Assembly (NCBI GenBank): GCA_041660165.1
Contig: JBAZWW010000003.1
Location: 68,352-132,351, forward strand
Direction of reading: 5' to 3'
Source of the DNA: Patescibacteria group bacterium
GTDB lineage: Bacteria; Patescibacteriota; Patescibacteriia; UBA9934
Length of the DNA: 64,000 bases
Shown here: one piece after another, positions 1 through 64,000 of the stretch
Position numbering within the stretch: the first letter of the stretch is position 1
Layout: every line of letters starts with the position of its first letter
Notes under the pieces: model-generated
Databases searched by the model: none
What the model was told of the DNA's origin: nothing
Seen by the model: only the letters and a program-made list of their open reading frames with translations
Position numbers and translations under genes: made by a program

Positions 1-98
1 GTTTTCATATAAGGAAATCGTACCACATAAGGAAAACCCCCGGGGCTAAGTGCCGGCGGGGGTCTTTGGATCCAGAATCCGCGGGTGCGGGTTTGGAA

Positions 99-626
99 TT
101 ACGGGGTCCAGCTGAAGACGGCCATGAGATTCGGGCGTTTGGCTTCCGGATCATAGAGCGGGGCCGTCCAGAGCTCGAAGTGCTGTCCTGCGAATCCCAG
201 CCGAACGCCAAGGCCGTTGTAGCGTTTGGCTATGACGCCGAACTTGAAACAGCCAACGCGTTCCGTGATGTCCACGCGGTACCACGGGCCGGTTCCGCCA
301 TCCTCCAGGATGACAAAGCCTTTGAACCCTTTTTTCGCGTAGAGCACCTTTGCAGCCACCCGCCAGAGTGACGGACTTGATTCGATTCCCGCGGACACGC
401 TGAGCGCCAGCTGGTCGTTCGGCTTCCAGACGGGGCCGAGGTAGGCCAGCGAGTATCCGGCGCTGACGGCTGAGAACGCGCTGACAGACCAGTGATCCGC
501 CAGCTTGGAGTCCGTGAAGACTATCAGGCTGGGCGTTACGCCGTCTGTGTTGATCCGGTTTTCCGTGGCGATGAAGACGAACTTGTCGCCCGCGAATGCC
601 GACACAACTAAGAAAACGATGAGCAT
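99..626 (-). CDS. hypothetical secreted protein (N-terminal signal peptide, beta-rich)
   Basis: 175-aa ORF with a hydrophobic N-terminus MLIVFLVVSAFAG; the antisense ORF at 66..371 looks spurious; a terminator-like hairpin lies downstream at about 38-72 on the minus strand. Confidence 0.4.
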   Translation of the reverse strand: MLIVFLVVSAFAGDKFVFIATENRINTDGVTPSLIVFTDSKLADHWSVSAFSAVSAGYSLAYLGPVWKPNDQLALSVSAGIESSPSLWRVAAKVLYAKKGFKGFVILEDGGTGPWYRVDITERVGCFKFGVIAKRYNGLGVRLGFAGQHFELWTAPLYDPEAKRPNLMAVFSWTP

Positions 627-658
627 GATTTCCTCCGGCCCTGACCTTAGCGAAAAAG

Positions 659-1471
659 TTACTTCTGGTCAATTTCCAGAATCATCGGCAAGTGGTCAGA
701 AACCGGCTCGTCTGGTACCTCGAACGATTGAACGTGAACACCCGGTGAGACAAAAGTGTAGTCCGCAAATTCTTGAAAGCCGTATTTTCCGTGTTCGTGT
801 TGCGGATGGAGTTTTCGCATGTGGGAACCGCGAGTTGTTTTGATGTTGTACTCGACGACGAGGTTTCTGTAGCCGGCTCGCTCGAACATTTTGATACTCT
901 CGGTCTCTGGAAAAAGATTGAAATCGCCCATGACGACTGATTCGCCAGGAAGTTTTGACATCATGTCGAGGATTTTCTGCGACTGCGCTATGCGCTTTGG
1001 CGTGTCGAGCTTGTTGGCTGGTTCCGAAACGCCATGAATGTTGCAGATGTTGAGCATTGAGCTGCCCAGTTTAAGCCGAATATAGAGAGCATTCGCGCCC
1101 AGAGTCTCGTAATCATGGCCAACGAGCGAATTGAAGCCGTTCGCAATGAAGAAATTTCCGCTTCCGGCGATCGGAAGCTCATTTTTCACAAAAATTGCCA
1201 GTCCCTCATCCGAACTACCAAGGTCATTCTGGTCAAAACCAAACTTTTCTTGAGTGACTGAAAACAACTCCTGAAAATTCGGCAGTCTGGATCTCAATTC
1301 ACTCAGCAAATTCAGCCGTTCGCCCTGCTCAGGCTGTGGAAACTCGCCATGCGCATTATTCATGACTTCTTGGAAGCAGAACACGTCCGTATCCGGCGCC
1401 ATCCGCTCGACAAATTCCATGAGTGGCTCAAAAACGTGACCGCCGTAAGTGTTGAGAGAGATGATTTTCAT
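659..1471 (-). CDS. endonuclease/exonuclease/phosphatase (EEP) family protein
   Basis: Start trimmed to the internal Met (MKIISLNTYGG) so it does not overlap the upstream gene; EEP-like motifs (FCFQEV, GDFN, SDHLP). Confidence 0.7.
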   Translation of the reverse strand: MKIISLNTYGGHVFEPLMEFVERMAPDTDVFCFQEVMNNAHGEFPQPEQGERLNLLSELRSRLPNFQELFSVTQEKFGFDQNDLGSSDEGLAIFVKNELPIAGSGNFFIANGFNSLVGHDYETLGANALYIRLKLGSSMLNICNIHGVSEPANKLDTPKRIAQSQKILDMMSKLPGESVVMGDFNLFPETESIKMFERAGYRNLVVEYNIKTTRGSHMRKLHPQHEHGKYGFQEFADYTFVSPGVHVQSFEVPDEPVSDHLPMILEIDQK

Positions 1472-1475
1472 ATTT

Positions 1476-2387
1476 TTACGTGCTAAGAATATATGTTCCG
1501 ATGAGCATGACAACAATTGCAATCAGTTTTTGGGCGATGTGCTTTTTTGTGAGGCTTTCTTTGGCAATATGGGGGAAGAAGATGGTGAGAAGCGCACCGT
1601 AGAGGAAAATGAAGAACGGCTGGAAGCCATTGAGCGTGGAAAGGACTGCGAGCGGGAGGGTAAGTGACAGGAAGGCGAAGTTCAGCCCGCCAAGGATGGT
1701 GATGATTTCATTGAAGACATTGAGTCCCAAGATTGGCACGTTATTAGTTTTGATTACGGCCAGGAATTCACGGCGATATCTCGGCACACAAGTGAAGAAC
1801 GTGATGCCCATGAGGCCATCGCCCACATACGTCCAAAAGATAGCCGTCCAATACTCTGTGCCAAGCGCGCCCATTTTGAGTATGAGCCAGCCAAGGGAGA
1901 TGAGGAATGATGACACAAGCATGAGGCCGAGGATCTTCTTGTTGAGCTTTGGCAACCGTCCGCCAAGCTCGAATGACAAGCCCACAGCCGCCAAAAGGAT
2001 AATAATCGAGCCGAGAATCTGCCGGCCACTCAGCACCTCGTGTAAAAATACCGCGCCGAGGATGAAGCTGAAAATGGGAATCGTTTGATAAAGCGGAGCT
2101 ACGTAGGACGTCTCGCCTTCCTGCATGGCGTAGAGATAGAGGAGAACGGAGACAATCCAGGTAATGCCCGCCAGCGTCATGAAGAGTGCTTGGGAGATGG
2201 AAACGGCGAGCACTTCTGGCCGAAAAAGATAGATAACGGGCAGAAAAAACACCATGATGACGGAGGAAAAGATGATGAGCGCTCCCGTTCCTCCGCCCTT
2301 GAAATACTTGCTAACTAGGTATTTATCAATGTGGTTGCTCATGCTCCAGAGGGCGGGGGAGATGAGGGCCAGAAGAAAGACGTGCAT
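1476..2387 (-). CDS. DMT/EamA-family membrane transporter
   Basis: 303 aa with about 10 predicted TM helices; duplicated EamA-like halves. Confidence 0.65.
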   Translation of the reverse strand: MHVFLLALISPALWSMSNHIDKYLVSKYFKGGGTGALIIFSSVIMVFFLPVIYLFRPEVLAVSISQALFMTLAGITWIVSVLLYLYAMQEGETSYVAPLYQTIPIFSFILGAVFLHEVLSGRQILGSIIILLAAVGLSFELGGRLPKLNKKILGLMLVSSFLISLGWLILKMGALGTEYWTAIFWTYVGDGLMGITFFTCVPRYRREFLAVIKTNNVPILGLNVFNEIITILGGLNFAFLSLTLPLAVLSTLNGFQPFFIFLYGALLTIFFPHIAKESLTKKHIAQKLIAIVVMLIGTYILST

Positions 2388-2457
2388 ATGGCGCCAATCA
2401 TAACAACCTTGCCAACACTTGCCAAAAACGCTACCCTGCTTCTGTTTTCGACCAAAG

Positions 2458-2547
2458 GGAGAGGTGGCAGAGTGGTCGAATGCGCATGACTCGAAATCAT
2501 GTATACCTGAAAGGGTATCGAGGGTTCGACTCCCTCCCTCTCCGCCA
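2458..2547 (+). tRNA. tRNA-Ser (anticodon CGA)
   Basis: 90-nt cloverleaf: acceptor GGAGAGG/CCTCTCC, anticodon stem CATGA/TCATG with loop CTCGAAA, long variable arm, T-arm GAGGGTTCGACTCCCTC, encoded CCA. Confidence 0.9.
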
Positions 2548-2551
2548 TGTG

Positions 2552-2584
2552 AAACCGACCTGAAGGGGTCGGTTTTGCTTTTTG
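2552..2584 (+). terminator. rho-independent terminator after tRNA-Ser
   Basis: Hairpin AACCGACC-tgaagg-GGTCGGTT followed by a T-run. Confidence 0.6.
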
Positions 2585-2638
2585 CATGCTATACTTTTTT
2601 CGTCATTTGTTCTTTAAAATTAAATAATTATCTATGTT

Positions 2639-3118
2639 ATGTCGCCCTTAGCGAAGCTTGATAAGGAAAAGGGGGAGTTCCGATGTGGCGAGTGTGGAAA
2701 GCTCCTTGTAAAAATCGGGCCAGCCCCCGATTCATATGAGGTGAAGTGTGGCCGGTGTGGGGAGAAAAATACGATTCTTGGGCGGCTCATTGAGCATACG
2801 ATTGTAACCGATACAAAGGGCAAGATTCTTTATGCGAATAGCGTAGTAGAAAAAGCGACGGGCTACTTGATATCCGAGGTGATCGGCCAGACGCCCTCAC
2901 TTTGGGGAGGGAAGACAGGCGAGGAAAATTACACAAGACTTCTTGCCTCAGTTGAGCAGAATAAACAGCCGATAATGACCACGGTTACGAATACGCGAAA
3001 GGACGGGGTGGTTTATCAAGCGGCAATAACGGTATCTCCTGTGCTCGACTCAAAAAATGAGATACAATTCATCGTGTTCATGGAGAGATGTATTGATCGG
3101 GAGACCAGGAATTTATAA
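2639..3118 (+). CDS. Mu Com-like zinc-ribbon fused to a PAS domain protein
   Basis: N-terminus CGECGKLL...KCGRCG (four-Cys ribbon resembling phage Mu Com); the remainder looks like a PAS fold (ILYANSVVEKATGY...GVVYQAAITVSPV). Confidence 0.55.
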   Translation: MSPLAKLDKEKGEFRCGECGKLLVKIGPAPDSYEVKCGRCGEKNTILGRLIEHTIVTDTKGKILYANSVVEKATGYLISEVIGQTPSLWGGKTGEENYTRLLASVEQNKQPIMTTVTNTRKDGVVYQAAITVSPVLDSKNEIQFIVFMERCIDRETRNL

Positions 3119-3160
3119 TATTGCGCGCCACAGAGCGCCGTGCAATGAGTGAGAGGATCT

Positions 3161-3190
3161 CGAATCCCGATACGCGGATTCGTTTTTTTA
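3161..3190 (+). terminator. rho-independent terminator
   Basis: CGAATCC-cgatacg-CGGATTCG followed by TTTTTTT. Confidence 0.55.
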
Positions 3191-3242
3191 TATAACTTTA
3201 GAGAGCCTTTGAGCACCGGTACCGATCGTTTGATCAGGTGCT

Positions 3243-6200
3243 ATGCACAAATTTTACGGCAGTTTCACACAGCCTCTTTTCGCTAAACTTATCATAGTAT
3301 TTTTCTTTTTCGTATTTTCATTTTCTTCAATAGGTATTGCCCAGGCAACGGTTTATTTGCCGGGCGAAACGCTTGCTCCGGATTGTGCGCCGGGTGCTTC
3401 AAGTTGCGGTGTACTTCCTATCGGCGACGCGCATACGGGTTCCGGTGCACCTTCGCTTGTAAGCCCGAATACCGGCGCGCTCTACTTTGATACAGCGGGC
3501 GGTATTTTGTATTCGTACAACGGTACTTCATGGGTGAGCGTGGGAAGTGGAACGACAATAACCAGCTTGAATGGTCAGACGGGTGCCTCACAAACATTTG
3601 CAACGGGTACGTCAGGAGCTGACGTAAACTTCGTTTCTGCCGGAGATATCCACACGCTGAATATTCCAAGTGCCTCCGTGTTGAACCGCGGGCTTGTCAC
3701 TATTGGCGCGCAAACATTTGGCGGGGTGAAGACCTTTGCAGACGGACTCGTAATGAACGGAAACGTTGTTGCTCCAAGCGGAACAAACTACACAACAACC
3801 GGCACGCAAAATGACGTGGATCTTGGTACGGGCTCATTCTTCCGTTATACGGGCGCAGGAGTTGCGACCTTTACGGGTTTTGCGGGAGGAGCTGATGGTC
3901 GAATGGTCCGTGTCACAAACGCATCTTCATCAAATCTCACCATTCAGCATCAAAATACGGGATCTGTAGCTGCGAACAGAATTATCATCGAAACTGGGCT
4001 GGACGCGATCATCACGCCAAACTCTACGTTTGACATGCAGTATGACGCGAGTACTGCCCGTTGGCGTATTGCGGTGTTGCCAACCACCTCATCTCAAAGT
4101 TTTGCACAGGGCGGTAACGCTTTTGGTGGAGTAGCCACTATTGGAACCACGGATGCTAACGCTCTCAACATCATCAGCGGTGGGACAACACGTTTTACAC
4201 TTGCTGCCGGTGCCTCAACGCTCACGGGGTCTGGTTCCACATCACTCATTTCCACCGGCGCGCTCGCTCTTTCGTCGGGGACGGCCTCGACCATTGGCAT
4301 CACCACTGGCACAACGGGAGTGTTGACACTCGACTCCGGCACAACGGGTGCGGTAAACCTTGGGAACGGATCAAACTCGAAAATTATCACTATTGGCAAC
4401 ACTACCGGTACGACGGCCTTAAACTTGAACAGCGGTTCCGGAGGCATTTCGCTAGTCGGAAACACAACCGTTACGGGAAGTCATACGTTTGCGACGGGTA
4501 CGGGATTGACCACCATCAATTCAACCCAAATGACACTTGCCGGGAATGGGATGGTGATAGATATGACCGGCACAGGGACGCTTGGCCTCAACACTACAAC
4601 GGATAGACCAATCACAACGGGTACGGGACTGACCACTTTGTCCGGTGATACGGACGTGGGCGGTCACATGATTGTGGCGGGGAACTTTGCCACAACCAGG
4701 GGCGCAGATTATTCAACAACCGGTGTCCAGAATAACGTTAATCTTGGCGCGGGATCATTTATCCGTTTTACTGCCGCAGGGGACGCAACATTCACAGGTA
4801 TCCTTCCAGGAGTTGATGGTCAAGATCTCACGCTCATGAACGTGGCAGGAGCGGGTACACTGACGTTGGCAAATAACAGCTCATCATCAGTTGTGGCGAA
4901 TAGGATTATTACCGGTACCGGTGGAGATCTCAGCATTGCTCCGGATACAGCCGTGCTTCTTCAATATGAGCTAACCCCTTTAGGCGAATCCGAGTGGCAT
5001 GTTATTTCTCCGCCTTCAAGCGTGGCCGCTATCGCAACTGCCGCTTTTCTTCAAAATGGAAATTCTTTTGCGGGAACGGCAACTTTAGGAACGAATGACT
5101 TCTTTGGCTTAAATTTTGAAACGAATAACGTGACAGCATTGGCGCTTGATACTTCCGGGAACGGTACGCTGACGGGTGATCTGACGGTGACGGGCGGAGA
5201 CATTTCTACTCCGGCGGCAACAGCTTTGAACGTGAAGACCGGGACAACTGGTGCCCTGACGCTTGATTCGGGAACAACGGGTGCTATTAACATAGGCACT
5301 GGTGCCAATGAGAAAGTAATCACCATCGGGAACACAACCGGGGCTTCAGCCATTCATCTGGATGCTGGAACCGGCGGGCTTCATATCAATGCAAATACGA
5401 CATTCACAGATGGTAATGCCTTTAGTTCCGGCTCAGGGGTATTTTCTATCTTGGGTAACTTTGTCACCCCGAAGGGGACAGACTATGCTTTAACTGGTAC
5501 CCAGAATAACGTCGCTCTCGGTACGGGGATGTTGTTCCGTTTCACCGGAGTTGCCCCGGCGACTATTACTGGTATTGCCAATGGTGCGGACGGCAGGCAA
5601 ATCAGGATAACGAACGCCTCATCCTCAAATATATCCATCACCAATGAGGATTCCGGATCGTTAGTGGCGAATAGAGTCCTCACCGCGAATGGAACAACCG
5701 CTACGTTAAAACCGAACGGCTCTGTTGGTTTGTTGTATGACTCAGGATCACTACGCTGGCGCGTATTTAGCCTCCCCGTTGAGGATGTTGCCGTGGTGGC
5801 AGGCGGGAATACTTTGGGCGCGGTGTTGAACATAGGTACAGTGGACTCTTATGCGCTCAATCTTAAGACAAATAACGTTACTGCTTTAGCAATTGATACT
5901 TCAAGTAATGCAAACTTTACGGGAGATATCACGGTGACGGGAGGTGATATTGCTACACCAGCTACATCGGCATTAAATATTACGACTGGTACCACAGGCA
6001 TTCTCACTCTGGACTCTGGCAGTACCGGGGCCGTGAATCTTGGTACTGGGGCGAGTGCAAAAACAGTGACAGTTGGCAACACCACAACCACATCGACGTT
6101 GAACCTCCAGTCGGGAACCGGAAATATTAACTTACAAGTTGCGGGTACAAGCGCAATTGGCAACGTACAAATTGGCGCGGGCACGGGATCTGCCACGCCG

Positions 6201-9200
6201 GATCTTTTGGTGCTCGACATAAAAAATAATGATGGAACAGATCCTGCTGGCGGAATAAACGGTGCAAGCTACTACAATACAACGAGTAACAAGTTTCGTT
6301 GTTATGAAGGCGGGGGATGGAAGGATTGTGACACCACCGGCGGGACGACTACGTTGCAGTCCGCATATAACTCCGGCCAAACGATCACGACATCATCCGC
6401 GCATGACCTTGCGCTTACGCTCACGAGCGGAAATTTCACCGCGTCCGGTGCCGGTGCAGTCACATTAACGCCAACAGGTGCGTCAAGCTTTACGTCCGGT
6501 GGTGCGCTGACTTTGACTGGTGGTGCCGCCTCAACATGGGGAACTACAACCGGCAACCTTAACGTGCAGGTTGCGGGCACGGGGACAACGGGGAACGTAC
6601 AAATCGGCGCAGGCGGGGCGGGATCGGCCACGCCCGACTTCTTTGTTGTTGACACAAAGTCTGCGGTAAGCGGTTCGGGAGATCCGTTAGGCGGGACACC
6701 GGGCGCGAGTTATTACAATATTGCCAGCGATAAGTTCCGTTGTTATGAAGGTGCCGGGTGGAAAGATTGTGACACGGGTGGCGGAGTTGGCGCGCAAACG
6801 TTGAACGGCCAGGGCGGAGCATCACAAACGCTTGTTGTGGGCACAACCGGTACAGATTTCAACATTGTTTCTGCTCTCGATGTTCATACGTTCAATTTGC
6901 CTGACGCCTCTACCACCGCTCGCGGTCTGCTGACCACGGGCGTCCAAACGCTTGGCGGGGCAAAGACTTTCAATGACGATCTGTTGGTGAACGGCTTGAC
7001 CACCCTTGGCAATGCTACCGGTGACACCGTGACGGTAAATGGCTCAACCTTCACTTTTGCTGGCAATAGCACTGTTCTAGACATGACGGGAACCGGCGTG
7101 CTGAGTTTGAACACAGTGACAAATCGGCCAATTACCACCGGTACCGGACTCTTTACGGCAAGCGGCGCGGCAACAGTTGCGGGTACATTTTCTAACTCCG
7201 GAAATTACGTAACACCTAAGGGCACGGATTACACCACCACGGGATCACAAAACAATGTCAATCTCGGAACCGGCTCATTGATCCGCTATACCGGTATTTC
7301 CCAAGCAACATTTACCGGCTTGGCCGGTGGTACTGATGGTCGATTTATCCGTATTATTAATGCTTCATCGTCAGACCTCATCTTTACGAATCAGGACATT
7401 TCTTCGACAGACACAAATCGCATCATTACCACTACGGGTGGTGCTCTGACGATTGGTTCAGACGTTTCTATCAGTATGCAGTACGACTCCGGTGTTAGTC
7501 GTTGGCGAGTAATCATTCTACCGGTTACATCTGGTACTCTAGCTGACATCGCATTCATTCAGAATGGTAACGCCTTCGGTTCTGCGGCAAATCTTGGCAC
7601 TACAGATGCTTTTGCGCTCAATCTGAAGACAAACGGGGCGAATGCCTTAGTTCTTGATACCTCCGGCAATGGAGATCTGACCGGCGACTTTACCGTGACT
7701 GGTGGCGATGTCGTCACTCCGTCCGGTACGTCGCTTAACGTAACCGCTGGCACTACCGGCGTCTTGACGCTTGACTCCGGTTCTACGGGAGCAATCAATC
7801 TCGGTACCGGGGCAAATGCCAAAACAATCACGATCGGTAATACATCCGGTGCAACGGAGGTACATGTACTTTCCGGCTCGGGTAACTTTGATCTGACCGC
7901 GCCCAGTGCAACGTTCAAAACCGCCACAACCACAGACGACAAACTTGCGCTCGTTCCTCATACCGGCGCAGCTTCCTCTTTCACGGGATCAATTACTTCC
8001 GCAGATTTGACGGTGAGTGGAAAGACGTGGACTTTCCCAAACCTGACAGGCAACGTTCTGCTTGATACTTCAACTTGTCTTTCAACGGGCTCGATAACGT
8101 GTAATGCGGGAAACAATACCGGAGCAGCACTTTCGATTGGTACTTTAGACGCGAATGCGTTGGATCTTATGACTGGTGGCACTACCCGTTTCGCTGTTGC
8201 CGCTGCTTCTTCCACGCTCACCGGTACAGGTTCGACAACGCTTGCTTCCACCGGCGCGCTCGCTCTGTCATCTGCTGCGGCCTCGACCATAGGTATCACC
8301 ACAGGCACAACGGGTATCCTTACGCTTGATTCCGGAACAACGGGCGCAGTAAACCTTGGTACGGGTGCAAGTTCGAAAACAATCACCATTGGCAACACAA
8401 CAGGTACGACTACGCTGAATCTGAACAGCGGGTCAGGCGGGGTTGTGATGGGTGGCAACGCTTCAGTTTCTGGCACTAATACTTTTACAACCGGTACCGG
8501 CACAACCACCATCAATTCAACCGCCATCACGCTTGCCGGCGCAAGTGCGGTTATTGATTTGTCGAGTGGAACTCTTGGGATCAATACCGCAACAAATCAG
8601 GCGGTCACCTTTGGTTCCGGGTTGGTTACTATGAATGGAGGCCTTACGGTTACGGGAGCAATTTCCGCTTCTGACGGTTTTTCTACGCCAAAGGGTACGG
8701 ACTACTCCACTACAGGCATTACCAATGACGTTAATTTTGGAAATGGTTCACTATTCCGTTATACCGGAGTGGGTTCGGCAACAATCACCGGTTTTGCCGG
8801 TGGTTCTGATGGCAAATACGTCCGCTTCATGAATGCTTCCACATTCGGCCTCACTATTGATAATGAGTCTGTCAGTTCCATTGCGGCCAATAGAGTCATT
8901 ACCGGAACGGGTAGCGCTCTTACTATTCCGGCGGATGGAACTTTTTGTGCGCAATACGACATCACCGCTACACGGTGGCGTTTAGGATGTACCCCAGCGA
9001 ACGCGAGTACAATTAGTTCTTTTGGATTCATTCAGGGAGGAAATGCTTTTGCCGCCACCGCTACTCTTGGTACAACGGATGCGAACGCTTTGAACCTTCT
9101 GACGGGTGGTGCAACAAGGTTTGCGGTTGCTGCTGGCACACCTACGCTCACGGGTACAGGCTCGACCATTCATACGTCAACAGGGACAATGACACTTTCC

Positions 9201-11333
9201 TCTGCGGCCGGTTCAAATCTGACCGTTGATTCCGGAACAACAGGATCGGTTTTCCTGGGAACAGGCATAGCAGCAAAGACGATTACTATCGGAAATGGAG
9301 CGGATGACACGTTCTCGCTTAACTCCTCGGCTCTTGTTGTCTCAACGGCTGGAGCATTGACGGGTGTGGCTTCGCTTGACACCGTCGCAACATCAGCAAC
9401 CGCCTTTACCTTCGCCGGTGCCGGAGCTATTTCTTCAACAACATCATCTGCCATGACGATCGATTCCGGTTCAACGGGTGACGTGAACCTTGGTACTGGC
9501 GGTACGGCAAAAACGGTGAATGTAGGTAACGTAACGGGAGGTACGACATTGAACTTGAAATCAGGGACAGGCGGTATTTTGATGACGGTTGACAGCACTG
9601 CGTCAAGCGGCCAGGTACGTATTGGCAACAGCGCAACCGCCACGCCGGATTTATTAGTACTCGATAACGGAACGGCAGACCCAACCGGAGTGAATGGTGG
9701 GATGTATTACTCGACGGCCACAAACAAGTTCCGTTGTTATGAAAATGGCGCGTGGGCAAATTGCATAGGCGGTGGAACGAGCTCGACATCAAAATTCGTT
9801 GTGAAGGGTGCAGATGAAAATGTTCCAACAGGGAACACGCTCCAAACTGATGATGCACTGACGTTTGCGGTGGGAGCAAGCGAAACATGGGTGTTCCAAT
9901 TCAATCTCATGGTTGATAACTTGAGTAGCACGGCACCTGATTGGCAAGCAGCAATTTTGGGCGCATCGGGTTGGACCTGTAACTTCATCATGCACGGCGA
10001 GGAACCAGGCAGCTCTGCCTTCCCACAGTCAGCGGGAACCGATTGTGACAACGTGCCTACCGCGGTAGCAGACGGCACAATTGCTTCCAACGGTGGAATT
10101 CCATTTGAGGTAGTGTTGCAGGGAAGTATTACAACAACGAGCAGTGGATCAGTTACGCTGGAATGGGCTCCAAACACCAGCGGAAGCCTAACGGTGAAAG
10201 CGGGAAGCTTTGTTATCGCGCAGAAAGTTGGCGGTGCTGACTTGGCTGAAGTGTATTACACGAGGGATTCTGGAATGAGACCCGGAGATGTGGTGAGCAT
10301 TGATGGATCTATAGCGTCAGGGGTTAAGAAATCAACCGTTGCGCGTGATCCTAAGGTGATTGGCATTATTTCAACAAAACCGGGGTTGATCCTTGGCGAC
10401 GCAGAAGTGAACACGGAAGATTTCCCGGTTTTTGTAGCCCTGTCCGGAAGAGTGCCGGTGAGGGTAGTTACAGAAAATGGTTCGATTGGAGTTGGCGATT
10501 ACCTCACACCCGCTTCAGAACCGGGCACGGCCATGAAATCCGATGGGACAGGCCCTGTTATTGGACAGGCCATGTCTGCGTATGACGGCGAGGGGATTGG
10601 CACGGTTCTTGCCTTCGTTAAGAGTTTTGACTTGGGAGATGAGAGGCTGGTGCTTCTAGGAGACATCTCGCCAAAGCCGAAGGCCGACGGATCAGACAAT
10701 GGTCTTTCCACGTTCGTTGCCATGCTTCAGGCTGAGACGGCGCATGACCCTGTGATAATCATTGGCGAGAAGATTGCAGGCGGAAAGGACTTCCTTACAG
10801 ACTTTGTCTCCGCTCGCGTTACAGCAATCCGCGGATACTTTGATGAAGTGTTCGCAAAGAAAGTGCACACGGAACAGCTTTGTGTGAAGAAGGCGGATGG
10901 TACGGAGGCGTGTTTTGACGGAGACCAATTGCAACAGGCAATCAATGGGGAAGGGCCTCTAGCGAATTTCTCGGCGCCATCGAATAGCCCGGCACCTGCT
11001 CCGGCACCGGAGACCTTGACGTCGATGACCGATGTGATTGCGCCGACAGAAACAGCAACGCCGGAAATCATAGCCCTTCCTGCTGACGTGTCTTCTGACA
11101 CGGTACCAAATGAAGCAACGACAGATACTTCGGCTCCTGTAGTGGAGACGGTTCCAATTGTGGACGCCCCGGTTTCCGCCGAGGAACCGGTGAGCGAGCC
11201 TGTTGTCATTGAAGCGCCTGCGGGTGTTCCTGACATTGTGCCAGCGCCCTTGGACGTAGCCCCTGTGAGTGAGCCGGCACCAGCGCCAGAATCTGCACCA
11301 GAATCGGCTCCTGCTCCTGACCCAGCTCCTTAA
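3243..11333 (+). CDS. giant (2696 aa) secreted Thr/Gly-rich repetitive cell-surface protein
   Basis: N-terminal signal/TM; five copies of a module [21 protein letters not shown]...TITG.A.GADGR..R..NASSS...ANRIITGTG; three copies of a YYN...[15 protein letters not shown] module; a near-identical roughly 330-bp internal duplication (about 4200-4450 and 8210-8460); a globular C-terminal domain; an APAPAP Pro-rich tail. Confidence 0.8.
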
Positions 11334-11347
11334 ATCTAATTATTTCT

Positions 11348-12064
11348 ATGAACATCTCAAGAAGCCCTCTTCGCGTGATCCCCGCTATCGTCTCAAAAAT
11401 CTTTCACGCCCTGAGTATTGAGCGCGCATTGCTCGGTCTGCTCATTGTCATGGCTGTTGCCGGCACGGGGAGTTCTGTTTATTTCTATAAGCGCTACACC
11501 GCGCTCAAGGCAAACCCGAATGCAGAGGCGCAGAAAGAAAGCGCGGCTTTGCTTGAGGCGCTTGGCAAGCATATTGAGTTGCCAAAAGATGAGACGCCTT
11601 CGGTTGTGACTATTGTTGATAAAACAAAACTGGCTGATCAAGCATTTTTCAAAAATGCGGAGAATGGAGATGTGTTATTTGCCTACGTGACAACTAAAGA
11701 AGCTATTCTCTATCGGCCATCCACGAACAAAATCATCCAAGTGGCCTCTATTAACGTGAGCGCTGATGCGGCCACGCAGACCGCGCCTGCCGAGTTGTCG
11801 GTGGCCTATTACAACGGAACAACAACGGCTGGGCTTACGACCGCCACTGAAAAACTCGTTAAGGACGCCTTCAGTTCATACAAAACAGCGTCAGTCACAG
11901 TGGCAGCAAAAACAAATTACACACAAACCATTGTGGTAGATGTTTCAGGCAAACACGCTGAAGAAGCCGCGAAGGTCGCGGAAGTTGTCCATGGCATCGT
12001 TGCCGGATTGCCTGATGGGGAGGCCGTGCCAAACGCGGATTTGCTGATTATTTCAGGTAAGTAA
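11348..12064 (+). CDS. membrane-anchored LytR_C-like (LytR/CpsA/Psr C-terminal) domain protein
   Basis: N-terminal TM; C-terminus LSVAYYNGTTTAGLTTATEKL...TIVVDVSG...DLLIISGK matches the LytR_C pattern. Confidence 0.5.
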   Translation: MNISRSPLRVIPAIVSKIFHALSIERALLGLLIVMAVAGTGSSVYFYKRYTALKANPNAEAQKESAALLEALGKHIELPKDETPSVVTIVDKTKLADQAFFKNAENGDVLFAYVTTKEAILYRPSTNKIIQVASINVSADAATQTAPAELSVAYYNGTTTAGLTTATEKLVKDAFSSYKTASVTVAAKTNYTQTIVVDVSGKHAEEAAKVAEVVHGIVAGLPDGEAVPNADLLIISGK

Positions 12065-12069
12065 ATTGT

Positions 12070-13302
12070 ATGCGGAAGAGACTCGCCATACTTTTCTTGC
12101 TTGGCGTGTGTTTTCCGTTTCAGGCCCTTGCTTTCACCGGAAGCGTTTTGGCAGATCACGAATACGCTTGGAGCAATAATGTTGGCTACATCAGTTTCCG
12201 CAACGTGGTTATTACGGACAGCTCACTAAGCGGGTATGCCTGGTCCGCGAATAAGGGTTTTATTACGTTCAATCCCGCAAGGGGCGGGGTTCATAATGAC
12301 GGTAAGGGCAACTTATCCGGTTCAGCCTGGGGCGAGCAATTGGGTTGGATTGATTTTAGCGGGGTGGCGATAGATACATTCGGGCAATGGTCAGGGACAG
12401 CCACGGGGGATTTGGTAGGCACAATCACTTTTGATTGTCCGCAGTATTGCGATGTAAATACTGACTGGCGCGAAACAAAAGAGCCAACGTCTAGCAGAGC
12501 GTCCGTTCTCCCCTCGCAAGGGACGCCTACTCGTCTTGATGTAGTGGATCAACCGCTCATCACCGTTCCCGGCGAGTCCGGAAGTTTGACATTCAATACC
12601 CCGGTTGGGCCCGTTATTTTGGACGTCCCGACAAACACCTCATCAGGGCCAATCACGTTTATCATTACGCCCGTGCCATTAACTGCAGACAATAGGTATC
12701 TGGTGATTGGGAACACCGTGCTTGTGAACGGAGAGTTTTATGACCTTACCGCTTCGGATCCCAACGGTAGTCCCGTAGAATCTTTTTTTCCTCCGCTCGC
12801 TATCACGCTCCCGATAGACAGGAAGCTTTTGTCCGTGAATAATTTAGGACTGTATTTTTTTGACGAGTCTAATCAAGAATGGGCGCTTATCCCCGATGCA
12901 ATTTTTGAACCAAATAGCGTTACGGTTCAAATGGATCATTTAGCCCGGCTGGCGATCTTTGGCGGATTGGCTGAGGTGCCAAAACCGCCGGAGTTGCCGT
13001 TGCCAACGGTCATCACGCCGATCGTTCCCGTTACTCCGCCGGCTCCCATCCCAACTGTCCCCTCAAAGCCCGTCCCCACTGCACCGGGCGCAAAACCCAT
13101 TCCAGGAGGGCCATCGGCACCAGCTGGGGGAGTTGTGTCTCCGCCAAGCAGAGGCGAGATTGCGAACATCCCTTCGGTGCTAGCGAACGTCATTCCCGTG
13201 CTCCGGAGAAGCGTGCCTGTAGATATTATTATTGGTCTTGGTCTGAGTTCGCTCGCGCTTCTTTTATTGCTTCCTCGACTATTCAAACTGCTTAGGAAAT
13301 AG
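12070..13302 (+). CDS. secreted repeat protein with a Pro-rich linker and C-terminal membrane anchor
   Basis: Signal peptide; repeated G(Y/S)AWS..KGFI(T/D)F motifs; PxxP-rich region; C-terminal hydrophobic helix plus KLLRK. Confidence 0.5.
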   Translation: MRKRLAILFLLGVCFPFQALAFTGSVLADHEYAWSNNVGYISFRNVVITDSSLSGYAWSANKGFITFNPARGGVHNDGKGNLSGSAWGEQLGWIDFSGVAIDTFGQWSGTATGDLVGTITFDCPQYCDVNTDWRETKEPTSSRASVLPSQGTPTRLDVVDQPLITVPGESGSLTFNTPVGPVILDVPTNTSSGPITFIITPVPLTADNRYLVIGNTVLVNGEFYDLTASDPNGSPVESFFPPLAITLPIDRKLLSVNNLGLYFFDESNQEWALIPDAIFEPNSVTVQMDHLARLAIFGGLAEVPKPPELPLPTVITPIVPVTPPAPIPTVPSKPVPTAPGAKPIPGGPSAPAGGVVSPPSRGEIANIPSVLANVIPVLRRSVPVDIIIGLGLSSLALLLLLPRLFKLLRK

Positions 13303-13343
13303 GTTTTTGCATCTTTTGGCGCCAAGGGTATCATGGTCGCTAT

Positions 13344-13589
13344 ATGACGAATGATCTGAGTGCAATCGCGGGCCTGGGCCTTGGGCTTGGGATAGGGGTC
13401 CTCGTGCTTGTTATCTGGTCTATCTTCTGGAAGGGTTTAGCGCTTTGGCACTCGGCACGCCGGAATGAGCCATGGTGGTTTGTGATTCTTCTCATCGTCA
13501 ACACCGGCGGGATTCTGGAGATTATTTATCTGTTTGCGGTAGCGAAACTAGGGTTCGAGCAGTTATTTGATACAAAAAAGCTCTCGTAA
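13344..13589 (+). CDS. small two-TM membrane protein
   Basis: 81 aa with two hydrophobic helices. Confidence 0.4.
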   Translation: MTNDLSAIAGLGLGLGIGVLVLVIWSIFWKGLALWHSARRNEPWWFVILLIVNTGGILEIIYLFAVAKLGFEQLFDTKKLS

Positions 13590-13773
13590 GTTATGAGGTG
13601 AAATTGCCGAGTTGGGCTGGTTTTCATTGGCGAGCGCACTCGGACTGCCCGCGTATCCCGCTACGAAGGCGTTTTTACAGCAACTATCAACAGATTTGTG
13701 CTAAATATGTTTGACTTGCTTTTGTTAAGCATAGTACACTATGTGTAACAAGTAACTAACACATTTCTTATCT

Positions 13774-15231
13774 ATGGTTAGCGATAAAAGCGTTGAGTTT
13801 TATAAGAAGATTATTCACGCTAATTCTCCGTGGATCCAGGATCCTAGTAGATTGATAGAGCCTGAGGCGTACAGGAGAGAGGCATTTTTTCAAGTGAAGA
13901 AGGAGCTTTCGGCACCGCATGGAAACGCGGTTCTCATAAAAGGACCCCGCCGTGTCGGAAAGACAGAAACACAAAGGCAACTTATTCAAGATCTCGTGCA
14001 AAGTGGAGTTTCGCCAAAGTTTATTCTCTACCTTTCTTTTGATGATTTACAGATTATTTCTGAACGTCCAGATGATAGAGCGAGGACCGTTCAGCATATT
14101 CTTGATGCTTGGGCAGAGATACTTGGTTTTGACATGTACGATGAGATTGCTGTTCCCGCCTATTGTTTTTTTGATGAGGTGCAAGAGGTGAAGGATTGGG
14201 CGCATCTTGTGAAGAATCGTATTGAAAGAAACCATCATGTTCGAATTGTACTATCCGGTTCAGCAGCTCACTCTATTTTTGAAAAGGCTCTCAAAATATT
14301 ACTTGGGAGAGTCATTGACGTTAAACTCGCCCCTTTTTCATTTCGGGAATATCTTGAGATGAATAAATATATCTCCCAAGAAACGCTCGCCGGAGTTCGC
14401 CAGGTACAGTTAGATTTTGAGCGAGGGTTAAACCCGGTGAATTTGTATAACGACCTGAAGACAGCCACAATGAGCTGTGATGCAACGAAGATCCGTACGT
14501 ATATTTCCGAATTCCTTCTGAAGGGCGGGTTTCCACAGCTATGGAAGATGGATCAGTATAGACAGCTCGAGACAGCGCAATTCATGGATGATAATTATGT
14601 GAAAAAGGTAACGCTTGAGGATCTCATGCTCTTACAGTCTATTAAGAAGCCGGAACTGTACGAAAGACTTCTACGGCACTTGTTTGCTAGGCCGGGACAG
14701 GAATATAGCCAACAGAAGGTGGCTGTCGAGCTTGGTACAACGACGGTCACTTTGGCAGAGGGCATGCGTCTCCTTGAGCAGACAGATCTGCTTATCTTTG
14801 TTGAGAAGTTTTCCTTAAGAGCTGAGCCACTGAAACGGAGAAATATAAAGGTTTATCCTGTCGATTTAATGCTCACGACAGCTATGACAAAAGTAATTCC
14901 GCAACTCGAAACCTTAGAAAAGGGGATGATTGCAGAATCCCTTGTTGCTCAAACTACGCACCGTTTAAAAAATCTTAGTGCTTTGGCTTTCATGCAGTCG
15001 GATGATGTAAGGTTTGCTGGCGAGATTGATTTCTATTTGCGTGCAGATATGCACGATTGTCCTGTGGAGGTGAAGTACCAAACAGATATCCGAGGTCAGG
15101 ACATTGCGGCCCTGAAGCGCGTGGTCGGCGAAAGAGGGCTTATTGGCGGAATTCTTGTAACTGTTGATGAGTGGCATGTCTCGCAGAATATATACTCCAT
15201 TCCCTTATGGGCATTTATGCTTTTGGCATAA
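13774..15231 (+). CDS. AAA+ ATPase (AAA_14/DUF4143 family)
   Basis: Walker A GPRRVGKT, Walker B FFDEVQ, C-terminal DUF4143-like region. Confidence 0.7.
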   Translation: MVSDKSVEFYKKIIHANSPWIQDPSRLIEPEAYRREAFFQVKKELSAPHGNAVLIKGPRRVGKTETQRQLIQDLVQSGVSPKFILYLSFDDLQIISERPDDRARTVQHILDAWAEILGFDMYDEIAVPAYCFFDEVQEVKDWAHLVKNRIERNHHVRIVLSGSAAHSIFEKALKILLGRVIDVKLAPFSFREYLEMNKYISQETLAGVRQVQLDFERGLNPVNLYNDLKTATMSCDATKIRTYISEFLLKGGFPQLWKMDQYRQLETAQFMDDNYVKKVTLEDLMLLQSIKKPELYERLLRHLFARPGQEYSQQKVAVELGTTTVTLAEGMRLLEQTDLLIFVEKFSLRAEPLKRRNIKVYPVDLMLTTAMTKVIPQLETLEKGMIAESLVAQTTHRLKNLSALAFMQSDDVRFAGEIDFYLRADMHDCPVEVKYQTDIRGQDIAALKRVVGERGLIGGILVTVDEWHVSQNIYSIPLWAFMLLA

Positions 15232-15251
15232 GTGCAGGAATAATCAACAGT

Positions 15252-15854
15252 ATGATCGAAGTAGAAAAGAAATTTCTGTTGAGCGAAAGTGATGAGGCCC
15301 GCCTTTTAGAGGGTGCAGAGTTTTTGAGCGAGAAATCCTTTACGGACATCTATTATGATAGAGCGGACTACGCCCTGTCCGTGCAGGATAAGTGGCTGAG
15401 GGCCAGGGATGGGAAGTTCGAGCTAAAGGTGGCTATATCTTCGAGTACCGAGAGGCTTGTAGATCAGTATGATGAGCTTGAGGACGAGGCGAAAATCCGC
15501 GAAGCCCTCCATCTCGATGTGGTCGGAAGTTTTATCGAGGACATTGCGCGGGCTGGATACTCGCCCTTTTGTACGTGTAAGACGACCAGACGAAAATACT
15601 CGAAAGACGGTTTCATCATTGACCTTGATAGCGTTGATTTTGGCGATTTCACCTATAAGATTGGCGAGATCGAGCTTATGGTGGACGAGAAATCGCAAAT
15701 TGACGGCGCGATTGAGAAAATTTTTGCCTTTGCCAAAGAACATGGCCTGGCCATTGCCCCCGTGCGCGGAAAAGTCAGGGAATATCTTGAAAGAAAGCGT
15801 CCAGAACACTATCAAGCACTCATTACCGCCGGGATTATTGCCCCACTGCCATAA
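15252..15854 (+). CDS. CYTH domain protein (triphosphate tunnel metalloenzyme / class IV adenylate-cyclase-like)
   Basis: Start reassigned to MIEVEKKFLL (the CYTH EIERKF-like start); the gene sits directly downstream of the AAA ATPase. Confidence 0.6.
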   Translation: MIEVEKKFLLSESDEARLLEGAEFLSEKSFTDIYYDRADYALSVQDKWLRARDGKFELKVAISSSTERLVDQYDELEDEAKIREALHLDVVGSFIEDIARAGYSPFCTCKTTRRKYSKDGFIIDLDSVDFGDFTYKIGEIELMVDEKSQIDGAIEKIFAFAKEHGLAIAPVRGKVREYLERKRPEHYQALITAGIIAPLP

Positions 15855-16731
15855 GTACGTCGCCTTTTTTGGCGCGGAGCGTTTCTTTCCACCAGAGCGG
15901 AGTGCCGGAGGCGGGGGAGCGGAGGGTTGAGGATTTTCGGTTGTGCAGTTTCTGAAAGATACCAACCATGTCGCCCTTTTTGAACGAGTTTTGGACGGGC
16001 AGGCTTGGCCTCCATAGCCCGTTTGTGGGCGCGAGTAGATAGCGGACGCCTGTGAAAATAGTGGGGCTCGATAGTCTCTTTGGTTGAGCGTCAGTAAGCA
16101 TGCCAAGCACGCGCATGGTGGATTCGGCCCAGGAAATATGGCGGGCAATTGACGCCTCATCACGGTTTCCGCGCTCGCCAGACTCTGCCAAGATATACGC
16201 CGTGCCTGCACGAGCAAGTTTTTCAGCCTTCGAGTTTCGGCGAGCGCGCTCGATGACTACCCGCTCGGCGTCAAGGGAATGGACGAGTGTTTGCGTAAAC
16301 TCGTCTACGCTTGGCGTCCCCGTTTGATAGAGCGAAACAAATGGCCGGAGCCCTTCCGTAATGGCGCCGGCGTGCAGATCGTGCCAAACGTCGGCCTGTG
16401 AGATATAATTACTCGATAACCAATGCATTAAACGCTCAGTTGATGAGCCGTCGGCCTTTCCCGGGAATATGTACTTTGGAAATTTGCCGTCAAGAGGATT
16501 TTGACTGCACTCGCCTTCAAATCCCGGTATATTAACGATAGGAATGATAATGAGCCTTCCCTCAAATTGGCCGTTGCGGTACTTTTCCGCTAGTTGGTAG
16601 CCCGCTTCAATCCCGGCATACTCGTCCCCATCCATCCCGCCCGTGATTAGCAGGGTTTTCCCGGGCCGTTGTCCCCGAATTTCATGAACAGGAATGCGGA
16701 CAATGGCGTCCCCAAGGTTTACGCGAAGCAT
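15835..16731 (-). CDS. succinylglutamate desuccinylase/aspartoacylase (AstE/AspA) family zinc hydrolase
   Basis: ITGGMDGDEYAG and DLHAG motifs typical of the M14-like AstE_AspA fold. Confidence 0.65.
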   Translation of the reverse strand: MLRVNLGDAIVRIPVHEIRGQRPGKTLLITGGMDGDEYAGIEAGYQLAEKYRNGQFEGRLIIIPIVNIPGFEGECSQNPLDGKFPKYIFPGKADGSSTERLMHWLSSNYISQADVWHDLHAGAITEGLRPFVSLYQTGTPSVDEFTQTLVHSLDAERVVIERARRNSKAEKLARAGTAYILAESGERGNRDEASIARHISWAESTMRVLGMLTDAQPKRLSSPTIFTGVRYLLAPTNGLWRPSLPVQNSFKKGDMVGIFQKLHNRKSSTLRSPASGTPLWWKETLRAKKGDVLMAVGQ

Positions 16732-16760
16732 AGTATTTCTACTGTAACATATATCCCGTT

Positions 16761-18188
16761 ATGGATGATCATCTCCAGGAATTACACGTTTTGGCGGGGT
16801 CATTGGCGGAAAAGATGCATGTTTTTCGGCGCGCCATTGAAAGGAATCCCAGTTTCTCTCGTGCGGGGGCGCGGGCCAGCGTGCTTGCAGTTCTTGATGT
16901 CCTCGAGCGCGAAGTTATCAGTGTGTTTGCGGAGAATGCTGATGTTGCCGACAGCGCATCTCGCTTGCGGAGCCTCCAGGGGATGGTTGGTGCCATTTGT
17001 GCGTCGCTCGACTGGCAATCGCCGTCATTTCTTCATGCGCTTCAGAGCGAAGCCGGCCTGCAGACCGGAAGAATCCAGGGCACTATTAACGACTATAAGC
17101 GCGACCATCATTTGGATTCTGCGGACTACGAAAAAAGGTTTATCCGCGAATATGTTGATAGAAAAACCCCGCTTCCCGTGCGGGCCCATCTGACAGTCAG
17201 CGGGATGTCCGCCCTCGCCACTATTGTAAATTCGCTCCAGATGTACGGCGTGCTTCCCGGACCCATTCTTCTTGGGTGCTCTTCATACTTTGAAAATAAG
17301 ATGATCATTCACCGGCTGTTTCCAGGGCAGGTGGTTGAGGTGGATGAGGAGGACACGGAAGGGCTGATTGAGGCCGTCCGCCTGCACAAGCCGAAGGTAA
17401 TCTTTTTGGATTCGCTTTGTAACGCGCAAACGCTGGCCATGCCAGACCTGGCCCGGCTCATGCCCGCGCTGGCGAAGCTCGTCACCGAGGACACGTATTT
17501 GGTGCTTGATAACAGCGGGCTTGGGCCATCATGCCAACCGCTCCGTTTCATGCCCGCCGTGCCTACTCGTTTTCGGCTGGTAGTGTTTGAAAGCCTGAAC
17601 AAGCATCATCAGTTTGGCCTGGACAGGGTAACGGGCGGGGTTATTTGGACGCAGGAAATTTATTTCGGCTGGTTGAGCGGTGCCTGCATCCATTTGGGCA
17701 CGCAAATGCCGGATGTTTCAGTTCTCTCTCTCCCCACGCCCAACCGCGCGCTTTTGGATGCCCGTCTTGCGCTCATTGGCCGTAACGCGCAGGCCTTGGC
17801 CGAGGCGCTGGACACGCACGTACGTTCCCGTCCGCGTTCGCCCTTTGCCCGCGTAGCCTATCCGGGCCTGCCCGCGCATCCTTCATACGCCTGGGCGCGT
17901 GAACGTTCCTTTCATGGCGCCAGCTTAATCCCCATTTTTAAGGATGATCGGCAGGCTGTTAGATTATCAAAGATATTTCTTAGTCGAGCAATCAAAGAAG
18001 CCCGGAGTGCACACATTGATCTCACCGCCGGCACAAGTTTTGGTCTTGATACCACCCGCGTCTATTTAACTGCGCTCCACGCAAGCAAAGTGACCACGCC
18101 TTTCCTGCGCATCTCCGCCGGAACCGAGTCTCCTCAACAACTCGCCGTTTTGATCGAAGTCTTTAAGCGAGCCATGGATGCGCTGTAG
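16761..18188 (+). CDS. PLP-dependent Cys/Met-metabolism family enzyme (cystathionine gamma-synthase-like) with an N-terminal extension
   Basis: S-x-x-K PLP-lysine motif ESLNKHHQFGLD; Cys_Met_Meta_PP-like architecture; locally elevated GC. Confidence 0.6.
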   Translation: MDDHLQELHVLAGSLAEKMHVFRRAIERNPSFSRAGARASVLAVLDVLEREVISVFAENADVADSASRLRSLQGMVGAICASLDWQSPSFLHALQSEAGLQTGRIQGTINDYKRDHHLDSADYEKRFIREYVDRKTPLPVRAHLTVSGMSALATIVNSLQMYGVLPGPILLGCSSYFENKMIIHRLFPGQVVEVDEEDTEGLIEAVRLHKPKVIFLDSLCNAQTLAMPDLARLMPALAKLVTEDTYLVLDNSGLGPSCQPLRFMPAVPTRFRLVVFESLNKHHQFGLDRVTGGVIWTQEIYFGWLSGACIHLGTQMPDVSVLSLPTPNRALLDARLALIGRNAQALAEALDTHVRSRPRSPFARVAYPGLPAHPSYAWARERSFHGASLIPIFKDDRQAVRLSKIFLSRAIKEARSAHIDLTAGTSFGLDTTRVYLTALHASKVTTPFLRISAGTESPQQLAVLIEVFKRAMDAL

Positions 18189-18207
18189 CAATGCCGGCCC
18201 GAGTTGT

Positions 18208-18495
18208 TTAGCTTTGTTGCATGTATTCGACAACAATGGAGACTATTTCCTTAACCGTTGGAGAACAGTGTTTGAATTGAAGCCGATCAAGGATTTCTGA
18301 CCCGTATTTACGGAGGACGTCACTGATAAGTGCATGGATGAACGATTGCGTAGTTGAATCAACGCCCTCAAAGTTAAGGACAACGGTCTGTTGTTCTTGG
18401 AGCGCGGGGAGAATTTCGTTTAATCGGATATCACGGGCGGTATCCTTATTTTCAGCAAAGCTTCCGACTTTTGGGAGGAGGAGTATTTCTATCAT
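18208..18495 (-). CDS. STAS-like DUF4325 domain protein
   Basis: 95 aa; a similar protein occurs at 21408; translationally coupled to the upstream GHKL ATPase (4-bp overlap). Confidence 0.5.
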   Translation of the reverse strand: MIEILLLPKVGSFAENKDTARDIRLNEILPALQEQQTVVLNFEGVDSTTQSFIHALISDVLRKYGSEILDRLQFKHCSPTVKEIVSIVVEYMQQS

Positions 18496-19457
18496 ATGAA
18501 TTGGGGTTTGCGATATTTGGTGCGTTTACGCTCAGCCAGAGCCTTGGCATACGTGTCTCGGATAAGATCAAGCAGTTGAGAAAATTCCTTTGTTGTATCA
18601 AGCGAAATATCAAACCCCACTACGGTACCCTGCCAATAGGGAAGCATCGTTTTTTTTGAGTGCCGATCAGCAAAAGGATCGGCGTGCAACATGACTTTTG
18701 CAGTCGTGGCAAGGGGCTTGAGAAGCTTGTACATGGCGCTACCGCTATATATGACGAAGTGATTACGGTTCACTGTGGCGATGGATTTTGTAAAAAACAG
18801 TCCTGCTCCGGCATTTTGTTCAGTTCCACCCTCTCTTTTTGTTGTTCCAGTGATTCCCGGCATGAGTGCAAGCTGGAGCGCCTCAAGATCATTTTTTGCA
18901 TCATATGAGTGATTGATGGATGAGAGGACGCCAATGCCCGTATCTGCAATGCCAATGCCGATACGGTTGCTTTTCCTATAATACTGAGCGCAGATAAATG
19001 CGCCCTCTGGTGTATGTGCGTGTTCAAGAACATTGCGTACAATTTCGCTTACGACATACTTAATTGGCTCTGCATGCTTTTTATCAAGATGGAGTAGGGG
19101 AACCATGTCGGTGATGAATCGGGAGAGGTCCTCTGAACTAGTAATTTTTTGGAGAGGGATGAATCTTCCGGCGGATTCATGCTCGGTAACGGGATGCTTT
19201 GGGTTAACCCCTAAAAATGTAAAGAGTCCCATCCGTTCAAGGTGATGAGCTGAGGCCGCGGTAAATGGGGCCGTATGGATATTCTGTTTTTGGACGGTGG
19301 CACTCAGTGCCGCCATCATGGCGATGATCGCCGGATGGATGCTTATCCAGCTTGGATGGGCAGTAATGAAGAGTTCTTGGGGGTTTGAAAAATCACACTT
19401 TTTTAAGAAGGCGTCAAAAGTTCCCAGAAAAGCACTGTTTGGCAGGTGGATTTTCAC
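18492..19457 (-). CDS. GHKL (HATPase_c-like) ATPase
   Basis: Bergerat motifs EIVRNVLEHA, IADTGIGV and GAGLFFTKS. Confidence 0.6.
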   Translation of the reverse strand: MKIHLPNSAFLGTFDAFLKKCDFSNPQELFITAHPSWISIHPAIIAMMAALSATVQKQNIHTAPFTAASAHHLERMGLFTFLGVNPKHPVTEHESAGRFIPLQKITSSEDLSRFITDMVPLLHLDKKHAEPIKYVVSEIVRNVLEHAHTPEGAFICAQYYRKSNRIGIGIADTGIGVLSSINHSYDAKNDLEALQLALMPGITGTTKREGGTEQNAGAGLFFTKSIATVNRNHFVIYSGSAMYKLLKPLATTAKVMLHADPFADRHSKKTMLPYWQGTVVGFDISLDTTKEFSQLLDLIRDTYAKALAERKRTKYRKPQFI

Positions 19458-19603
19458 TGGCTCATTTTACCGGGATTCCCGGTATATTGTCAATTATTGT
19501 ATATCCCGGTGATTACTAGCCAAGATTTGGCAGTATTAGTGTTATTTCACCTTTAACCGGGAAACACTAGTTGGAAGGCCATGTATTGTGTATATTGGCC
19601 GAT

Positions 19604-20257
19604 ATGAAAGTACGAATCTGGAAGATTCTCGGCGCTGGCGTTTTTCTGTTTGTTGTAGGCCTCGCGCTCGGTTTTACTGCGGGGGCTTTTCGATTTGCGA
19701 AGACGATCACCCCTTCGGTGGCAGTTACCGGCACGGAATGGCGAGCTCGCGATGAGTTTGCACGCGATGCTGAGCCTGATTGGCGAACGCTGACTCTCAA
19801 TGGCTTTAGCCTGGCTCTTCCGTACTCGCCGGGCTGGTCTGTCTCGACGGTCGGTTTGTCAGTCTATGACCAGAGCGAGAATCTGAGCGACTCGCAATCC
19901 GATTCGATCACTTTTGGCCGGCCAGTAGACTTTGGGATGTCTATTTCTCGTCAGTACGGTCTGTCCCAAATGCCAAAAGAGAATCTTTTACAGGACCCTC
20001 GCGGTTTTGATCTTTGGAGCAGATTTAGCGAAGGCTGTCTCGGTCATCCTTTTGCGGAGCGCGAGCTAGTGGGTACGATTAACGGCATAAAATATTTAGT
20101 AGGCGGGGCCAAGGGATGTAATTTGGATTTCATTTTCAATGTTGGCGAGCATACCTACGATCTCTCGCAAAGCGTTGATTTTGGCGAGGTACCGCCGGAA
20201 GTAATTAGCGATGAAATGGCCAGGATTATCAAAAGCGTAACGGAACCAGAAGCATAG
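19604..20257 (+). CDS. hypothetical membrane-anchored or secreted protein
   Basis: Start at MKVRIWKIL followed by a TM helix; no recognisable domain. Confidence 0.4.
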   Translation: MKVRIWKILGAGVFLFVVGLALGFTAGAFRFAKTITPSVAVTGTEWRARDEFARDAEPDWRTLTLNGFSLALPYSPGWSVSTVGLSVYDQSENLSDSQSDSITFGRPVDFGMSISRQYGLSQMPKENLLQDPRGFDLWSRFSEGCLGHPFAERELVGTINGIKYLVGGAKGCNLDFIFNVGEHTYDLSQSVDFGEVPPEVISDEMARIIKSVTEPEA

Positions 20258-20278
20258 AGAATGCCCAACAACCCATCC

Positions 20279-20569
20279 TTACTTTTTCCCTTTTAGTCGT
20301 TCTTGCCAGGTGGGAATCCCTCGCCAAAGCGCTTGCCATTTGCCAAGGATGCCGGGCAATGGTTTGCGCAGAAACATGGCTAAGCATGAAATGATGAGAA
20401 TGAGGAAAATGCCAAGTTCTAGGACTCCATCCACAGTGGCTTGCGGATAGCCCCGGCTGTCCATGATATTGCCTATGACGCCCAGAGCCACGCAGGCGAG
20501 AATGATGGGCAAAGCAAAGCCAAAGGTCTTTCCCAGGCGCCTTTTATAAAAATTTCCAAGTGAGTTCAT
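20279..20569 (-). CDS. small membrane protein
   Basis: 96 aa, two TM helices. Confidence 0.35.
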   Translation of the reverse strand: MNSLGNFYKRRLGKTFGFALPIILACVALGVIGNIMDSRGYPQATVDGVLELGIFLILIISCLAMFLRKPLPGILGKWQALWRGIPTWQERLKGKK

Positions 20570-20610
20570 AGGTCTTTAGTATAGCGTGTGAAATGCCGGT
20601 GACGGGGTAC

Positions 20611-20640
20611 TTGACAACATGTATAGTTTTGTATACATTA
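20611..20640 (+). promoter_or_regulatory. candidate promoter (TTGACA -35) overlapping a 7-bp inverted repeat ATGTATA-n6-TATACAT (operator candidate)
   Basis: TTGACA at 20611-20616; perfect IR at 20619-20638, about 35 bp upstream of the HTH-GHKL gene. Confidence 0.4.
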
Positions 20641-20670
20641 TAGTATATAAGCTATACAAAGCTGTACAGT

Positions 20671-21399
20671 ATGTCAGATCAGGATTTTCTCTCGATCACA
20701 GAGGCCGCAAAGTCACTGGGGGTAGATAAACAAACATTACGCCGGTGGGATACGGCGGGGTCTTTGCGTCCTGATTTCCGATCTCCCGGAGGACATAGGA
20801 AATACAAGCGAGAAACGATTGATGCGTTTGCCACGGATCAGGCATCAGTGGCCGAACAATGGGCCTCATCAGAGTGTGGCGTATTGCCAAAAGCAAACTC
20901 CTATTGTGAAAATAGCGGCACATTTCAAGTCCGTCTCCACCGGCTTGAGGGCGAGCTTGTTGATCTGCTCGGCGACCTAAACTTTTCCGCCTTGATTACT
21001 GCAGTGGCAGGGGAGATTGGCAACAATTCATTTGATCATAACCACGGAAACTGGCCTGATGTCAGGGGGATTTTCTTTTCTGCGGATCTTCAAAAAAGAC
21101 AGATCGTGCTTGCAGATCGCGGGCAAGGAATCCTGGCCTCACTAAAAAGAGTTAGGCCGGAGCTTGAGGATCACAAACAGGCATTGAAAGTCGCATTCAC
21201 GGAGATTATTTCCGGCAGGGCGCCAGAACCAAGGGGGAATGGATTGAAATTTGTGTATGCCGTAGTGAGAGATAATCCTCTGCATCTTCTTTTTCAGTCC
21301 GGGGATGCCAGAGTAAACCTCAGCAAGGATTCGCCGGAGCTTGTTATTGGCCGTGCTCCGAAAAGTATTCGTGGAACATTTGCCGTGATAAAGTACTAA
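20671..21399 (+). CDS. MerR-type HTH fused to a GHKL (HATPase_c-like) ATPase
   Basis: N-terminus LSITEAAKSLGVDKQTLRRWD (MerR/excisionase-like HTH); C-terminus EIGNNSFDH, LADRGQGI, GNGLKFV (GHKL motifs). Confidence 0.6.
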   Translation: MSDQDFLSITEAAKSLGVDKQTLRRWDTAGSLRPDFRSPGGHRKYKRETIDAFATDQASVAEQWASSECGVLPKANSYCENSGTFQVRLHRLEGELVDLLGDLNFSALITAVAGEIGNNSFDHNHGNWPDVRGIFFSADLQKRQIVLADRGQGILASLKRVRPELEDHKQALKVAFTEIISGRAPEPRGNGLKFVYAVVRDNPLHLLFQSGDARVNLSKDSPELVIGRAPKSIRGTFAVIKY

Positions 21400-21407
21400 A
21401 TAATTTT

Positions 21408-21701
21408 ATGATTATTGCGCTGAAAAAGTTTGGAACAACACTGACGTCGCGACAAGGCGGGAAAGAGGCTTTCTCCGCCTTCCTGCCCATTTTGCGCGAA
21501 GTGAACGGTAGTGAGGACATTCTTGTCGATTTTGATGGCGTCATCACCTTCACCCCATCTTGGGGGGATGAATTTTTGCGCCCGCTCTTTGATATGTTTC
21601 CTGGCCGTGTACTCCTCAAGCAGACTGACAATGCCTCCGTTTTAGCTACTCTCAAGATGCTCGAGCGGGTATATAGCAGGCCTTTGCCGTTTGGATCGTG
21701 A
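21408..21701 (+). CDS. STAS-like DUF4325 domain protein
   Basis: 97 aa, similar to the protein at 18208; lies 8 bp after the GHKL gene. Confidence 0.5.
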   Translation: MIIALKKFGTTLTSRQGGKEAFSAFLPILREVNGSEDILVDFDGVITFTPSWGDEFLRPLFDMFPGRVLLKQTDNASVLATLKMLERVYSRPLPFGS

Positions 21702-21713
21702 AAGCACCTTTTG

Positions 21714-23024
21714 TTAGAGCACAGGGATATACGTTTCTTCCTTTGGCGAGGGTTTATAAGAGAGACTCGGCCCGTTTTTTTGGATGGAGATTAAAGCATC
21801 AACTAGCCGATCAATATCCTTAGTGGTGTTGAAGATGCCAAGACTGGCGCGCACGGCGCCATAGGATGCAAGACGATCGCCATTTTTTATTCGTTCCTCA
21901 ATTTTTTCTTGCGTTTTATCATCAATAGCAAACCAGCGCCGAACCAGCCGGTGATTGCAGATGGTCCCTGCCCGGGTCTCAATGCCGTATTCGTGGTCAA
22001 GGATAGCGGCCACCAGCGCATGATGGTAGCCCTTGAGCGTAAACGGAAAAGTGCCAATGCGGTCTTCAGCTTTGAACTTTTCAAGCGGGACATGATGAAT
22101 GACGTCCGGAATGCCTGACAAACGTTTTACGGCGTACTGAATGAGATCGCGTTCATGTTTGAGAATGGTGCTCCAGCCTGTGTTCGTCATGATCCGACAG
22201 CTTTCTGCCAGCGCCACAATGCCAACCACATTCCATGTTCCCGTTTGGTGCCGTTCCGCGCTTGGCGCCCACAGGATTCGTTCGGTTGAAATCATGTCGA
22301 TTGATCCTCCGCCGGGATCAACGGGCGTTCTTTCAAGCATATCTTTCGGTAACACAAGGACGCCTAAACCAAAGGGCGAGTAGATCTTGTGCGCGGAAAA
22401 AGCCAGCGCATCAATGCCCTGTTTCTTCATGTTGATCGGCCGGTGCGGGGCCAGCTGGGCGGCGTCAATGAACAAGCGCGCCCCGTGCAGGTGAGCAATG
22501 GCGGATAGGCGTTTCACATCCGGCACAAAACCGGCCAAGTTTGAGGCGCCGGTCATAGCAATCCATTTGAGCTGTTTGCTGTATTTTTTGGCCTTCTCCT
22601 CAAGATCGTCCATGTCTAGCGAGCCATCGCTAAAAGCCGAAACCTCCACTATTTTTGCTTTGGTGTTGTAACGCCAGGGGAGATTATTCGAGGTGTGCTC
22701 AATACATGAGGTGAGAATGACGTCTTCATTGGTCAGTACCATCAGGCGCGCCAGCTCATTGATGGCCGCGCTCGTGTTAGAGGTATAAAGCATCGCCTGT
22801 TCAGCGGACACGCCAAAGAACTCGCGAATGGTGGCAATTGCTTGTTCAGCAATTTCTACGGTTTTATTCGCATGCGGGCCGGCTCCGCGGTGGAGTGCGC
22901 CGTAGGAATCAAAGAATTTGTGAACGGCATCTGCAGTCTGCACGAATGGAGAAGTAGTGGCAGCATTATTCAGCTTCACCACAAGAGTGTCTGATCCAAT
23001 GACGGCTGGTATGAGTTTTTCCAT
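21714..23024 (-). CDS. aminotransferase class V (cysteine desulfurase / C-S lyase-like PLP enzyme)
   Basis: PLP-lysine motif SAHKIYSPFGLG; class V fold motifs. Confidence 0.75.
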   Translation of the reverse strand: MEKLIPAVIGSDTLVVKLNNAATTSPFVQTADAVHKFFDSYGALHRGAGPHANKTVEIAEQAIATIREFFGVSAEQAMLYTSNTSAAINELARLMVLTNEDVILTSCIEHTSNNLPWRYNTKAKIVEVSAFSDGSLDMDDLEEKAKKYSKQLKWIAMTGASNLAGFVPDVKRLSAIAHLHGARLFIDAAQLAPHRPINMKKQGIDALAFSAHKIYSPFGLGVLVLPKDMLERTPVDPGGGSIDMISTERILWAPSAERHQTGTWNVVGIVALAESCRIMTNTGWSTILKHERDLIQYAVKRLSGIPDVIHHVPLEKFKAEDRIGTFPFTLKGYHHALVAAILDHEYGIETRAGTICNHRLVRRWFAIDDKTQEKIEERIKNGDRLASYGAVRASLGIFNTTKDIDRLVDALISIQKNGPSLSYKPSPKEETYIPVL

Positions 23025-23031
23025 AGAGATG

Positions 23032-23742
23032 TTATTTTGTCACAAGTAAAAGCGCCGTGTTCCATTTGTAGAATAATCGTTTCACCTTACACCCCGTATC
23101 TATTAGCCATTGCTCTTGGTTTTCAATGGGCGCTAGGTTGTTCAGGAACATGTGGTGGTACGCCCAATCTCGTAATGTCGAACGGCTGTCAGAATGCTCG
23201 ACCAAGTGGTGGAAATGTCGAGCGTCCCTTTCCGCGGTTTCATGCGGGTCCGTGCTCGTCATCAGATCGCCAAAGAGAAACACTCCGCGTGGTTTCAGCA
23301 GGCCAGCAATCTTTTTGAACAAACGTTGTTTGCCGGCATGAGACTGATGGTGAATGCCGATGACCGAAAGAATGACGTCGTATTGTCCGTGAAAATGCAG
23401 TTTGCCAAAATCACCGAGTACGTAGGAAACGTTCTTTTGCCCGAGCCGTTTTTTAGCGTGGTCGAGCATTGTCGAAGAAAAATCGACCACCTCGAATCGG
23501 GCGCTTGGAAACGCTGATCTGACCAGGGCGGATGTGAGACCGGTGCCAACGCCGAGTTCAAGGATTCGCAACGGCTCATCTGAGCAGAAGCGTTTCTTCA
23601 GTTCCTTCAAGAGCGCCGTATGAATTTCCTTATGAAAAGGAATGGCCGAAATAATATTGCGGTCGTATTTGCTTTGGCTGTAATAGTGGTAGTTCAAATC
23701 TGTGGCTTGAACTAAGGGTTTTTGAGCCTTCATAGCGAACAA
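23032..23742 (-). CDS. class I SAM-dependent methyltransferase
   Basis: Motif I ILELGVGTG; probably in an operon with the class V aminotransferase. Confidence 0.65.
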   Translation of the reverse strand: MFAMKAQKPLVQATDLNYHYYSQSKYDRNIISAIPFHKEIHTALLKELKKRFCSDEPLRILELGVGTGLTSALVRSAFPSARFEVVDFSSTMLDHAKKRLGQKNVSYVLGDFGKLHFHGQYDVILSVIGIHHQSHAGKQRLFKKIAGLLKPRGVFLFGDLMTSTDPHETAERDARHFHHLVEHSDSRSTLRDWAYHHMFLNNLAPIENQEQWLIDTGCKVKRLFYKWNTALLLVTK

Positions 23743-23858
23743 TAATAGCAGAAAATTCCACCATAGTCAATAATCTATGTCACAGCATATTTACAATGTA
23801 GCCAATGTTAGGTATAAAATCTGGTAGGTGAAGAAGTGTCGATATATTTTGACAACAT

Positions 23859-24581
23859 ATGAATGCACAAGACGCACTTATTGCCATGGGTTTAACTAAA
23901 CAGGAGGCGGGAATGTACGTGGCCATGCTGAGGCAGGGCGGAGCTTCTGCGAGTGTTCTCGCTCGCGAGGTAGGGATTAAACGCACCACGGCCTATGCCG
24001 TTTTGAAGAATCTGACGGACAAGGGTTTTTCGGCCGTCTATTTTCGGAGCGGGAAACGAGTCTTTCATGCACAGAAACCACACAAAATCGCTGAGCTGGC
24101 TGAGCAGAAACTGCAAAGTTTCAATGAAGCAATACCCATGTTTGAATCCATGGATAGGGCGCAGACGCAGAAACTCGGCCTGCGTTTCATTGATAGCAAA
24201 AAAGAGCTGGAAAAGTTTTATGATGAAATTTTGCTTGATTACAAGAATAAAGAATATCTCGTGATCGGCAGTACGCCAGCGTGGGAAAGCATTGATCCCG
24301 AATACTTTGTGAAGTTTCGTGCTGATCGGGCCAAGGCTCAGATTAAGACGCGCTTGCTTCTCACTGCCGAATCGACCGAAATGAACCCAACGAACAATGA
24401 GCTCCTGCGCGAGGTTAGATTCCTACCAAAAAAATACGTCTTCAAAAGCACGCTCGATATTTTTGATGATAAAGTACTCATCGTCAGCCCGGAACTTGCC
24501 TCGCTCGCCGTTATTATTGCTGTACCAGCCATGGTGGACGTATTCAAATCAATTTTTGAAATGCTTTGGGATAACGTTTAA
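23859..24581 (+). CDS. TrmB-family transcriptional regulator
   Basis: N-terminal winged HTH (LTKQEAGMYVAMLRQGGASASVLAREVGIKRTTAYAVLKNL) plus a TrmB C-terminal-like domain. Confidence 0.6.
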   Translation: MNAQDALIAMGLTKQEAGMYVAMLRQGGASASVLAREVGIKRTTAYAVLKNLTDKGFSAVYFRSGKRVFHAQKPHKIAELAEQKLQSFNEAIPMFESMDRAQTQKLGLRFIDSKKELEKFYDEILLDYKNKEYLVIGSTPAWESIDPEYFVKFRADRAKAQIKTRLLLTAESTEMNPTNNELLREVRFLPKKYVFKSTLDIFDDKVLIVSPELASLAVIIAVPAMVDVFKSIFEMLWDNV

Positions 24582-24590
24582 ACAAGCCTT

Positions 24591-25481
24591 ATGCGAAATT
24601 GGTTTTACTATTGGTTTGGGCTTGGCATCCTTTTTGCAAATAAGGCGCGGTACTCCGTTACGGGGTATTGCCGGCCTCGTGAATTCCCGGTGAAGGAGAT
24701 TGAGCGAGCGGTTCAGTACGATCGTGAAGTAGTTGCGCGCTTCGAAAGCATGTTGAAAGAAAAAGGTTTTGGCGAGCGTCCCTTTGCCGGCCGGCGGATA
24801 CTTGAACTCGGTCCTGGCGCAGACCTTGGCGTTGGTCTCTTGCTTCTTGGCAAAGGGGCGGTGTCATATCTTGGTTACGACAAATACTCGCTGGCAGACA
24901 AGGCACCAAGGGGACTTCATTCGGCCATTGTCTGCTCGATCGAGGACGGCGAATGTCGGGCGCGAGTTAGTGATTCGCTCCTTGCTTACGAACAAGGCCA
25001 GCCGACTGCACTGCACTTCAGGCGAGACGCGAGTTTTTCCTTTTCAGGACTCGAAAATGAAAGCGTTGATCTCATTATGAGCAACGCGGCTTTTGAGCAT
25101 TTTGACGATGTGATAGGCGTACTTGAACAGTCAGCAAGAGTACTTGCAAGCGGGGGTGTGTTGTGTGCTGAAGTGGATCTGCAGACGCATACCAGGGTGA
25201 TCCGTGATCGGGATCCGCTCAATATTTATCGGTATCCTTCAACTATTTACGGCTTGGTTAAGTTTTCCGGCATACCAAATCGGATCCGGCCGAATGTGTA
25301 CGAGGAGAAACTTCGCGCCCTCGGTTTCTCCTTGGTTCTCGTTGTTCAGGGAACAATACTCGACGAACAGAGGACTACGCTTGTTCGGCCGTATTTGCAC
25401 GCGGATTATCAGGAAGATCCTGCTTTGCACGTCATGAGCTTTATGGTTGTCGCGAAGAAAGCGGAAGAGGTGGTAAAATGA
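24591..25481 (+). CDS. class I SAM-dependent methyltransferase
   Basis: ILELGPGADLG motif I. Confidence 0.55.
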   Translation: MRNWFYYWFGLGILFANKARYSVTGYCRPREFPVKEIERAVQYDREVVARFESMLKEKGFGERPFAGRRILELGPGADLGVGLLLLGKGAVSYLGYDKYSLADKAPRGLHSAIVCSIEDGECRARVSDSLLAYEQGQPTALHFRRDASFSFSGLENESVDLIMSNAAFEHFDDVIGVLEQSARVLASGGVLCAEVDLQTHTRVIRDRDPLNIYRYPSTIYGLVKFSGIPNRIRPNVYEEKLRALGFSLVLVVQGTILDEQRTTLVRPYLHADYQEDPALHVMSFMVVAKKAEEVVK

Positions 25482-25488
25482 TGACAAT

Positions 25489-26367
25489 ATGCCTGCCAAG
25501 ATGCAAAAGATCCGCAAAGCCATTATTCCTGTGGCCGGAATGGGTACCCGTTTCCTACCCGCCACTAAGGCTCAGCCCAAGGAAATGTTGCCGGTGGTTG
25601 ATAAACCGGTGATCCAATATATTGTCGAGGAAGCCGTGGCAGCTGGTATCGAGGAGATCATTTTCGTTACCGCCATGGGCAAGCGGGCGCTTGAGGATCA
25701 CTTTGACAGAAACTTTGAGCTTGAATATCGCCTGGAACAGAAGCACAAGATGAAAGAGCTGGAGGCCATTGAAAAGATCGGCAAGCTGGCCAAGTTCGCC
25801 TTTGTTCGCCAGCAGAAACCGCTTGGGGATGGCCACGCCATCCTGGCCGCTGCGCCTTTTGTTGGGAAGGATGAGGCTGTGGCTGTGCTTTTTGGCGATG
25901 ACATTATTTCCGGCGGTCAGCCGGCCATTGGCGAGCTTATTTCTGCCTACGAACGGTTCGATGCTCCGATTGCGGCTATCCAAGAAGTCCCGCGCGACAA
26001 AATTTCAAGTTACGGGATTATTGATGGCGTGGAAATTGATGGCAACACCTGGGAAGTAAAGAAATTTGTGGAAAAGCCTGAGCCGGAAGATGCGCCGTCA
26101 AACCTTGGCATTGTTGGCCGTTATGTGATTACGCCAAAAATCTTTCAGTTGCTCGCCAAACAAAAGCCGGGGAAGGACGGTGAGATACGTCTGGCCGATG
26201 CTTTTATTACTCTCGTCGAGTCCGGCAAATCCATGTACGGCTACAAGTTTTCCGGCAATCGTTATGATTGTGGCAACAAATTACAGTTTATCATTGCGCA
26301 GATTGAGCTTGGACTTGAGCATCCTGAAGTGGGTGAAGGGCTGGCCGAGTATTTGAGAAACCGATAG
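25489..26367 (+). CDS. galU: UTP--glucose-1-phosphate uridylyltransferase
   Basis: KAIIPVAGMGTRFLPATKAQPKEMLPVVDKP signature. Confidence 0.9.
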   Translation: MPAKMQKIRKAIIPVAGMGTRFLPATKAQPKEMLPVVDKPVIQYIVEEAVAAGIEEIIFVTAMGKRALEDHFDRNFELEYRLEQKHKMKELEAIEKIGKLAKFAFVRQQKPLGDGHAILAAAPFVGKDEAVAVLFGDDIISGGQPAIGELISAYERFDAPIAAIQEVPRDKISSYGIIDGVEIDGNTWEVKKFVEKPEPEDAPSNLGIVGRYVITPKIFQLLAKQKPGKDGEIRLADAFITLVESGKSMYGYKFSGNRYDCGNKLQFIIAQIELGLEHPEVGEGLAEYLRNR

Positions 26368-26428
26368 CGTCCCACTCTGAGCGAGAGCGAAGAGTCCGAC
26401 CCTCACGTCTGAAAGTCGGATCCTTCGC

Positions 26429-27043
26429 ATGGCTCAGGATGGGAATAGGATCGACATGGCCACTTTTTCGACCATCCTGTTGCTTCTCTTCGCCATCTTT
26501 CTTACTTTTTTTGTTTTGCCGTTTGTATTTCTCTTGGCCACAAGCATCATCTGGAATGGCGCGCCGTTTGTGCCGGTGCCATCGAGGGCCGTGCCAGGGA
26601 TCGTTGAGGCCCTTTTTGCGACGAAGGGGTTTAGCATCGCCAAACCCGTACATGCGCAAAGGGCCGTGGTGTATGATATGGGCTGTGGCGATGGGCGAGT
26701 GTTATGCTCGGCTGTGCGCTCGAATCCCAATGTTCGAGCAGTAGGCATCGAGTGTGCCTTATTGCCATATGCGCTTGCCAGGATTCGAGCAAGAAATCTG
26801 CCGATTGAGATACGTCGAAAAGACTTTTTTCAGGAGGATCTTTCGCAGGCAACTCACGTGGTCACCTATCTCTTCCCTGAACTAATGGCTCGCGTCGAGC
26901 AGAAACTTGCCGTCGAGCTGAAGCCAGGGACTCGAGTAGTCGCCATCGACTTTCCTTTGCCAACCTGGAAACCGATTGAGGTTATAAAGCAAAAAGTGCC
27001 GGGACTGAAGAGGGGAACGAATCTGTATATTTATCAACTATGA
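26429..27043 (+). CDS. membrane-anchored SAM-dependent methyltransferase (alternative start 26456)
   Basis: N-terminal TM helix followed by VYDMGCGDGRV motif I; the stop overlaps the next gene. Confidence 0.5.
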   Translation: MAQDGNRIDMATFSTILLLLFAIFLTFFVLPFVFLLATSIIWNGAPFVPVPSRAVPGIVEALFATKGFSIAKPVHAQRAVVYDMGCGDGRVLCSAVRSNPNVRAVGIECALLPYALARIRARNLPIEIRRKDFFQEDLSQATHVVTYLFPELMARVEQKLAVELKPGTRVVAIDFPLPTWKPIEVIKQKVPGLKRGTNLYIYQL

Positions 27044-28425
27044 AAAGATTTTTCTCGATATTTCTCGTACTTTCCACACTCGTCACCCTTGGCGCAGGCT
27101 GTGGCGGGGGAGGCGGTACGGCTTCAACTGCTACAGAAAAGGTTACGCTCAAATTTTGGAGCGTTTTTGATCAGCAGGATGCTTATCGTGAACTTATAAC
27201 AAAGTATAAAGGCGCCCATCCGAATGTAGACATTCAATATCGAGTTTTCAGGCCGGAGGAATATGACAAAGAACTCATTCGGGCGCTGGCAGAAGGAACG
27301 GGGCCGGACATTTTTTCCGTTTCAAATTCGCGCGTGGGCGAGTTTCAGGGCCTTTTGAAACCCATGCCCACTACACTCAATGTGAGCTCTCTTGTGACGC
27401 AGGGAACTCTCCAGAAAAAGACGTCTCTTGTGGCAAAGCAAGAGTCAACACCCTCGCAAAAAGCTTTCAAACAGCAATTTGTTGACGTGGTGGCAAATGA
27501 CGTCATCATGAGCTATCAGCCAGACCCTAAGAAACCCGCGGAACAGCGCGTCTTTGGCGTGCCGTTTGCCGTGGACAACCTCGCCCTTTTTTATAACAAG
27601 GATCTTTTGAACTCTGCCGGTATTGCCCAGGTTCCCGCCAACTGGGATGATTTTCGCTCGGCCGTGCAGAAGCTGACAAAATATGACGCTACCGGGGGAG
27701 TGGCTCAGTCCGGCGCCGCCCTTGGCACGGGCAAGAATGTTGACCGCGCGTCTGACATTATTTCCGTGCTCATGATGCAAAACGGTGCGCCCATGGTGGA
27801 TGAGCGCGGTAAACCCGCCTTTGACACTATCCCGGCCGGAACACAGCGGGGAATTTTTCCAGGGCTTGATGCTGTGCGCTTCTACACGGATTTTGCAAAT
27901 CCCGTAAAGGACGTTTACACCTGGAATGATACGTTTCCGGGTTCAGTAACGGCCTTCTCACGGGGGCAGACTGCCTTCATGCTCGGCTATAGCTATGACG
28001 TAGCGGCGCTTCAGGCAGCGGCGCCAAAGCTGAACTACGCCATTGCCCCGCTCCCGCAGATTGCCGGCGGGAAACAGATGAACATTGCCAACTACTGGGT
28101 GCAGGGTGTTTCAAAAACCAGCAAATTTTCTGACTACGCTTGGAATTTCTTATTGTACGCCAGCAGTCCTGCAAACGTAACAAGCTATCTAGCAAAGTCC
28201 GGCAAGCCCACTGCTCTGCGGAGTTTGATTGGCACGCAGTCAACGGATGAGAAGATCAGCGTTTTTGCGGACCAGCTTCTGACCGCCAGCAGTTGGTACC
28301 ACGGCAAAGATGCAGTGGCTGCTGAAAAAGCCCTTACAGATCTGGCCGCTAACGTCCTTGCAGGAATCGATAAGCCTGAAGATGCTATTGGACAGGCTGT
28401 GAGAGTGGTCGGGCAGACGTATTAG
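27040..28425 (+). CDS. ABC transporter substrate-binding lipoprotein (family 1, sugar-type)
   Basis: Lipobox LGAGC followed by a Gly-rich linker; SBP_bac_1-like length and motifs. Confidence 0.75.
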   Translation: MKRFFSIFLVLSTLVTLGAGCGGGGGTASTATEKVTLKFWSVFDQQDAYRELITKYKGAHPNVDIQYRVFRPEEYDKELIRALAEGTGPDIFSVSNSRVGEFQGLLKPMPTTLNVSSLVTQGTLQKKTSLVAKQESTPSQKAFKQQFVDVVANDVIMSYQPDPKKPAEQRVFGVPFAVDNLALFYNKDLLNSAGIAQVPANWDDFRSAVQKLTKYDATGGVAQSGAALGTGKNVDRASDIISVLMMQNGAPMVDERGKPAFDTIPAGTQRGIFPGLDAVRFYTDFANPVKDVYTWNDTFPGSVTAFSRGQTAFMLGYSYDVAALQAAAPKLNYAIAPLPQIAGGKQMNIANYWVQGVSKTSKFSDYAWNFLLYASSPANVTSYLAKSGKPTALRSLIGTQSTDEKISVFADQLLTASSWYHGKDAVAAEKALTDLAANVLAGIDKPEDAIGQAVRVVGQTY

Positions 28426-28551
28426 CAAGCTCCCACCCCGACGTGAGGAGGGGTAGCGAGGAGGCAACCAATTCTACCCCTCGTCTCCTCGGGGTGGGAT
28501 GTTCAGGGTTGAACGATGGGTAGAAATGAACCGTGTTACAATACGTATGCT

Positions 28552-29094
28552 ATGCATCTAGCTCGTTCAGTTTTTGTTTCACTTTTCCTTGTCCTAGCCG
28601 GTGCCTGTTTTTTTTCGTCCGCCAAACCTGCCCAGGCCCAAACGGTAAGCGAGGGTTATACGCAGATCATGTCTCAGGGTTTGGTTTTTGGAAACATTTG
28701 TCCGGCTGATAAGACCGTGGCTTGTCCATGTAGAGACGATGGCACGTGCCAGCTTTCAGACATGCTCCAGATTTTTGTAAACTTGTCGATTGGCATTCTG
28801 GCGATTTCAGGCTCCGTTGCCCTTCTCATGTTTTTCTACGGTGGTTTCACCTGGGTGACAAGCATGGGAAATGCCAAGAATGTGGAAAAGGGTAAGGAGA
28901 TCATTACCCGCGCGGTCATTGGCCTGGCTATCATCTTTGGGGCGTACGCCTTTGTGAACTTTCTCATCTTTGCTATCTCGGATACAAAAACCCGCGGTGA
29001 TCTTCCCGGTGCTACCATTGAACAAACCATTGATAAATCCGTCACCGGCCAGGAAGGGGGAGCGCCGGCAGGAAACATTCTGAACACCCAATAA
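28552..29094 (+). CDS. TrbC/VirB2-like pilin-family protein (paralog 1)
   Basis: Signal peptide; Cys-rich N-terminal region; conserved C-terminus LLMFFYGGFTWVTSMGNAKNVEKGKEIITRAVIGLAIIFGAYAF. Confidence 0.65.
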   Translation: MHLARSVFVSLFLVLAGACFFSSAKPAQAQTVSEGYTQIMSQGLVFGNICPADKTVACPCRDDGTCQLSDMLQIFVNLSIGILAISGSVALLMFFYGGFTWVTSMGNAKNVEKGKEIITRAVIGLAIIFGAYAFVNFLIFAISDTKTRGDLPGATIEQTIDKSVTGQEGGAPAGNILNTQ

Positions 29095-29095
29095 T

Positions 29096-29713
29096 ATGAA
29101 GAAGCTATTATTTTTTCTCGTCTTCGGAGCACCCTTTCTTTTCCCCCTCTCGGCTTTAGCGAATTGTCGTTCTGTACTTGATTCATGCGTTGCCGCGTGT
29201 GGCTCAGATGGTCTCTGTAGTCTGGCCTGTAATGAGGCGTATTTAGGATCTGTTGCTACATATGCGCCGGATCCTGTGCCAAGCGGTCACAATGTTCAGG
29301 CCTGTGTTGACCCCGCTCCGCCCTCAACTCCTCCGCCTTCAAACGCATCTGCAAATCTGCCCTCAACTAATGGCACAACAACCTTGTCAGACGCAAACAA
29401 GCCAGTCACGCTCATCAATCCATTGGGCACCACGGATCCCCGGGAGATTATTGGAAACCTAATTAAGGCGGTCATCTCCATCATTGGTTCTATCACGCTT
29501 CTCATGTTTGTTTATGGGGGCGTGTTATGGATTACGTCCATGGGTGATGATAAGAAGGTGATGAAGGGCAAACAGATCCTGGTGTGGTGCGTGGCCGGGC
29601 TGGCCATCATTGCCGGCGCCTATGCGCTCACTAACGCGGTGATTAGCGGGCTGACCACGGGGAGCGTTATCCCCACCACTGCCACGGGAGGATCAACCAC
29701 ACCACAGCAATAA
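29096..29713 (+). CDS. TrbC/VirB2-like pilin-family protein (paralog 2)
   Basis: Signal peptide; Cys-rich N-terminus; IGNLIKAVISIIGSITLLMFVYGGVLWITSMGDDKKVMKGKQIL...AGAYALTNAV. Confidence 0.7.
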   Translation: MKKLLFFLVFGAPFLFPLSALANCRSVLDSCVAACGSDGLCSLACNEAYLGSVATYAPDPVPSGHNVQACVDPAPPSTPPPSNASANLPSTNGTTTLSDANKPVTLINPLGTTDPREIIGNLIKAVISIIGSITLLMFVYGGVLWITSMGDDKKVMKGKQILVWCVAGLAIIAGAYALTNAVISGLTTGSVIPTTATGGSTTPQQ

Positions 29714-29760
29714 TCCTGTGCTATACTTCTTTTAAGAAATTCACTATTTCTATTATTACT

Positions 29761-30171
29761 ATGGTGAAAGCAATCGTGCGGTTCGGGATGAGCGTTGCCT
29801 TGGGTCTGGCCATGTCACTCCCGTTTGTCCGCTTGGTTCCGTCTCTCATGCCGGTAGCCCACGCTCAACCGCTGGCTGCAGAAGACATTATCAATCCGCA
29901 GTTTGGCGACGCTACGGGTCTTGGCCAGGGAGATCTGAAACAGACCATTGGCAATTTGATCCGCGTGGCTCTTGGATTCCTGGGCGTGGTAGCAGTGGTC
30001 ATTGTTCTCTACGGTGGTTTCAAGTGGATGGTGGCCGGCGGTAATGATGAGAAGGTGGGCGAGGCTAAGAAGCTCATCATCTCCGGCATTATTGGTCTGG
30101 CTATCATTCTCTCAGCTTACGCCATCACCACGTTTGTCATCTCAAGCTTCATGACCGCCACCACAGCGTAG
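29761..30171 (+). CDS. TrbC/VirB2-like pilin-family protein (paralog 3)
   Basis: IGNLIRVALGFLGVVAVVIVLYGGFKWMVAGGNDEKVGEAKKLI...SAYAITTFV. Confidence 0.7.
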   Translation: MVKAIVRFGMSVALGLAMSLPFVRLVPSLMPVAHAQPLAAEDIINPQFGDATGLGQGDLKQTIGNLIRVALGFLGVVAVVIVLYGGFKWMVAGGNDEKVGEAKKLIISGIIGLAIILSAYAITTFVISSFMTATTA

Positions 30172-30225
30172 TTGTCTCCTATCGAACTCCGCATCTTTCT
30201 TCTGGAAAGGTGCGGAGACGATATG

Positions 30226-30639
30226 CGAAAACTGGCAGCCGCCGCCTTCCTGACCATGGCTTTTTTTGCACCGCTTCGTCAGTGCTTGGCCTTTAGCGTG
30301 AATGACACTGGTCTGGAAACAACGGCTTTTGCCGCTAAGTACAGTACAGGTGACAACGTAAAAAACATCGGTACATTCATTGGCTTTTATATTATTCAGC
30401 CGGTGCTAGGTATCTTGGGTCTCCTTTTCTTGGTTCTCATGATTTACGCCGGTGTTCTCTGGATGACCGCTTCCGGCAATGAAAAGCGTGTACAGAAAGC
30501 AAAAGACATTTTGATCGCTGCCGTTATTGGCGCCACCATTATTGTGGGTGCATACGCAATCACAAATGCCCTCTTTAGTGCACTTTCTTCGGGATCTATT
30601 ACCGGTGCGCCCGCCACTACCTCCACTCCAACGCCTTAA
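30226..30639 (+). CDS. TrbC/VirB2-like pilin-family protein (paralog 4; ORF opens at 30172)
   Basis: LMIYAGVLWMTASGNEKRVQKAKDILIAAVIGATIIVGAYAITNAL. Confidence 0.65.
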   Translation, partial: RKLAAAAFLTMAFFAPLRQCLAFSVNDTGLETTAFAAKYSTGDNVKNIGTFIGFYIIQPVLGILGLLFLVLMIYAGVLWMTASGNEKRVQKAKDILIAAVIGATIIVGAYAITNALFSALSSGSITGAPATTSTPTP

Positions 30640-30644
30640 ACTCT

Positions 30645-30986
30645 ATGCCTTTTACTACCGGGCTTTCTGACGCAGCTACGGGTAATTATTCCACCACGCA
30701 AACGCTTGGCCAGCTGATTGGCATGCTGATTAGCGCCGTGCTTGGCATCCTTGGTGTAATTTTGCTGGTTCTTGTGGTCTATGCCGGATTTCTTTGGATG
30801 ACCGCAGCCGGTGATGACAAGAAAATTAAGAAGGCTAAAGATATTCTTGCATCCGCGGTTGTGGGTATGATTATTGTGGTGGCCTCTTACTCTATTTCTA
30901 CGTTTGTTATTGGTGCTTTGCAGGGGACAACAAACGGAGCGAACAATACTTCTAATCAGAATATGGTGAATCAACAGCAACCGTAG
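30645..30986 (+). CDS. TrbC/VirB2-like pilin-family protein (paralog 5)
   Basis: LGQLIGMLISAVLGILGVILLVLVVYAGFLWMTAAGDDKKIKKAKDIL. Confidence 0.7.
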   Translation: MPFTTGLSDAATGNYSTTQTLGQLIGMLISAVLGILGVILLVLVVYAGFLWMTAAGDDKKIKKAKDILASAVVGMIIVVASYSISTFVIGALQGTTNGANNTSNQNMVNQQQP

Positions 30987-31036
30987 GCAGTTAGGTTTTT
31001 AATGGTGTATACTCTCAGTAAGAATTAATTATAACT

Positions 31037-31411
31037 ATGAACAAGCTCAAGCAATTGGTTATCGGTACCGCAATCGCTGTTATGCCTTTCAGCGCCGTGG
31101 CCCTTACGGTGCACGCCGCGGATCTCACTTCACAGTTGAGCGACGTAAACCAGACTGCAGGGTTTGGAACAAAGACCCCGCAGGAAACCATTGGTCAGCT
31201 TATCAGCGTATTCCTGGGCGTGCTTGGTATCGTCTTCTTGCTTCTCACTATTTACGCCGGTTTCCTCTGGATGACGGCGGCTGGTGATGACAAGAAAGTT
31301 GCTTCCGCCAAGAACATCCTTATCTCAGCGGTAGTTGGACTGGTGGTTATTCTCTCTGCTTACGCTATCAGCAGTTTCGTGATCCAACAGCTTCAGACAG
31401 CAACAACGTAA
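31037..31411 (+). CDS. TrbC/VirB2-like pilin-family protein (paralog 6)
   Basis: IGQLISVFLGVLGIVFLLLTIYAGFLWMTAAGDDKKVASAKNIL. Confidence 0.7.
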   Translation: MNKLKQLVIGTAIAVMPFSAVALTVHAADLTSQLSDVNQTAGFGTKTPQETIGQLISVFLGVLGIVFLLLTIYAGFLWMTAAGDDKKVASAKNILISAVVGLVVILSAYAISSFVIQQLQTATT

Positions 31412-31426
31412 ATTTTCTTAGAAGGA

Positions 31427-31474
31427 AATGCCCCCGAGGTCCTGTTAGACAGGACGAAGGGGCATTTTGTTTTG
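31427..31474 (+). terminator. rho-independent terminator ending the pilin array
   Basis: AAATGCCCC...GGGGCATTT stem with a nested hairpin, followed by TTGTTTTG. Confidence 0.6.
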
Positions 31475-31538
31475 TAACGAAAACTGACCCCCGCGTTAGC
31501 GTTGGGGGCCAGTATATTTGCGCTCAGTCGGCGCACGC

Positions 31539-32177
31539 TTAGAGGCAGGATTGCCCGAGAGTAATCCAGAAGTGGTTGCCCGGGGCCTTGGGCTCGTAGT
31601 GGAGGTCCATTGTGCCCGTCATGGGCTGGGGCCGGCACTGGCGTCCCTGCAGGAGGTCGAACACGAAGTTCGTGTCCGCATTGAGCGCCTTCATGGGCAT
31701 CTTGGTGCCCTCCACCCACAAGGCGTCCACGTTCCACGTGGCGGAGGTCTCATAGACCGTGCCCTTCACCACAACCCGTCCATCGGTGACGCCGAGTTTG
31801 ACCCAGGCGTCCCCGAAGGGGAGGCAGGGAGCAGGCTCGCCGTCCGCGTTGATCACGGTGACGGAGGCGTATACGCCGCTGCGCGGATCGAGCCCGATGA
31901 CCACCGGCAGTGCTCCGCCCGTGATGTCCGGGGTGGTGCACGTACCGCGGTTGGGGTTCGTCACCTTGATGAGGCTGGTCAGCTTGTCACAGCCGTCCGG
32001 CCAATCAAGGAGGTAGACGCCCTCTTCGATGTTGTTGTGACCGCCTTCGCACTGCGGTTTCTTGAACCGCAGGTCCGTGTGCAGGTCGCTTGACCCGCGG
32101 TAGACGGCCACTTCCTTCGCGATGGCGGACGTGGTGACGGCCAGAACGGCGGCGACGATTCCAATGTAGCGGAACAT
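31539..32177 (-). CDS. secreted Cys-containing hypothetical protein (within the GC-rich island)
   Basis: Signal peptide MFRYIGIVAAVLAVTTSAIA; high GC3; antisense ORFs judged spurious. Confidence 0.5.
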   Translation of the reverse strand: MFRYIGIVAAVLAVTTSAIAKEVAVYRGSSDLHTDLRFKKPQCEGGHNNIEEGVYLLDWPDGCDKLTSLIKVTNPNRGTCTTPDITGGALPVVIGLDPRSGVYASVTVINADGEPAPCLPFGDAWVKLGVTDGRVVVKGTVYETSATWNVDALWVEGTKMPMKALNADTNFVFDLLQGRQCRPQPMTGTMDLHYEPKAPGNHFWITLGQSCL

Positions 32178-32350
32178 GATGCCTCCAAGGGGTGCGGATT
32201 TCAGCGAGACATGACGGAGAGCTTATGGGCCTTCCGTCCTGTCTGCAGTAGATCCGGCCTCCCCTCAATGAAGAAGGGAGACACGGGAGCCTCGCGTGTG
32301 GGCTCATCGATGACGTACCGTAGGGACGAGGCTCGGCCTCGTCCTTGTCG

Positions 32351-33109
32351 TTACGGTTTTTCGGCCGGTGTGGGCGTGGCCAGGGTGGCCCCGATCTTGG
32401 CGGCGGCCGTCTGCACGTCCGCCACTGAGGACCCGAGGTCGGCCTGACCGAGCGCCTCTGCGTCGATCTTGGCCTGTTCCTCGGGCGTCACGGGTACGCC
32501 GTCGGGCTTGTCCGCTAGCGTGCCGGTGTCTGGGATGGTGCCGGTCTTGGGCGTACGGCCGTAGAGGTCTCCGCGGAAGTCTGCGATGACCCCGCTTCCG
32601 CCGTACCTGTAACCACCGGCGCCGAAGCTGGAACCACGGCCGTTGCTCGTGACCGCCGTCGCCAGCGCCACGTCCGTACCAACGGCGAACGTGTCGCCGC
32701 TGATGAACACGGGCCGGCCGGACGAGATCGCGCTCGTCACCGCCGAACTGCGCGTCTGCGCGTCCGTGAACGCGGGCAGGATCTGCACGCTGGCGATCGT
32801 GACGTTCGCGCTGGTCCGCGCGAGCTCCACGCGCTCGTCGCTCTGGATGCGGGCGAGGGCGATGGTCCGATCGGCGCACTGCGTGGCGAACTTGGTGCCG
32901 GCACGCGTGGTCGTGTGAGACGGCTCCAGCGTGACGCCGGCGCAGTCGCCGTAGAACGTCGCCCGGCCCACGTTCGGCCCGTTTTGCGGGTCGGCCGTGG
33001 TGGCGGTGCTGACCGGGCCCCAGTTCGGTGCCGGGGTGGCCGTGGCGTCCTGGGCCATGGCGGACCCGGAAGCCAGAGTGAAAAGAATCGAAACCAGATA
33101 CTTGCGCAT
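32351..33109 (-). CDS. secreted hypothetical protein (within the GC-rich island)
   Basis: Signal peptide MRKYLVSILFTLASGSAMA; Thr/Ala-rich; high GC3. Confidence 0.5.
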   Translation of the reverse strand: MRKYLVSILFTLASGSAMAQDATATPAPNWGPVSTATTADPQNGPNVGRATFYGDCAGVTLEPSHTTTRAGTKFATQCADRTIALARIQSDERVELARTSANVTIASVQILPAFTDAQTRSSAVTSAISSGRPVFISGDTFAVGTDVALATAVTSNGRGSSFGAGGYRYGGSGVIADFRGDLYGRTPKTGTIPDTGTLADKPDGVPVTPEEQAKIDAEALGQADLGSSVADVQTAAAKIGATLATPTPAEKP

Positions 33110-33243
33110 GTTTACCTCGCGCTTGGGTGGTCGGTCCTAGGCTCAGCAATCGGACAGTCCGACGGCTTTGCCCAGACCCTTTAGAATAGCAAAAAAATGG
33201 GTTTTTGTCAATGTTTCAAAGAGGGTGTTTCTTGGCTAATCTA

Positions 33244-33272
33244 TTGACATTTTTGAAAATTTGGGGTATTCT
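33244..33272 (+). promoter_or_regulatory. sigma70-like promoter (TTGACA-17-TATTCT) in the AT-rich divergent region
   Basis: TTGACA at 33244-33249 and TATTCT at 33267-33272; the only AT-rich stretch in the island. Confidence 0.45.
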
Positions 33273-33338
33273 CTTTTGTCTTCCTCCCCGTGCTTGCACA
33301 AGGAGGAATGACCGTCTTGGTTAGGAATACCGTTCAAC

Positions 33339-35129
33339 ATGGGGCAACGGCAAAGCCGATCCCCGGAGGAAATGATCATGCGTCGTACCCGAAATGCCGG
33401 TACCCCGGCTCTCACTCCCGGTCAGGAGCGTGCTTCTGACCTGTGGGATCGAATCGTTGATCTGCGGTTCCTCCCGGGCCGTACGATCCGCGGTCGCGCG
33501 CCGGTTCGCGGTCCGGAGATCGTGGATCGCCCGACAGAGATCCAGGTGCTCAACTGGATCATGCTCAACTGGCTCCCTGGCAATCAGGGGGTCTTGAGCC
33601 TGCTCCCGGACATGACGGTGCCGGATGCGGGAGTGGGGAATTTCGACGTGGATACTCTGTTCCGCGTGCGCGACCCTGATCCCGTTCCACCCGCCGTGGA
33701 CACTCGGCCCACCCCCGCAGAGCGCGAAGCCGCCACCCAGGCGATTTACGCACTGCTGGACGGTCCGTTTGCCCCGTTCGAGCAGGCACTCCGCGCAGGC
33801 GGAACCCCGGCCATCCCGTGGTGGCTTCGGCCCTGGTTCGAAGGTCTGGACTTCGTGGATGACCACCTGACTGTGGCCAGCCAGGCGTTCTTGCCCCAAT
33901 GGAGGCTGGTTCTCGGGGCTCTTCGCGGAGTGGGCGGATTCGCGGGCATGTTCACGCTCGGGTTCGTTGGAGCCACGCTGGCCGTTCTCTGTGCGGGGAT
34001 GCCGTTCGTGGCCTTCATCTTGTTCCTGGGCGTGCTCTTCCTCGGTCGGCGCGCTCTCGGCCGGATCTGGGGATGGATCACGGGCGCTGCGGATTGGATC
34101 GTGGAACAGCCGGCGCGTATCTGGAACGCCATGTTCCCCGCGCTCGTGACGTCCCTGACACCGCCTCCCAGGCCTCCGACCGACCCCAACTTCGTGGAGG
34201 GCGTGTCGGATCTGTCGCCCATCGAGCGTCGTGTCATCGGGCGTCGGAACGCATGGGGTGTGGTGGCTGCCGTTATCTTCGGCGGTATCCCGTTCGCCTA
34301 CGGCATCATCATGTCCACGATCGGCCTGTACCACATCTACGAGCCGATCGCGGCTGGTGCCGTGAACCCTGTGTTTGAAGGCCTTGGCAACGGGGCATTC
34401 AACCCGGCATCGTTCAACCTGAACTACTATATGTTCATGGTTGAAATCTCCCGGTACATCCTGATGATTACGGAAGTCATTACGATGAGTGCCTGGGGGG
34501 TTCCGCGTATCCGTGAGTTCGACAACAACCTCGCTGACGGCACCGTGGTGGCTCATCCGACGGATTTCCGTCGCTTGATCGAGCGGTTTGGTCTTCTCAT
34601 GGTGTGGTTCCGCCTGGGTGCGTCCGGTCGATTCCGTCCGCACTTCATCACGATCTGCATCATCGTCGACTCCATCGCTGTTCTGCTGAATGGGTACGTA
34701 TACCCTATTCATCACACGGCTCAGGGGTGGGCCTGGTCCTCGACGTTGTTGACTTGGTGGTTGATCCTCATCATTAACGTGGGCATTCGCTTCGGCGGGT
34801 GGTTCAACTTCAATGATCGGGAGAAGCTCGTCAAGTCGCTTACGGGGTACCTGTTCACTGGCCTGGGTGCTCCGCTCGCCGTCATGCTGGTCATGGGGTT
34901 CCTTCCCCCCCGGCACGGTGATGACGTGATGACGCTGGCGCAGACGGCCGGTGGCAACGCGATGGTTGCCGCTAGCAACTACGTGGGCCCGGCAAAGCTC
35001 GATCGCCCGCCCGTCCTTCCGCGCCCCGAGTGCGCGAATGCGAAGGCCAAGGTGGCCGTGCTCGAAGCCAAGATCCCTGGCATCTGCCTGCGGAACCCCG
35101 GAAAGGTTCCCTGTAGCTGCCCGAAGTAG
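33339..35129 (+). CDS. large polytopic membrane protein (at least 8 TM) of unknown function, high GC
   Basis: Multiple hydrophobic helices (e.g. FAGMFTLGFVGATLAVLCAGMPFVAFILFLGVLFLG, WAWSSTLLTWWLILIINVGI); the antisense 614-aa ORF is R/H/D-rich junk. Confidence 0.55.
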   Translation: MGQRQSRSPEEMIMRRTRNAGTPALTPGQERASDLWDRIVDLRFLPGRTIRGRAPVRGPEIVDRPTEIQVLNWIMLNWLPGNQGVLSLLPDMTVPDAGVGNFDVDTLFRVRDPDPVPPAVDTRPTPAEREAATQAIYALLDGPFAPFEQALRAGGTPAIPWWLRPWFEGLDFVDDHLTVASQAFLPQWRLVLGALRGVGGFAGMFTLGFVGATLAVLCAGMPFVAFILFLGVLFLGRRALGRIWGWITGAADWIVEQPARIWNAMFPALVTSLTPPPRPPTDPNFVEGVSDLSPIERRVIGRRNAWGVVAAVIFGGIPFAYGIIMSTIGLYHIYEPIAAGAVNPVFEGLGNGAFNPASFNLNYYMFMVEISRYILMITEVITMSAWGVPRIREFDNNLADGTVVAHPTDFRRLIERFGLLMVWFRLGASGRFRPHFITICIIVDSIAVLLNGYVYPIHHTAQGWAWSSTLLTWWLILIINVGIRFGGWFNFNDREKLVKSLTGYLFTGLGAPLAVMLVMGFLPPRHGDDVMTLAQTAGGNAMVAASNYVGPAKLDRPPVLPRPECANAKAKVAVLEAKIPGICLRNPGKVPCSCPK

Positions 35130-35226
35130 GTCCTGCCCGTAGGGGAAACGGGAAGGGCCTCGCAACGGCCGGATGACATGAGCAGAAATGCTTATGACAA
35201 CCGGTCGTTTTCTAATTTAGAGAGAG

Positions 35227-36675
35227 GTGGGTTATACTTTCCCCATGTCTTCAGCCCTCGCCAAAAACTCAGCTTTACAGGTAGGGGGAAAGCTTCTCGG
35301 CACCCTTTTTGGCCTAGTGACTTTTTATTTACTTCTTCAGTATTTCGGAACTGCAGGCTACGGGCTGATCACGACAGCCATCACCTACGTGACAATTTTT
35401 GGCGTAATTGTTGATTTTGGCCTGACGCTCACTACCACGCAGATGATTTCTGAGCACGGGGCCAATGAGGAAAAGATTTTGGGGAACTTGCTGGCGCTTC
35501 GCGTGCTTACGGCATTGGTCTTTCTTTCTATCGCCCCAATTTCCGCCATCTTTGTTCCCGGCGTGAAGGACGTCCTTGTCCTAGTCTCAATTATTACGGC
35601 TACCACGTTCTTCGCTTCCGTGGCGCAGACATTCATTGGCGTTTTTCAGAAGCGCCTCGCCCTTGGCATCCCTGTTCTTGGAGAAATGCTGAACCGCTTG
35701 GTGGCGCTTGTCCTTATCATTCTAGTTGGTACCGCACATTTAGGGCTGGCCGCTTCGGCGGTTGCCTTTACCATTGGCAATTTTGTACAGTTTGCGCTCA
35801 TGCTTCTTGGCACGGCCCGTTACGTGAAACTTCGTCCCCGGCTGGAATGGAAAGTATGGCGAGAGATAATCGTGCGGAGCTGGCCGATTGGCGTGTCTAT
35901 TTTCTTTAACCTTTTGTACTTGAAGGGCGATATTTTGTTCATGGCTTTTTTCCACCGGAGTTTCACGGAAATTGGCCAGTACGGTTCTGCATATAAGGTG
36001 GTGGATGTAATGACCATGATTCCTGTGACGTTTATGGGTCTCATGCTCCCGCTTCTCTCCGTTGCCTGGAGCGAGAAGAACCGAGAGAAATTCGATCGTC
36101 ATTTACAACAGACGTTTGATATCTTTGCCATGATCGCTATTCCGTTTGCGGTCGGCTCTATTCTCCTTGGCGTACCGGTTATGACCGCCGTGAAGCCTGA
36201 TCTTATTCTGGCCGGCCAAGTGCTGAGCGTGCTTGGCCCCGCCTCCGCCGTAGTGTTTTTCAATTCGCTCTACGGCCACGCGGTAGTGGCTGTGAAGCGC
36301 CAGCGTGTTATGCTATTAGGCTACTGTTTTGTGGCCGTGGTTGCCATTTTGGGCTACGTTCTTTACATTCCTCTTTACGGCGCCTGGGCCGCCGCCTGGG
36401 TAACGCTTATTTCAGAGTCATTGATTGGCCTGTGTTCATTTGCTGTCGTTGCTTCCGCTACTAGGCGCTGGCCTAACCTTCTCTCTCTTGGCCGAGCATT
36501 GATCGCTACGGCAGTCATGTCCGCCTCGATTCTCCTCATTCCTGGTCTTCCTATTCTGGTCGAGCTACCACTCGCTATCATGGTGTACGCTCTCGCCCTC
36601 GTGGCTCTTGGGGGTCCAAAACCCAAGCACGTGATGGCCCTGTTTATGCCTGATAAGCCATCCGTCGAGGTTTGA
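35227..36675 (+). CDS. Wzx-type polysaccharide flippase (MOP superfamily)
   Basis: 482 aa, about 12-14 TM helices; polysaccharide-biosynthesis-protein-like N-terminus. Confidence 0.7.
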   Translation: MGYTFPMSSALAKNSALQVGGKLLGTLFGLVTFYLLLQYFGTAGYGLITTAITYVTIFGVIVDFGLTLTTTQMISEHGANEEKILGNLLALRVLTALVFLSIAPISAIFVPGVKDVLVLVSIITATTFFASVAQTFIGVFQKRLALGIPVLGEMLNRLVALVLIILVGTAHLGLAASAVAFTIGNFVQFALMLLGTARYVKLRPRLEWKVWREIIVRSWPIGVSIFFNLLYLKGDILFMAFFHRSFTEIGQYGSAYKVVDVMTMIPVTFMGLMLPLLSVAWSEKNREKFDRHLQQTFDIFAMIAIPFAVGSILLGVPVMTAVKPDLILAGQVLSVLGPASAVVFFNSLYGHAVVAVKRQRVMLLGYCFVAVVAILGYVLYIPLYGAWAAAWVTLISESLIGLCSFAVVASATRRWPNLLSLGRALIATAVMSASILLIPGLPILVELPLAIMVYALALVALGGPKPKHVMALFMPDKPSVEV

Positions 36676-36822
36676 GTGTCCGGTCCTACTCCGACGACAG
36701 GAGGAGTAGCCTTGGATGCCATTGGATAAGGATTCTGACAAATTACAGTAAGCCAATTCTATCCCTCGCTTTGCTCGGGATGGGATCCATCGGCTCGGGG
36801 TGGGAAGTTAGAAATACACGCT

Positions 36823-38031
36823 ATGCCGAAGTTCAAAGACTTTCTCATTCTTCTCTTGGCCGTTTTGCCAACTTATCTTTTGCGTTTTCATCTTGGGCCG
36901 GTGCCAACTACTGTGCTCGAAATATATATATTGTTGATTATTGGGTACTGGTTTATTTTTGAGCAGGGTTATCGGTTAGATTTCTTGCGAACAATGGGCG
37001 CGTACCGGGTGCCATTCCTACTTCTCCTCGCTACTTCATGTTTTGCCGTGGCCGTGGCGCCGGATCCGATCTCGGCACTCGGCACCTGGAAGGCATTTTA
37101 TGTCGAGCCGATTTTGTTGTTTTTCGTTTTTCGTTCAACGTTCCTCGCGCGCGAGGATTGGACGCTCGCCCTTGGCGCTCTTGGCATCTCGGTGATTTCT
37201 ATTTCGATCTTTGCCGTTTTCCAACGAGTGACGGGCCTCGGCATTCCGGTGCCATGGGATATCGAGCTTCGAGCAACCTCGATCTTTGATTTCCCGAACG
37301 CCGTTGGCTTATTTGTCGGTCCGGCGGTTGCCGTGTTTGTCGTGCTCGCTGTAGACAAGGCTCGAGCACTCCGGGAACGAGTATTTTTCGGCATCTCAGC
37401 CATGTTCGGTGTCATCGCGATTGTTCTCTCGCAAACCGAGGCGCTATTCATTGCCTTGCCGGTAGCGTTTCTGTTCTCGCTTTTGCTGTCGAGCGCCCCG
37501 AAGAAGCTCAAGCTCGGCATCATTGGCGCGAGCATTTTCCTTGGCGTCATCGCCTTTGCGGGCAGTTCGACCGTTCGTGAGAAGCTGCTGCTTGAAGACC
37601 TTTCCGGTCAGGTTCGCCGTTCACAGTGGACGGAAACACTCGCCCTTCTAAAAGATCATCCCATTTTTGGCGCTGGCCTCCAGGGCTATCCCGCTGTTTT
37701 TGCTAAGTACCATGACCCGCGTCTGTACGAAATCTTCCAGTACCCGCATAACATTTTGCTGAATTTTTGGGTTGAGCTTGGCTTCCTTGGCGTGATCACG
37801 CTCGTTGTTTTCATTCTTTCAGTTCTTCAGGTGACATATATGCGCCGGACAGACATTTTTAGCCTCGTAGCCTTTGCCGGACTCGCCACCATGTGTATCC
37901 ACGGTCTGGTTGATGTGCCATTTTTCAAGAATGATCTGGCGGTACTGACGGTGTTCTTGTTGGCCCTGAGCTCGACCTCCTCTGGCTCCTCCTTGGAAAG
38001 GAGGAGGATCACTTATGACCCTGATCTATAA
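36823..38031 (+). CDS. O-antigen ligase/polymerase-like (Wzy_C) membrane protein
   Basis: Multi-TM with a central periplasmic loop; motifs SQTEALFIALP and FGAGLQGY; the C-terminal tail SSLERRR is encoded by the hairpin at 37987-38007. Confidence 0.65.
   Translation: MPKFKDFLILLLAVLPTYLLRFHLGPVPTTVLEIYILLIIGYWFIFEQGYRLDFLRTMGAYRVPFLLLLATSCFAVAVAPDPISALGTWKAFYVEPILLFFVFRSTFLAREDWTLALGALGISVISISIFAVFQRVTGLGIPVPWDIELRATSIFDFPNAVGLFVGPAVAVFVVLAVDKARALRERVFFGISAMFGVIAIVLSQTEALFIALPVAFLFSLLLSSAPKKLKLGIIGASIFLGVIAFAGSSTVREKLLLEDLSGQVRRSQWTETLALLKDHPIFGAGLQGYPAVFAKYHDPRLYEIFQYPHNILLNFWVELGFLGVITLVVFILSVLQVTYMRRTDIFSLVAFAGLATMCIHGLVDVPFFKNDLAVLTVFLLALSSTSSGSSLERRRITYDPDL
37987..38007. repeat. palindromic hairpin CTCCTCC-TTGGAAA-GGAGGAG (family A variant, left flank of DUF559 gene 1)
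   Basis: Perfect 7-bp stem; loop identical to the 63561-63577 copy upstream of the second DUF559 gene. Confidence 0.6.
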
Positions 38032-38410
38032 CCCATCATGGAGCATTGAACGGAGAAAGGAGCTTCGGATGAGAGCAACATTCGCTGAAATTGTGCTTTG
38101 GAATCTTTTGAGAAATAGGCAACTCATGAATGTGAAGTTTCGTCGGCAGTATGGTGTAGACGGGTACATTGTCGATTTTTATGCTGCCCAATTGAAATTT
38201 GCAATTGAGCTTGATGGGGCCGTTCACGATACTGAAGAGGCAAGAAGATACGACCAAATTAGAGACGAGCACTTGAGGGGAATCGGCATCGAAATACTAC
38301 GATTACGAAACGAGGAGGTTGTACTGGGGCAGGAGTCAGCTCTCAAGCGAATCACTGAAGCGATGCGCTCTCGTCAGGCGCGTTACCCCTCCTTACCAAG
38401 GAGGGGATAG
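38015..38410 (+). CDS. DUF559 (Vsr/restriction-endonuclease-like) domain protein
   Basis: Aligns from Met1 with the second DUF559 protein at 63608 (M-T-x-I-x-N-x-x-W-S-(I/L)-E-R-R-(K/R)-(E/D)-L-R, FRRQYG, (I/L)-(I/V/T)-D-F-Y, ELDG); the C-terminal tail RYPSLPRRG is encoded by the hairpin at 38386-38406. Confidence 0.7.
   Translation: MTLIYNPSWSIERRKELRMRATFAEIVLWNLLRNRQLMNVKFRRQYGVDGYIVDFYAAQLKFAIELDGAVHDTEEARRYDQIRDEHLRGIGIEILRLRNEEVVLGQESALKRITEAMRSRQARYPSLPRRG
38386..38406. repeat. palindromic hairpin CCCCTCC-TTACCAA-GGAGGGG (family A variant, right flank of DUF559 gene 1)
   Basis: Perfect 7-bp stem; loop in inverted orientation relative to the left-flank copy. Confidence 0.6.
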
Positions 38411-38433
38411 GGGAGGTATAATCACCTCACACT

Positions 38434-40320
38434 ATGCTCCCTCTTCTCAAACGCGCCTTTTCAGGTTTTCTTTTGCTGGTCACGCTCCTTCTTGGCGTCC
38501 CTTTTACGGCTTTTGCCTCGAGTATTCCTTATTCAGCTCTACGCATAACCACCACCGGCGGGGGGAATATCACTTTGGCGCCGGGGGAGGTGAAGAATAT
38601 TGCCGTTTCTTTTCAAAACAAGGGTTCGCAGACGTGGAAAAATGATGGCAACGGCTACATTTCGCTTTATACCTACGGCCCAAAGTACCGGGCGAGTGTT
38701 TTTGACCCAGGTACCTGGCTCACGCCCTCGCAGGTGAAGCGGATGGGGGAGGAAGGCGTGAAGCCCGGCGCCACGGGCACATTTTTGTTCAGCTTGAAAG
38801 CGCCAAAGACCCTTGGCACATACAAAGAAACTTTCGCCCTGGCGTCTGAGAATATCAATTGGGTTACGGGAGGTGACTTCACTTTGAATATCACCGTGCA
38901 AGCGTCGAGTACTGCCAATGCGCCAGCTGTAGACCCCCGCCCGGACGATCCGGTCGGACGGGCTTCCTCACGTCAGGGTCTGGTTCCCGTTTCCACCGTC
39001 GCTCCCGATGCCTCTATTGGCTACTCAGCCAGTCTGGTCACCCAAACCGCTTCCAAAATGAAGGTCCTGGCTAAGAAAACAATCTCATTTTCGGCCGTTA
39101 TTCAGAACACGGGAACAAAGACATGGAAGAACATTGGGCTCTCGTCTTCAGCCATGAACATTGCTTCTGGGTCGAGTGATTTTAGGAACAGCACATGGTC
39201 TGGCAATCAGGTTGCCCTCCTCTCGCAAACAGTGAAGCCTGGCGCTACGGCCACGGTTCAGTTTTTCTTCACCTCGCCCAGCGTCAACGGAACACATACC
39301 GCGAAGTTTCAGATTACTGCAGACGGCATCAGTATTCCTGACAGCTTCGTGACCATTCCCGTTGAAGTAACCGGCGGATCGGCTGAAGCACTCGACGCCC
39401 CATTAGAAAGCGGGGTTTCCAACCCCTCCTCCGTGCCGGCCGCACTGATAACTGAACCAACTATCCGCGTGGGCGTGTTGATTGTGGACGAGGAGACAAA
39501 AGACGAGGCGGTCATCACCTCATTTGAAAGCGATTTTGATTTAATTGATACAGATGGCACGATCCTTGGTTCTTATCCAAGAGGGAAAGAGATCCGGACG
39601 GCATGGGATGGAGCGAATTATCTCTATAACGACGGTGCACACAAAAAGTCCTCGAAACCGCTCCGTTTCGTTCCAAAGACGCCAAACGCAGTCATGACCA
39701 TTACAAATTTTGATCGTCGGCTCACTCGCGGAACCTCGTTCGCAAACAACACTTTTAGAAACGTACTCGAACTCCGCTACAACACGCCGAATAATCGCAC
39801 TTGGGTTATAAATGAACTCCCGCTCGAATATTATTTACGAGGATTGGCTGAAACGTCTGATTCCTCGCCCGTTGAATTTCAGAAAGCGTTGTTAACCGCG
39901 GCCAGGACATACGCTTTTTATCACTGGACGCACAGCACTAAGCACAGAGCCGAAGGATTCCACGTAGACGCTTACCAAGACCAGGTGTACTGGGGCTATG
40001 ACCAGGAGGCCAGGACTCCGCGTATTACCGGAGGCGTGCAGGCCACGCGCGGTCAGATTGTCACGTACAACGGTGATACCGCCGTCACCTCATTCTTTTC
40101 TCGCTCGGATGGCAGAACTCGCAACTGGTCAGAAGTTTGGGGCGGAAACGTTCCGTATGCCAAATCCGTCCCCGTGCCGTGTGACGTTGGCAAGACTTTG
40201 TGGGGCCACGGCGTAGGCATGTCCGCTTCCGGCGCTCTCTGCATGGCCAAAGACGGTCAGGATTGGCAATCCATTCTCAAATATTTCTACACCGGCGTTG
40301 ATATTTCACAACGCTGGTAA
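38434..40320 (+). CDS. SpoIID/LytB-domain cell-wall protein with N-terminal Ig-like repeats
   Basis: Signal peptide; two TWKN-containing Ig-like repeats; C-terminal SpoIID/LytB-like region (NELPLEYYLRG...YWGYDQE...LWGHGVGMS). Confidence 0.7.
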   Translation: MLPLLKRAFSGFLLLVTLLLGVPFTAFASSIPYSALRITTTGGGNITLAPGEVKNIAVSFQNKGSQTWKNDGNGYISLYTYGPKYRASVFDPGTWLTPSQVKRMGEEGVKPGATGTFLFSLKAPKTLGTYKETFALASENINWVTGGDFTLNITVQASSTANAPAVDPRPDDPVGRASSRQGLVPVSTVAPDASIGYSASLVTQTASKMKVLAKKTISFSAVIQNTGTKTWKNIGLSSSAMNIASGSSDFRNSTWSGNQVALLSQTVKPGATATVQFFFTSPSVNGTHTAKFQITADGISIPDSFVTIPVEVTGGSAEALDAPLESGVSNPSSVPAALITEPTIRVGVLIVDEETKDEAVITSFESDFDLIDTDGTILGSYPRGKEIRTAWDGANYLYNDGAHKKSSKPLRFVPKTPNAVMTITNFDRRLTRGTSFANNTFRNVLELRYNTPNNRTWVINELPLEYYLRGLAETSDSSPVEFQKALLTAARTYAFYHWTHSTKHRAEGFHVDAYQDQVYWGYDQEARTPRITGGVQATRGQIVTYNGDTAVTSFFSRSDGRTRNWSEVWGGNVPYAKSVPVPCDVGKTLWGHGVGMSASGALCMAKDGQDWQSILKYFYTGVDISQRW

Positions 40321-40334
40321 GGAAAAATAAATCC

Positions 40335-40916
40335 TTACTTCTCAACCACCAGTCCCGTACTGTCATCTACCTTGTCGCTGTGCCCATGATGGAGCTTGCA
40401 GGCTTCGACTAGTTTGCTGATAGTTATCTTCACGTCATCAGGATTGTCGATATTTTTGAATTGGAATCTATCCTTGGCCGCTGCGGTTTGGATAAAGACA
40501 TCGCCAAAGGTGAGGAATGTGGCCAGGAATCCTTTCATCTCGCTTGTAATGTCCTGGATTTGCCGTAAGTGGAGCTCTGACACTACTCGATTAAACAAGC
40601 CCTTTTGTTCAATGTCTATAACGCGTTCGCTCGTTACAATCCAGACGTCCAGCCAGTAATCTGTGATGGCGGTAATGGTGAGCACAAACACCAGTAGGAA
40701 ATAGGCGCTGAAAACTACGGCGGAAATCGGACCAGTGGCCGGGTCATTGAAAATATCAACCTTGGTAAGGTTGAAATAGATAAGGATGACTACGGGAACA
40801 ATGAGAAGCATGCCTGTAAAGATGAGCAGGCGGACCACATCAATCCAGTGCCGGCGCAACACTAAGACCACTTTTTCCTCTGGCTCGCTGTTGGGGAGTT
40901 CAGTAAGGCGCATCAT
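40335..40916 (-). CDS. bacterial PH-domain (bPH_2, YdbS/YdbT-like) membrane protein
   Basis: Two N-terminal TM helices followed by a bPH_2-like domain. Confidence 0.55.
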   Translation of the reverse strand: MMRLTELPNSEPEEKVVLVLRRHWIDVVRLLIFTGMLLIVPVVILIYFNLTKVDIFNDPATGPISAVVFSAYFLLVFVLTITAITDYWLDVWIVTSERVIDIEQKGLFNRVVSELHLRQIQDITSEMKGFLATFLTFGDVFIQTAAAKDRFQFKNIDNPDDVKITISKLVEACKLHHGHSDKVDDSTGLVVEK

Positions 40917-41185
40917 AGGCCGTATTGGCTAGTATTTGTGCCGGTGTTTACGTGGATAACGGCCAGCGGATCCACTCTCACGCTCCAGTCATAGCGCGAA
41001 AGAAGACCCATACTCATGCCAAAGATGATAAAAAACCCGCCTACATAAAGGGCGAGTATGGCGTACGCTTTTCCGGAATCAATGCTGAACTTCTGGATGT
41101 GATAAACATTAAAAAACAGAAACAGTCCCGCAAAAAGCACCACGCCCAAAAACGGTAGGAGAATGTACCAGACGGGAAAGGTCAT
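40913..41185 (-). CDS. small membrane protein
   Basis: 90 aa, 2-3 TM helices; translationally coupled to the bPH_2 gene. Confidence 0.4.
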   Translation of the reverse strand: MTFPVWYILLPFLGVVLFAGLFLFFNVYHIQKFSIDSGKAYAILALYVGGFFIIFGMSMGLLSRYDWSVRVDPLAVIHVNTGTNTSQYGL

Positions 41186-41203
41186 ATCGGGATTATTGTA
41201 ACA

Positions 41204-42235
41204 CTAAACCAAGGTCGAGCGTCCGCCCGTGAGTCCCATGTGCTCGTAAGCCCGGGGAGTTGCGACTCGACCGCGGGGTGTGCGCTCAAGGAAGCCAAGT
41301 TGCAACAGGAATGGTTCGTAAATTTCTTCGATCGTCTCGGTCTCTTCCTGTGTAGCAGCGGCGAGTGTTCCGAGACCAACTGGTCCGCCCTGGAATTTCT
41401 CGATAAGTGTCCGCAAAAGATGCCGATCAACATTGTCGAGGCCAAGCGGGTCAATCGCGAGCATGGTCAGCGCGTCATTGGCGATGTCTGTCGTGATACT
41501 GCCGTCATGCTTGATTTCGGCGTAGTCTCTCACGCGTTTCAGCAGGCGGTTAGCTATTCTCGGCGTCCGGCGCGAGCGGTTGGCGATGGCTACCGTAGCC
41601 GGTTCGTCGATAGTAACGTCGAGGATACCCGCACTGCGCTTCACAATCTGTGCCATGTGGTCATTTTCGTAGAAGTTCAAATGAAAGGTCGAGCCAAATC
41701 TGTCGCGTAGTGGCGCGGACAAGAGCGAGAGTCGAGTTGTCGCGCCAATAATCGTAAACGGTTCGAGACCGAGCCTGAGTGTGCGCGCTGAGGGGCCTTT
41801 GCCGACAATGAGATCGAGCGCAAAATCTTCCATGGCGGGGTAGAGCACCTCCTCAATCGTTTTATTCATTCGATGAATCTCGTCGATGAATAGCACGTCG
41901 CCTTTCGCGAGGTTCGACAAGATCGCCGCTAGGTCGCCGACTCTTTCAAGCGCCGGCCCGCTCGTTACTCGGACATTCGCCCCCATCTCTCGGCCGATGA
42001 TATGAGCCAGCGTGGTCTTGCCGAGCCCGGGATTGCCGTACAGCAAAATATGTTCGAGCGGTTCGTTTCTTTTTTTTGCCGCCTCGATAAAAATACCCAG
42101 GTTTGTCTTCAGCTCATCCTGCCCAATAAAATCCGAAAGCCGTTCGGGGCGCAGGCCGATCTCTACCTTCTGCTCCTCTTCAGTCGCCACCGGCGCAACT
42201 TCCCGGGGCTCTTCCATGGCTTGTTCTTCGATCAT
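41204..42235 (-). CDS. ruvB: Holliday junction branch migration ATPase RuvB
   Basis: [32 protein letters not shown], and an arginine finger region. Confidence 0.9.
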
Positions 42236-42366
42236 AGTGTGCCGATCGTCCTTGTCATCTCTAGGCCATCAGACGGCCGAGAGATCTCATGGTTCAGTAT
42301 CTCAATATTAGTCCAGTTAGCCCTCATAAGCAAAAAGAGCCTTTCGGGCTCTCTTTGCGTTAGTAG

Positions 42367-43254
42367 CTAGAACTGTACCGTTTGTTGGTCTGGTGAGATC
42401 GTTACTGTTTTAATGGCTTTGCGAGCGGTGATGGTTTTGCCAGTCGCGTCTCCGCAGGTGGCTCCTTCGCCACCGGTGGGAACCTGTTGGCAAAGTGGAG
42501 TCTTCGTTGAATAGATCGGTGCGTAAATCATTTTGCCCCCATCGCTCCATCCTGCAGACGTGAGTGGCTCTAGGTAGCCACCCATCTGGTTTGGTACATA
42601 ACTTGCGTATGAATACGAATAGCCGTCTGGCAGTTTTCCAATAATAGTTGTTGTATCAGTTTGCAGGTCAAGGAGCGTGAAAGAATACGTTTCGAAGGGA
42701 CAGTCTATGAAAGTTTGGCTGTCGCAGTCTGGAGATGGGGTGCCGTTTGGTATGAGGATCTTGTCTTCATTCGGTGAAACAACCATGCTAGTCGCATCAT
42801 TGCCGTTCGTCAGTATTTTTATAGTTCCCGTGGCGATGTCAATTCGCCAAATTGGGCCCCGGTTGCCCTTTTCTGCCTGGACAAGGTAGAGCGAATTCGT
42901 GTCTCCCGCCCTTGGTTCAAGGAGTATGGAGTAGTCAACTCCTGAATCTACATAGAAGGAATCGGTCTGCGCGATTGGTGTAAATTTCCCGGTTTTTGTG
43001 TCTGTGATGCCAGAGTCGTCAATGATGTACTGGCTCTCCGGGAGATTGTACTGATAACGGGCTCTATAGGTGCTCGTCCCCGCGTTAATTGTCTCTTGGA
43101 GTGTTGGAGTCGTTTCCGGAACCGAAACAATCACTGGTTGCCGTGATTTTGCCCAAATACCCGCGCCAACCATTGGCAATATGAGGCCAAGAACAAACGC
43201 CCCAAGAATGAATAACGGCGTTCGGTGCGCAATGCTCGACGATTTCTTTTTCAT
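42367..43254 (-). CDS. secreted hypothetical protein
   Basis: Signal/TM anchor; no recognisable domain. Confidence 0.45.
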   Translation of the reverse strand: MKKKSSSIAHRTPLFILGAFVLGLILPMVGAGIWAKSRQPVIVSVPETTPTLQETINAGTSTYRARYQYNLPESQYIIDDSGITDTKTGKFTPIAQTDSFYVDSGVDYSILLEPRAGDTNSLYLVQAEKGNRGPIWRIDIATGTIKILTNGNDATSMVVSPNEDKILIPNGTPSPDCDSQTFIDCPFETYSFTLLDLQTDTTTIIGKLPDGYSYSYASYVPNQMGGYLEPLTSAGWSDGGKMIYAPIYSTKTPLCQQVPTGGEGATCGDATGKTITARKAIKTVTISPDQQTVQF

Positions 43255-43291
43255 AGTTCAATGAAAAGTATAGCATCCAAATAAAAAAAGC

Positions 43292-43558
43292 TTATGAGTA
43301 GATAGCGTGGTCATCTACGTCAATGAATGAAACAACTCCATCACTTTCTATGGCGAACATGATTCGATATGACCCCGTGATAGAAAAGGACCAGAATTCT
43401 TTAAGATGGCCACTGAGTTTGTGGGTTTTGAGCTTTGGATCAAAGCAATTTGCTCGAAATGATATCTCACGCTCCAGAACTTCTTCTTTGAGGTTTTTTG
43501 GTAGTTTCTTGAAGGCGCGTTTGAAATGTGAAGAATAGGAGATCTGTTTGATCTTCAT
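43292..43558 (-). CDS. type II toxin, RelE/ParE family
   Basis: 88 aa; KKLPKNLKEEV...LSGHLKEFWSFSITGSYRIMFAI pattern. Confidence 0.65.
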   Translation of the reverse strand: MKIKQISYSSHFKRAFKKLPKNLKEEVLEREISFRANCFDPKLKTHKLSGHLKEFWSFSITGSYRIMFAIESDGVVSFIDVDDHAIYS

Positions 43559-43559
43559 A

Positions 43560-43787
43560 TTACTTCATGAGACTAGCCAGTGATCCTTTGAGCACTTTGA
43601 GTTTTCCGGTTTTCCGCTCGGTTTCATATACGGCAACCGCTTCGAGCGCGCCCTGTTCCTCAATAAATCGGCGAAGTGCTGTCCGAAGAAGCTCGGAACG
43701 GGTCATATGATGTCTCTTGGCCATTCTCTCTGATTGCACAACGAGCGCCGGGGGGAGTGAAATCGTGACCAGGGATGTGGTGCGCAT
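43560..43787 (-). CDS. ribbon-helix-helix (CopG/ParD-like) antitoxin
   Basis: 75 aa; LVTISLPPALVVQSERMAKRHHMTRSELLRTAL; 1-bp gap to the toxin gene. Confidence 0.6.
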   Translation of the reverse strand: MRTTSLVTISLPPALVVQSERMAKRHHMTRSELLRTALRRFIEEQGALEAVAVYETERKTGKLKVLKGSLASLMK

Positions 43788-43901
43788 AAAGGTTGTTACT
43801 TAGTATTAACCTCAGTGTACTCATTGTGATTATCTACGTCAAACGAGAAAAGTTGGCGTCAAGTTGATCTTTTGTATCGAAACAGGCACAATATACTCTG
43901 T

Positions 43902-43986
43902 GCCGGGATGGCGAAATGGCAGCCGCGAGGCCCTTAAGAGGCCTTATCCGAAAGGGTGTGCGGGTTCGAGTCCCGCTCCCGGTACC
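43902..43986 (+). tRNA. tRNA-Leu (anticodon TAA)
   Basis: Anticodon stem AGGCC/GGCCT with loop CTTAAGA; long variable arm; T-arm CGGGTTCGAGTCCCG; encoded CCA. Confidence 0.85.
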
Positions 43987-43993
43987 ATCAAAT

Positions 43994-44022
43994 GATCGAG
44001 CCTAATGGCTCGATTTTTTGTT
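43994..44022. terminator. bidirectional rho-independent terminator
   Basis: ATCGAGCC-taat-GGCTCGAT followed by TTTTTTG; sits between tRNA-Leu(+) and the MFS gene(-). Confidence 0.55.
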
Positions 44023-45180
44023 TTGTCGAACGGCCATGAAGATGATCAGCAGTACCGCAGAGAAGCCCGAGACGATGGCCCCAAAGTAAAACGGGGCAGA
44101 GGGGGAGACGCGGTCCCAGAGGAGGCCGGCGATTAGACTCGATGGAAGGGAGAGGACGCCGATAGTGGTATTGAAGAGGCCATATGCTCGTCCTCTGTGC
44201 GATTCGGGGACCATGTCAGCCACGAATGCTTTGGCTACGCCGTAAGTGGTGGCGTAATAGAGGCCGTAGAAGGCGAAGAGGATCCAGATGTGAATAGCCG
44301 AGGTCGCGCTTGCGAATCCGAGGTAGGCGAGGGCGTAGGCCAGCCAGCCGATGAGCATCACCTTTTCTCGACCAATCCGATCGGAGAGACTGCCGAGCGG
44401 GACTGAGGCGGTGGCGTACACAAAGTTAAAGACGGCATAGACAAGGGGGATGGCGAGCAATGTGACGCCCACGTTCTGCGCTCGCAGAATGAGAAAAGCG
44501 TCAGACGAGTTGCCAATAGCAAAAATGGTGATGATGACCAGAAAAACGTAGAACTGTGAGGGGATAGCGCCGTGGTTTGGTTCGGCGCGTTTTGCGCGCG
44601 GAATACTTGACGCCTCCTTAACCTTCCAGACCAGGATGCCGAGTGTGAAGACGAGCGGGATAGCGGAGAGGAGCAAGATGAGGTGATATTTGTATTCGTG
44701 ATCTTGGAAAATGTATAAAAGGGCAAAGAGGAGGAGCGGGCCGGCCACAGAACCCAGCGTGTCGAGCATTCTGGCGATGCCAAAGCTCTTGCCACGAGAA
44801 GTAGACACGCTTGATGAAGCAATAAGTGCGTCCTTGGGCGAGTCCTTAATCCCTTTGCCAGCACCGTCTAGAAAGCGCAGGCCGAGGACTGCCACACCGC
44901 CCGTGACGAACGCAAGTAGTGGCCGAGCCACCATTGAGAAAAAGTAGCCGGCAAAGATAATCGGTTTTTTCTTGCCGTATTTATCCGTCAGATAGCCGGC
45001 CAGCAGGCGGAAGATGCTCGCCCCAGCGGTGACCAGGCCCTCAGACAGGCCAATGAGCGCGGCGTCCAGGTGCAAGATGTTCTTGAGGTACAACGGCAGG
45101 ATCGGCACAAAAATATCCTGGCTAATACCGCCAAAAAAACTGAGGAGGCCAATGAAGAAGACGTTCATACTTTCGTTCAT
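44002..45180 (-). CDS. MFS transporter
   Basis: 12 TM helices; MFS motif LTDKYGKKKP. Confidence 0.75.
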   Translation of the reverse strand: MNESMNVFFIGLLSFFGGISQDIFVPILPLYLKNILHLDAALIGLSEGLVTAGASIFRLLAGYLTDKYGKKKPIIFAGYFFSMVARPLLAFVTGGVAVLGLRFLDGAGKGIKDSPKDALIASSSVSTSRGKSFGIARMLDTLGSVAGPLLLFALLYIFQDHEYKYHLILLLSAIPLVFTLGILVWKVKEASSIPRAKRAEPNHGAIPSQFYVFLVIITIFAIGNSSDAFLILRAQNVGVTLLAIPLVYAVFNFVYATASVPLGSLSDRIGREKVMLIGWLAYALAYLGFASATSAIHIWILFAFYGLYYATTYGVAKAFVADMVPESHRGRAYGLFNTTIGVLSLPSSLIAGLLWDRVSPSAPFYFGAIVSGFSAVLLIIFMAVRQNKKSSH

Positions 45181-45207
45181 GATAGCAGAATGCTAAACTG
45201 CTCCCGT

Positions 45208-45669
45208 ATGAAAGGCTATCGCCCCAACGCAGGCATCATTGTGACGGACGGCAAAGGCCATGTGCTCATGTGCGAGCGCACGGATTTGAAATATGAGGGG
45301 ACATGGCAGACACCCCAGGGCGGGATTGATCCCGGGGAGACGGGGAGAGATACGGCGGTGCGCGAGCTTGGCGAGGAACTCGGCCTGGCGCCGGAAGAAT
45401 TCGATATTCTGGCGGAATCAACGCAGAAGTTTCGTTACGAGTGGCCGGAAAGCTATCAGATGATGAATCCATTACGAGAGTTTCGGGGCCAAGAACAGCA
45501 GTTTTTCCTAGCGCAAGTCCATCCGGGCGTGGAGTTTTATCTTGATTCTGCTGGTCATGGGGAATTCAGACGGGTAATGTGGGGGAGCCCGCAGGACTTG
45601 CTCAGCAAATGCTGGGAACCCAAGCGTCCGGGGCTTGAGTCTGCTATGAAAGAGTTTGGCCTTTTATGA
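45208..45669 (+). CDS. NUDIX hydrolase (RppH-like)
   Basis: Start at MKGYRPNAGIIV; Nudix box GGIDPGETGRDTAVRELGEELGL. Confidence 0.7.
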   Translation: MKGYRPNAGIIVTDGKGHVLMCERTDLKYEGTWQTPQGGIDPGETGRDTAVRELGEELGLAPEEFDILAESTQKFRYEWPESYQMMNPLREFRGQEQQFFLAQVHPGVEFYLDSAGHGEFRRVMWGSPQDLLSKCWEPKRPGLESAMKEFGLL

Positions 45670-46553
45670 AAAAAACTACGCCAAAGAAGATTGTCATCAT
45701 TGGGGGAGGAACTGGCACGGCCACCGTCCTCAAAGGACTGCGCCAGTATCCGCTTGAGCTTTCAGCCGTGGTTTCAATGGCTGATGACGGCGGTTCGACG
45801 GGAATCCTTCGGCGCGAGCTTGGCATTTTACCGGTTGGGGATATTCGCCAATGCCTGCTCGCGCTTTCAGACGCCGAGGATTCCGTGAAGGAACTATTCG
45901 GTTATCGCTTCGCCGAGGGGAGTCTCTCAGGACACAGCGCGGGCAATCTTCTCCTCGCCGCGCTCGTGAAATCTACGGGGGATTTCGAGGAAGCATTGGC
46001 CGTTGCCTCGAGAATGCTCGACATAAAGGGCGAAGTCATTCCCGTAACGCTCGATTTGACCACGCTCGGCGTTATTCATGGGAGTGATCGAGTGAAAGTG
46101 ATGGGCGAGCATGTGATTGATGACGGACTCGTGCTCAACCAACCGCGAGAATTCTTCCTTGAGCCCCGCGCGCAGATCAGCAGTCGAGCTCGAACCGCCA
46201 TCCTCGACGCCGATGTGATCGTGATCGGCCCCGGCTCGCTCGCCACCTCGCTCATACCAGCACTCATTGTAGAGGGAGTGCGCAAGGCGATTGGCGAGTC
46301 TAAGGCGAAGATCATCTATAACGTAAACCTCGCCCCAACGCCGGGGCAGACGGAGGGGTTCTCGGTAGCCGATTACGTGAAAGAGATCGAGTCATACTTG
46401 CCCCGCAAGATAGATTTTGTGACGAGCGGGGACGCGCTCAGGGATCCCTCGAAAGTAGAGAAAAAGGCTGGCGATCTCCTTGTCAGAAGCAGTGTTCGGC
46501 ATAATCCGGAGGCGCTTGGCCGGGTCATTATGGAATATATTGAGGCGCTATGA
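45666..46553 (+). CDS. YvcK/CofD-like (UPF0052, gluconeogenesis-factor family) protein
   Basis: KIVIIGGGTG...MADDGGSTG signature. Confidence 0.8.
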   Translation: MKKTTPKKIVIIGGGTGTATVLKGLRQYPLELSAVVSMADDGGSTGILRRELGILPVGDIRQCLLALSDAEDSVKELFGYRFAEGSLSGHSAGNLLLAALVKSTGDFEEALAVASRMLDIKGEVIPVTLDLTTLGVIHGSDRVKVMGEHVIDDGLVLNQPREFFLEPRAQISSRARTAILDADVIVIGPGSLATSLIPALIVEGVRKAIGESKAKIIYNVNLAPTPGQTEGFSVADYVKEIESYLPRKIDFVTSGDALRDPSKVEKKAGDLLVRSSVRHNPEALGRVIMEYIEAL

Positions 46554-47698
46554 AGATTTTTATTGATTTTGACCACACGCTAACCCGGGGCCGGGAGTTT
46601 GGGGATGCCATTTTGGGCGAACTGGGCGGGGAGTCAGCGGAAATTTTGCGCACCGCGCTTCGGGATTTTAGGCAAACGCATGATTTTACGTTGGAAGCCG
46701 TTTCTCAGCTCTTTGAACAGTTCGGCTTTCCGCCTGAGCGAACGATCAGTATGTATGAAGCGTATGCCAAGCGGATGGAGGAGTTTTTGGCGCCAGATGC
46801 CCATGAATTTCTGTCCGCTTTGAAGGCATTGGGCCACGAGCTGATACTCCTCACGCGTTCTCCTGACGTGGAAACATGGCAACGGCCAAAGGTGCTGGCG
46901 TCAGGGCTGAGTGAATATTTTACTGGCATTGAGATTACGAGCGGAGCAAAAGTGGACGTGATAGAGATGCTCGGCCACCAAGAGCCGTTTATATTTATTG
47001 ATGATCTCCCAAAGGAAACGGAAGAAATGCAAGCACGTTTTCCGGTGGCGCTTTGTATTACGCATGAAAAAGGCGCCCCGCTCATGGAGCATCTTTTCAC
47101 TATTGCCGGTTTTGCTAATCGTGACGAGCTAAAAACGCTTCCGTTGCCGATTAATACCGCGATCAACATCGGAAATCTTTCACTCGAGGACGGCGAACAG
47201 CTGGCCGTAACGTTTGGCCTCGACAAAAAAGCAGTCGACGCTTTCAAAAAGCGTTCGTGTGATGAAACGGATGAAGAGCTCATGCGTTTTACGAGTGATC
47301 ACGAGCGGATTTGCCTTGGTTCGTATGAAACTTGGTATGCCAAGGAGCGCTACCCGTTTGGCCTCATGAGCAAGTCCGGCGAACTGGCCGGCATTGCCTG
47401 GTTTGGCCCAAAGGCGTTTCCCTCGATTGAAAAAGCGGGGTTTCAAACCCCGCCCATGACCGCGAACGCCGAGTGGCATACCTTTGCTGTCCGCATGTAT
47501 AACCCGTATCGCGGAAAACGGCTGGCTTTCCCCTTTGCTTCCTTTGTTTTTAAGGCTTACAATACCTTTCTTCCTCCGCATCCGCTTTGGCTTGATACAA
47601 GTCCGGAAAACGCTGGCGCCATTCGGTTATACTCAAAGCTAGGATTCATCGAGCATGGACATCGAGAGGATGGCCGAGTAGTCATGATCCGCCCGTAA
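46550..47698 (+). CDS. HAD-like hydrolase fused to a GNAT acetyltransferase
   Basis: N-terminal DxD motif FIDFDHTL; C-terminal GNAT-like region; contains in-frame palindrome B at 47435-47453. Confidence 0.55.
   Translation: MKIFIDFDHTLTRGREFGDAILGELGGESAEILRTALRDFRQTHDFTLEAVSQLFEQFGFPPERTISMYEAYAKRMEEFLAPDAHEFLSALKALGHELILLTRSPDVETWQRPKVLASGLSEYFTGIEITSGAKVDVIEMLGHQEPFIFIDDLPKETEEMQARFPVALCITHEKGAPLMEHLFTIAGFANRDELKTLPLPINTAINIGNLSLEDGEQLAVTFGLDKKAVDAFKKRSCDETDEELMRFTSDHERICLGSYETWYAKERYPFGLMSKSGELAGIAWFGPKAFPSIEKAGFQTPPMTANAEWHTFAVRMYNPYRGKRLAFPFASFVFKAYNTFLPPHPLWLDTSPENAGAIRLYSKLGFIEHGHREDGRVVMIRP
47435..47453. repeat. palindromic hairpin GCGGGGTT-tca-AACCCCGC (family B, copy 1, in-frame in the HAD-GNAT gene)
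   Basis: Perfect 8-bp stem; encodes KAGFQTPP. Confidence 0.6.
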
Positions 47699-47700
47699 CT

Positions 47701-48981
47701 ATGCCTCGCGTTAAACTGACCGAATTTCGGGCGAAGAAGCTCATCCTCGGCAACACCTACGCCGGTGTTTCTTTTTGTGGTGTGGTGCGTTCTCCCTCTT
47801 TCCAAGAGGGCGTCAGTACGGGTGGGCGTTCCCCCTCTTTCCAAGAGGGTGTCAGGACGGATGGGCGCTCCCCCTCTTTCCAAGAGGGGGCTACGGGGGA
47901 GTCGGTGGTGCGTTGGGTGGTCAAAGTCGATCAAGGTATCAAAAAGCGCTTCAAGCAAGGCCTCGTCAAAGTGAATATCTCGGCGGACGAGATTTTGAGC
48001 GCTGTCGAGCCTTGGAAGGCAAAGGGCTTCTCGCAATTCATTGCCGAGCCGTTTGTCGAGCACTCGGCGAACGAGGAACAGTATCTTTCGCTTGAGCGCG
48101 TGCGTGAGGGGGTTCGCATTTTGCATACCGCCGAGGGCGGAGTTGATATTGAGGCGCATCCGGAAGCTGTCCGATCATATGTCGTCGAAAATGCGGGCGA
48201 GATTTCATTGATCGCTAAAGAGACGAAGATTCCGCAGGCATTCCTTGAACAGTTAATTTCAACTTTTAACGATAAGATGTTTGCATTTCTTGAGATCAAT
48301 CCGCTTGTGATCAAGGGTGATCGAGTCTATTTGCTCGACGCTGCCGTGCTCGTGGACAGCGCAGGAATCTTCTTTGTGCACGGCGCGTGGACGGCGAGTG
48401 ATCTTGTTCTGCCCACCGCCAAGCATCCGGCTGAAGCGCGGGTCGAGGAATTAGCGAAAACCACTCCCGCCTCGCTCAAATTGTCCGTGCTGAATCCTGA
48501 CGGAGCATTGTTTTTCTTGTTGTCTGGCGGTGGGGGATCAATCGTGATCGCAGATACCGTCATGAACAAAAGCGGGGTTTCAAACCCCGCCCACGGCGCG
48601 GGCCAACTGATCGGCAACTACGGCGAGTACAGCGGAGGGCCCACGCGCGAAGAGACGTTTTTGTACACTCGCGAGGTACTCGGTTTGTTGCTCGGATCGA
48701 GCGCGCCGAAGAAGGCGCTCATAATTGCCGGGGGAGTGGCAAACTTTACGGATGTGAAGCGGACGTTTGCAGGCATCATTGACGCGTTGACCGAGCGCTC
48801 AGCCGAACTCCGTAAGCAGGGCGTTAAGGTGTTTGTGCGCCGGGGCGGACCGAATGAACAGGCGGGACTGGCCATGATGCGTGAGTTCCTGACCGCCGAG
48901 GGATTGCTCGGTGCCGTTTATGGATCAGAGGCGGTGATGACTAAGGCGGTAGAAGACGCCATAGCTTTTGTAAAAGTATGA
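47701..48981 (+). CDS. ATP-grasp subunit resembling ATP-citrate lyase beta / succinyl-CoA synthetase beta (AclB-like)
   Basis: ATP-grasp plus CoA-ligase fold; near the N-terminus carries three tandem 13-aa in-frame repeats (SPSFQEGxxTxGR) from element A, and a family B hairpin at 48572-48590. Confidence 0.65.
   Translation: MPRVKLTEFRAKKLILGNTYAGVSFCGVVRSPSFQEGVSTGGRSPSFQEGVRTDGRSPSFQEGATGESVVRWVVKVDQGIKKRFKQGLVKVNISADEILSAVEPWKAKGFSQFIAEPFVEHSANEEQYLSLERVREGVRILHTAEGGVDIEAHPEAVRSYVVENAGEISLIAKETKIPQAFLEQLISTFNDKMFAFLEINPLVIKGDRVYLLDAAVLVDSAGIFFVHGAWTASDLVLPTAKHPAEARVEELAKTTPASLKLSVLNPDGALFFLLSGGGGSIVIADTVMNKSGVSNPAHGAGQLIGNYGEYSGGPTREETFLYTREVLGLLLGSSAPKKALIIAGGVANFTDVKRTFAGIIDALTERSAELRKQGVKVFVRRGGPNEQAGLAMMREFLTAEGLLGAVYGSEAVMTKAVEDAIAFVKV
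47784..47903. repeat. three tandem 39-bp copies of palindromic element A (GGTGCGTT-CCCCCTCTTTCCAAGAGGGGG-CTACGGGGGAGTC)
   Basis: Direct reading of the sequence; in-frame within the AclB-like CDS. Confidence 0.85.
48572..48590. repeat. palindromic hairpin GCGGGGTT-tca-AACCCCGC (family B, copy 2, in-frame in the AclB-like gene)
   Basis: Identical 19-mer, read in a different frame (KSGVSNPAHG). Confidence 0.6.
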
Positions 48982-50798
48982 ACGTCATTGAAACCATAAG
49001 AACGGGGCAGGATGGTATTCTCGTCCTTGGCAACCATCCAGAAATCGTGCAATCCATTTTGGATTTTGATTATTTGTCGGGCAAGGCTCATCCCTCGATT
49101 TTGGGGATTGTGACTCAGAACCGAAAGGCCTTAAAATGTTTTTTTGGCGCGCGGGAGATGCTGGTTCCGTGTTTTAAGAGCGTTAATGCGGTGCCGAAAG
49201 TGATCGGCGAGAATGTGCGCTGGATGCTGAACGCGCAGTCTGGCCGGCGCGCGTATGACTCGACCGTTTCGTTTTTCGAGGCCTTTCCGAAGGCACTCGG
49301 CGGGCACATTTTTGCGGAGAATATGCCGGAGATCCACGCGACCGAGCTGATTCGCCGTTATGGATTCTCGAAACTCATCGCTGGGCCATCCGGCGTTGGT
49401 CTCCTCGTCCCTGGCCATCTCAAACTTGGCGCCAGCGGGGGAGTGGGCGTGCCCCAGCTTGTGCAGGGGAAACTAGCGAATCCTGGCTCGGTCGCCGTTG
49501 TCTCGACATCTGGCGGAATGACGAACGAGTTGATTGTGGCCGTGGCGAATGCGGGCAAGGGGACCTCGTTTTCCGTTTCTATCGGCGGGGATAGGTTTCC
49601 GATCACTTCGCTAACTGATGTGTTGATGCTGGCGGAGGGAGACGCGCAGACAGAAGCGATCGTCTATTTCGGCGAGCTTGGCGGAGCGGACGAGTATGAG
49701 ATTGTGAAATTACTCGACGAGAAAAAGCTGACGAAGCCAATCATTTGTTATATTGCCGGGATCATTGACGAAGCTTTTGATCAGCACATGCAGTTTGGCC
49801 ACGCCAAGGCACTGGTAGCGCATAAAGATGAGAGCGCTCGAGCGAAAAGAGTTGCGCTCGCAAAAGCCGGAGCCATTGCCCCGGAGACGTTCCCTGAGTT
49901 TCTCTCGGTCATCCCAAGCATCAATATCATCTCGAGCGGAGCGAGAGATTTGATTGGCCAATCAGATCCTTCGCCTGTCAAACAAGCTCAGGATGACGCT
50001 TACATTAAACCCCTTATGGAAAGACAAAAAAGTATTCTCTCGACACGAAAAATTGTTGACCTAGAATCCGTTCCGCAGTACGTCAAAGACGGCAAGCTGG
50101 CTAAACCGCGGGCGAATGCGTTCGCCTCGGCTTCTCTGCGAGCACTGCTCGGTCGTGAACCTTCAGCCCTAGTTTCGGCCTTTGTTGAGAACATTTTCGA
50201 GTTATTGATCGATCACGGCGGGAACGTTTCCGGCGCGGTGAACACCATGATTACCGCCAGGGCCGGCAAAGATCTCGTCTCCTCGCTCGCCTCAGGCTTG
50301 TTAACGATCGGTCCGCGTTTTGGTGGGGCGGTCAATGATTCAGCCAAGACCTGGATGCAGGGCGTAGTGTCAAAAAAGTCCGCCTCTGACTTTGTTGAGG
50401 AGAAAACCAAAGCTGGCGATCTGCTCGCGGGCATTGGACATAGAAAATATCGTGTAGGCATTCCTGATCCACGCGTAGCTTCCTTGTCCGAGTTTGCTTC
50501 GCTCCTTTCAAGTCATCCGCATTACGATTTCGCGCGAGCAGTCGAGGCAGTGACCACGAGCAAGAATGGCAACCTCATCTTGAACGTGGACGGCGTCATG
50601 GCTTCGCTCCTCCTAGACATTCTTGCCGAGTCCGATAAATTCTCGCCCGAAGAACTTCAAGAACTGGTTGACGCTGAATTCTTTAACGCCCTCTTTGTCA
50701 TCCCCCGCACCGTTGGCTTCATTTCACACTTTATCGAACAGAAGAGGAACGACGAGGGACTATTCCGCTTGCCGGACGAGCTGTTGTTTGAGAGATAG
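48978..50798 (+). CDS. ATP-citrate lyase alpha-like subunit (SCS-alpha CoA-binding domain plus citrate-synthase-like C-terminal domain)
   Basis: 606 aa; phosphohistidine loop MQFGHAKAL; citrate-synthase-like GIGHRKYRVGIPDPRV; 4-bp overlap with the upstream ATP-grasp subunit. Confidence 0.7.
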   Translation: MNVIETIRTGQDGILVLGNHPEIVQSILDFDYLSGKAHPSILGIVTQNRKALKCFFGAREMLVPCFKSVNAVPKVIGENVRWMLNAQSGRRAYDSTVSFFEAFPKALGGHIFAENMPEIHATELIRRYGFSKLIAGPSGVGLLVPGHLKLGASGGVGVPQLVQGKLANPGSVAVVSTSGGMTNELIVAVANAGKGTSFSVSIGGDRFPITSLTDVLMLAEGDAQTEAIVYFGELGGADEYEIVKLLDEKKLTKPIICYIAGIIDEAFDQHMQFGHAKALVAHKDESARAKRVALAKAGAIAPETFPEFLSVIPSINIISSGARDLIGQSDPSPVKQAQDDAYIKPLMERQKSILSTRKIVDLESVPQYVKDGKLAKPRANAFASASLRALLGREPSALVSAFVENIFELLIDHGGNVSGAVNTMITARAGKDLVSSLASGLLTIGPRFGGAVNDSAKTWMQGVVSKKSASDFVEEKTKAGDLLAGIGHRKYRVGIPDPRVASLSEFASLLSSHPHYDFARAVEAVTTSKNGNLILNVDGVMASLLLDILAESDKFSPEELQELVDAEFFNALFVIPRTVGFISHFIEQKRNDEGLFRLPDELLFER

Positions 50799-50874
50799 TA
50801 CTTTCTCCATCCCGAGCCATGCGAGGGATCCGACTTTCCCTGCGAGAAGTGGGGGGGGGGCGGATAAGGGCGCA

Positions 50875-51942
50875 TTAGCGCGAGATCTCGAGAATCCCCG
50901 TTGGCACCCCGAGCGTCTCAAGCATTTGCTTCGCCTTCTCCTCGCTGGCCGGCATCATTTGGCGTTTTTGGAGGTAGAGCGGTTCGAATTTGAGCGTCAG
51001 TTTGTCAGCCTCGACGGTTAAGCGGACAGCCAGCCCGCTTTTTGTAGCTTCCGAGAAATCTTGATCGAACAAGAAATTGCCGAGCGAATAGACGATCGGG
51101 ACATTTTTGTATGTTTCGACGGTTTCAATGACATGCGGATGTCCGCCAATGACGGCGTCTGCGCCAGCGTCAACAAATTGATGCCCCGCAAAGATCTGTG
51201 AGCTGGACGGATTGTGCTGATACTCCACGCCCCAGTGAGGCATAACGATCACGAAATTGCCGGCGGATTTTTCAAGTTTGATGGCCTCGACAATGCCAGC
51301 GGTTGTTTCGTTAAAAGCGTGGTAGCCAATAAAGGCAAAAGTTATTCCGTTCACGGTTTTGTGGGCTACAAACTTTCCGCCTTCCCACGCATCGCCAAAC
51401 GGAGTCATGCCGGCGTTCGTGATTGTTGTCCTGGTGAGCTCCGCGGTTGCCCGGCCATAATCATCAGCATGATTGTTCGACAATGAAAGCAAGTCGAATC
51501 CTTGGGTGGCGAGCATTGAAACATTGCCGGGCGTGGTGTCAAAGTTCATGACGTTTGTTCCTTCGATGTTTTCTTTTTCGCGTACTGTTCCCTCAAAATT
51601 ACCGATAAGCAGGTCACTATTTGAAAGCAAATCTCCAACCTTCGCAAACGGATATTCGGTGCCGTAAAGTTTTATGTATTGCTCCACGTTTCTTGCGAGC
51701 ATAATGTCGCCCACGAATTCAAGAGTCGTGCTCGAGTCGTTCGGTGAGGGCACGATATCCGCCGTAGGGGTCGATCCATGTATCGACCCCGCAGTGACGA
51801 TGCGATCTCCCGCCATGGTCAGATGCGCCCTTCGAGAGATTTCGATGGACGAATTTGCTTTAGAAAACGGCGATACCACAAGAAATCCGATGAGAACGGT
51901 GAGTCCAAGCGCGGTTAACAGTATGGCGAGTTTTGGGGTCAT
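50875..51942 (-). CDS. CapA/PGA_cap-family metallophosphatase-like protein
   Basis: N-terminal TM; motifs FVGDIM, NFEG, NNHADDYG, GGHPHV; carries in-frame element C at 51767-51790. Confidence 0.7.
   Translation of the reverse strand: MTPKLAILLTALGLTVLIGFLVVSPFSKANSSIEISRRAHLTMAGDRIVTAGSIHGSTPTADIVPSPNDSSTTLEFVGDIMLARNVEQYIKLYGTEYPFAKVGDLLSNSDLLIGNFEGTVREKENIEGTNVMNFDTTPGNVSMLATQGFDLLSLSNNHADDYGRATAELTRTTITNAGMTPFGDAWEGGKFVAHKTVNGITFAFIGYHAFNETTAGIVEAIKLEKSAGNFVIVMPHWGVEYQHNPSSSQIFAGHQFVDAGADAVIGGHPHVIETVETYKNVPIVYSLGNFLFDQDFSEATKSGLAVRLTVEADKLTLKFEPLYLQKRQMMPASEEKAKQMLETLGVPTGILEISR
51767..51790. repeat. palindromic hairpin GGGGTCGAT-ccatgt-ATCGACCCC (family C, copy 1)
   Basis: Perfect 9-bp stem; encodes GSIHGSTPTA on the minus strand. 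Confidence 0.7.
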
Positions 51943-51954
51943 GAACGCATAATC

Positions 51955-52662
51955 TTACTCTGTTGGCTCGATAAATTCAAGACTCTTCACGAGTTTTTCG
52001 ATATTCGTTGAAGCGTTTTCAAAATTAACGTCGTCGGCCAGCCGTTCGTCAGACACGATGATGTTGTCAAAAAGTGTGCCGGTGTGGGGGAGAAGGTAAA
52101 CGTTGGCGGATGATGAGCTGACGCTCAATTTTGCTACGGCATTTTTGTCGCTTGTGGCGATACTTTCGCAGGGAGCAGAGCTGATGAGCACTTTGAGGTT
52201 TGTTGGCAGTTCAGACGAAGGTTTTTTTGCGAATGAACAAACGTCAGAAATGTTTTGCCAGTTTGGCCCGGCATCGTAATACCAGCCAAGGTCGCCCCAG
52301 TATGCATTCCGTCCTTCAGGTTTTTCCCTCGACAAATCCATGAACACTTGGCGCGAATTATCGCCGGAGTTCATCGCAGTTTTCGGTAAGAACGTAAGGA
52401 AAAGCCGAGCGCCGTAATGTTCGACCTGGACGGTTCCAAAACTTTTTGGGAATCCAAATCGCAGGCCAAGTTTGGCATTTTCATAAAGCATCGCTTCCGT
52501 TCCGGGTAGTTCGTGGCTTTTACCGGTATTGAAGTCGAGTACTTCCGCAGGCAATGGCACCGGATTCCTGGTGGTCGTCTTCGGGTTAAGGCTGGTCATA
52601 ATCAGCAGAGCCACCCCGGCCAAAACGCCAATAATACCGATCACAAGCGAATAGCGTTGCAT
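51955..52662 (-). CDS. hypothetical membrane-anchored protein
   Basis: Start moved to MQRYSLVIGIIG so it does not overlap tRNA-Gly. Confidence 0.4.
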   Translation of the reverse strand: MQRYSLVIGIIGVLAGVALLIMTSLNPKTTTRNPVPLPAEVLDFNTGKSHELPGTEAMLYENAKLGLRFGFPKSFGTVQVEHYGARLFLTFLPKTAMNSGDNSRQVFMDLSREKPEGRNAYWGDLGWYYDAGPNWQNISDVCSFAKKPSSELPTNLKVLISSAPCESIATSDKNAVAKLSVSSSSANVYLLPHTGTLFDNIIVSDERLADDVNFENASTNIEKLVKSLEFIEPTE

Positions 52663-52707
52663 ATGTTTGCAGTATAACAAAAATACCTCGTTTCCGAGAT
52701 ATTTTTG

Positions 52708-52782
<75 letters not shown>

Positions 52783-52835
52783 AATTCGGTCAAAACTTTA
52801 TCACGCGGGAGTTTGACCGTCAAACAGTGGGAATC

Positions 52836-53126
52836 TTAGCGGCTATACGCTCTTCGTGCTATGGGCTGTCTGCCTACCAGCTGGTCAACTATTTCTCTAG
52901 TTTCAACGGTTGTTTGAGAAACGGTGTGCAGGATGTGTTCGTGGATGCTCAGCGCCTCCCTCGTTTCTTTTCGAAAGTCGCGGAGTTCTTGCATGATGGC
53001 ATTTTGACTATTTTGTAGTGCGTCCAGGGCGGTTTCGGTTGTTTGTTTTTTCATATTTTTGTCTCGATGATTATTTCGAGTATAGCACCTTGAAGGGGCC
53101 GGGCAACCGGCCCCCTTCTTGTGCAA
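52836..53126 (-). CDS. small hypothetical protein
   Basis: ORF only; probable start at the internal Met MKKQTTE. Confidence 0.3.
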   Translation of the reverse strand: MHKKGAGCPAPSRCYTRNNHRDKNMKKQTTETALDALQNSQNAIMQELRDFRKETREALSIHEHILHTVSQTTVETREIVDQLVGRQPIARRAYSR

Positions 53127-53132
53127 AAAGCG

Positions 53133-53357
53133 TTATGCCGCTATCGGTTCGGCGGTTGGTTTTCCTTCTCCGCGCATCTGTTTGCGCAACCAGGAGATGC
53201 CGGAATTATTTCCACGAATGTACTGCTCCTTGGAGATCTGGAAGACGAAGTTGTAGATTTCATGACTGATATCTTCCGGCATGTCGAATTTTGACATGAG
53301 GGTGTTGAAACGATCTTCTAAAACTTCGAACCACGGCTTCTTGTTTGTCTTGTCCAT
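53133..53357 (-). CDS. small hypothetical protein
   Basis: ORF only. Confidence 0.3.
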   Translation of the reverse strand: MDKTNKKPWFEVLEDRFNTLMSKFDMPEDISHEIYNFVFQISKEQYIRGNNSGISWLRKQMRGEGKPTAEPIAA

Positions 53358-53410
53358 ATTGTTGATGTAGGGGCCGATTTATATATCGGCCCAGATTATG
53401 ATTATTTCAT

Positions 53411-55261
53411 TTACGTAACGAACGGTAACGTGATCCCCTTAGCCTTGGCCAACCAATAGCCAAGCGCCCCCAAACTGGTAGTGAGTAACCCGCCTCCCAC
53501 CCACGGAATTTGTTTCGTGGGCGGGGGAGCGATGAGATTGTGATTCCTCTCCCCGCTAGGGGAGGAAGTAGGTAGGGGGGTTGTCATATCTGCCGTAGGG
53601 GTCGATCCATGTATCGACCCCGTAAGCACGCTCATCCCCTTCGTCTCCGTTATGGCGAGCGTCCACGCTCCGCTCTTCACTCGCGCCACGCCCGTCACTG
53701 CAATACGGTCGCCGAAGGCCAGGTCAGCAAAGTTGATGGCCACATGCGGAGCAGATGCTATGGCAAGGGTGTCGCCATTTTCGAGTTCCACCGTTACTCC
53801 GCCTTTGGCCATGTCCGTGACCGAGCCTTCCAGACTGAAGTATCCGCCTTGGACAGCTTCGTCGAGTGAGTTAAGCGAGTCTGGCGCCAGCGCGTCCTGG
53901 CCGGTTGTTTTAATGTCCAACCGTTTGCTTATCTTGAGACGCACATAGCCGTCTTTTTGTTGAACCACGCCGGTAACCTGCACGTGTGCCATGTATTTCA
54001 GCTTTGGCCAGTCGGCTTTGTTGAAATACACTTCAAGTCCATTTAGATACATCAGCTGTTTGCCGAATACTCCCGGCAGGCCAACCACTACGCCATCAAC
54101 GGTCACAATTTCTCCATCCGGGACATCGCCGAGTTCTGAGACGTCGAGTACCGTCAGGGTGGTTCCTCTCCCCGTGAGGGGAGAGGCTAGGTGAGGGGTA
54201 GCGGTGGCCGGGGGCAGGGGGGAGGCTACGCTGTCCGCCACCGTTGTTGCGAGCTCCAGCCGAACAGGGCTTGGGGCGGGGGCATCAGGGTTAGTTCCTT
54301 GAGCTTGGTCTTGAACGGCCGGATCAGGGTTGATAACGGCAGGAGTGTTGATTGTCGTCTCATATGTTGTATTCGTTGTGTCGTAGGGGTCGATCCATGT
54401 ATCGACCCTCGTATTAATGGCGAGCGGAGTGGGATCAGATTCAATCCACGTTCCGTCGGGTTGTTTAGCGAGTGATTTTCCTTTTTTCGGCGCCGTTTTG
54501 CCGGTGTACGATATCGCGTCAATCGTTGCTCCGGTTCCATCGAACAGGAAGATTGAGTCGCCATCGTTATTGAGTTTGCCCTTCGGGTTTTGTAGGACAA
54601 AGAAGGCGTGCGCCGGCAGAATCTGATCGGGCAACGGAGTTTTACTTGTCGTCGCATCTTTAACCGTCCACCCGCCGAGAGAGATTTCGTCTTCGGTTGT
54701 GTTGAGAAGCTCAATCCATTCCACACCATCGGCCGGATCAGATACGAATTCATTGATGAGGACGGAGCCAGTGGGATACGGGATTGGCCCGGGTGCCACG
54801 GGCGGTACCACGGGCGCGGTTGATGGCGCGGGCGTTAGGGTGGTCAATGGGGGTGCCGTAGGGGTCGATCCATGTATCGACCCCGCCTCGGTAGGCGTGA
54901 TGATCGGCGCGGGCGCCTCAATCGGCAATGGCTCGATGACCGTGATTGGCGCAACGGGTTCTGGTTCAGGTTCCGGTGCAACTGGTTCCGGTGCCGGCAA
55001 TGGGGCCGTCTGCACCGGACACAGCAGGCACGGATCCCCGGCGTCATCCCCTCCTTGTGAGGGAGGCTCGCCCGTAGGTTGCGAAGTTACGCCCGAGGAG
55101 GGCAGAGGGATGGAGGGGGCCAAGGGGGTGGCTACGTCTCCACCGGTCCCAGCGCTTTCGACGGTTTCGACGATCGCGGTTTCGGATGCGTCTTCTGCTC
55201 TCGCGGGTAGAGGAGACACAAAGGGCAAGAGGGTGAGGATTCCCAAGAGTCCATAGTACAT
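53411..55261 (-). CDS. secreted lamin-tail-domain (LTD) protein, Pro/Thr-rich, with a C-terminal membrane anchor
   Basis: LTD pattern VLINEFVSDPADGVEWIELLNTTEDEISLGGWTVKD...LNNDGDSIFLFD; signal peptide; C-terminal TM; contains three family C and two family D hairpin elements in-frame. Confidence 0.65.
   Translation of the reverse strand: MYYGLLGILTLLPFVSPLPARAEDASETAIVETVESAGTGGDVATPLAPSIPLPSSGVTSQPTGEPPSQGGDDAGDPCLLCPVQTAPLPAPEPVAPEPEPEPVAPITVIEPLPIEAPAPIITPTEAGSIHGSTPTAPPLTTLTPAPSTAPVVPPVAPGPIPYPTGSVLINEFVSDPADGVEWIELLNTTEDEISLGGWTVKDATTSKTPLPDQILPAHAFFVLQNPKGKLNNDGDSIFLFDGTGATIDAISYTGKTAPKKGKSLAKQPDGTWIESDPTPLAINTRVDTWIDPYDTTNTTYETTINTPAVINPDPAVQDQAQGTNPDAPAPSPVRLELATTVADSVASPLPPATATPHLASPLTGRGTTLTVLDVSELGDVPDGEIVTVDGVVVGLPGVFGKQLMYLNGLEVYFNKADWPKLKYMAHVQVTGVVQQKDGYVRLKISKRLDIKTTGQDALAPDSLNSLDEAVQGGYFSLEGSVTDMAKGGVTVELENGDTLAIASAPHVAINFADLAFGDRIAVTGVARVKSGAWTLAITETKGMSVLTGSIHGSTPTADMTTPLPTSSPSGERNHNLIAPPPTKQIPWVGGGLLTTSLGALGYWLAKAKGITLPFVT
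53544..53566. repeat. palindromic hairpin TTCCTCTCCCC-gct-AGGGGAGGAA (family D, copy 1)
   Basis: Near-perfect stem; encodes PSGERN in the LTD protein. Confidence 0.55.
53598..53621. repeat. family C hairpin, copy 2
   Basis: GGGGTCGATCCATGTATCGACCCC, identical to copy 1. Confidence 0.7.
54165..54186. repeat. palindromic hairpin CCTCTCCCC-gtg-AGGGGAGAGG (family D, copy 2)
   Basis: Perfect 9-bp stem; encodes ASPLTGRG in the LTD protein. Confidence 0.6.
54386..54408. repeat. family C hairpin, copy 3
   Basis: GGGGTCGATCCATGTATCGACCC. Confidence 0.7.
54861..54884. repeat. family C hairpin, copy 4
   Basis: GGGGTCGATCCATGTATCGACCCC. Confidence 0.7.
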
Positions 55262-55465
55262 AGTGTTTAATTGTTAAGGATCAGCAAACCGGATTCAACA
55301 AACGCGCGTTCAAACAACAAACCCCACAGCTATCCTTCGGGGAAAGGAAGCCATGGGGAGTTTGTTTGTACATTCATTGCAACATATCTCCGGAGCTGTT
55401 CGAGTGTGGGGTGGGGATAACTAAAAACAACGGCTCTGCGCCGATGTTTTATGAATATTTCTTTT

Positions 55466-55550
55466 TGGTGGGCGAGGAGGGACTTGAACCCTCACGGCCG
55501 AAGCCACATGCTCCTAAGGCATGCGTGTATGCCAATTTCACCACTCGCCC
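55466..55550 (-). tRNA. tRNA-Leu (anticodon TAG)
   Basis: Reverse complement: acceptor GGGCGAG/CTCGCCC; anticodon stem CATGC/GCATG with loop CTTAGGA; long variable arm; T-arm AGGGTTCAAGTCCCT; CCA. Confidence 0.85.
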
Positions 55551-55630
55551 ATAAAGAAAACCTGCTTCAATTTAGCAAAATACCGCGGACTTTGCAATAA
55601 ATTACCCAGCGGGTGCTAGAATGTTCCCGT

Positions 55631-56623
55631 ATGCTGTCTTCTTTTCTCATCACCGCCCTGCTTTCAACACAACTATCCGGCAGAATTCTTTTGGCAGTGG
55701 AGTCTCATGGGGAGGCTTGGTATGTAAACCCCGTTGATCATCTGCGCTACTCGCTCGGCTCGCCGGATGACGCCTGGAACCTGATGCGCGGTTTGGCCCT
55801 TGGGATTTCGAATGCCAACCTTGCTAGGCCACTCCCTACTGAACTTTCCGGTCGGATTCTGCTTGCTGTTGAGGACCACGGCAAGGCGTTTTACGTAAAC
55901 CCGCTGACCATGAAGCTATATTATCTTGGCCGACCCGCAGACGCTTTTCGTATCATGTCCGAACTCGGCCTTGGCATTACAAATGTGGATTTGTCTAAAA
56001 TCCCTTCTTCAAATATCGTTCCCCTTCCATCCTCTCTCTCCTCTCCCTCCCCTGTCGTCCTCTTCACTTCTCAGGCTCCCTTTGGCGAATGGTCAGACCC
56101 TCGCCAGCAGGATGGCTGTGAGGAGGCTTCAGTCTTCATGGCGGTGAAGTGGGCGCTTAGCCAAACCTTTACGCCGGATGAGGCTAAAACGGCGATTATA
56201 GGAATGTCTGATTGGGAGAAGATCACCTTTGGTTCATTCATGGACACCTCTATAGATGACACCGCGGACAGACTGCTACGGCAGTATTTGAATTTCACAA
56301 ATTTCGAGGTGAAGAAGAATATCGGCCCCGCAGACATTCGGGCAGAGCTCGCGCTTGGCCGAGTGGTGATCATTCCGATCGACGGTACCAAACTGAACAA
56401 CTCGAATTTTACTGACGGCGGACCCCTGCGCCACATGCTCGTCGTGACAGGTTTTGATGAAGCTTCAAGCGAGTTCATCACGAATGATCCTGGCACCAGA
56501 ATGGGGGAGGGCTACCGGTATTCCTCGTCCACCATTGCCTCCGCGCTTCGTGATTATCCCTCAGGCGATCATTCGCAGATAACCTCGCTACCCACGGCCT
56601 TTATTGCCGTTCGGAAGAAATAA
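55631..56623 (+). CDS. secreted protein with an N-terminal tandem about 50-aa repeat and a C39-like (papain-fold) peptidase domain
   Basis: Repeats LSGRILLAVE(S/D)HG(E/K)A(W/F)YVNP... occur twice; C-terminus QQDGCEEASVFMAVKW ... RHMLVVTGFD (Cys/His dyad). Confidence 0.5.
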   Translation: MLSSFLITALLSTQLSGRILLAVESHGEAWYVNPVDHLRYSLGSPDDAWNLMRGLALGISNANLARPLPTELSGRILLAVEDHGKAFYVNPLTMKLYYLGRPADAFRIMSELGLGITNVDLSKIPSSNIVPLPSSLSSPSPVVLFTSQAPFGEWSDPRQQDGCEEASVFMAVKWALSQTFTPDEAKTAIIGMSDWEKITFGSFMDTSIDDTADRLLRQYLNFTNFEVKKNIGPADIRAELALGRVVIIPIDGTKLNNSNFTDGGPLRHMLVVTGFDEASSEFITNDPGTRMGEGYRYSSSTIASALRDYPSGDHSQITSLPTAFIAVRKK

Positions 56624-56659
56624 GGTAGAATACGCTCCAAGGAGTAATTTATTTTTTCT

Positions 56660-57826
56660 ATGGTAGATCAATACACGACCGTCACCACCAAAGGCTACGG
56701 CTCACGCATTATGGAATCTATTCAGGGAGTCGTCATCGGCTTCTTGCTTTTCATCGTGTCATTTGGTGTTTTGTACTGGAATGAAGGCCGGGTTGATTTG
56801 TCGAGTATTGCCAAGAAGTCCGTTGAAATCAGCGGAACAGAGTTGGCGAGCGGTCAGGATGGATCCTTTGTCTCGGCCAGCGGGACGGTGATGAGTGACG
56901 AAGTGCTTGGTGATGGCGACATGCTGAAGCCGGGCAAGTACTTGTCCGTAGAACGCAACGTAGAAATGTATGCTTGGGTTGAGAAGAAAGATACGCAGAC
57001 AAAGAGCAACACGGGCGGATCGGAAACAACCACCACTACATATTCTTACGCGCAGGAGTGGACCAGTAAGCCCGCGGCTTCCGGCTCTTTCCACGTGCCA
57101 GAAGGCCACACTAATCCAAGTTTGGCCGTGCAGGATGTGAATGTAAAAGTGAGCGCGCTTAAGGTTGGGGTGTATTCCGTGGACGGCAAAACCGTTTCCT
57201 TGCCGGGCGGGGAGAAGCTTTCATTGACGCCGGATATGCTGGCCTTGCCGGTGACGGCAAAGATTTCCGCTGACGCCGTTTATCTGAACAATGCGAATCC
57301 GACCTCGCCGATTGTGGGCGATGTCCGTGAGTCCTACTCAGCTTTGGCTTCCGGTTTTGATGGCACCGTCTTCGGTGAGCTTCATGGAAGCAAAATCACC
57401 AAGTACACGGACGCCAAGGGCAATGAGCTGTACCGCGTCTTTACGGGTGGCCGCGCAGCTGCCCTGGCCACTATGCACGGTGAGTTTGTCATGATGCTCT
57501 GGATCTTCCGCTTGGTTGGCTTCTTCATGATGTGGGGTGGTTTGTCCATGATTCTGGCGCCGGTGGCCATCATCTTGGACTTCTTCCCGATCCTTGGTTC
57601 CCTGGGCAAAATGGCCATCAGCATCATCACGCTGGCAGTCGCCTTGCCACTCGCCATAATTACGATCATTGTCTCGGCAGTTTTACACTCGATTATCGCT
57701 CTTCTGATCGTCCTCGCCGCCTCCTTGGCTGGCGTGGGTTACCTGATTTATAAGAACAAAGATAAGGTGAAGATGCCAAAAATGCCTTCCATGGGTGATG
57801 TGGCAGGAAAGATGATGGGGAAATAA
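56660..57826 (+). CDS. TMEM43/DUF1625-like membrane protein
   Basis: N-terminal TM, large extracytoplasmic domain, C-terminal cluster of TM helices. Confidence 0.45.
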   Translation: MVDQYTTVTTKGYGSRIMESIQGVVIGFLLFIVSFGVLYWNEGRVDLSSIAKKSVEISGTELASGQDGSFVSASGTVMSDEVLGDGDMLKPGKYLSVERNVEMYAWVEKKDTQTKSNTGGSETTTTTYSYAQEWTSKPAASGSFHVPEGHTNPSLAVQDVNVKVSALKVGVYSVDGKTVSLPGGEKLSLTPDMLALPVTAKISADAVYLNNANPTSPIVGDVRESYSALASGFDGTVFGELHGSKITKYTDAKGNELYRVFTGGRAAALATMHGEFVMMLWIFRLVGFFMMWGGLSMILAPVAIILDFFPILGSLGKMAISIITLAVALPLAIITIIVSAVLHSIIALLIVLAASLAGVGYLIYKNKDKVKMPKMPSMGDVAGKMMGK

Positions 57827-57868
57827 CTGAAGAACAGATTTACACAGATCTCTAAAAGCGCGACAGAT

Positions 57869-57905
57869 GAGACACAGATTAACCCCTGTGTCTCTTCTTA
57901 TTTGT
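57869..57905 (+). terminator. rho-independent terminator
   Basis: GAGACACAG-attaacccc-CTGTGTCTC followed by a T-rich run. Confidence 0.5.
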
Positions 57906-57950
57906 GTAAAATCTGTTGACCTGCTTTAATCTGTGTAAATTTACCTTGAT

Positions 57951-58547
57951 ATGAGAGTAATACTTATCCACGGCTATAAGGCCACCCCAGACTCAAACTT
58001 TTGGCCTTGGCTTAAGCGCGAGTTGATTGACCGTCGTTTTGAGGTCGTCATGCCAGAGTTGCCGAATCCCGCCGAACCGGATAGGGACGCCTGGACAAAA
58101 GCCGTGCTTGATTCCGTGGGTCCGCTTAAGGATACGGATATCATCATTGGTCATTCCCTCGGTGGTGCTACGGCTTTGCGGTTTCTCGAGGCCGCCGAAG
58201 CCAGAACCACGCCTCACGCCTGCATTCTTATTTCTACCCCTTGGATGATTAAGGACGAGCGTTTCCGCAGTTTCTTTCTGACAGAACTCGATCATGATGT
58301 GCTCATGTGGCGCGCCAGCAAGTTTGTGGTCATTCACGCCAAGGACGACCCGGTCATTCCCTTTGAGCATGCTGAACGTTATGCCGAAGTTTTCCACGCC
58401 AAACTCGTCGCTCCCGAAACCGGCAGACATTTTGATGGTCCTGAATATCCCATCATCCTCGACACTATTCTCAGCATTGCTGAAGAGCCCGTTGAGTACG
58501 CGCCAGGCATGTCCTTGAGCGATGAATTTGCGGAACTCATTAAATAA
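57951..58547 (+). CDS. alpha/beta hydrolase, RBBP9/YdeN-like serine hydrolase
   Basis: ILIHGY...GHSLGG nucleophile elbow; about 190 aa. Confidence 0.65.
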   Translation: MRVILIHGYKATPDSNFWPWLKRELIDRRFEVVMPELPNPAEPDRDAWTKAVLDSVGPLKDTDIIIGHSLGGATALRFLEAAEARTTPHACILISTPWMIKDERFRSFFLTELDHDVLMWRASKFVVIHAKDDPVIPFEHAERYAEVFHAKLVAPETGRHFDGPEYPIILDTILSIAEEPVEYAPGMSLSDEFAELIK

Positions 58548-58575
58548 GAGTTATTCACAGGTTGTTGACTCCGGC

Positions 58576-58690
58576 CCATTCCGTATGTTGTAATGGATTT
58601 ACCTGCTGGAGAAATCCATCGCTGGGTGATACAAAAGCAAACTCCCCTTTATTGGCGGGGTTTGTATTTGTTTTTATGGCAGATTCAAAG
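58576..58690 (+). promoter_or_regulatory. conserved 5'-UTR element (copy 1): promoter-like TTGACT-18-TGTAAT, structured leader, intrinsic-terminator-like hairpin
   Basis: About 75% identical over about 110 nt to 62815-62930; hairpin TGGATTT...AAATCCA; terminator AAACTCCCC...GGGGTTTGT plus a T-run. Confidence 0.35.
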
Positions 58691-58715
58691 ATTACGTGTA
58701 CAATAAGATCATTCT

Positions 58716-59231
58716 ATGAAAACCTCAAAACTTCTCATTGGTGCCAGTGCGGTAGCTGTGCTCCTTGGTGCCGGTTGTATCCCAAGCCCGAAGAATCTGA
58801 TTGAGAACGCCGTTGAGAGTAAAATCAACGCTGAACTTGGCGGGAACGGCGCTGTTGAGATCAAAGACAACGGCATTACGATTAAGGATAAAGAAAACGG
58901 CGGGACCACAAGTTTCGGTGAGGACATGAAATTGCCGGATGACTTTCCAAAGGATGTGGTCATTATGGCTAATGCGGTTATTTCCGGCTCATCCACCAGT
59001 AAGGATGGCGGTTGGGTGTTGTACTCCGTTTCAAAGAGTCCAGCGGAGGTGATCGCTTGGTACAAAGACCAGCTCACGGCCTCGGGTTGGGATAAATACG
59101 GTTCTACTTCCACAACAGGAGAGGAAACGGGCGCGTTTACAAAAGGCGATGCCTGGATGAACGTAGTTGCCAGCGCGGGAGATGATGGAAAAACGGACGT
59201 GACCGTCACAAGAGCTACGCAGACTCAGTAA
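58716..59231 (+). CDS. lipoprotein of unknown function
   Basis: Lipobox LLGAGC; Gly/Thr-rich. Confidence 0.5.
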   Translation: MKTSKLLIGASAVAVLLGAGCIPSPKNLIENAVESKINAELGGNGAVEIKDNGITIKDKENGGTTSFGEDMKLPDDFPKDVVIMANAVISGSSTSKDGGWVLYSVSKSPAEVIAWYKDQLTASGWDKYGSTSTTGEETGAFTKGDAWMNVVASAGDDGKTDVTVTRATQTQ

Positions 59232-59343
59232 GAAAGGGCAAGTTGCAAAAAACCGACCGTTGTGGCCGGTTTTTTGATTGTGTAGAAAAGTAATCAACAG
59301 GATAGATAGCGTATTGTTGCTTATGTTAGCAAAGCATTGTAAC

Positions 59344-59365
59344 TTATCCACAGTAGTGTGGATAA
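59344..59365 (+). promoter_or_regulatory. operator-like inverted repeat TTATCCACA-gtag-TGTGGATAA
   Basis: Perfect 9-bp IR ending 12 bp before the TrmB-like gene start. Confidence 0.45.
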
Positions 59366-59376
59366 TATTTCTCCAT

Positions 59377-60171
59377 ATGTCAGATTCCGTATATTTTAAC
59401 GCTGAGCTCAAGGAGCTTGCAGAAGCACTGAAAATGCTAGGGGCAACCCAAAACGCGGTTGCTTTGTACATGGCGAGTTTTACTACCGGACGTACGACGG
59501 TGGGGAAGCTGGCCAGTATCTGCCAGATGGATCGTTCCTCGGCCTATATTGCGGTCGAGCAGTTGCGAGAGCTTGGTGTGCTTGAGACTGACGAGACTTC
59601 GGCTAGAAAAACCATTCTCGCCAGGCCACCAAAGGCTGTTCTTTCGCGCTTGCGAACGGAGATGCGTCGATTGCGTCGTCAGCACGATACGATTGAAGAA
59701 TCGCTTCCCGGCCTTCTCGCCTCTTATGTAGCTCACGAGTCGAAACCGACCTTGCAGTTCTTTTCGGGCATCGAAGGTCTCCATCAGATTGCTGACGATG
59801 TACTCGAATACGGGAAGGAGGAGGTTCTCTTGTATACGAACCAGGCAACGGAAGAAAATGTTTTTAGCGAGGCTGATCACAAAGAGTTTATTGCCGAGCG
59901 TTTGCGTCGAGGGCTCTCGATCCGTGTGTTAGCGGCCGATGTACCTGAGTCGTACGAGCTTCAGAGGCGCGACAAACAGTGTCGTCGAGAGACGAGAATT
60001 GTTGATGGTGAGCCGTTTACCAGCGAAACGTATATCTATGCAGATAAAGTGGCCATGCTCAGCTTTGATAAAGAAATCATTGGTTTTGTTGTTCGCTCGA
60101 AAGACTTCGCTCAAGCCCAGCGCTGGATGTTTGAACAAATCTGGGAAAAACACGGAGGAAAAAATGCCTAA
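59377..60171 (+). CDS. TrmB-family transcriptional regulator (second copy)
   Basis: N-terminal wHTH LKELAEALKMLGATQNAVALYMASFTTGRTTVGKLA; start moved to MSDSVYF. Confidence 0.6.
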   Translation: MSDSVYFNAELKELAEALKMLGATQNAVALYMASFTTGRTTVGKLASICQMDRSSAYIAVEQLRELGVLETDETSARKTILARPPKAVLSRLRTEMRRLRRQHDTIEESLPGLLASYVAHESKPTLQFFSGIEGLHQIADDVLEYGKEEVLLYTNQATEENVFSEADHKEFIAERLRRGLSIRVLAADVPESYELQRRDKQCRRETRIVDGEPFTSETYIYADKVAMLSFDKEIIGFVVRSKDFAQAQRWMFEQIWEKHGGKNA

Positions 60172-60751
60172 ACCAGTTTTTGTCCCGCAAGTTGAACCGC
60201 GTGAGAGCGTCGAGGAACAACTCGAAAACCGTAAAGAGGAGGATCTGAACCTCCCGCACTGGAATTGGTGCGCTATCTGTTGTGTCCGCATGATCGTTCT
60301 CGGTCTCGGGTTCGAGGTTCCGGACATGATCGACATGTATAACACGGCCACCGAGAAATACGGTGTCTACAGGCTCGTCGACGGGCGGATTATCGGCGCG
60401 TATCACCGTGAGCTAGCAAGCTATGTAAAGGGCGAGTTCGGCCTCAAGGCCCGCGCTCTGCGTCGGCAATCGACTGACAACGTCGCGAGGTGGATCAGCC
60501 GAGGCTATTACTTCATCGCCTCGGTCAGCTCAGACATCCGTAAGACCGGCGCCGAGGTTCCAATCCGGCAGAACGGCCACCTCGTGCTCGTGTATGACGT
60601 CCTTGAGACATCCGAGGGACGATTCTTCATTCTCCACAACTCAGCGGGGTTTTCTCGAACGAACACCCAGTCTGAAGTCCTTGTCTCTGAAAACCGCTTC
60701 GCGCAGTGCTTCTCAGGGAACGGCCTCATCATTTCTGGCGATCATTCGTGA
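60164..60751 (+). CDS. hypothetical protein, possibly a papain-fold (C39-like) cysteine peptidase
   Basis: NWCAICCVRMIVLG (Cys) and NGHLVLVYD (His) spacing; start at MPKPVF. Confidence 0.4.
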   Translation: MPKPVFVPQVEPRESVEEQLENRKEEDLNLPHWNWCAICCVRMIVLGLGFEVPDMIDMYNTATEKYGVYRLVDGRIIGAYHRELASYVKGEFGLKARALRRQSTDNVARWISRGYYFIASVSSDIRKTGAEVPIRQNGHLVLVYDVLETSEGRFFILHNSAGFSRTNTQSEVLVSENRFAQCFSGNGLIISGDHS

Positions 60752-60781
60752 TTGCCGTGCTTACTATCGTGAACCTTATTT

Positions 60782-61729
60782 ATGACCAAGAAACGCCTTG
60801 CCATTTTAACTGGCGGGACAAGCGCTGAGCGTGACATTGCTCTGGCGTCCGCAAAAACAGTCGCTGATCTGCTTGCCGAACGGTATGACATAACCAAGTT
60901 CGATTTTCCAAGTGAGATTGACGCATTCCTAGCGCAACGAGATACCTTCGATGTCGCAATCCCCATCTTCCACGGTAAGGGCGGGGAAGACGGAACCGTG
61001 CAGGGCTTCTTGAAAACGCTCGGCGTGCCATTTCTATTCTCGGACGTCACCGCACATGCCATTGGCATGGACAAGACCTTGGCGAAAACCGTTGTGTCTA
61101 CCGTCGGTCTTCATACGCCGAGCTCGATCGTTCTGACTCGTGTTGAGTTCCTTCAGGGTGGCTCCCCCTCTTTCCAAGAGGGGGCCAGGGGGAGTCTCGG
61201 GATGGTCAGGGTGGTCAAGCCTCTGGATTCCGGCAGTACCCTCGGCATCACCATCGTCCGCTCTTCCAACGACCTACAGTCAGCCCTCGAAAACGCTTTT
61301 AAGCATTCCGATAAAGTGCTCATTGAGGATTTCATTGGAGGCGACGAATTCACCGTGGCTGTGATCGACGAACATGGCGAATCAATCGCCTTGCCCGTGA
61401 TTCAAATCGTCTCGCCGAACGGGATATACGATCACTCCGCCAAGTACGGCCCACAGCCAGCCGAGAAACTTTGCCCGGCGCCGATTAGCGAAGATCTCAC
61501 TTTACGCCTTCAAGAATCCGCCGTCACCGCGCACAAAGCCATCGGCGCCAGGCATTTGTCGCGGACAGATTTCATCGTTGACCGAGAGGGGACAATTTGG
61601 TTCCTTGAAATCAACACCATTCCCGGCCAATCCGTCTTATTTCCAAAAGCCGTAAAAGCATCAGGCCGTGATTTTGCAGAGATATTTGCCGACTGGATTG
61701 AGTCTGTCTACCTTGCCAAATCCTCCTGA
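60782..61729 (+). CDS. ddl: D-alanine--D-alanine ligase
   Basis: Ddl N-terminus RLAILTGGTSAERDIALASAK, ATP-grasp motifs, EINTIPG; carries a 39-bp in-frame insertion of element A (encoding GGSPSFQEGARGS). Confidence 0.9.
   Translation: MTKKRLAILTGGTSAERDIALASAKTVADLLAERYDITKFDFPSEIDAFLAQRDTFDVAIPIFHGKGGEDGTVQGFLKTLGVPFLFSDVTAHAIGMDKTLAKTVVSTVGLHTPSSIVLTRVEFLQGGSPSFQEGARGSLGMVRVVKPLDSGSTLGITIVRSSNDLQSALENAFKHSDKVLIEDFIGGDEFTVAVIDEHGESIALPVIQIVSPNGIYDHSAKYGPQPAEKLCPAPISEDLTLRLQESAVTAHKAIGARHLSRTDFIVDREGTIWFLEINTIPGQSVLFPKAVKASGRDFAEIFADWIESVYLAKSS
61157..61196. repeat. palindromic element A inserted in-frame in ddl
   Basis: GGTGGCTCCCCCTCTTTCCAAGAGGGGGCCAGGGGGAGTC. Confidence 0.85.
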
Positions 61730-62259
61730 CTGTAGCCTTTTGCCCTCATGCGCAGATAGAGATCAACATACTGTTTGTAGAGAGCTTCTTTGGACACGTC
61801 TGCACCCTGCTCCATGGACGTGCCTCGAATGTCATCAAAGGTGAGCGAGTATCCCGCTTCGAAAAGACATTCATCAAGGTCTGCTACGAGTCTTTGGCGG
61901 GTTCGCCGTTCTTCCTCGCTCTGCGCTTCAAGCGTTCGGTTACCGCCCCCGGGAAGCCACAGCGAAAAATTATTGAGGAGGTAGCCAGCTTTTTTCAGGG
62001 GATCAAGATTGCCAGTGTATTTTGCTAGGCCTTCTTCTATTGCAGAATCACGTTTATCCGCCGGTAGAAGCTTGAGTTCAACCAGTTTATCAACGTATTT
62101 CATTCTCGCCTCGCGTTTATGCGCCAGGAATTGCTCATAGTCCTCATCAAACGCCGGCCCAAAACTTGTCTCTTTTTCTTCTTCTCCTTTTCTCCCTTCG
62201 CTTTCTTTCATATACTCGGCATGATACTGGATCCCCCTCGCAATCGTAAACGCCTTCAT
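61708..62259 (-). CDS. hypothetical protein
   Basis: 183-aa charged ORF. Confidence 0.4.
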   Translation of the reverse strand: MKAFTIARGIQYHAEYMKESEGRKGEEEKETSFGPAFDEDYEQFLAHKREARMKYVDKLVELKLLPADKRDSAIEEGLAKYTGNLDPLKKAGYLLNNFSLWLPGGGNRTLEAQSEEERRTRQRLVADLDECLFEAGYSLTFDDIRGTSMEQGADVSKEALYKQYVDLYLRMRAKGYSQEDLAR

Positions 62260-62342
62260 GGAGTCGGGTTGTTTACATGATGATAGATCTTTTTAGTTGG
62301 CTAGTTTATAGTGGGATGTAGAGGTTAAATTAATCAATCACT

Positions 62343-62753
62343 ATGCCAGACTTTGAAGGACGGGGAGATCGATCATCACAGGCCGACACCATTGAAGCCC
62401 TGGAGTCCGGACCAATGAGGCACACTTTTGCTCATATTTTTGTTAAGACGGCCGGAGATTTGTGGGGGTTTAATCCGTCATTGAGCCAAGGGTTGAAAAA
62501 GAATTGGGAACCTAGAGAAACGGTTGATGGACTGCAGGGCAGGTTTTGGGATTCGTTAACCGCAGGAGTCCCCGCCAGTTCTATTCTGGCGGAGATTGAT
62601 CGTATCTCCGGGCACCTTTCACCCGAAGACGCAACAACAGTGCGTGAAGCTTTGCGCTTGGCTGAAGATGAATATGATGAAGCGATCAAGAATGATCCTC
62701 GCATGAGAAAACCTCCGTCCATTGTCATGCCGGATCCATACAAGCGCGCGTAA
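62343..62753 (+). CDS. hypothetical protein
   Basis: 136-aa ORF; preferred over the antisense ORF at 62432..62947. Confidence 0.4.
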   Translation: MPDFEGRGDRSSQADTIEALESGPMRHTFAHIFVKTAGDLWGFNPSLSQGLKKNWEPRETVDGLQGRFWDSLTAGVPASSILAEIDRISGHLSPEDATTVREALRLAEDEYDEAIKNDPRMRKPPSIVMPDPYKRA

Positions 62754-62814
62754 ACCCACGGTGGATCTGGGGTATTTGTTCGTTCGGTCGAGTTATCAAC
62801 ACGGTCAGGACGAT

Positions 62815-62930
62815 GTTCGTAAGGATATGTTGTAATGGAAATACCTGTTGGAGCAATCCAAAGCAAGGTGACACAAAACACGAACTCCCCATTCATTTGG
62901 CGGGTTTGTTTTTGTTTTGTGCCGGAGTGT
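62815..62930 (+). promoter_or_regulatory. conserved 5'-UTR element (copy 2)
   Basis: Homologous to 58576-58690 (ATGTTGTAATGGAAATACCTGTTGGAGCAATCCA...ACTCCCCATTCATTTGGCGGGTTTGTTTTTGTTTT). Confidence 0.35.
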
Positions 62931-62965
62931 GGGGGCTCCAAAGACAATAATTAATTGGGTAAAAT

Positions 62966-63535
62966 ATGAGAAAGATGACTGGTGCGCGTGAAGTGACGGA
63001 AACGCAGTTGATGGGCTGGGCTCATGAGGGAACGGTTGAGAGTGCCAGAAAGATTAAGGAATTCAGGGATACGAACGAGGACGACGAGCTCGAGGCCTAT
63101 GCCGAGCTGGCGTATGGCGAGGCGATCTATTTCGCTTATTCGCCCGACAATGATGAGGAAGAACGTGATTTTCTGCTCGGTCGCATGATTCACGAGGCCG
63201 AAGGGAGAATGTGTGATCTGTTTGTAAAGAAGTTTCCCTTGCAAAGAAAACAGCTTGAGGGAGATATCGAACGCGCGATTCATACAAAACTCATGAAACA
63301 GGTGTCGAAGGAAGAGAAAGATGAGTGGCAATATAACTTCAGCGAAGATTACTACACGTGGGAACGCGGGAGACTCCAGATTGTCGAAGACGAAATTGCG
63401 TATCTGGAGGTTTGGCTCAAGCAAGCCAAGCAGATGTTTGCGCTTGAGAAATATCGAGATGCACCTCAAGAAGTCTACGAGAATATCCATTCTGATGATG
63501 TCATTGATCCGTTTGAGGGGGAAGAAGAGAACTGA
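62966..63535 (+). CDS. acidic hypothetical protein
   Basis: 189 aa, rich in Glu/Asp/Tyr; preferred over the antisense 225-aa ORF. Confidence 0.45.
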   Translation: MRKMTGAREVTETQLMGWAHEGTVESARKIKEFRDTNEDDELEAYAELAYGEAIYFAYSPDNDEEERDFLLGRMIHEAEGRMCDLFVKKFPLQRKQLEGDIERAIHTKLMKQVSKEEKDEWQYNFSEDYYTWERGRLQIVEDEIAYLEVWLKQAKQMFALEKYRDAPQEVYENIHSDDVIDPFEGEEEN

Positions 63536-63545
63536 TGCGACGCGC

Positions 63546-63604
63546 GACTCCCCCGTAGCCCCCTCTTGGAAAGAGGGGGAGCGCACACCCTGACAGCACG
63601 CACC
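63546..63604. repeat. palindromic element A (inverted orientation, left flank of DUF559 gene 2)
   Basis: GACTCCCCCGTAGCCCCCTCTTGGAAAGAGGGGGAGCGCACACC..GCACGCACC is the reverse complement of element A. Confidence 0.8.
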
Positions 63605-63607
63605 ACT

Positions 63608-64000
63608 ATGACGGAAATATTCAACCAAAAATGGAGCCTGGAGAGGCGCAGAGATTTACGAAATGGAATGACCAAACCGGAGATCTTGCTGTGGTTAGCT
63701 ATCAAGGCAGATCAACTTGGCGTTCGTTTTAGAAGGCAGTACGGAATTGGTCGGTACATAACCGATTTTTATGTCCCGCGATTACGACTCGTGGTTGAAT
63801 TGGACGGCTCGCAGCATTACACCCCGGAAGGTAGGCGATATGATGAGATTCGAACCAAATCTTTCGAAAGCATCGGCATCCAGGTCATCCGTTTCGCAAA
63901 CGACGAAGTTTGCAGAAATCTGCACGGCGTTCTTCAGCGTCTCCGCATTGCGATAGCGGACCGTCAGAATGGTCAGGTGCGTTCCCCCTCTTTCCAAGAG
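63608..64000 (+). CDS. DUF559 (Vsr/restriction-endonuclease-like) domain protein, 3'-truncated by the window end
   Basis: ATG at 63608; MTEIFNQKWSLERRRDLR...FRRQYGIGRYITDFY...VVELDG, homologous to the protein at 38015; the ORF continues into element A (…QNGQVRSPSFQE). Confidence 0.6.
   Translation, partial: MTEIFNQKWSLERRRDLRNGMTKPEILLWLAIKADQLGVRFRRQYGIGRYITDFYVPRLRLVVELDGSQHYTPEGRRYDEIRTKSFESIGIQVIRFANDEVCRNLHGVLQRLRIAIADRQNGQVRSPSFQE
63976..64000. repeat. palindromic element A (forward orientation, right flank of DUF559 gene 2; truncated by the window end)
   Basis: GGTGCGTTCCCCCTCTTTCCAAGAG. Confidence 0.8.

Follow-up and report, generated by a model that had tools for sequence, protein, structure and literature searches.

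Organization of the locus and its neighbourhood

The window, i.e., the whole 64-kb stretch of DNA that was analysed, harbours at positions 3243..11333 of the forward strand a single ORF with an ATG start, encoding a protein of 2696 aa. Its product is rich in Thr (16.1%), Gly (14.3%), Ala (10.9%) and Ser (9.4%), and all 16 cysteines fall into eight close pairs with a spacing of 7-22 residues—an arrangement that was obtained in none of 200,000 random placements. Over its first 481 aa, the protein is identical to a partial NCBI protein from 'Patescibacteria group bacterium'. From the N- to the C-terminus, the chain comprises a signal peptide, a Cys box, a stalk of ~2100 aa, a TNF/C1q-like tip (CT1), a gp12-like domain (CT2), a helical module (CT3) and an acidic, Pro-rich tail; the stalk contains five Phage_depo_C-like β-sandwiches (module A), seven Gly/Thr-rich repeats (module B) and three Cys-hairpin motifs together with one degenerate copy (module C). 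ORF, composition and N-terminus agree with an earlier note on this DNA, which had described one giant, Thr/Gly-rich, repetitive ORF starting with a signal peptide. The features of the locus are as follows.

3243..3347, + strand: signal peptide (aa 1-35), with a basic n-region, a 17-residue hydrophobic core and a site between AQA and TV, read from the translation
3348..3428, + strand: N-terminal Cys box (aa 36-62), candidate cell-proximal attachment module
3429..3761, + strand: N-proximal domain (aa 63-173), with a degenerate C-type motif and a 'SLNGQTGA...RGL...QTFGGVKTF' segment
3759..4091, + strand: module A copy 1 (aa 173-283), predicted Phage_depo_C-like β-sandwich
4683..5021, + strand: module A copy 2 (aa 481-593), from self-comparison and alignment
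5457..5780, + strand: module A copy 3 (aa 739-846), from self-comparison and alignment
7203..7532, + strand: module A copy 4 (aa 1321-1430), used for the AF2 model
8679..9002, + strand: module A copy 5 (aa 1813-1920), from self-comparison and alignment
4098..4472, + strand: first copy of module B (aa 286-410), a stalk repeat rich in Gly and Thr, with a '..K.ITIGN' motif
5040-5402, 5790-6152, 7551-7901, 8109-8462, 9027-9332 and 9333-9602, + strand: six more copies of module B
6240..6332, + strand: module C copy 1 (aa 1000-1030), Cys hairpin
6681-6773 and 9675-9767, + strand: two more copies of module C, Cys hairpins
9780..10238, + strand: CT1 (aa 2180-2332), TNF/C1q-like jelly-roll, predicted distal receptor-binding domain
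10239..10637, + strand: CT2 (aa 2333-2465), phi29 gp12-type (Peptidase_G2-like) C-terminal auto-chaperone domain
10239..10250, + strand: D2333-L-A-E2336, motif at which autocleavage is predicted (scissile bond between A2332 and D2333)
10641..10952, + strand: CT3 (aa 2467-2570), three helices and a Cys hairpin (C2547, C2557), post-chaperone module
10953..11330, + strand: acidic tail rich in Pro, Ala, Val and Glu (aa 2571-2696), with no membrane anchor in the translation
11348..12064, + strand: partner gene 2 (238 aa), with a TM helix at the N-terminus, a conserved extracytoplasmic domain (~80 aa) and an end resembling LytR_C
12070..13302, + strand: partner gene 3 (410 aa), with a signal peptide, 'GYAWS.N.G[FW]I.F' repeats, a stretch rich in Pro and a TM anchor at the C-terminus, from the translation

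Gene 2 starts 14 nt past the fibre stop codon and gene 3 starts 5 nt past gene 2. Of 80 related loci, 49 have a gene 2 homologue downstream of the fibre and on its strand, and in 35 of the 80 this homologue starts within 300 nt of the fibre stop (median gap, 50 nt). Longer gene 2 homologues match LytR_C strongly (E 6.6e-13), with LytR_C present in 7 of 20 members. Homologues of gene 3 were found downstream of the fibre in 12/80 loci, with 57% identity in the orthologous locus of an Uhrbacteria member; the protein had no match in Pfam, NCBIfam or PDB. Both a LytR_C protein and an anchored repeat protein had been proposed to flank the giant gene: both are indeed present, but both are downstream, and the LytR_C match of gene 2 is below the Pfam cut-off (18.2 vs 22.2 bits). 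Moreover, no phage gene occurs among the 20 flanking ORFs scanned (~3 kb upstream, ~17 kb downstream), the neighbours being ordinary cellular genes, and no paralogue or other fibre gene was found within the window.

The C-terminal region combines a TNF-like tip with a gp12-type domain

A non-repetitive C-terminal domain of ~300 aa had been suggested from the translation; the non-repetitive part exists, but it covers ~390 aa and separates into three domains. In the AF2 model (mean pLDDT 85), most of the CT1 block exceeds 90. Foldseek matched CT1 to the TNF-like lectin PLTL (9ib9), the N-terminal lectin of BC2L-C (2wq4), the C-terminal part of Pgp3 (4jdn) and 4-1BBL, and also to the CBD of the cyanophage A-1(L) tail fibre (8ke9). 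A homologue (P0047) carries a CT1-type tip behind a collagen stalk. In the Uhrbacteria orthologue (L011/P0005), the stalk shares 71% identity over aa 1-2018 and the chaperone ~60%, while the tip is unrelated—tips are exchanged between orthologues. Furthermore, ~15 homologues that have no chaperone terminate with '...AQKVGG[S/I]' at the position equivalent to aa 2331/2332, one residue ahead of the D that opens CT2; since many relatives end at this point, the tip can serve as a terminal domain.

The assignment of CT2 to the gp12 type draws on the convergence of weak sequence matches, fold matches and a transitive homologue, the direct sequence matches being marginal (E ~0.03). CT2 itself matches PF11962 with E 0.035, under the cut-off, and a homologue (P0061) lies above it (28.7 vs 25 bits); in addition, a profile of the C-terminal region retrieved 3gqh_A from the PDB (E 0.027). 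The top PDB match of the CT2 model in Foldseek was 3suc, the premature gp12 (E 1.1e-4, probability 1.0), and 120 matches at E<=1e-3 were obtained in BFVD, with 'Preneck appendage protein' entries at E 3.5e-9 and an rmsd of 2.0-2.3 Å. CT2 is also 35% identical to the C-terminus of gp359, a virion protein of phage PA5oct encoded next to the gene for the long tail fibre (distal) subunit. Two of the folds for which the earlier note had suggested a search were encountered in this region, namely an intramolecular chaperone (via 3gqh_A, 3suc and the BFVD entries) and, in the domain before it, a TNF-like lectin fold.

At the N-terminal edge of CT2, DLAEVYY aligns with residues 1-7 of 3gqh_A, the gp12 C-terminal fragment, whose residues 1-4 read 'DFAE'. 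The D and E of this D-x-x-E motif are invariant in the CT2 alignment (A2), the motif is kept in 80/80 related loci, and 'ADLAE' recurs in PA5oct gp359. Because the invariant motif aligns with the start of the gp12 fragment and ~15 homologues end one residue before it, we predict autocleavage between A2332 and D2333. A point against this is that release of the gp12 domain is reported by Xiang and co-workers (2009) to need ATP, and ATP is absent outside the cell.

A different possibility is that the gp12-like domain is a retained trimerisation or knob domain and not a protease, in which case the mature end would consist of CT2-CT3 and the acidic tail, leaving the TNF-like domain sub-terminal. 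The gp12-like domain never closes the chain in CPR loci: 84-765 residues always lie beyond it, for which a disposable chaperone does not account, and which suggest a lasting C-terminal function. The PF11962 and gp12 matches fall under curated thresholds, and retained auto-chaperone domains are known, the P22 tailspike keeping its C-terminal domain in the mature protein (PMC3357383). Against this stand the conservation of D-x-x-E in all 80 loci and in the phage homologue, its alignment with the N-terminus of the crystallised gp12 fragment, and the many relatives whose tip can function as a terminal domain. On balance, we regard a retained domain as rather unlikely and favour the predicted cleavage.

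Beyond CT2, model residues 313-366 form helices and residues 371-383 a hairpin in the AF2 model (pLDDT 54-86), which together represent CT3; this module also follows Peptidase_S74 domains in P0049-P0053. Tails with >=12% Pro and an acidic excess are found in 38/80 related loci, and a C-terminal hydrophobic helix in none of the 80. The 2696-aa protein likewise displays no LPXTG, SLH or C-terminal TM anchoring motif.

The N-terminal region and the stalk

Homologues have the same N-terminal layout, a conserved box beginning right after an AxA site. The motif P.C.PG...C follows the signal peptide directly in seven related loci as well as in P0002, P0050 and P0053, with fibres bearing an S74 chaperone among them. 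An exhaustive search returned full-length matches to the N-terminal region in just 3/292 hits, so that this region stays a candidate rather than an established broad anchor domain. The N-proximal domain (aa 63-173) is duplicated at aa 1141-1251 (nt 6663-6995) with 49% identity, according to self-comparison; phrog_20787, a 'virion structural protein', matches aa 64-100 (E 3.4e-4), and the motif at aa 65-105 recurs widely, as often as 18 times in one protein; relatives match DUF2793.

No sequence similarity was found between the stalk and PDB chains. Its repeat copies share an identity of only 71-75% at the DNA level, indicating that the duplications are old. The five 'TPKGTDY…ANRIITGTG' copies of the earlier note were recovered as five module A copies with 46-53% mutual identity in the alignment, TPKGTDY being exact in three (aa 742, 1324 and 1815) and degenerate in two (TTRGADY at 484, PSGTNY near 178). 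The AF2 model of copy 4 (mean pLDDT 87.3) had as its top PDB matches in Foldseek the tailspike depolymerase gp83 of Solidus, a baseplate protein of Klebsiella phage KP1, the capsid spike of Pa223 and TSP4 of CBA120. It also matched CpaA (6o38) and StcE (4dny), and the CpaA domain in 6o38 has been described as glycan-binding-like (PMC10253068). Module A of the 2696-aa protein itself is below the Pfam threshold; homologues exceed the cut-off for Phage_depo_C (PF25692), and a homologue (P0100) sits on a phage-like contig. As judged from the modelled fold and these homologues, module A is a β-sandwich of the phage tailspike/depolymerase type, which replaces the initial guess of a β-helix and bears out the expectation of a tail-fibre fold.

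What had been taken for low-complexity G/T/S stretches proved to be seven copies of a third repeat, module B, of ~100-125 aa each and 40-75% identity by self-comparison, with motif counts in agreement; by analogy, they may build a β-helical trimer stalk. The three Cys-pair copies reported before correspond to module C, with 'KFRCYE' exact three times (aa 1017, 1164 and 2162) and a Cys-less degenerate copy at aa 75-100. The last module C copy lies immediately before the tip and is kept in homologues with other tips.

Kinship to gp12 and to Phage_depo_C-type domains, along with the match of the module A fold to domains of the glycoproteases CpaA and StcE, would also be compatible with a secreted tailspike-like enzyme—no adhesin—whose stalk or β-sandwiches degrade wall polymers of the host cell. 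Precedents are phi29 gp12, which breaks down teichoic acid, and the phage depolymerases, which break down capsules. However, searches of Pfam, NCBIfam, PHROGs and PDB sequences revealed no catalytic domain of any kind in the 2696-aa protein, the depolymerase parts matched are non-catalytic C-terminal or N-terminal β-sandwiches, and the gp12 match falls in the chaperone domain, outside the enzymatic β-helix. An enzymatic role thus appears improbable.

Distribution of the family and comparison with known systems

Homologues of the 2696-aa protein come almost exclusively from Patescibacteria MAGs, which supports the earlier likening of this product to tail-fibre or adhesin-like giant proteins of episymbiotic CPR bacteria. 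The gp12-like domain is present in at least 534 GTDB species-representative genomes. Nearly all of the 80 loci retrieved are from CPR and usually contain giant genes: stop-to-stop ORFs reach >=1500 aa in 39/82 cases, the largest being >=3963 aa. Domain combinations differ from locus to locus, and some CPR relatives possess a Peptidase_S74 chaperone. This fibre family is large and undescribed, and the 2696-aa chain is a mosaic of domain types otherwise known from phage tail fibres and tailspikes.

Among described systems, the MAT (mosaic adhesive trimer) fibres of Bdellovibrio bacteriovorus come closest; they have a signal peptide, an N-terminal domain that is conserved, a trimeric stalk, tips that are swapped—including TNF-like lectins resembling 2WQ4 (Burkholderia BC2L-C)—and a self-cleaving chaperone (Caulton et al. 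2024; PMC10769870). Both systems involve a cell-encoded, tail-fibre-like protein with a signal peptide, and the MAT-bearing bacterium lives on other bacteria, as the CPR bacterium is assumed to do; common to both are a conserved element right behind the signal peptide, a long stalk made of repeats, tips at the C-terminus that paralogues or orthologues have swapped, TNF-like lectin tips among them, and a C-terminal intramolecular chaperone, self-cleaving in part of the MAT family and predicted to be cleaved here. Several differences separate them. The MAT chaperone is a Peptidase_S74 (SDxxxK), whereas that of the 2696-aa protein is gp12/Peptidase_G2-like (D-x-x-E), and MAT TNF-like tips occur in chaperone-less members, whereas here tip and chaperone share one chain. 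Additional to the 2696-aa protein are a helical module, a tail that is acidic and Pro-rich, five Phage_depo_C-like sandwiches inside the chain, its very size and a membrane-protein gene conserved downstream; its organism is a monoderm-like CPR bacterium instead of a Gram-negative predator. No MAT entry was found among the few C-terminal PDB matches, in a library presumed to hold solved MAT fragments.

With phi29 gp12 (PF11962; 3gqh, 3suc), the protein shares a ~130-aa domain of similar fold located after the fibre or spike body, and a D-x-x-E at the domain's N-terminal edge, aligned with the beginning of the C-terminal fragment that was crystallised. In gp12, the C-terminal domain assists trimerisation and is removed by cleavage once the protein has folded (PMC3357383). 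In contrast to gp12, to which sequence similarity is marginal (E ~0.03), the 2696-aa protein has an upstream body that is not a gp12-type enzymatic β-helix, continues for 231 more residues after CT2, and folds outside the cytoplasm, without ATP. The closest phage relative by sequence is gp359 of PA5oct, a jumbo phage of Pseudomonas, with 35% identity over the whole of CT2, 'ADLAE' included; unlike the 2696-aa protein, gp359 has 478 aa, ends with the CT2-type domain, lacks a signal peptide and is a virion component. Likewise, the Phage_depo_C (PF25692) domain is single and C-terminal in phage proteins and small stand-alone homologues, whereas here it is internal and present five times.

Proposed role of the fibre

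Taken together, the gene product is probably exported by Sec and forms a phage-tail-fibre-like fibre on the surface of an ultrasmall Patescibacteria (CPR) bacterium, with cleavage, trimerisation and adhesion as inferred properties. Once exported, three chains would associate through their C-terminal gp12-like domains, which would set the register, and the fibre would zip up from the C-terminus towards the N-terminus. A self-cut at the invariant D-x-x-E, between A2332 and D2333, would then turn the TNF-like domain into the free distal tip, while the N-terminal end would stay at the cell, where the Cys box, an uncleaved signal anchor or the co-transcribed membrane protein could hold it. The tip, and possibly also the five lateral β-sandwiches, may bind surface glycans of a partner or host cell, making the fibre a counterpart of the phage receptor-binding protein for an episymbiont, if the assumed episymbiotic lifestyle of the source MAG holds.

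A large, Thr/Gly-rich, secreted and highly repetitive protein adjoining cell-envelope-type genes could also belong to the envelope of the CPR cell as an S-layer or sheath-type protein, structural and with no part in host recognition. We consider this very improbable, given the fibre and tailspike domain types with a threefold chaperone and a tip swapping between orthologues that characterises receptor-binding proteins and is untypical of lattice proteins; neither SLH nor any other S-layer domain was detected, and domain and PDB sequence searches (Pfam, PDB) gave no match to an S-layer or autotransporter family, either of which the earlier note had named as speaking against its reading. Although every recognisable domain has phage structural homologues, a tail fibre belonging to a prophage, a tailocin or some further phage-derived particle whose genes lie elsewhere, not displayed on the cell surface, can practically be dismissed in view of the Sec signal peptide, the eight disulfide-type Cys pairs, the conservation in cellular CPR genomes with a membrane-protein partner, the 20 scanned flanking ORFs devoid of phage genes and a window with no second fibre gene. 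With a cell-surface fibre as the preferred reading, this family may be a means by which CPR bacteria recognise the cells they live on.

A mosaic fibre protein built from three repeat types

The fibre gene is a single ATG-started ORF of 2696 codons (window 3243-11333, forward strand). Its product is rich in Thr (16.1%), Gly (14.3%), Ala (10.9%) and Ser (9.4%), and its N-terminus is organized as in Sec signal peptides—15 residues, a further 17 residues, and then AQA followed by TV. Matching 120-aa fragments to the whole protein revealed three repeat types, termed modules A, B and C.

Repeat modules of the fibre protein
Module A, 'TPKGTDY...ANRI...RWRV', about 110 aa: five copies (aa 173-283, 481-593, 739-846, 1321-1430 and 1813-1920), mutually 46-53% identical
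Module B, a 21-residue motif followed by '..K.ITIGN', 100-125 aa: about seven copies, up to 75% identical
Module C, 'YY....KFRCYE.G.W..C': three copies, with KFRCYE at aa 1017, 1164 and 2162

The Gly/Thr/Ser stretches, which the earlier note had described as low complexity, proved to be a true repeat, namely module B. A degenerate copy of module C devoid of Cys was found near aa 75-100, and aa 63-173 are duplicated at aa 1141-1251 with 49% identity. All 16 Cys residues of the fibre fall into eight pairs with a spacing of 7-22 residues, an arrangement reproduced in 0 of 200,000 random placements, and this pairing fits local disulfides in an exported protein. The repeat copies are only 71-75% identical at the DNA level, which indicates that the duplications are old; on the same grounds, recent repeat expansion or phase variation was rejected. 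The module-C-type motif recurs widely, at up to 18 copies in a single protein, and relatives of the motif match DUF2793. Searches with the whole fibre protein gave no match in Pfam and just two weak matches in PHROGs, while a sequence search of the PDB with the 2175-aa stalk gave none; the C-terminal region, the N-terminus and the neighbouring genes returned no useful match in NCBIfam.

A profile derived from the five module A copies retrieved 54 small stand-alone proteins (100-208 aa) carrying the domain at their C-terminus. Module A itself had no Pfam match, and three of its homologues (P0098, P0100 and P0107) scored above the cut-off for PF25692, the Phage depolymerase C-terminal beta sandwich domain (Phage_depo_C; 32-36 bits vs 25). 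One stand-alone homologue matches PHROG tail-fibre families, and one is found next to a Phage_cement_2 protein in a phage-like contig. The best PDB matches for an AF2 model of one copy (aa 1300-1445, mean pLDDT 87) were the tailspike depolymerase gp83 of Acinetobacter phage Solidus (E 6e-4), CBA120 TSP4, the capsid spike of Pa223 and a baseplate protein from a Klebsiella phage. Domains of 6o38 (CpaA) and StcE likewise matched this model, and the CpaA domain has been called glycan-binding-like (PMC10253068). The model thus portrays module A as a β-sandwich of the phage tailspike type. Whereas Phage_depo_C-type domains are normally terminal, the fibre carries module A internally and in five copies.

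A predicted TNF/C1q-like tip followed by a probable gp12-type chaperone

A search with aa 2176-2570 yielded 80 proteins, nearly all of them unnamed and from Patescibacteria MAGs. The positions at which these homologues match divide the C-terminal 520 residues of the fibre into four separate, independently occurring pieces.

Modules of the fibre C-terminal region
CT1, aa ~2180-2332: predicted TNF/C1q-like tip
CT2, aa 2333-~2465: gp12-type domain
CT3, aa 2467-2570: helical module with a Cys hairpin
Tail, aa 2571-2696: acidic and Pro-rich

For aa 2176-2570, an alignment of 54 sequences gave an AF2 model with a mean pLDDT of 85, in which CT1 and CT2 were mostly above 90 and CT3 was at 54-86. Foldseek matched CT1 to the PLTL TNF-like lectin (9ib9 and 9ib7), the BC2L-C N-terminal lectin (2wq4), the C-terminal domain of Chlamydia Pgp3 (4jdn) and 4-1BBL (6a3v). 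The match probability against small single-domain targets was about 1.0, with a target-normalised TM of 0.41-0.52 for the monomer model, and a weaker match (probability 0.96, TM 0.21) was found to 8ke9, the carbohydrate-binding domain of a cyanophage short tail fibre. Among predicted viral structures, phage proteins with collagen repeats also matched the model, in agreement with the homologue P0047, in which a collagen repeat is followed by a module-C motif and a CT1-type domain. Judging from the modelled fold, we regard CT1 as a TNF/C1q-like tip with a jelly-roll β-sandwich. The first PDB phmmer matches of the C-terminal region, a CFA/I fimbrial subunit and a MurNAc/GlcNAc kinase, were discarded as chance, being short and devoid of profile or fold support.

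Five lines of evidence converge on the identification of CT2 as a phi29 gp12-type auto-chaperone domain. When aa 2325-2480 were searched, PF11962 (Peptidase_G2, IMC autoproteolytic cleavage domain) matched aa 2333-2390 with 13.9 bits (E 0.035), under the curated cut-off of 25. The homologue P0061—named 'Peptidase autoproteolytic cleavage domain' at NCBI and 32% identical to the fibre over aa 2331-2548—passed this cut-off with 28.7 bits, so that the link between the fibre and PF11962 is transitive only. A literature search on Peptidase_G2/PF11962, of incomplete coverage, found nothing. The family profile matched 3gqh_A in the PDB ('Preneck appendage protein', 163 aa; E 0.027), with DLAEVYY aligned to residues 1-7 of the chain (DFAEYFE), such that D2333 and E2336 correspond to chain residues 1 and 4. 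Moreover, 3suc, the premature phi29 gp12, ranked first in the Foldseek comparison of the AF2 model with the PDB (E 1.1e-4, probability 1.0), and the modelled CT2 fold resembles the gp12 C-terminal domain. Among predicted viral structures, 120 matches at E<=1e-3 were obtained, including tail fibre proteins and 'Preneck appendage protein' entries, the latter with an rmsd of 2.0-2.3 Å over 133-138 columns. The nearest phage relatives of CT2 by sequence are C-terminal domains of jumbo-phage virion proteins; PA5oct gp359, the gene of which adjoins that of the long tail fibre distal subunit, terminates in a CT2-type domain (35% identity, 'ADLAERYE'). The earlier note had named an intramolecular chaperone and a lectin fold among the candidates for the C-terminal domain, and both were encountered side by side: CT2 is gp12-like in fold (3suc) and profile (3gqh_A), and the CT1 model matches TNF-like lectins.

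In gp12, the C-terminal domain serves as an intramolecular chaperone and is removed by cleavage on completed folding (PMC3357383). Within A2, the CT2-only family alignment, D2333 and E2336 are invariant. The D-x-x-E motif, the D and E of which we take to be the catalytic residues of gp12, is present in all 80 related genomic loci. About 15 homologues (P0015, P0017-21, P0026-34 and P0047) stop at '...AQKVGG[S/I]', equivalent to aa 2331/2332 and one residue ahead of the D in 'GADLAE'; some of them, 277-280 aa in length, comprise a signal peptide, a short stalk and a CT1-type domain. From the invariant motif and the homologues that stop one residue earlier, we infer a putative self-cleavage site between A2332 and D2333.

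CT2 is never C-terminal among the related loci, being followed by 84-765 residues (median 318). About half of these tails are acidic and Pro-rich, and none in the 80 related loci ends in a terminal hydrophobic helix. The helical CT3 with its Cys hairpin, together with a Pro-rich tail, was observed behind Peptidase_S74 and gp12-like chaperones alike; in the metagenomic relatives P0049-P0053, Peptidase_S74 (PF13884) is followed by the CT3 module. Since it stands behind both chaperone types, CT3 seems to form a unit of its own, paired with one or the other.

Distribution across CPR bacteria and exchange of tips

Scanning alignment A2 against one genome per GTDB species confirmed at least 534 relatives of CT2. 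The best 80 of these belong nearly all to CPR bacteria (Microgenomates, Parcubacteria, Saccharibacteria, Uhrbacteria, Collierbacteria, Gracilibacteria and others); two of the MAGs are Bdellovibrio-like, and some carry the labels Gammaproteobacteria or Pseudomonadales. Across these 80 loci, modules A, B, C, CT1 and CT3 occur in varying combinations. Of 82 CT2-bearing stop-to-stop ORFs, 39 measure at least 1500 aa, and the lengths extend up to at least 3963 aa, with many ORFs truncated by the 10-kb flank. The Bdellovibrio sp. and Pseudobdellovibrionaceae MAG contigs (L049 and L062), which were binned as Bdellovibrio-like predators, carry a CPR-type gp12-like domain with about 50% identity, and L062 has a homologue of gene 2—the gene directly downstream of the fibre gene—at a distance of 44 nt. 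The presence of CT2 in these bins reflects either mis-binning or fibre cassettes shared by two groups that live on other bacteria.

The orthologue in a Candidatus Uhrbacteria MAG (locus L011, protein P0005) keeps aa 1-2018 of the fibre at 71% identity, along with a near-unchanged module-C motif just ahead of the tip and a chaperone of about 60% identity, and has an unrelated domain of ~135 aa where the fibre has CT1—a clean tip replacement. The gene of this orthologue is contained in two overlapping ORFs (3277-9453 and 9326-10930; 2059 and 535 aa), a split due to a frameshift or an assembly error. In public MAGs, giant fibre genes of the CT2 family are probably broken up in many cases. Residues 1-481 of the fibre are identical to an NCBI protein from 'Patescibacteria group bacterium' annotated as a 481-aa partial, and an identical fibre protein was found in the Logan assembly of SRR18595301.

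Genomic neighbourhood and partner genes

A prophage origin of the fibre gene was rejected, as all 20 flanking ORFs scanned are cellular and no phage genes occur among them. The neighbours include an endonuclease/phosphatase, an EamA transporter, a PAS/zinc-ribbon protein, AAA_14/DUF4143 and CYTH proteins, among others, and no paralogue of the fibre was found within the window. Two genes follow directly downstream.

Genes downstream of the fibre gene
11348-12064, forward strand: gene 2, 238 aa, 14 nt past the fibre stop
12070-13302, forward strand: gene 3, 410 aa, with a signal peptide, 'GYAWS.N.G[FW]I.F' repeats, a Pro-rich stretch and a C-terminal TM segment with a basic tail

Homologues of gene 2 are found downstream, in the same orientation, at 49 of the 80 loci (e.g., 10935-11630 in the Uhrbacteria locus L011); at 35 of the 80 they begin less than 300 nt past the fibre stop, with a median gap of 50 nt. 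Members of this family combine an N-terminal TM helix with a conserved outer domain of ~80 aa ('LP.DE.PTVATV.D..KLKDQ.FF..AENGD.LLIY'), and longer members display a LytR_C domain (7 of 20, best E 6.6e-13); the conserved core had no match in Pfam, NCBIfam or the PDB. The gene 2 protein may act as an anchor or assembly factor of the fibre. Gene 3, which has neither an LPXTG motif nor a database match, has homologues downstream of the fibre in 12 of the 80 loci, with 57% identity at the orthologous Uhrbacteria locus. A terminator-like hairpin precedes the fibre gene (3161-3182), and since no such hairpin was found on the forward strand between the fibre gene, gene 2 and gene 3, the three probably form one operon.

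Elsewhere in the window, a compositionally deviant island spans ~31500-35200, with a GC content of 0.64 at 32-34 kb vs about 0.50 elsewhere. This island encodes secreted proteins of 212 aa (31539-32177, reverse strand) and 252 aa (32351-33109, reverse strand) and a 596-aa multi-pass membrane protein (33339-35129, forward strand), with long Arg-rich shadow ORFs on the opposite strand, and may have been acquired horizontally. A strong AT skew of -0.32 at 36000-38000 lies over two genes for Leu/Phe-rich multi-pass membrane proteins (35227-36675 and 36823-38031, forward strand), and is probably mere codon composition. Five small ORFs (124-205 aa) with signal-peptide-like N-termini were also observed at 28516-31411, downstream of a solute-binding protein gene.

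Proposed assembly and anchoring, and relation to known fibres

The best-supported interpretation is that the fibre is a cell-encoded, exported and trimeric protein, the construction and maturation of which resemble those of a phage receptor-binding protein. In the mechanism that we propose, the chain would be exported via Sec, and the gp12-like domains would nucleate the trimer, starting at the C-terminal end. Self-cleavage between A2332 and D2333 would follow, leaving the TNF-like tip exposed distally. The N-terminal end would be kept at the cell; candidate means of retention are a Cys box, a signal anchor that stays uncleaved, and the membrane protein of the conserved partner gene. The Cys box lies directly after the signal peptide and recurs in relatives, S74-bearing ones among them.

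The earlier note had set its tail-fiber or adhesin-like reading against membership of an S-layer or autotransporter family. Neither turned up: Pfam searches with the whole protein and with pieces of it detected no SLH/S-layer anchor, β-barrel translocator or YadA anchor, and the fibre C-terminus contains no hydrophobic or barrel region. A sortase, LPXTG or C-terminal TM anchor is absent both here and in the 80 relatives, and a broadly conserved N-terminal anchor domain was rejected after an exhaustive search matched mostly the internal repeat motif.

The mosaic adhesive trimer (MAT) fibres of Bdellovibrio combine a signal peptide and a conserved element at the N-terminus with swapped tips, among them TNF-like lectins resembling 2WQ4, and with a self-cleaving S74-type chaperone (PMC10769870). 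Like these fibres, the protein studied here belongs to a mosaic family with exchangeable C-terminal tips, as displayed by L011/P0005 and the 80 loci. MAT fibres have a conserved β-rich N-terminal domain of ~130 aa after the signal peptide; the signal peptide of our fibre is followed by a different, short conserved box. Chaperone-bearing MAT fibres use Peptidase_S74 (SDxxxK), for which the fibre lacks any PF13884 match, although its relatives P0049-P0053 do have one. No MAT entries appeared in PDB-wide sequence searches with the stalk and the C-terminal region, in which we assume the solved MAT fragments to be included. The lectin-like folds, the swapping of tips and the precedent of the Bdellovibrio MATs together suggest, by analogy, a role for the fibre in adhesion or host recognition.

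Possible implications for host recognition in CPR bacteria

Apart from type IV pili and 'adhesins' left unnamed, little is known about how the ultrasmall CPR bacteria find and attach to their hosts (PMC10633639, PMC11665869, PMC12206443). The CPR surface literature that we searched mentions type IV pili and unspecified adhesins and not the CT2 fibre family; this coverage is incomplete, and an earlier description is possible. Mosaic fibres of phage-like build that are encoded by cells and carry an intramolecular chaperone are of a kind already known. The chaperone type, the conserved partner gene and the breadth across CPR appear new, as does the architecture, in which a tip, a chaperone, CT3 and a tail are combined with internal Phage_depo_C-like modules. 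The cellular use of phage intramolecular chaperones would thereby widen from S74, as in the Bdellovibrio MATs, to the phi29 gp12 type—raising the mechanistic question of how a gp12-type chaperone works, and leaves, outside the cytoplasm. Release of the C-terminal domain of phi29 gp12 is reportedly ATP-dependent, and ATP is absent outside the cell.

Almost no CPR bacteria are, to our knowledge, culturable. We put forward the following generalization tentatively, as one that may well prove wrong: CPR bacteria as a group may employ phage-derived receptor-binding fibres as host-recognition determinants, often giant in size, with exchangeable, cassette-like tips, a self-cleaving chaperone of the gp12 type and a co-encoded, dedicated small membrane protein, the tip type predicting the attachable host. 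The cleaved chaperone, with the helical module and the acidic tail, would perhaps stay in place as a removable cap. If this is true, the tip type would forecast the host of a CPR lineage, much as the host range of a phage is set by its receptor-binding protein. A catalogue of tip types from MAGs could be checked for correlation with the hosts that co-occur, and recombinant tips could serve as host-fishing probes. The CT2 fibre family, found in hundreds of CPR species and with tips swapped between close relatives, would be a concrete, sequence-readable candidate for host specificity.

What the first reader, a model, noticed from the sequence alone, without database searches (positions are those of the whole stretch)
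28516..31474. An array of six tandem TrbC/VirB2-like pilin paralogs
Six consecutive small secreted proteins share the C-terminal hairpin signature IGxLI…L(L/M)x(I/V)Y(A/G)G(F/V)LWMT(A/S)(A/S)G(D/N)(D/E)KK(V/I)xKAKxIL…AYA(I/L)(T/S). The first two add Cys-rich N-terminal domains. This family is characteristic of Patescibacteria, where the pilin-like proteins are suspected to mediate host-cell attachment or DNA uptake. No VirB4 or VirB6 is visible in the window.
Basis: partly seen in the sequence, partly recalled or inferred. Interest (0 to 1): 0.55.

Follow-up and report, generated by a model that had tools for sequence, protein, structure and literature searches.

The report
Six-gene VirB2-like pilin array, Patescibacteria
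Six neighbouring genes in an ultrasmall (Patescibacteria) bacterium encode diverged copies of a small membrane-hairpin protein of the type IV secretion pilin family; such arrays are already described in this group, so this is a well-preserved new example, not a new kind of system.

Summary
Six same-strand ORFs (28516-31411) share a C-terminal two-helix hairpin. All six pass Pfam PF18895 (T4SS_pilin). Two also pass NCBIfam NF045849, a pilin-like conjugal transfer protein of monoderm mobile elements. A family profile matches a Firmicute protein encoded beside VirB6-, VirB3- and VirB4-like genes (hhalign 97.8%) and, weakly but specifically, genuine VirB2/TrbC (72.8%; reversed controls below 1%).

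No VirB4, VirB6, VirB3 or VirD4 gene is in the window, about 7 kb to its left, or within 10 kb of 80 related loci.

Such arrays are published: 441 arrays of 2-11 genes in Patescibacteria, and an essential six-pilin array in Southlakia epibionticum.

This analysis adds four points:
- The six paralogs are old, and their order is kept in 15 of 23 related six-gene arrays.
- Cys-rich extended members sit first.
- A lipoprotein solute-binding protein lies directly upstream in 34 of 49 related arrays.
- Pilin 5 has no signal peptide.

Most likely the genes encode major and minor subunits of a T4SS-dependent surface conduit used in host contact. Assembly is inferred, not shown. Verdict: new member of a known kind, modest interest.

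The parts
28516..29094 (+). Pilin 1 (192 aa), the first-position type. It has a signal peptide (predicted cleavage after ...KPAQA), then an N-terminal ectodomain with Cys62/70/72/78, then the hairpin at residues 89-150 and a 40-aa C-terminal tail.
   Evidence: PF18895 scores 30.6 bits against a cut-off of 26.6. Cys72 is kept in 95% and Cys78 in 88% of 43 first-position orthologs. Same-rank orthologs beat the other paralogs by up to 137 bits.
29096..29713 (+). Pilin 2 (205 aa). It has a signal peptide (..LSALA|NC), a six-Cys segment, a Pro/Ser/Thr-rich linker, the hairpin at residues 115-181 and a Thr/Ser/Pro-rich tail.
   Evidence: PF18895 scores 35.7 bits. The start codon lies 1 nt after the pilin 1 stop. 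The Cys positions are not conserved among second-position orthologs.
29761..30171 (+). Pilin 3 (136 aa). It is the most conserved paralog across genomes and is preceded by a 47-nt AT-rich spacer containing TGCTATACT.
   Evidence: PF18895 scores 40.8 bits. Same-rank orthologs are 57-87% identical in the colinear six-gene arrays, the highest of the six ranks.
30223..30639 (+). Pilin 4 (138 aa from ATG 30223; the open frame begins at TTG 30172, directly after the pilin 3 stop). Signal peptide MRKLAAAAFLTMAFFAPLRQCLA|FS.
   Evidence: PF18895 scores 31.2 bits. Public gene calls give 138 aa. NF045849 scores 32.1 bits, below the cut-off of 40.
30645..30986 (+). Pilin 5 (113 aa). It has no signal peptide and begins with the mature-type N-terminus (MPFTTGLSDAAT...).
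   Evidence: PF18895 scores 39.1 bits. NF045849 scores 47.0 bits against a cut-off of 40. The rank-5 protein also lacks a signal peptide in 7 of the 14 related six-gene arrays printed (L003, L005-L008, L011, L063).
31037..31411 (+). Pilin 6 (124 aa), the last-position type and the best match to both family models. Signal peptide ...ALTVHA|AD. It is preceded by a 50-nt AT-rich spacer with a TATACT -10-like hexamer.
   Evidence: PF18895 scores 47.2 bits and NF045849 scores 47.7 bits. The AF2 model has pLDDT 80, with helices at 3-22, 30-40, 48-80 and 85-123. A promoter-like site lies at 30984-31013.
27040..28425 (+). Family-1 solute-binding protein of the carbohydrate type (461 aa) with a lipoprotein-like signal (..TLGAG|C). 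It lies directly upstream of the array on the same strand and is its likely operon partner. No ABC permease gene is in the window.
   Evidence: SBP_bac_1 at E 3e-27. Only sub-threshold matches to named sugar-binding proteins (for the method, for this protein). An ortholog sits immediately upstream on the same strand in 34 of 49 related arrays, with a median gap of 1 nt, and in 19 of 25 arrays whose downstream synteny is lost. 39 of 47 orthologs have a lipobox.
25489..26367 (+). GalU (UTP-glucose-1-phosphate uridylyltransferase), a conserved second upstream neighbour.
   Evidence: TIGR01099 galU scores 350 bits against a cut-off of 327. An ortholog lies within three genes upstream in 31 of 49 related arrays.
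28431..28500 (+). Very stable GC-rich RNA hairpin between the solute-binding protein stop and the pilin 1 start, with no U-tract. It could be an attenuator or a processing or stability element.
   Evidence: MFE is -51.3 kcal/mol, z = -4.97, and 0 of 200 shuffles fold as well. There is no Rfam match.
29719..29727 (+). TGCTATACT, an extended -10-like motif 33 nt before the pilin 3 ATG. It is a candidate internal promoter.
   Evidence: TGNTATACT occurs 5 times in the window against 0.44 expected, and 0 of 100 shuffles reach 5.
31539..35129 (.). Three fast-evolving neighbours with no family assignment: two secreted proteins on the - strand (31539-32177 and 32351-33109) and a 583-aa polytopic membrane protein on the + strand (33378-35129). 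GC is 0.63-0.70 against about 0.50 for the pilin genes. Any relation to the array is unproven.
   Evidence: No Pfam or NCBIfam hits. Genes of the same size sit at the same positions in two relatives, L003 and the P0005 contig; orthology with L003 is supported for the 211-aa protein (E 9e-8) and the 583-aa protein (E 3e-14) but not for the 251-aa protein (E 1.9). Only 4 representatives among 1.84 billion proteins. There is no similarity to a VirB6-like protein.
35245..38031 (+). Polysaccharide flippase (Polysacc_synt) and a Wzy_C / O-antigen-ligase-like membrane protein. These are envelope-glycan genes downstream of the array in the closer relatives.
   Evidence: Pfam E 6e-19 for each. One or the other is present in 12 of 29 related loci that have at least 8 kb downstream.

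Best explanation
The six genes encode six anciently diverged, non-redundant paralogs of the VirB2-like pilin of the monoderm-type type IV secretion system (T4SS) of Patescibacteria.

Shown here:
- Each protein carries the family's hairpin: two long hydrophobic helices joined by a short charged loop, G-D/N-D/E-K-K-V-x-K-A-K.
- Five of the six have a cleavable-looking signal peptide.
- Variable N-terminal segments and Ser/Thr/Pro-rich C-terminal tails flank the hairpin.

Inferred from what is established for VirB2, TraA and PrgF:
- The proteins insert into the cytoplasmic membrane with both ends outside and the basic loop inside.
- A VirB4/VirB6 machine encoded elsewhere in the genome extracts them and polymerises them into a short pilus or envelope-spanning conduit. 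The loop lines its lumen, and the variable ends decorate its surface.

The fixed gene order, the Cys-rich extended proteins at positions 1-2 and the highly conserved short proteins at positions 3-6 suggest a division of labour. Positions 1-2 would be minor, tip or adhesive subunits, and one or more of positions 3-6 would be the major structural subunit. The array is probably co-transcribed with a surface-anchored solute-binding lipoprotein. This fits the published idea that the structure serves contact with, and uptake from, a host cell.
For: Family assignment:
- All six exceed the PF18895 cut-off.
- Pilins 5 and 6 exceed the NF045849 cut-off of 40, at 47.0 and 47.7 bits. That is higher than a genuine Firmicute member, which scores 42.3.

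Link to T4SS:
- The family profile matches the Pontibacillus pilin-like protein at hhalign 97.8%, E 9e-13.
- That gene is followed by a second PF18895-like gene, a TrbL/VirB6-like 779-aa protein, a PrgI/TraL-like protein, a VirB4 of the CD1110 family and a peptidoglycan hydrolase.
- The profile match to six genuine VirB2/TrbC proteins is 72.8%, E 3e-5, over the whole hairpin. Reversed-sequence controls give 0.5-0.8%.

Topology:
- Hydropathy and the AF2 model (pLDDT 80) show a signal-peptide helix plus two long helices, 48-80 and 85-123, with a four-residue turn.

Non-redundancy:
- Paralogs are 32-54% identical, and DNA similarity is limited to short stretches of 69-92% identity.
- The order 1-2-3-4-5-6 is kept in 15 of 23 related six-gene arrays, with same-rank best hits at margins up to 139 bits.
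- Cysteines before the first helix are enriched at ranks 1-3 (means 3.6, 4.5 and 2.1) against about 0.4 at ranks 4-9, across 64 arrays.

Literature:
- 441 such arrays are reported in Patescibacteria. A pilin gene lies near virB4 in only 1135 of 1948 assemblies (PMC12102498).
- The six-pilin array of S. epibionticum is essential for epibiotic growth (PMC12857230).
- PrgF of pCF10 shows that monoderm VirB2-like proteins are essential, with genetic and labelling evidence for a pilus whose lumen is lined by the loop (bioRxiv 10.64898/2025.12.18.695078).
Against: - No VirB4, VirB6, VirB3 or T4CP gene is in the 64-kb window, about 7 kb further left, or within 10 kb of any of the 83 loci holding the array or a relative (L001-L083). 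This was tested with Pfam and with jackhmmer from Firmicute seeds. The functional coupling to a T4SS in this lineage is therefore inferred only.
- The TrbC Pfam model is not reached.
- A profile search of all PDB sequences finds no solved pilin.
- Foldseek gives only nonspecific helical hairpins, all at E above 1.
- PrgF is not detectably similar, at 2.2%.
- No pilus has been seen in any Patescibacterium.
- The constant neighbours are envelope and sugar genes (solute-binding protein, GalU, flippase, Wzy_C), not secretion genes.
Confidence: 0.65

Rival explanations
1. The array is a T4SS-independent envelope module. The hairpin proteins stay in the membrane and work with the co-transcribed solute-binding lipoprotein and the neighbouring glycan genes. 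They might serve as a scaffold or channel for nutrient capture, or as anchors for surface structures. In this lineage they would no longer depend on VirB4/VirB6.
For: - The solute-binding protein is immediately upstream in 34 of 49 arrays, with a median gap of 1 nt. It is retained in 19 of 25 arrays whose downstream synteny is lost.
- No ABC permease gene is in the window.
- No T4SS gene lies within 10 kb of any of the 83 loci.
- In 17 related loci the same hairpin is used as the N-terminal module of proteins of about 580-1000 aa and of giant proteins up to 3469 aa. There it looks like a membrane anchor.
Against: - The closest relatives outside the phylum sit inside a canonical VirB6/VirB3/VirB4 cluster.
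- In S. epibionticum the array lies in the T4SS locus, and both are essential.
- About 58% of Patescibacteria assemblies with a pilin and a VirB4 have the two genes close together.
- The conserved basic loop and the hairpin geometry are those of polymerising pilins.
Confidence: 0.17
2. The array is an antigenic or host-range variation cassette. The six genes would be interchangeable alternative major pilins, expressed one at a time to adapt to different hosts or to evade host defences. This has been proposed for Bartonella and Anaplasma VirB2 paralogs and suggested for Patescibacteria.
For: - The parts predicted to be exposed, the N-terminal segments and C-terminal tails, are highly variable.
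- Promoter-like elements lie before pilin 3 and pilin 6.
- PMC12102498 suggests this reading.
Against: - The paralogs are old, and each has its own ortholog at the same position in many species, with margins up to 139 bits. This is the pattern of subfunctionalised subunits, not of a rapidly turning-over cassette.
- There is no sign of recent duplication or gene conversion at the DNA level.
- The tight spacing of 0-5 nt between several genes argues for co-expression.
Confidence: 0.1
3. The proteins belong to an unrelated small two-helix membrane family, such as holin-like, stress-response or type IV pilus pilins, and are mislabelled by a weak domain model.
For: - The hairpin is short and hydrophobic.
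- Several unrelated families give marginal hits: FixQ, DUF898 and DUF6112 at E 1e-4 to 0.03.
- Foldseek cannot discriminate such hairpins.
Against: - All six pass the PF18895 threshold, and no other family does.
- The directional hhalign control, 72.8% against below 1% for reversed sequences, shows the match is not merely compositional.
- The match to a T4SS-embedded Firmicute homolog is 97.8%.
- There is no type IV prepilin motif (G|F/M-T-L-x-E) at any N-terminus (direct reading).
Confidence: 0.03

Closest known systems
VirB2-like pilin arrays of Patescibacteria: the essential six-pilin array of Ca. Southlakia epibionticum ML1, the 'Sec secreted array' of TM7x, and 441 arrays in 383 assemblies (PMC12102498, PMC12857230)
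   Same: - Same Pfam family (PF18895).
- Same tandem layout, and the number of genes (six) equals that in ML1.
- Same low identity between members: here 32-54% local, against a published mean of 25% and maximum of 54%.
- Same phylum.
   Different: - Here the array is not in or near a T4SS locus. It is preceded by a solute-binding lipoprotein and GalU.
- The lineage is Uhrbacteria-like (Parcubacteria group). The published arrays are most abundant in Saccharimonadia and Microgenomatia.
- Positional orthology, Cys-rich first members and a member without a signal peptide were found here. The passages read do not mention them.
NCBIfam NF045849, the Mbov_0395 / ICE_MMCAP2_0565 family of pilin-like conjugal transfer proteins in monoderm mobile elements. 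Example: WP_207531472 on Pontibacillus plasmid NZ_CP062975.
   Same: - Shared core motif: IY(A/S)GF..T..GD.KK...AK.
- hhalign 97.8%.
- Pilins 5 and 6 exceed the family cut-off.
- The Firmicute example also has a second tandem paralog.
   Different: - The Firmicute genes lie directly upstream of VirB6-, VirB3- and VirB4-like genes on a mobile element. Here six copies are chromosomal and unlinked to such genes.
- Pilins 1-4 score below the cut-off, at 11-33 bits.
VirB2/TrbC pilins of diderm MPF_T systems (Pfam PF04956), for example A. tumefaciens VirB2
   Same: - Small size and a signal peptide.
- Two hydrophobic helices with a short charged loop.
- Profile-profile alignment over the whole hairpin at 72.8%, E 3e-5.
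   Different: - The PF04956 threshold is not reached.
- There is no evidence for cyclisation.
- The organism is a monoderm, and no adjacent virB genes are present.
- Several paralogs are present instead of a single major pilin.
PrgF(B2) of E. faecalis pCF10, the experimentally characterised monoderm VirB2-like protein (bioRxiv 10.64898/2025.12.18.695078)
   Same: - Predicted two-helix hairpin with a charged loop in a monoderm.
- Like pilin 5, it has no signal peptide.
- It shows that such proteins can be essential for T4SS function in a monoderm, with genetic and labelling evidence for a pilus.
   Different: - No detectable sequence or profile similarity, at 2.2%.
- PrgF is a single 75-aa gene next to prgH (the VirB6 homolog).
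Minor and major pilin gene sets of type IV pili and type II secretion (fimU-pilVWXE, gspGHIJK). This is a functional analogy only.
   Same: An ordered, conserved set of diverged paralogs sharing one membrane-embedded assembly module, with larger members that carry extra domains.
   Different: - Unrelated fold and signal.
- There is no class III signal peptide here.
- This comparison is an analogy made from general knowledge. It was not tested.

Membership tests
Pfam PF18895 T4SS_pilin | Whole-protein score at or above the gathering cut-off of 26.6 bits | tested here: met
   The six score 30.6, 35.7, 40.8, 31.2, 39.1 and 47.2 bits. Public precomputed annotation agrees.
NCBIfam NF045849 (Mbov_0395 family pilin-like conjugal transfer protein) | Score at or above the curated cut-off of 40 bits | tested here: inconclusive
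   Met by pilin 5 (47.0) and pilin 6 (47.7). Not met by pilin 3 (33.0), pilin 4 (32.1), pilin 2 (19.2) or pilin 1 (11.2).
VirB2/TrbC pilins (PF04956) | Sequence membership: Pfam gathering cut-off of 27.9 bits | tested here: not met
   Only pilin 1 (14.5 bits) and pilin 2 (12.6 bits) give any match.
VirB2/TrbC pilins (PF04956) | Remote homology by profile-profile comparison with genuine VirB2/TrbC proteins | tested here: inconclusive
   hhalign gives 72.8%, E 3.2e-5, over 64 columns spanning both helices. Reversed controls give 0.5-0.8%. The result is supportive but below the usual 90-95% level.
VirB2/TrbC pilins (PF04956) | Small preprotein with a signal peptide and two hydrophobic helices joined by a short charged cytoplasmic loop | tested here: met
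   Shown by hydropathy and by the AF2 helices at 48-80 and 85-123. The loop is G-D-D-K-K-V-x-x-A-K. Pilin 5 lacks the signal peptide.
VirB2/TrbC pilins (PF04956) | Encoded with VirB4, VirB6 and VirB3 of the same machine | tested here: not met
   None are in the window, none about 7 kb further left, and none in the 83 loci (L001-L083) or the window by jackhmmer. The rest of the genome could not be searched.
VirB2/TrbC pilins (PF04956) | Polymerises into a helical pilus with the loop lining the lumen | not testable with these tools
Patescibacteria VirB2-like pilin arrays (PMC12102498) | At least two PF18895/PF04956 genes in tandem, or separated by one gene, in a Patescibacteria genome | tested here: met
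   Six genes lie in tandem. The taxon comes from NCBI's name for the identical protein and from the nearest relatives.
Patescibacteria VirB2-like pilin arrays (PMC12102498) | Members strongly diverged from one another (published mean 25%, maximum 54% identity) | tested here: met
   Local identity is 32-54%. Identity of the other five members to pilin 1 is 31-37%.
Patescibacteria VirB2-like pilin arrays (PMC12102498) | A VirB4 of the Patescibacteria/MPF_FATA clade is present in the same genome | not testable with these tools
   Only the window and about 7 kb to its left could be read.
Type IV pilus pilins (PilA-like) | Class III signal peptide with G|(F/M)xxxE and a single N-terminal hydrophobic helix | tested here: not met
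   No such motif is present, and each protein has two C-terminal helices instead (direct reading).

The most novel reading that the evidence does not exclude
In the Uhrbacteria/Magasanikbacteria-type lineages, the solute-binding lipoprotein and the ordered set of six VirB2-like paralogs form one conserved operon. It would build a heteromeric surface filament or conduit. Cys-rich minor subunits would sit at the tip, a conserved major subunit would form the shaft, and the binding protein would dock to it. The structure would be specialised for capturing or importing host-derived sugars, not for exporting DNA or protein. That would make it a T4SS-derived uptake organelle, physically and genetically separated from its ATPase genes.
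Probability: 0.15. Interest if true: 0.7.

Novelty: new member of a known kind. Interest (0 to 1): 0.3.

Why it matters
Patescibacteria make up a large share of bacterial diversity, and most appear to live attached to other cells. In the one tractable species, the T4SS and its six-pilin array are essential for that lifestyle, yet what the structure is and what passes through it remain unknown.

This locus does not change that picture. It does give a clean, well-conserved example outside Saccharimonadia, with three testable leads:
- The six paralogs are positionally orthologous across species. This argues for a multi-subunit structure over interchangeable variants.
- The family's nearest relatives sit inside monoderm conjugation clusters. 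This suggests the pilins came with the MPF_FATA-type machine and were not borrowed from diderm systems.
- The array is persistently linked to a lipoprotein solute-binding protein. This gives a concrete handle on the 'uptake conduit' hypothesis.

Tried and rejected
- **Solved pilin structures.** A profile search of all PDB chain sequences gave no VirB2, TraA or TrbC hit. The only hits were spurious repeat matches to designed 'Pizza' proteins.
- **The 583-aa polytopic protein (33378-35129) as a hidden VirB6.** Rejected for lack of evidence:
  - no Pfam hit even at E 10;
  - no NCBIfam hit;
  - only self found by the word-indexed search;
  - four representatives in 1.84 billion proteins;
  - hhalign 1.5% against a TrbL/VirB6-like Firmicute protein.
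- **The GC-rich block 31.5-35.1 kb as a recent foreign insertion.** Rejected. Genes of matching size sit at the same positions in two relatives, L003 and the P0005 contig. Weak but significant similarity to L003 was found for two of the three proteins.
- **The 2696-aa ORF (3243-11333) as a giant pilin fusion like those in relatives.** Rejected. It has no pilin module and no BLAST similarity to them.
- **Recent duplication or gene conversion.** Rejected.
- **Phage origin.** Rejected. There are no significant PHROG hits.
- **Similarity to PrgF of pCF10.** Not detectable.
- **Rfam.** Nothing relevant in 26-36 kb.
- **Walking beyond the window to find VirB4.** Only about 7 kb was gained on the left and nothing on the right, with no T4SS genes.

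Full report

Yes. Listing ORFs in 26-34 kb shows six consecutive + strand ORFs:
- 28516-29094
- 29096-29713
- 29761-30171
- 30172-30639
- 30645-30986
- 31037-31411

They are separated by 1, 47, 0, 5 and 50 nt. Public gene calls on two independent assemblies that carry the identical locus give the same six genes. The fourth starts at ATG 30223, giving 138 aa.

The six align over a C-terminal block of about 75 residues, with invariant G, Y, G, W, G, K, G and Y. Pairwise local identity is 32-54%, with alignment scores of 133-252. Shuffled controls give a mean of 33 and a maximum of 53. A profile HMM of the family finds these six ORFs and nothing else among all ORFs of at least 40 aa in the window.

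The Cys-rich N-terminal parts of the first two proteins are there. One detail needs correction: pilin 5 has no signal peptide.

**2. What family is it?**

All six exceed the gathering threshold of Pfam PF18895 'Type IV secretion system pilin'. The classical TrbC/VirB2 model (PF04956) gives only sub-threshold matches. No phage family matches.

NCBIfam adds a more informative relative. Pilins 5 and 6 exceed the curated cut-off of NF045849, 'Mbov_0395 family pilin-like conjugal transfer protein', a family defined on monoderm mobile elements.

A tblastn search of plasmids led to one such protein in Pontibacillus. Its gene is followed, in order, by:
- a second PF18895-like gene
- a 779-aa TrbL/VirB6-like protein
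- a PrgI/TraL-like protein
- a 274-aa protein with no family match
- a VirB4 of the CD1110 family
- a large peptidoglycan hydrolase

The profile of the window's family (alignment A2, 48 sequences) matches that protein at hhalign probability 97.8%, E 9e-13.

I also built an alignment of six annotated VirB2/TrbC proteins taken from MPF_T plasmids, each flanked by VirB1-type and VirB3 genes. Against it the profile gives 72.8%, E 3e-5, over the whole hairpin. Reversed-sequence controls give 0.5-0.8%.

So the family is a genuine relative of T4SS pilin-like proteins. It is close to the monoderm type and only distantly related to diderm VirB2. Three tests were uninformative:
- PrgF of pCF10 is not detectably similar.
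- No solved pilin is found by sequence.
- No solved pilin is found by Foldseek.

**3. Anatomy**

The AF2 model of pilin 6 (pLDDT 80) has a signal-peptide helix (3-22), a short helix (30-40) and two long helices (48-80 and 85-123) joined by a four-residue turn. The conserved charged stretch GDDKKVxxAK follows the turn.

By the positive-inside rule, and by analogy with VirB2, TraA and PrgF, both termini would be outside and the loop cytoplasmic. In a pilus the loop would line the lumen. This is inference.

The exposed parts are the variable ones: the N-terminal segments and the Ser/Thr/Pro-rich C-terminal tails.

**4. Comparative genomics**

A scan of one genome per species found at least 597 stretches that encode relatives, and 80 loci were kept. 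The records that carry an informative name are Uhrbacteria, Magasanikbacteria, Falkowbacteria, Buchananbacteria or 'Patescibacteria group'. Many records are titled 'uncultured Gammaproteobacteria', which is evidently a submission placeholder.

*Array size.* 61 of the 80 related loci (L004-L083) carry tandem runs of 3-11 pilin genes, most often six.

*Order.* The order of the window's six paralogs is conserved. In 15 of 23 related six-gene arrays (L003-L083), each member's best match among the window's six is the paralog of the same rank, with margins up to 139 bits. Pilin 3 orthologs are the most conserved, up to 87% identity.

*Cysteines.* Cysteines before the first helix concentrate at ranks 1-3, with means of 3.6, 4.5 and 2.1, against about 0.4 at ranks 4-9. 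The first-position orthologs keep a Cx5C pair just before the hairpin in 88-95% of cases.

*Age.* The DNA shows no recent duplication.

This pattern fits subfunctionalised subunits of one structure. It argues against a fast-turnover variation cassette.

**5. Neighbours**

No VirB4, VirB6, VirB3 or VirD4 gene was found in any of these places:
- the window
- about 7 kb beyond its left end; contigs end at the right
- the recurrent neighbour families of the 80 loci
- a jackhmmer search from Firmicute seeds across all ORFs of the loci and the window

Instead, a family-1 solute-binding protein lies immediately upstream.
- It is on the same strand in 34 of 49 arrays that have enough upstream sequence, with a median gap of 1 nt.
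- It has a lipobox in 39 of 47 cases.
- It persists in 19 of 25 arrays whose downstream synteny with the window is lost.
- It is usually preceded by GalU.

A flippase and a Wzy_C protein follow in the closer relatives.

The three GC-rich genes just downstream (31539-35129) have counterparts of the same size at the same positions in two relatives. They evolve very fast and have no family assignment. I found no support for the idea that the polytopic one is a VirB6.

**6. Comparison with the literature**

Quinonero-Coronel et al. 2025 (PMC12102498) report:
- VirB2-like pilins in 1948 Patescibacteria assemblies that also have VirB4
- a pilin gene near virB4 in 1135 of them
- 441 arrays of 2-11 pilin genes, with a mean identity of 25% and a maximum of 54%

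The 2025 FEMS review (PMC12857230) describes the six-pilin array in the S. epibionticum T4SS locus as essential. It speculates on a pilus acting as a conduit for uptake from the host.

A December 2025 preprint shows that monoderm T4SSs do have VirB2-like proteins. PrgF is essential, and its loop lines the lumen.

The finding is therefore a new member of a known kind. The passages I read do not mention the following features; PMC12102498 was term-searched for the binding-protein link and the fusions only:
- the linkage to a solute-binding protein
- the positional orthology
- the Cys-rich-first polarity
- the giant pilin fusions in relatives

The strong match to a Firmicute T4SS-embedded homolog also bears on that paper's suggestion that the pilins were co-opted from diderm systems.

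**7. Mechanism and confidence**

I am confident (about 0.85) that the six proteins are members of the T4SS pilin-like family. I am less confident (about 0.6) that, in this organism, they are assembled by a distantly encoded VirB4/VirB6 machine into a heteromeric pilus or conduit.

The main rival is a T4SS-independent envelope role together with the solute-binding protein. It cannot be excluded, because no secretion gene is linked to this type of array in any of the 83 loci holding the array or a relative (L001-L083). The decisive tests are listed under next steps.

Noticed in passing
Related loci L014, L015, L024, L029, L035, L038, L041, L046, L047, L050, L054, L056, L058, L068, L070, L072, L080 (not in the window): In 17 related genomes the pilin module (signal peptide plus hairpin, residues about 10-140) forms the N-terminus of very large proteins. 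In 16 of them two such genes are adjacent: one protein of about 580-1000 aa and one giant, up to 3469 aa, with the giant ORF running into the contig end in several loci. A signal peptidase I gene, HisRS, S21 and YqeY usually lie upstream. The C-terminal extension should be extracellular.
   Followed up: partly
window 27040-28425 and 49 related loci: A lipoprotein family-1 solute-binding protein sits immediately upstream of the pilin array in 34 of 49 related arrays, usually after GalU. No ABC permease gene is in the window. This linkage is not mentioned in PMC12102498.
   Followed up: yes
window 28431-28500: An unusually stable GC-rich hairpin (-51.3 kcal/mol, z -4.97) lies between the solute-binding protein gene and pilin 1, with no U-tract and no Rfam match. 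It cannot be conserved in L003, where that gap is only about 20 nt.
   Followed up: partly
window 2587, 29719, 43267 (-), 52671 (-), 53079 (-): TGNTATACT, mostly TGCTATACT, occurs 5 times against 0.44 expected. At least three of the sites lie just upstream of gene starts. It is probably this organism's extended -10 promoter consensus.
   Followed up: partly
window 31539-35165: Three genes have GC of 0.63-0.70 in a genome of about 0.50. Long ORFs are open on both strands at 33.3-35.2 kb (596 aa on + and 614 aa on -). The products have no known family and evolve very fast, yet genes of the same size sit at the same positions in two relatives.
   Followed up: partly
window 26456-27043: A 195-aa protein with a hydrophobic N-terminal segment lies between GalU and the solute-binding protein. 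It resembles archaeal protein-lysine N-methyltransferases (NF041081, E 1e-23, below the cut-off). A similar-sized protein at the same position clustered with it in only one other related locus (L010).
   Followed up: no
window 3243-11333: A 2696-aa secreted protein has no Pfam match and a Pro/Ala/Glu-rich C-terminus. Two further unassigned ORFs follow it (11348-12064 and 12070-13302). It is not related to the pilin-fused giants of relatives.
   Followed up: partly
window 47701-50798: Two adjacent genes match the ATP-citrate lyase subunits (Citrate_bind with the ATP-grasp domain, and CoA-ligase with the citrate synthase domain). This is an unexpected central-carbon enzyme for a Patescibacterium. 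A CofD gene lies next to them at 45666-46553.
   Followed up: no
loci L004, L008, L010-L014 and many others (record titles): Dozens of MAG records whose gene content and pilin arrays are clearly Patescibacteria-like are titled 'uncultured Gammaproteobacteria bacterium'. One each is titled Kapaibacterium, Acutalibacteraceae and Lysobacteraceae. These are probably mislabelled or placeholder taxonomy.
   Followed up: no
L084 (Pontibacillus plasmid NZ_CP062975, 351801-358115): A Firmicute T4SS cluster has two tandem PF18895-type pilin-like genes directly upstream of VirB6-, VirB3- and VirB4-like genes. So PF18895-type pilins are part of monoderm MPF_FATA-type systems. This bears on the origin of the Patescibacteria pilins.
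   Followed up: yes

Follow-up and report, generated by a model that had tools for sequence, protein, structure and literature searches.

Cataloguing of BoxC/PIT/TM repeats goes back to the 1990s, and BoxC/PIT elements are reportedly those described by Bachellier et al. and by Hoyne and Maher in 2000 and 2002. Among nuclease families that still lack characterisation, DUF559 ranks as one of the larger; E. coli has a member (YcjD), and others form part of type I restriction enzymes as fusions. Triplex formation was shown in vitro, by CD and NMR, with E. coli TMECO oligonucleotides, and purine-motif triplexes do not form in RNA (Holder et al. 2015, PMC4666352). TM units mark rearranged loci and are found as inverted pairs, and the loci that carry them show more rearrangement between E. 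coli strains; PIT elements, as cited in the same work, act neither as promoters nor as terminators in E. coli, and that work knows of no mobility gene beside these repeats and does not mention DUF559 or ycjD (PMC4666352). No paper linking the DUF559 family to triplex repeats was found in the openly searchable literature.

The window analysed here is a whole stretch of 64,000 nt from a Patescibacteria group bacterium (Patescibacteriota, UBA9934; assembly GCA_041660165.1, contig JBAZWW010000003.1, positions 68,352-132,351, forward strand). Its DUF559 genes are accompanied by units built like those of BoxC/PIT/TM, with a pyrimidine arm, a short loop, a purine arm, a spacer of ∼3 nt and a mirror purine arm that sets G against G and either A or T against A; like those repeats they are multi-copy and dispersed, form inverted pairs and lie at variable loci. 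They differ in their arm sequences, which are not those of the E. coli consensus (CCCTCNCCC...GGGNGAGGG), in occurring partly inside coding regions whereas the E. coli copies are always intergenic, and in bracketing a nuclease gene whereas published work reports no associated mobility gene.

A second parallel is with REP/RAYT systems (REPtrons, REPINs), where likewise one small enzyme gene stands between two inverted short structured repeats, the repeat otherwise occurs solo or as inverted doublets and the gene is vertically inherited and under selection. RAYT, however, is an HUH/Y1 transposase of the IS200/IS605 type whereas DUF559 is a Vsr-fold PD-(D/E)XK nuclease, and a REP is a simple imperfect palindrome that lacks a mirror third arm; the DUF559 cassette would resemble a REP/RAYT system in the way it works, without belonging to one. 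Vsr-like (EDxHD) homing endonucleases such as I-Bth0305I have a homologous nuclease fold (the DUF559 family profile matches PDB 3R3P at E 2e-6; PMC3239194), and free-standing homing endonuclease genes are also small, selfish-looking genes in or between host genes with a hairpin upstream (PMC2677866). Homing endonuclease genes nevertheless lie in introns or inteins or split the host genes ('fractured genes') of phage-like DNA (PMC3239194, PMC2677866), and their hairpins are RNA regulators with late-promoter motifs, placed on one side only, not dispersed repeats. There is no intron or intein at cassette 1, where the likeness to homing elements is one of homology only. With IS200/IS605 elements the locus has in common hairpin ends and no obvious target duplication, and with MITEs gene-less miniature derivatives, but here HUH and DDE transposases are both absent, the element measures only ∼440 bp from end to end and its ends are inverted triplex motifs. 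Rickettsia palindromic elements (RPEs) differ in being ∼100-150 bp long, with no known enzyme and without pyrimidine/purine mirror arms.

Anatomy and insertion of cassette 1

Cassette 1 is a block of ∼443 bp (37975-38417) that reads repeat unit, DUF559 gene 1, inverted repeat unit (Table 1). On folding, both hairpins form perfect 9-bp stems closed by 3-nt loops (CCTT-GGA-AAGG in A, CCTT-ACC-AAGG in B), and the loops are mutually inverted, GGA against ACC (TCC being what exact complementarity would require). The inverted symmetry spans 32 nt, ACCTCCTCTGGCTCCTCCTTGGAAAGGAGGAG agreeing with the reverse complement of the downstream end ACCTCCCCTATCCCCTCCTTGGTAAGGAGGGG at ∼26 of the 32 positions as read by eye. 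An earlier note on this DNA had correctly described the loops as inverted relative to each other, with the same layout at DUF559 gene 2 (GGA, TCC), and had placed hairpin B exactly, hairpin A one base too high (37987-38007). It missed the third arm, and hence the BoxC/PIT/TM identity, as well as the family-wide architecture.

Table 1 Positions of genes, hairpins and triplex-motif units in the window
Feature	Position	Strand	Description
O-antigen-ligase-family gene (Wzy_C)	36823-38031	+	Pfam PF04932, E 5.9e-19
Left unit, cassette 1	37975-38006	-	CTCCTCCTT-tcc-AAGGAGGAG-cca-GAGGAGGT; third (mirror) arm 37975-37982
Hairpin A	37986-38006		CTCCTCC-TTGGAAA-GGAGGAG, 21 nt, left of DUF559 gene 1
DUF559 gene 1	38015-38410	+	131 aa; PF04480, E 4.7e-29; Vsr-fold PD-(D/E)XK nuclease
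Hairpin B	38386-38406		CCCCTCC-TTACCAA-GGAGGGG, 21 nt, right of DUF559 gene 1
Right unit, cassette 1	38386-38417	+	CCCCTCCTT-acc-AAGGAGGGG-ata-GGGGAGGT; third arm 38410-38417
TATAAT, leader and start codon of SpoIID-like gene (38434-40320)	38417-38436	+	Right-hand insertion boundary
Solo type-2 array	47794-47902	+	Two degenerate copies and one full copy (47870-47902), period 39 nt; in-frame within ATP-citrate-lyase-like ORF 47701-48981
Solo unit, third sequence type	54165-54197	+	CCTCTCCCC-gtga-GGGGAGAGG-cta-GGTGAGGG; z -3.6
Solo type-2 unit	61164-61195	+	In-frame in D-Ala-D-Ala ligase (Ddl) ORF 60782-61729, codes ...GGSPSFQEGARGS...
Left unit, cassette 2	63547-63579	-	CCCCCTCTT-tcc-AAGAGGGGG-ctac-GGGGGAGT
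DUF559 gene 2	63608-64000	+	Runs past window end; PF04480, E 2.5e-29

Both hairpins are coding. Hairpin B encodes the C-terminal tail YPSLPRRG of DUF559 gene 1, as had been noticed before; hairpin A encodes SSLERRR within the ligase ORF, but these are not, as then supposed, the last ligase codons, since ITYDPDL follows and overlaps the DUF559 start. The final ∼19 ligase codons, from ∼37970 (STSSGSSLERRRITYDPDL), read across the left unit into the DUF559 start region, and the left hairpin can contain no stop codon because one of its arms is all pyrimidine and the other all purine. A promoter-like site, TTACCA-18-TATAAT, has the loop of hairpin B as its -35, and no terminator-like site was found in 37800-38600, where no T-run follows the hairpins. 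Searched against Rfam with E values up to 10, the segment 37900-38500 returned noise only. No target-site duplication was found at cassette 1, there being no direct repeat of at least 5 nt in the 35 nt on each side, and Pfam detected no transposase domain in it; despite its inverted ends the block does not qualify as an IS element or MITE.

We compared relatives that share the gene order Polysacc_synt / Wzy_C ligase / SpoIID-like. The DUF559 gene is absent from the ligase/SpoIID-like junction in three relatives whose DNA was read, and in a fourth, represented by its gene table, the ligase directly adjoins the SpoIID-like gene. Many ligase orthologs end in FLGMVL or FLAMML without any extension (P0124, P0129-P0131). 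Relative L085 has an empty site, where the conserved TATAAT shortly before the SpoIID-like start contains the ligase stop codon TAA, and the ligase C-terminal extension in the window is on this account derived. The arrangement TATAAT-N11-12-ATG is kept in L085, L086, L087 and L001. At the same spot L087 has a gene-less miniature of ∼105 bp made of a left and a right unit, which looks like a deletion derivative of the cassette, and L086 has a possible remnant at the junction. Judged by these comparisons, the block 37975-38417 is an insertion between the ligase 3′ end and the SpoIID-like promoter/leader. The earlier note had proposed that a hairpin was fused onto the 3′ end of the ligase gene, which these orthologs bear out; the contrary prospect, that relatives would all carry the same C-terminal extension, is at odds with the many that have none. 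Insertion into the loop of a pre-existing hairpin finds no support at the L085 empty site.

Cassette 1 is common to the window and L001 at flank-like divergence (DUF559 66%, ligase 70%, SpoIID-like 73%). By this measure the insertion is old, having taken place in an ancestor shared with L001 and been followed by long vertical inheritance, and cassette 1 behaves as a resident gene rather than a recently active element. The same ends also flank orthologous DUF559 genes in unrelated contexts (HIT/epimerase or HIT/NUDIX in L002-L004): the left-unit sequence of cassette 1 lies upstream of the orthologs in L002-L004 and recurs without a gene in L087, and hairpin B is identical in L001-L004. Of the previous suggestion of an older insertion of one and the same cassette at both DUF559 genes, the insertion holds, given the empty relatives, but the identity of the two cassettes does not: the two proteins, which do align from Met1 as claimed, are 45% identical (tblastn), and the repeats are distinct.

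The nuclease and its triplex motif

The product of DUF559 gene 1 scores 100.9 bits against PF04480, for which the gathering cutoff is 20.6, and covers profile positions 6-108 of 109. Its Pfam matches (DUF559, MTES_1575, DUF2726 and PvuRts1I-like only) are all PD-(D/E)XK nucleases, and it matches PDB 3HRL at E 5.9e-12 as a single sequence and 9e-33 with the family profile. All the residues that are invariant in a 30-sequence family alignment are present (R18, T22, E25, W29, F42, R43, R44, Q45, Y51, I52, D54, F55, D67, G68, H71 and D80). The presumed active-site set D54, E65-x-D67, H71 and D80 is complete, E65 being the one member that is conserved at 90% or more rather than invariant; by inference from Vsr, these conserved acidic and His residues are presumed to be catalytic. 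With a dN/dS of 0.035-0.07 (∼0.07 against L001), the gene is intact and, on this estimate, under purifying selection. Neither PADLOC nor NCBIfam scans yielded a defence system for DUF559 to belong to or a specific name for it, and DUF559 relatives are nearly absent from phage records, with two weak matches.

In both units of cassette 1 the third arm mirrors the purine arm across a 3-nt spacer, and in these and four other window units all 8/8 of its positions allow G·G, A·A or T·A triplets. On this motif the cassette units belong to the BoxC/PIT/TM intrastrand triplex class, with triplex folding here predicted. The window units do not match the E. coli TMECO consensus, CCCTCNCCC-N3-6-GGGNGAGGG-N3-GGGNGAGGG; their arms (CYCCTCCTT/AAGGAGGRG in type 1, CCCCCTCTT/AAGAGGGGG in type 2) point to a broader class and not to the E. 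coli subfamily. Across genomes the third arm covaries with the purine arm, 55% of units being perfect mirrors compared with 5% when arms are swapped between loci. Where the facing base is G, 538 of 543 third-arm bases are G; where it is A, 182 are T and 47 are A.

Distribution of units in the window, in metagenomes and around DUF559 genes

The left hairpin of cassette 2 reads CCCCCTCTT-GGA-AAGAGGGGG on the plus strand (63559-63579), and its right hairpin begins at 63984 as CCCCCTCTT-TCC-AAGAG before being interrupted by the window end. Cassettes 1 and 2 are two subfamilies of a very widespread element family, each flanked by a matching repeat type of its own. The 64 kb contain type-2 units at five places, and one stretch of the solo array (47867-47905) is identical to the left unit of cassette 2 at 38 of 39 positions. 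Allowing up to three mismatches, the 17-mer core has 6 matches in the window against 0.23 expected, and pyrimidine/purine hairpins with stems of at least 8 bp number 7 against 0-1 in 20 shuffles. The 9-bp direct repeats beside the solo units (47783/47906, 61153/61206) were considered as target duplications, but they also lie beside other units and were treated as element-internal. In metagenomes the type-1/2 hairpin pattern is present at 120 or more loci and hairpin B is identical in more than 100 contigs; among the matches listed, ∼95% of ∼135 copies are solo, most units lying far from any DUF559 gene.

The association with the nuclease was surveyed in 80 genomes/loci from many phyla, with 82 DUF559 genes. 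A hairpin was present on at least one side of 78 of these genes, ∼40 times the background rate. By the looser criteria behind this count of genes (stem of at least 7 bp, within ∼200 bp of the gene), 53/82 had hairpins on both sides, 25/82 on one side and 4/82 on neither. Counted in 100-bp bins over 79 loci, hairpins with stems of at least 8 bp occupied the first 100 bp upstream at 44 loci and the first 100 bp downstream at 39, against a background of ∼1 per 70 bins. Within the 6-kb loci the enrichment is confined to the DUF559 borders, neighbouring genes not being bracketed, and the two units of a locus match each other, differ from those of other loci and are predominantly inverted. Relative to the gene, the third arm is outer in the window and inner in many other loci, and direct repeats occur among the pairs; no one simple transposition geometry accounts for all of these loci.

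A nuclease that may act on its own ends, and the alternatives

The reading we prefer, to which we attach a probability of about 0.55, is that of a REP/RAYT-like system composed of a Vsr-fold nuclease and triplex-forming ends, in which the cassette was inserted and DUF559 acts on the units. The cassette entered between the ligase 3′ end and the SpoIID-like promoter/leader in the ancestor shared with L001 and removed the ligase stop, and the ligase ORF now reads through the stop-free left hairpin. On single-stranded or supercoiled DNA the mirror purine arm would fold back as a purine-motif triplex, and the Vsr-fold nuclease may recognise the folded or the sequence-specific unit and nick or cut there; recombination or repair synthesis could then copy units, and sometimes the gene, to new sites. 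DUF559 genes with such ends would be the gene-bearing members of the family, with solo units and gene-less inverted doublets as their non-autonomous derivatives. What has been shown is the structure of the cassette, its insertion, the association throughout the gene family, covariation of the mirror arms, the existence of solo copies and purifying selection; both the action of the protein on the units and the route of movement are inferred. The recurrence across phyla of a nuclease between inverted triplex repeats suggests that the nuclease spreads the repeats.

A wider claim would be that DUF559 (YcjD-like) nucleases are the missing enzyme behind BoxC/PIT/TM, recognising a hairpin plus purine-motif triplex as the ends of a ∼450-bp mobile cassette, which in most bacterial phyla would give rise to repeats standing alone, to inverted doublets and to in-frame insertions in genes such as hsdR, hsdM and Ddl; this we advance tentatively, at somewhat short of even odds. 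In HsdR and HsdM proteins the in-frame insert can comprise unit, DUF559 and unit. The phylum-spanning link between DUF559 and triplex units merges two puzzles into one hypothesis, namely that YcjD/DUF559 binds or cuts TM units. If true, it would establish repeat-plus-enzyme systems of a new class, extend the REP/RAYT paradigm to another enzyme fold and give triplex DNA a natural biological role. Published inverted TM pairs would then be gene-less derivatives, and the odd PSLPRRG- or PLPGGEG-like tails and inserts of annotated proteins would be read-through of stop-free repeat arms.

That most units are solo, that a genuine homing endonuclease (3R3P) shows homology to the DUF559 profile and that nested or multiple units lie beside some DUF559 genes (L011, L041, L062, L016) would also suit a free-standing, homing-type selfish gene that lands in pre-existing triplex units spread by other means. 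We think this unlikely: the empty L085 junction holds no unit to land in, both units of a cassette have the same arm sequence and accompany the gene to unrelated surroundings, and the L087 doublet has the look of a cassette from which the gene was deleted.

It is quite improbable that the hairpins are instead cis-acting elements of a host-beneficial DUF559 gene, serving in expression or insulation (sequestration of the ribosome-binding site, protection of transcript ends, autoregulatory sites) with no role in mobility. This explanation draws on the purifying selection on the gene, on the regulatory 5′ hairpins of free-standing Vsr-like homing endonuclease genes (PMC2677866), on the third arm, which abuts the start codon in many loci, and on the 3′ arm of cassette 1, GGAGGAGG, which lies 7-10 nt before the ATG as a possible Shine-Dalgarno sequence. 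The distance from hairpin to start, however, ranges from 8 to more than 60 nt among orthologs, there is neither a T-run nor a terminator-like site, and PIT elements lack promoter and terminator activity in E. coli (cited in PMC4666352). Nor would it account for units that are inverted on the two sides, solo in coding regions or paired in gene-less doublets, or for a mirror arm that has no role in an RNA hairpin; RNA does not form purine-motif triplexes (PMC4666352). The Shine-Dalgarno assignment itself fits cassette 1 only, and neither cassette 2 nor L001-L004.

Triplex units could also be no more than fragile, recombinogenic DNA with DUF559 as incidental cargo between them, in keeping with the greater rearrangement of TM loci among E. 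coli strains (PMC4666352) and with the variability of the ycjD segment, in whose place ∼38% of E. coli genomes have an efflux island. We consider this very unlikely, given that the enrichment is specific to DUF559 borders across phyla and leaves neighbouring genes unbracketed, that the units abut or overlap ORF ends and that a pair has matching ends. Chance palindromes or an ancestral ligase C-terminus, for which the low complexity of C/T and G/A runs is all that speaks, are refuted by the shuffles, the extension-free orthologs and the empty site, and their probability is next to nil.

In E. coli itself, current mobilisation is not evident. Megablast matches outside the ycjD locus, mostly to its TMECO portion, came from 3 places without ycjD compared with 3-5 with it, in a handful of records, and these counts, which say little, are mildly negative for current activity; ycjD-less lineages had no clear unit at the junction of the efflux island. 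The ycjD gene has a canonical type-A TMECO, matching the TMECO consensus, ∼170 bp downstream.

DUF559 cassettes and the ligase/SpoIID-like junction

The window carries two DUF559 genes of the same layout but with different stem sequences. The second shares 45% identity with the first from Met1, in agreement with the earlier note, which had aligned the pair from Met1, described one architecture for both and seen hairpins on either side of gene 1. Both hairpins are present and fold, as RNA or DNA, with 9-bp stems and 3-nt loops. Hairpin A, however, lies one base lower than had been reported, and although it does encode SSLERRR, these are not the last codons of the ligase, since seven further codons cross the DUF559 start. 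Pfam assigns the ligase to Wzy_C, both small genes to DUF559 and the downstream gene to SpoIID.

Coordinates of cassettes, units and host genes within the window
Feature	Position	Sequence or content
Ligase ORF	36823-38031	hairpin A translated as SSLERRR
Hairpin A	37986-38006	CTCCTCC-TTGGAAA-GGAGGAG
DUF559 gene 1	38015-38410	tail YPSLPRRG encoded by hairpin B
Hairpin B	38386-38406	CCCCTCC-TTACCAA-GGAGGGG
Three-copy type-2 array	47794-47902	in-frame in ATP-citrate-lyase-like ORF 47701-48981 (Citrate_bind, Citrate_synth_N)
Unit of third sequence type	54165-54197	
Single type-2 unit	61164-61195	in-frame in D-Ala-D-Ala ligase 60782-61729, encoding GGSPSFQEGARGS
DUF559 gene 2	63608 to window end	

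We compared the four closest DUF559 homologs (54-66% identity; L001-L004) together with their contigs. All four carry CCCCTCCTTACCAAGGAGGGG-NTAR-GGGGAGGT downstream of DUF559; upstream, L002-L004 carry ACCTCCTCCGRCTCCTCCTTRGAAAGGAGGAG (one mismatch in L004) and L001 the variant ACCTCACCTACCCTCTCCTTGGAAAGGAGAGG. L001 has the neighbours of the window, ligase and SpoIID-like, whereas in L002-L004 a HIT-family gene precedes DUF559 and an epimerase or NUDIX gene follows it, so identical ends occur in unrelated gene contexts. The ends common to these loci and the window indicate that the conserved block takes in ∼32 nt at each end and that one end is an inverted copy of the other. The cassette is compact: an intact gene for a Vsr-fold nuclease, under selection, stands between two triplex-type units in inverted orientation.

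Relatives keep the gene order Polysacc_synt, ligase, SpoIID-like. DUF559 is absent from the ligase/SpoIID-like junction in three of them (L085, L086 and L087), and in the gene table of a fourth the SpoIID-like gene directly follows the ligase with no DUF559 between. Ligase orthologs are plentiful: many terminate at ...FLGMVL or ...FLAMML, some have other hairpin-coded tails (for example, PPPTPPWKGGE or HPSLKRE) and within P0136 there are two hairpin-coded inserts (NSPSLRRRGLGG..., SPSQGDTGGRG...). The empty junctions and the many orthologs without an extension bear out the earlier proposal of a cassette insertion. A TATAAT just upstream of the SpoIID-like start is conserved across all loci; in L085 the ligase stop TAA lies inside it and in the window it stands immediately 3' of ...GGGGAGG, and the inserted block is therefore ∼37975-38417. 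At the same junction L087 holds a gene-less doublet of ∼105 bp (3720-3825), a left unit of the cassette 1 sequence (type-1) with a right unit like that of cassette 2 (type-2), a doublet reminiscent both of the inverted TM pairs described in E. coli and of a REPIN/MITE-like derivative. A single site thus has presence/absence and miniature alleles. Identity between the window and L001 is 69.6% for the ligase, 72.6% for the SpoIID-like protein and 66.4% for DUF559, the last with dN/dS ∼0.07 at saturated dS (0.035 for L003 versus L004), demonstrating that cassette 1 is old, was inherited vertically here and encodes a protein under selection.

Separately, the conserved TATAAT follows the hairpin B loop sequence TTACCA at a distance of 18 nt (38393-38422), which gives a predicted sigma-70-like promoter (10/12) for the SpoIID-like gene, so the inserted block may have been the source of a new -35.

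The third arm of the units

In nearly all units a further block of purines follows the purine arm after a few nucleotides, or else the complement of such a block precedes the pyrimidine arm. The block mirrors the purine arm and is not complementary to it. Among the metagenomic hairpin copies in the matches listed, 88 of 124 form G·G, A·A or T·A triplets at at least 8/9 positions and 63 do so perfectly, compared with 7 and 0 for shuffled flanks; in the same copies the third arm places G opposite G in 538/543 cases, and T (182) or A (47) opposite A. Both units of cassette 1 are 8/8 triplet-compatible with 3-nt spacers, as are four more window units. For 168 hairpins flanking DUF559 in 80 genomes, a perfect mirror arm was found in 55%, falling to 5% when purine arms were swapped across loci, and hence the mirror arm covaries with the stem.

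This design is that of the published BoxC, PIT element or TM/TMECO, a class II purine-motif intrastrand triplex whose folding was shown by CD and NMR, with 23 copies in E. coli K-12 and a presence in >260 genomes (PMC4666352). The same study reports neither promoter nor terminator activity, a link to rearranged loci, some inverted pairs, no mobility functions near the motifs and no known function or origin (PMC4666352); DUF559, ycjD and endonuclease do not occur in its text.

Units at DUF559 borders and on their own

Scanning a DUF559 alignment against one genome per species gave 80 loci from Bacteroidota, several proteobacterial classes, Cyanobacteria, Patescibacteria, Acidobacteriota, Planctomycetota, Verrucomicrobiota and others. 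Pyrimidine/purine hairpins, detected by script as perfect stems, border almost all of these genes; the gene-unit association spans phyla. Stems of at least 8 bp lie within 100 bp upstream at 44/79 loci and downstream at 39/79, against ∼1 per 70 in background bins farther away; hairpins of other kinds show only a weak rise. With stems of at least 7 bp within ∼200 bp, 53/82 genes have hairpins on both sides, 25/82 on one and 4/82 on neither. The pair at one locus usually has a common stem sequence that differs from locus to locus; most pairs are inverted, and in a minority the units run in the same direction, have long identical flanking stretches and look like tandem duplications. In type I restriction genes of unrelated phyla, unit-DUF559-unit blocks lie in-frame inside hsdR, between nuclease and ATPase domains (L006 2077-5937, L042 1894-5658, L059 1870-5613), and inside the N6_Mtase domain of hsdM (L007 1531-3729, L009 1573-3768).

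The E. coli DUF559 gene, ycjD (locus L088, K-12 1351200-1351830; also L209), is followed ∼170 bp downstream by a canonical type-A TMECO (CCCTCGCCC-ctctg-GGGAGAGGG-tta-GGGTGAGGG); a degenerate unit lies at the ycjD stop codon, and a 3' fragment of the gene is present in duplicate. The ycjD segment is present in ∼3,350/5,426 complete E. coli genomes; H20, the single genome lacking ycjD that was inspected, instead has a TetR/RND efflux island next to fabI.

Dispersed solo units match cassette ends within the same genome. The array near the N-terminus of the ATP-citrate-lyase-like ORF consists of tandem 39-nt units encoding VRSPSFQEGVSTGG, RSPSFQEGVRTDG and RSPSFQEGATGES, and 47867-47905 agrees with the left end of cassette 2 at 38/39 positions. 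The D-Ala-D-Ala ligase gene (Ddl), an essential gene, carries its unit as a putative RPE-like insertion. Direct repeats of 9 bp, TGGTGCGTT and TCAGGGTGG, flank these solo insertions (47783/47906 and 61153/61206) and also adjoin other units (63976, 54154); they may represent duplicated target sites or else belong to the element itself. Searching metagenomes for the type-1/2 hairpin gave at least 120 loci; among the matches listed, ∼6 of ∼135 copies adjoin a DUF559 ORF and nearly all solo copies have the third arm. Stop codons are impossible in all-pyrimidine or all-purine arms in any frame on either strand, which is why ligase, DUF559, Ddl and other genes read through units and why DUF559 annotations often have PSLPRRG- or PLPGGEG-like tails. 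L096 has four poly-C/poly-G units in tandem (13654-13890, period 72 nt), and L150 three dispersed copies within 7 kb.

Proposed relation of the nuclease to its units, and other repeats

Nuclease activity is plausible, since the DUF559 family profile detects I-Bth0305I, a homing endonuclease (3R3P, E 2e-6), as well as 3HRL, a DUF559 structure. Judged from sequence, the most likely mechanism is that the nuclease acts on the units and copying follows. DUF559 would recognise its own units, as folded hairpin/triplex or as sequence, the fold arising on transiently single-stranded or supercoiled DNA; it would cut there, and repair or recombination would then copy units and occasionally the gene too. 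Against this stand the lack of a detectable target duplication at cassette 1, the variable placement of the third arm with respect to the gene from locus to locus, the long stability of cassette 1 by vertical descent and E. coli lineages without ycjD, which show no sign of fewer units.

A rival is that the units are fragile DNA with DUF559 as incidental cargo; the hairpin enrichment specific to DUF559 borders argues against it. Homing of the gene into already existing units is disfavoured by the empty L085 junction, which has no unit, and by the match between a cassette's paired ends. Several findings likewise argue against a role of the units in expressing a useful gene: no terminator-like site was found, unit-to-start-codon spacing varies, PIT elements lack promoter and terminator activity (PMC4666352), solo and intragenic copies occur and RNA has no use for a mirror arm. 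Chance or ancestral sequence is refuted, chance because the window has 6 matches to the core 17-mer (up to 3 mismatches) where 0.23 are expected, and 7 pyrimidine/purine hairpins with stems of at least 8 bp against 0-1 in shuffles.

Repeat motif and protein family are each already known; in literature outside subscription-only journals we found no paper on their link or on the hierarchy of cassette, miniature and solo unit. We class the finding among repeat-associated enzyme systems. REP/RAYT is the closest working analogy but its enzyme class differs, so the likeness is one of analogy, not membership; should the nuclease prove to act on triplex units, the system would form a distinct class.

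The window also holds a second intragenic palindrome family, unrelated to the triplex units: an exact 25-nt repeat, AAAGCGGGGTTTCAAACCCCGCCCA, in two adjacent ORFs (47432-47456 and 48569-48593), translated KSGVSNPAH. A further repeat family, GGGGTCGAT-ccatgt-ATCGACCCC, has four copies (51767, 53598, 54386, 54861) both within and near a Lamin-tail-domain ORF (53411-55261, minus strand). Finally, at 31500-35000 GC reaches 59-70% in most 500-bp windows, compared with ∼50% elsewhere, and very long ORFs overlap (33339-35129, plus strand; 33321-35165, minus strand); this island may be foreign or unusual DNA.
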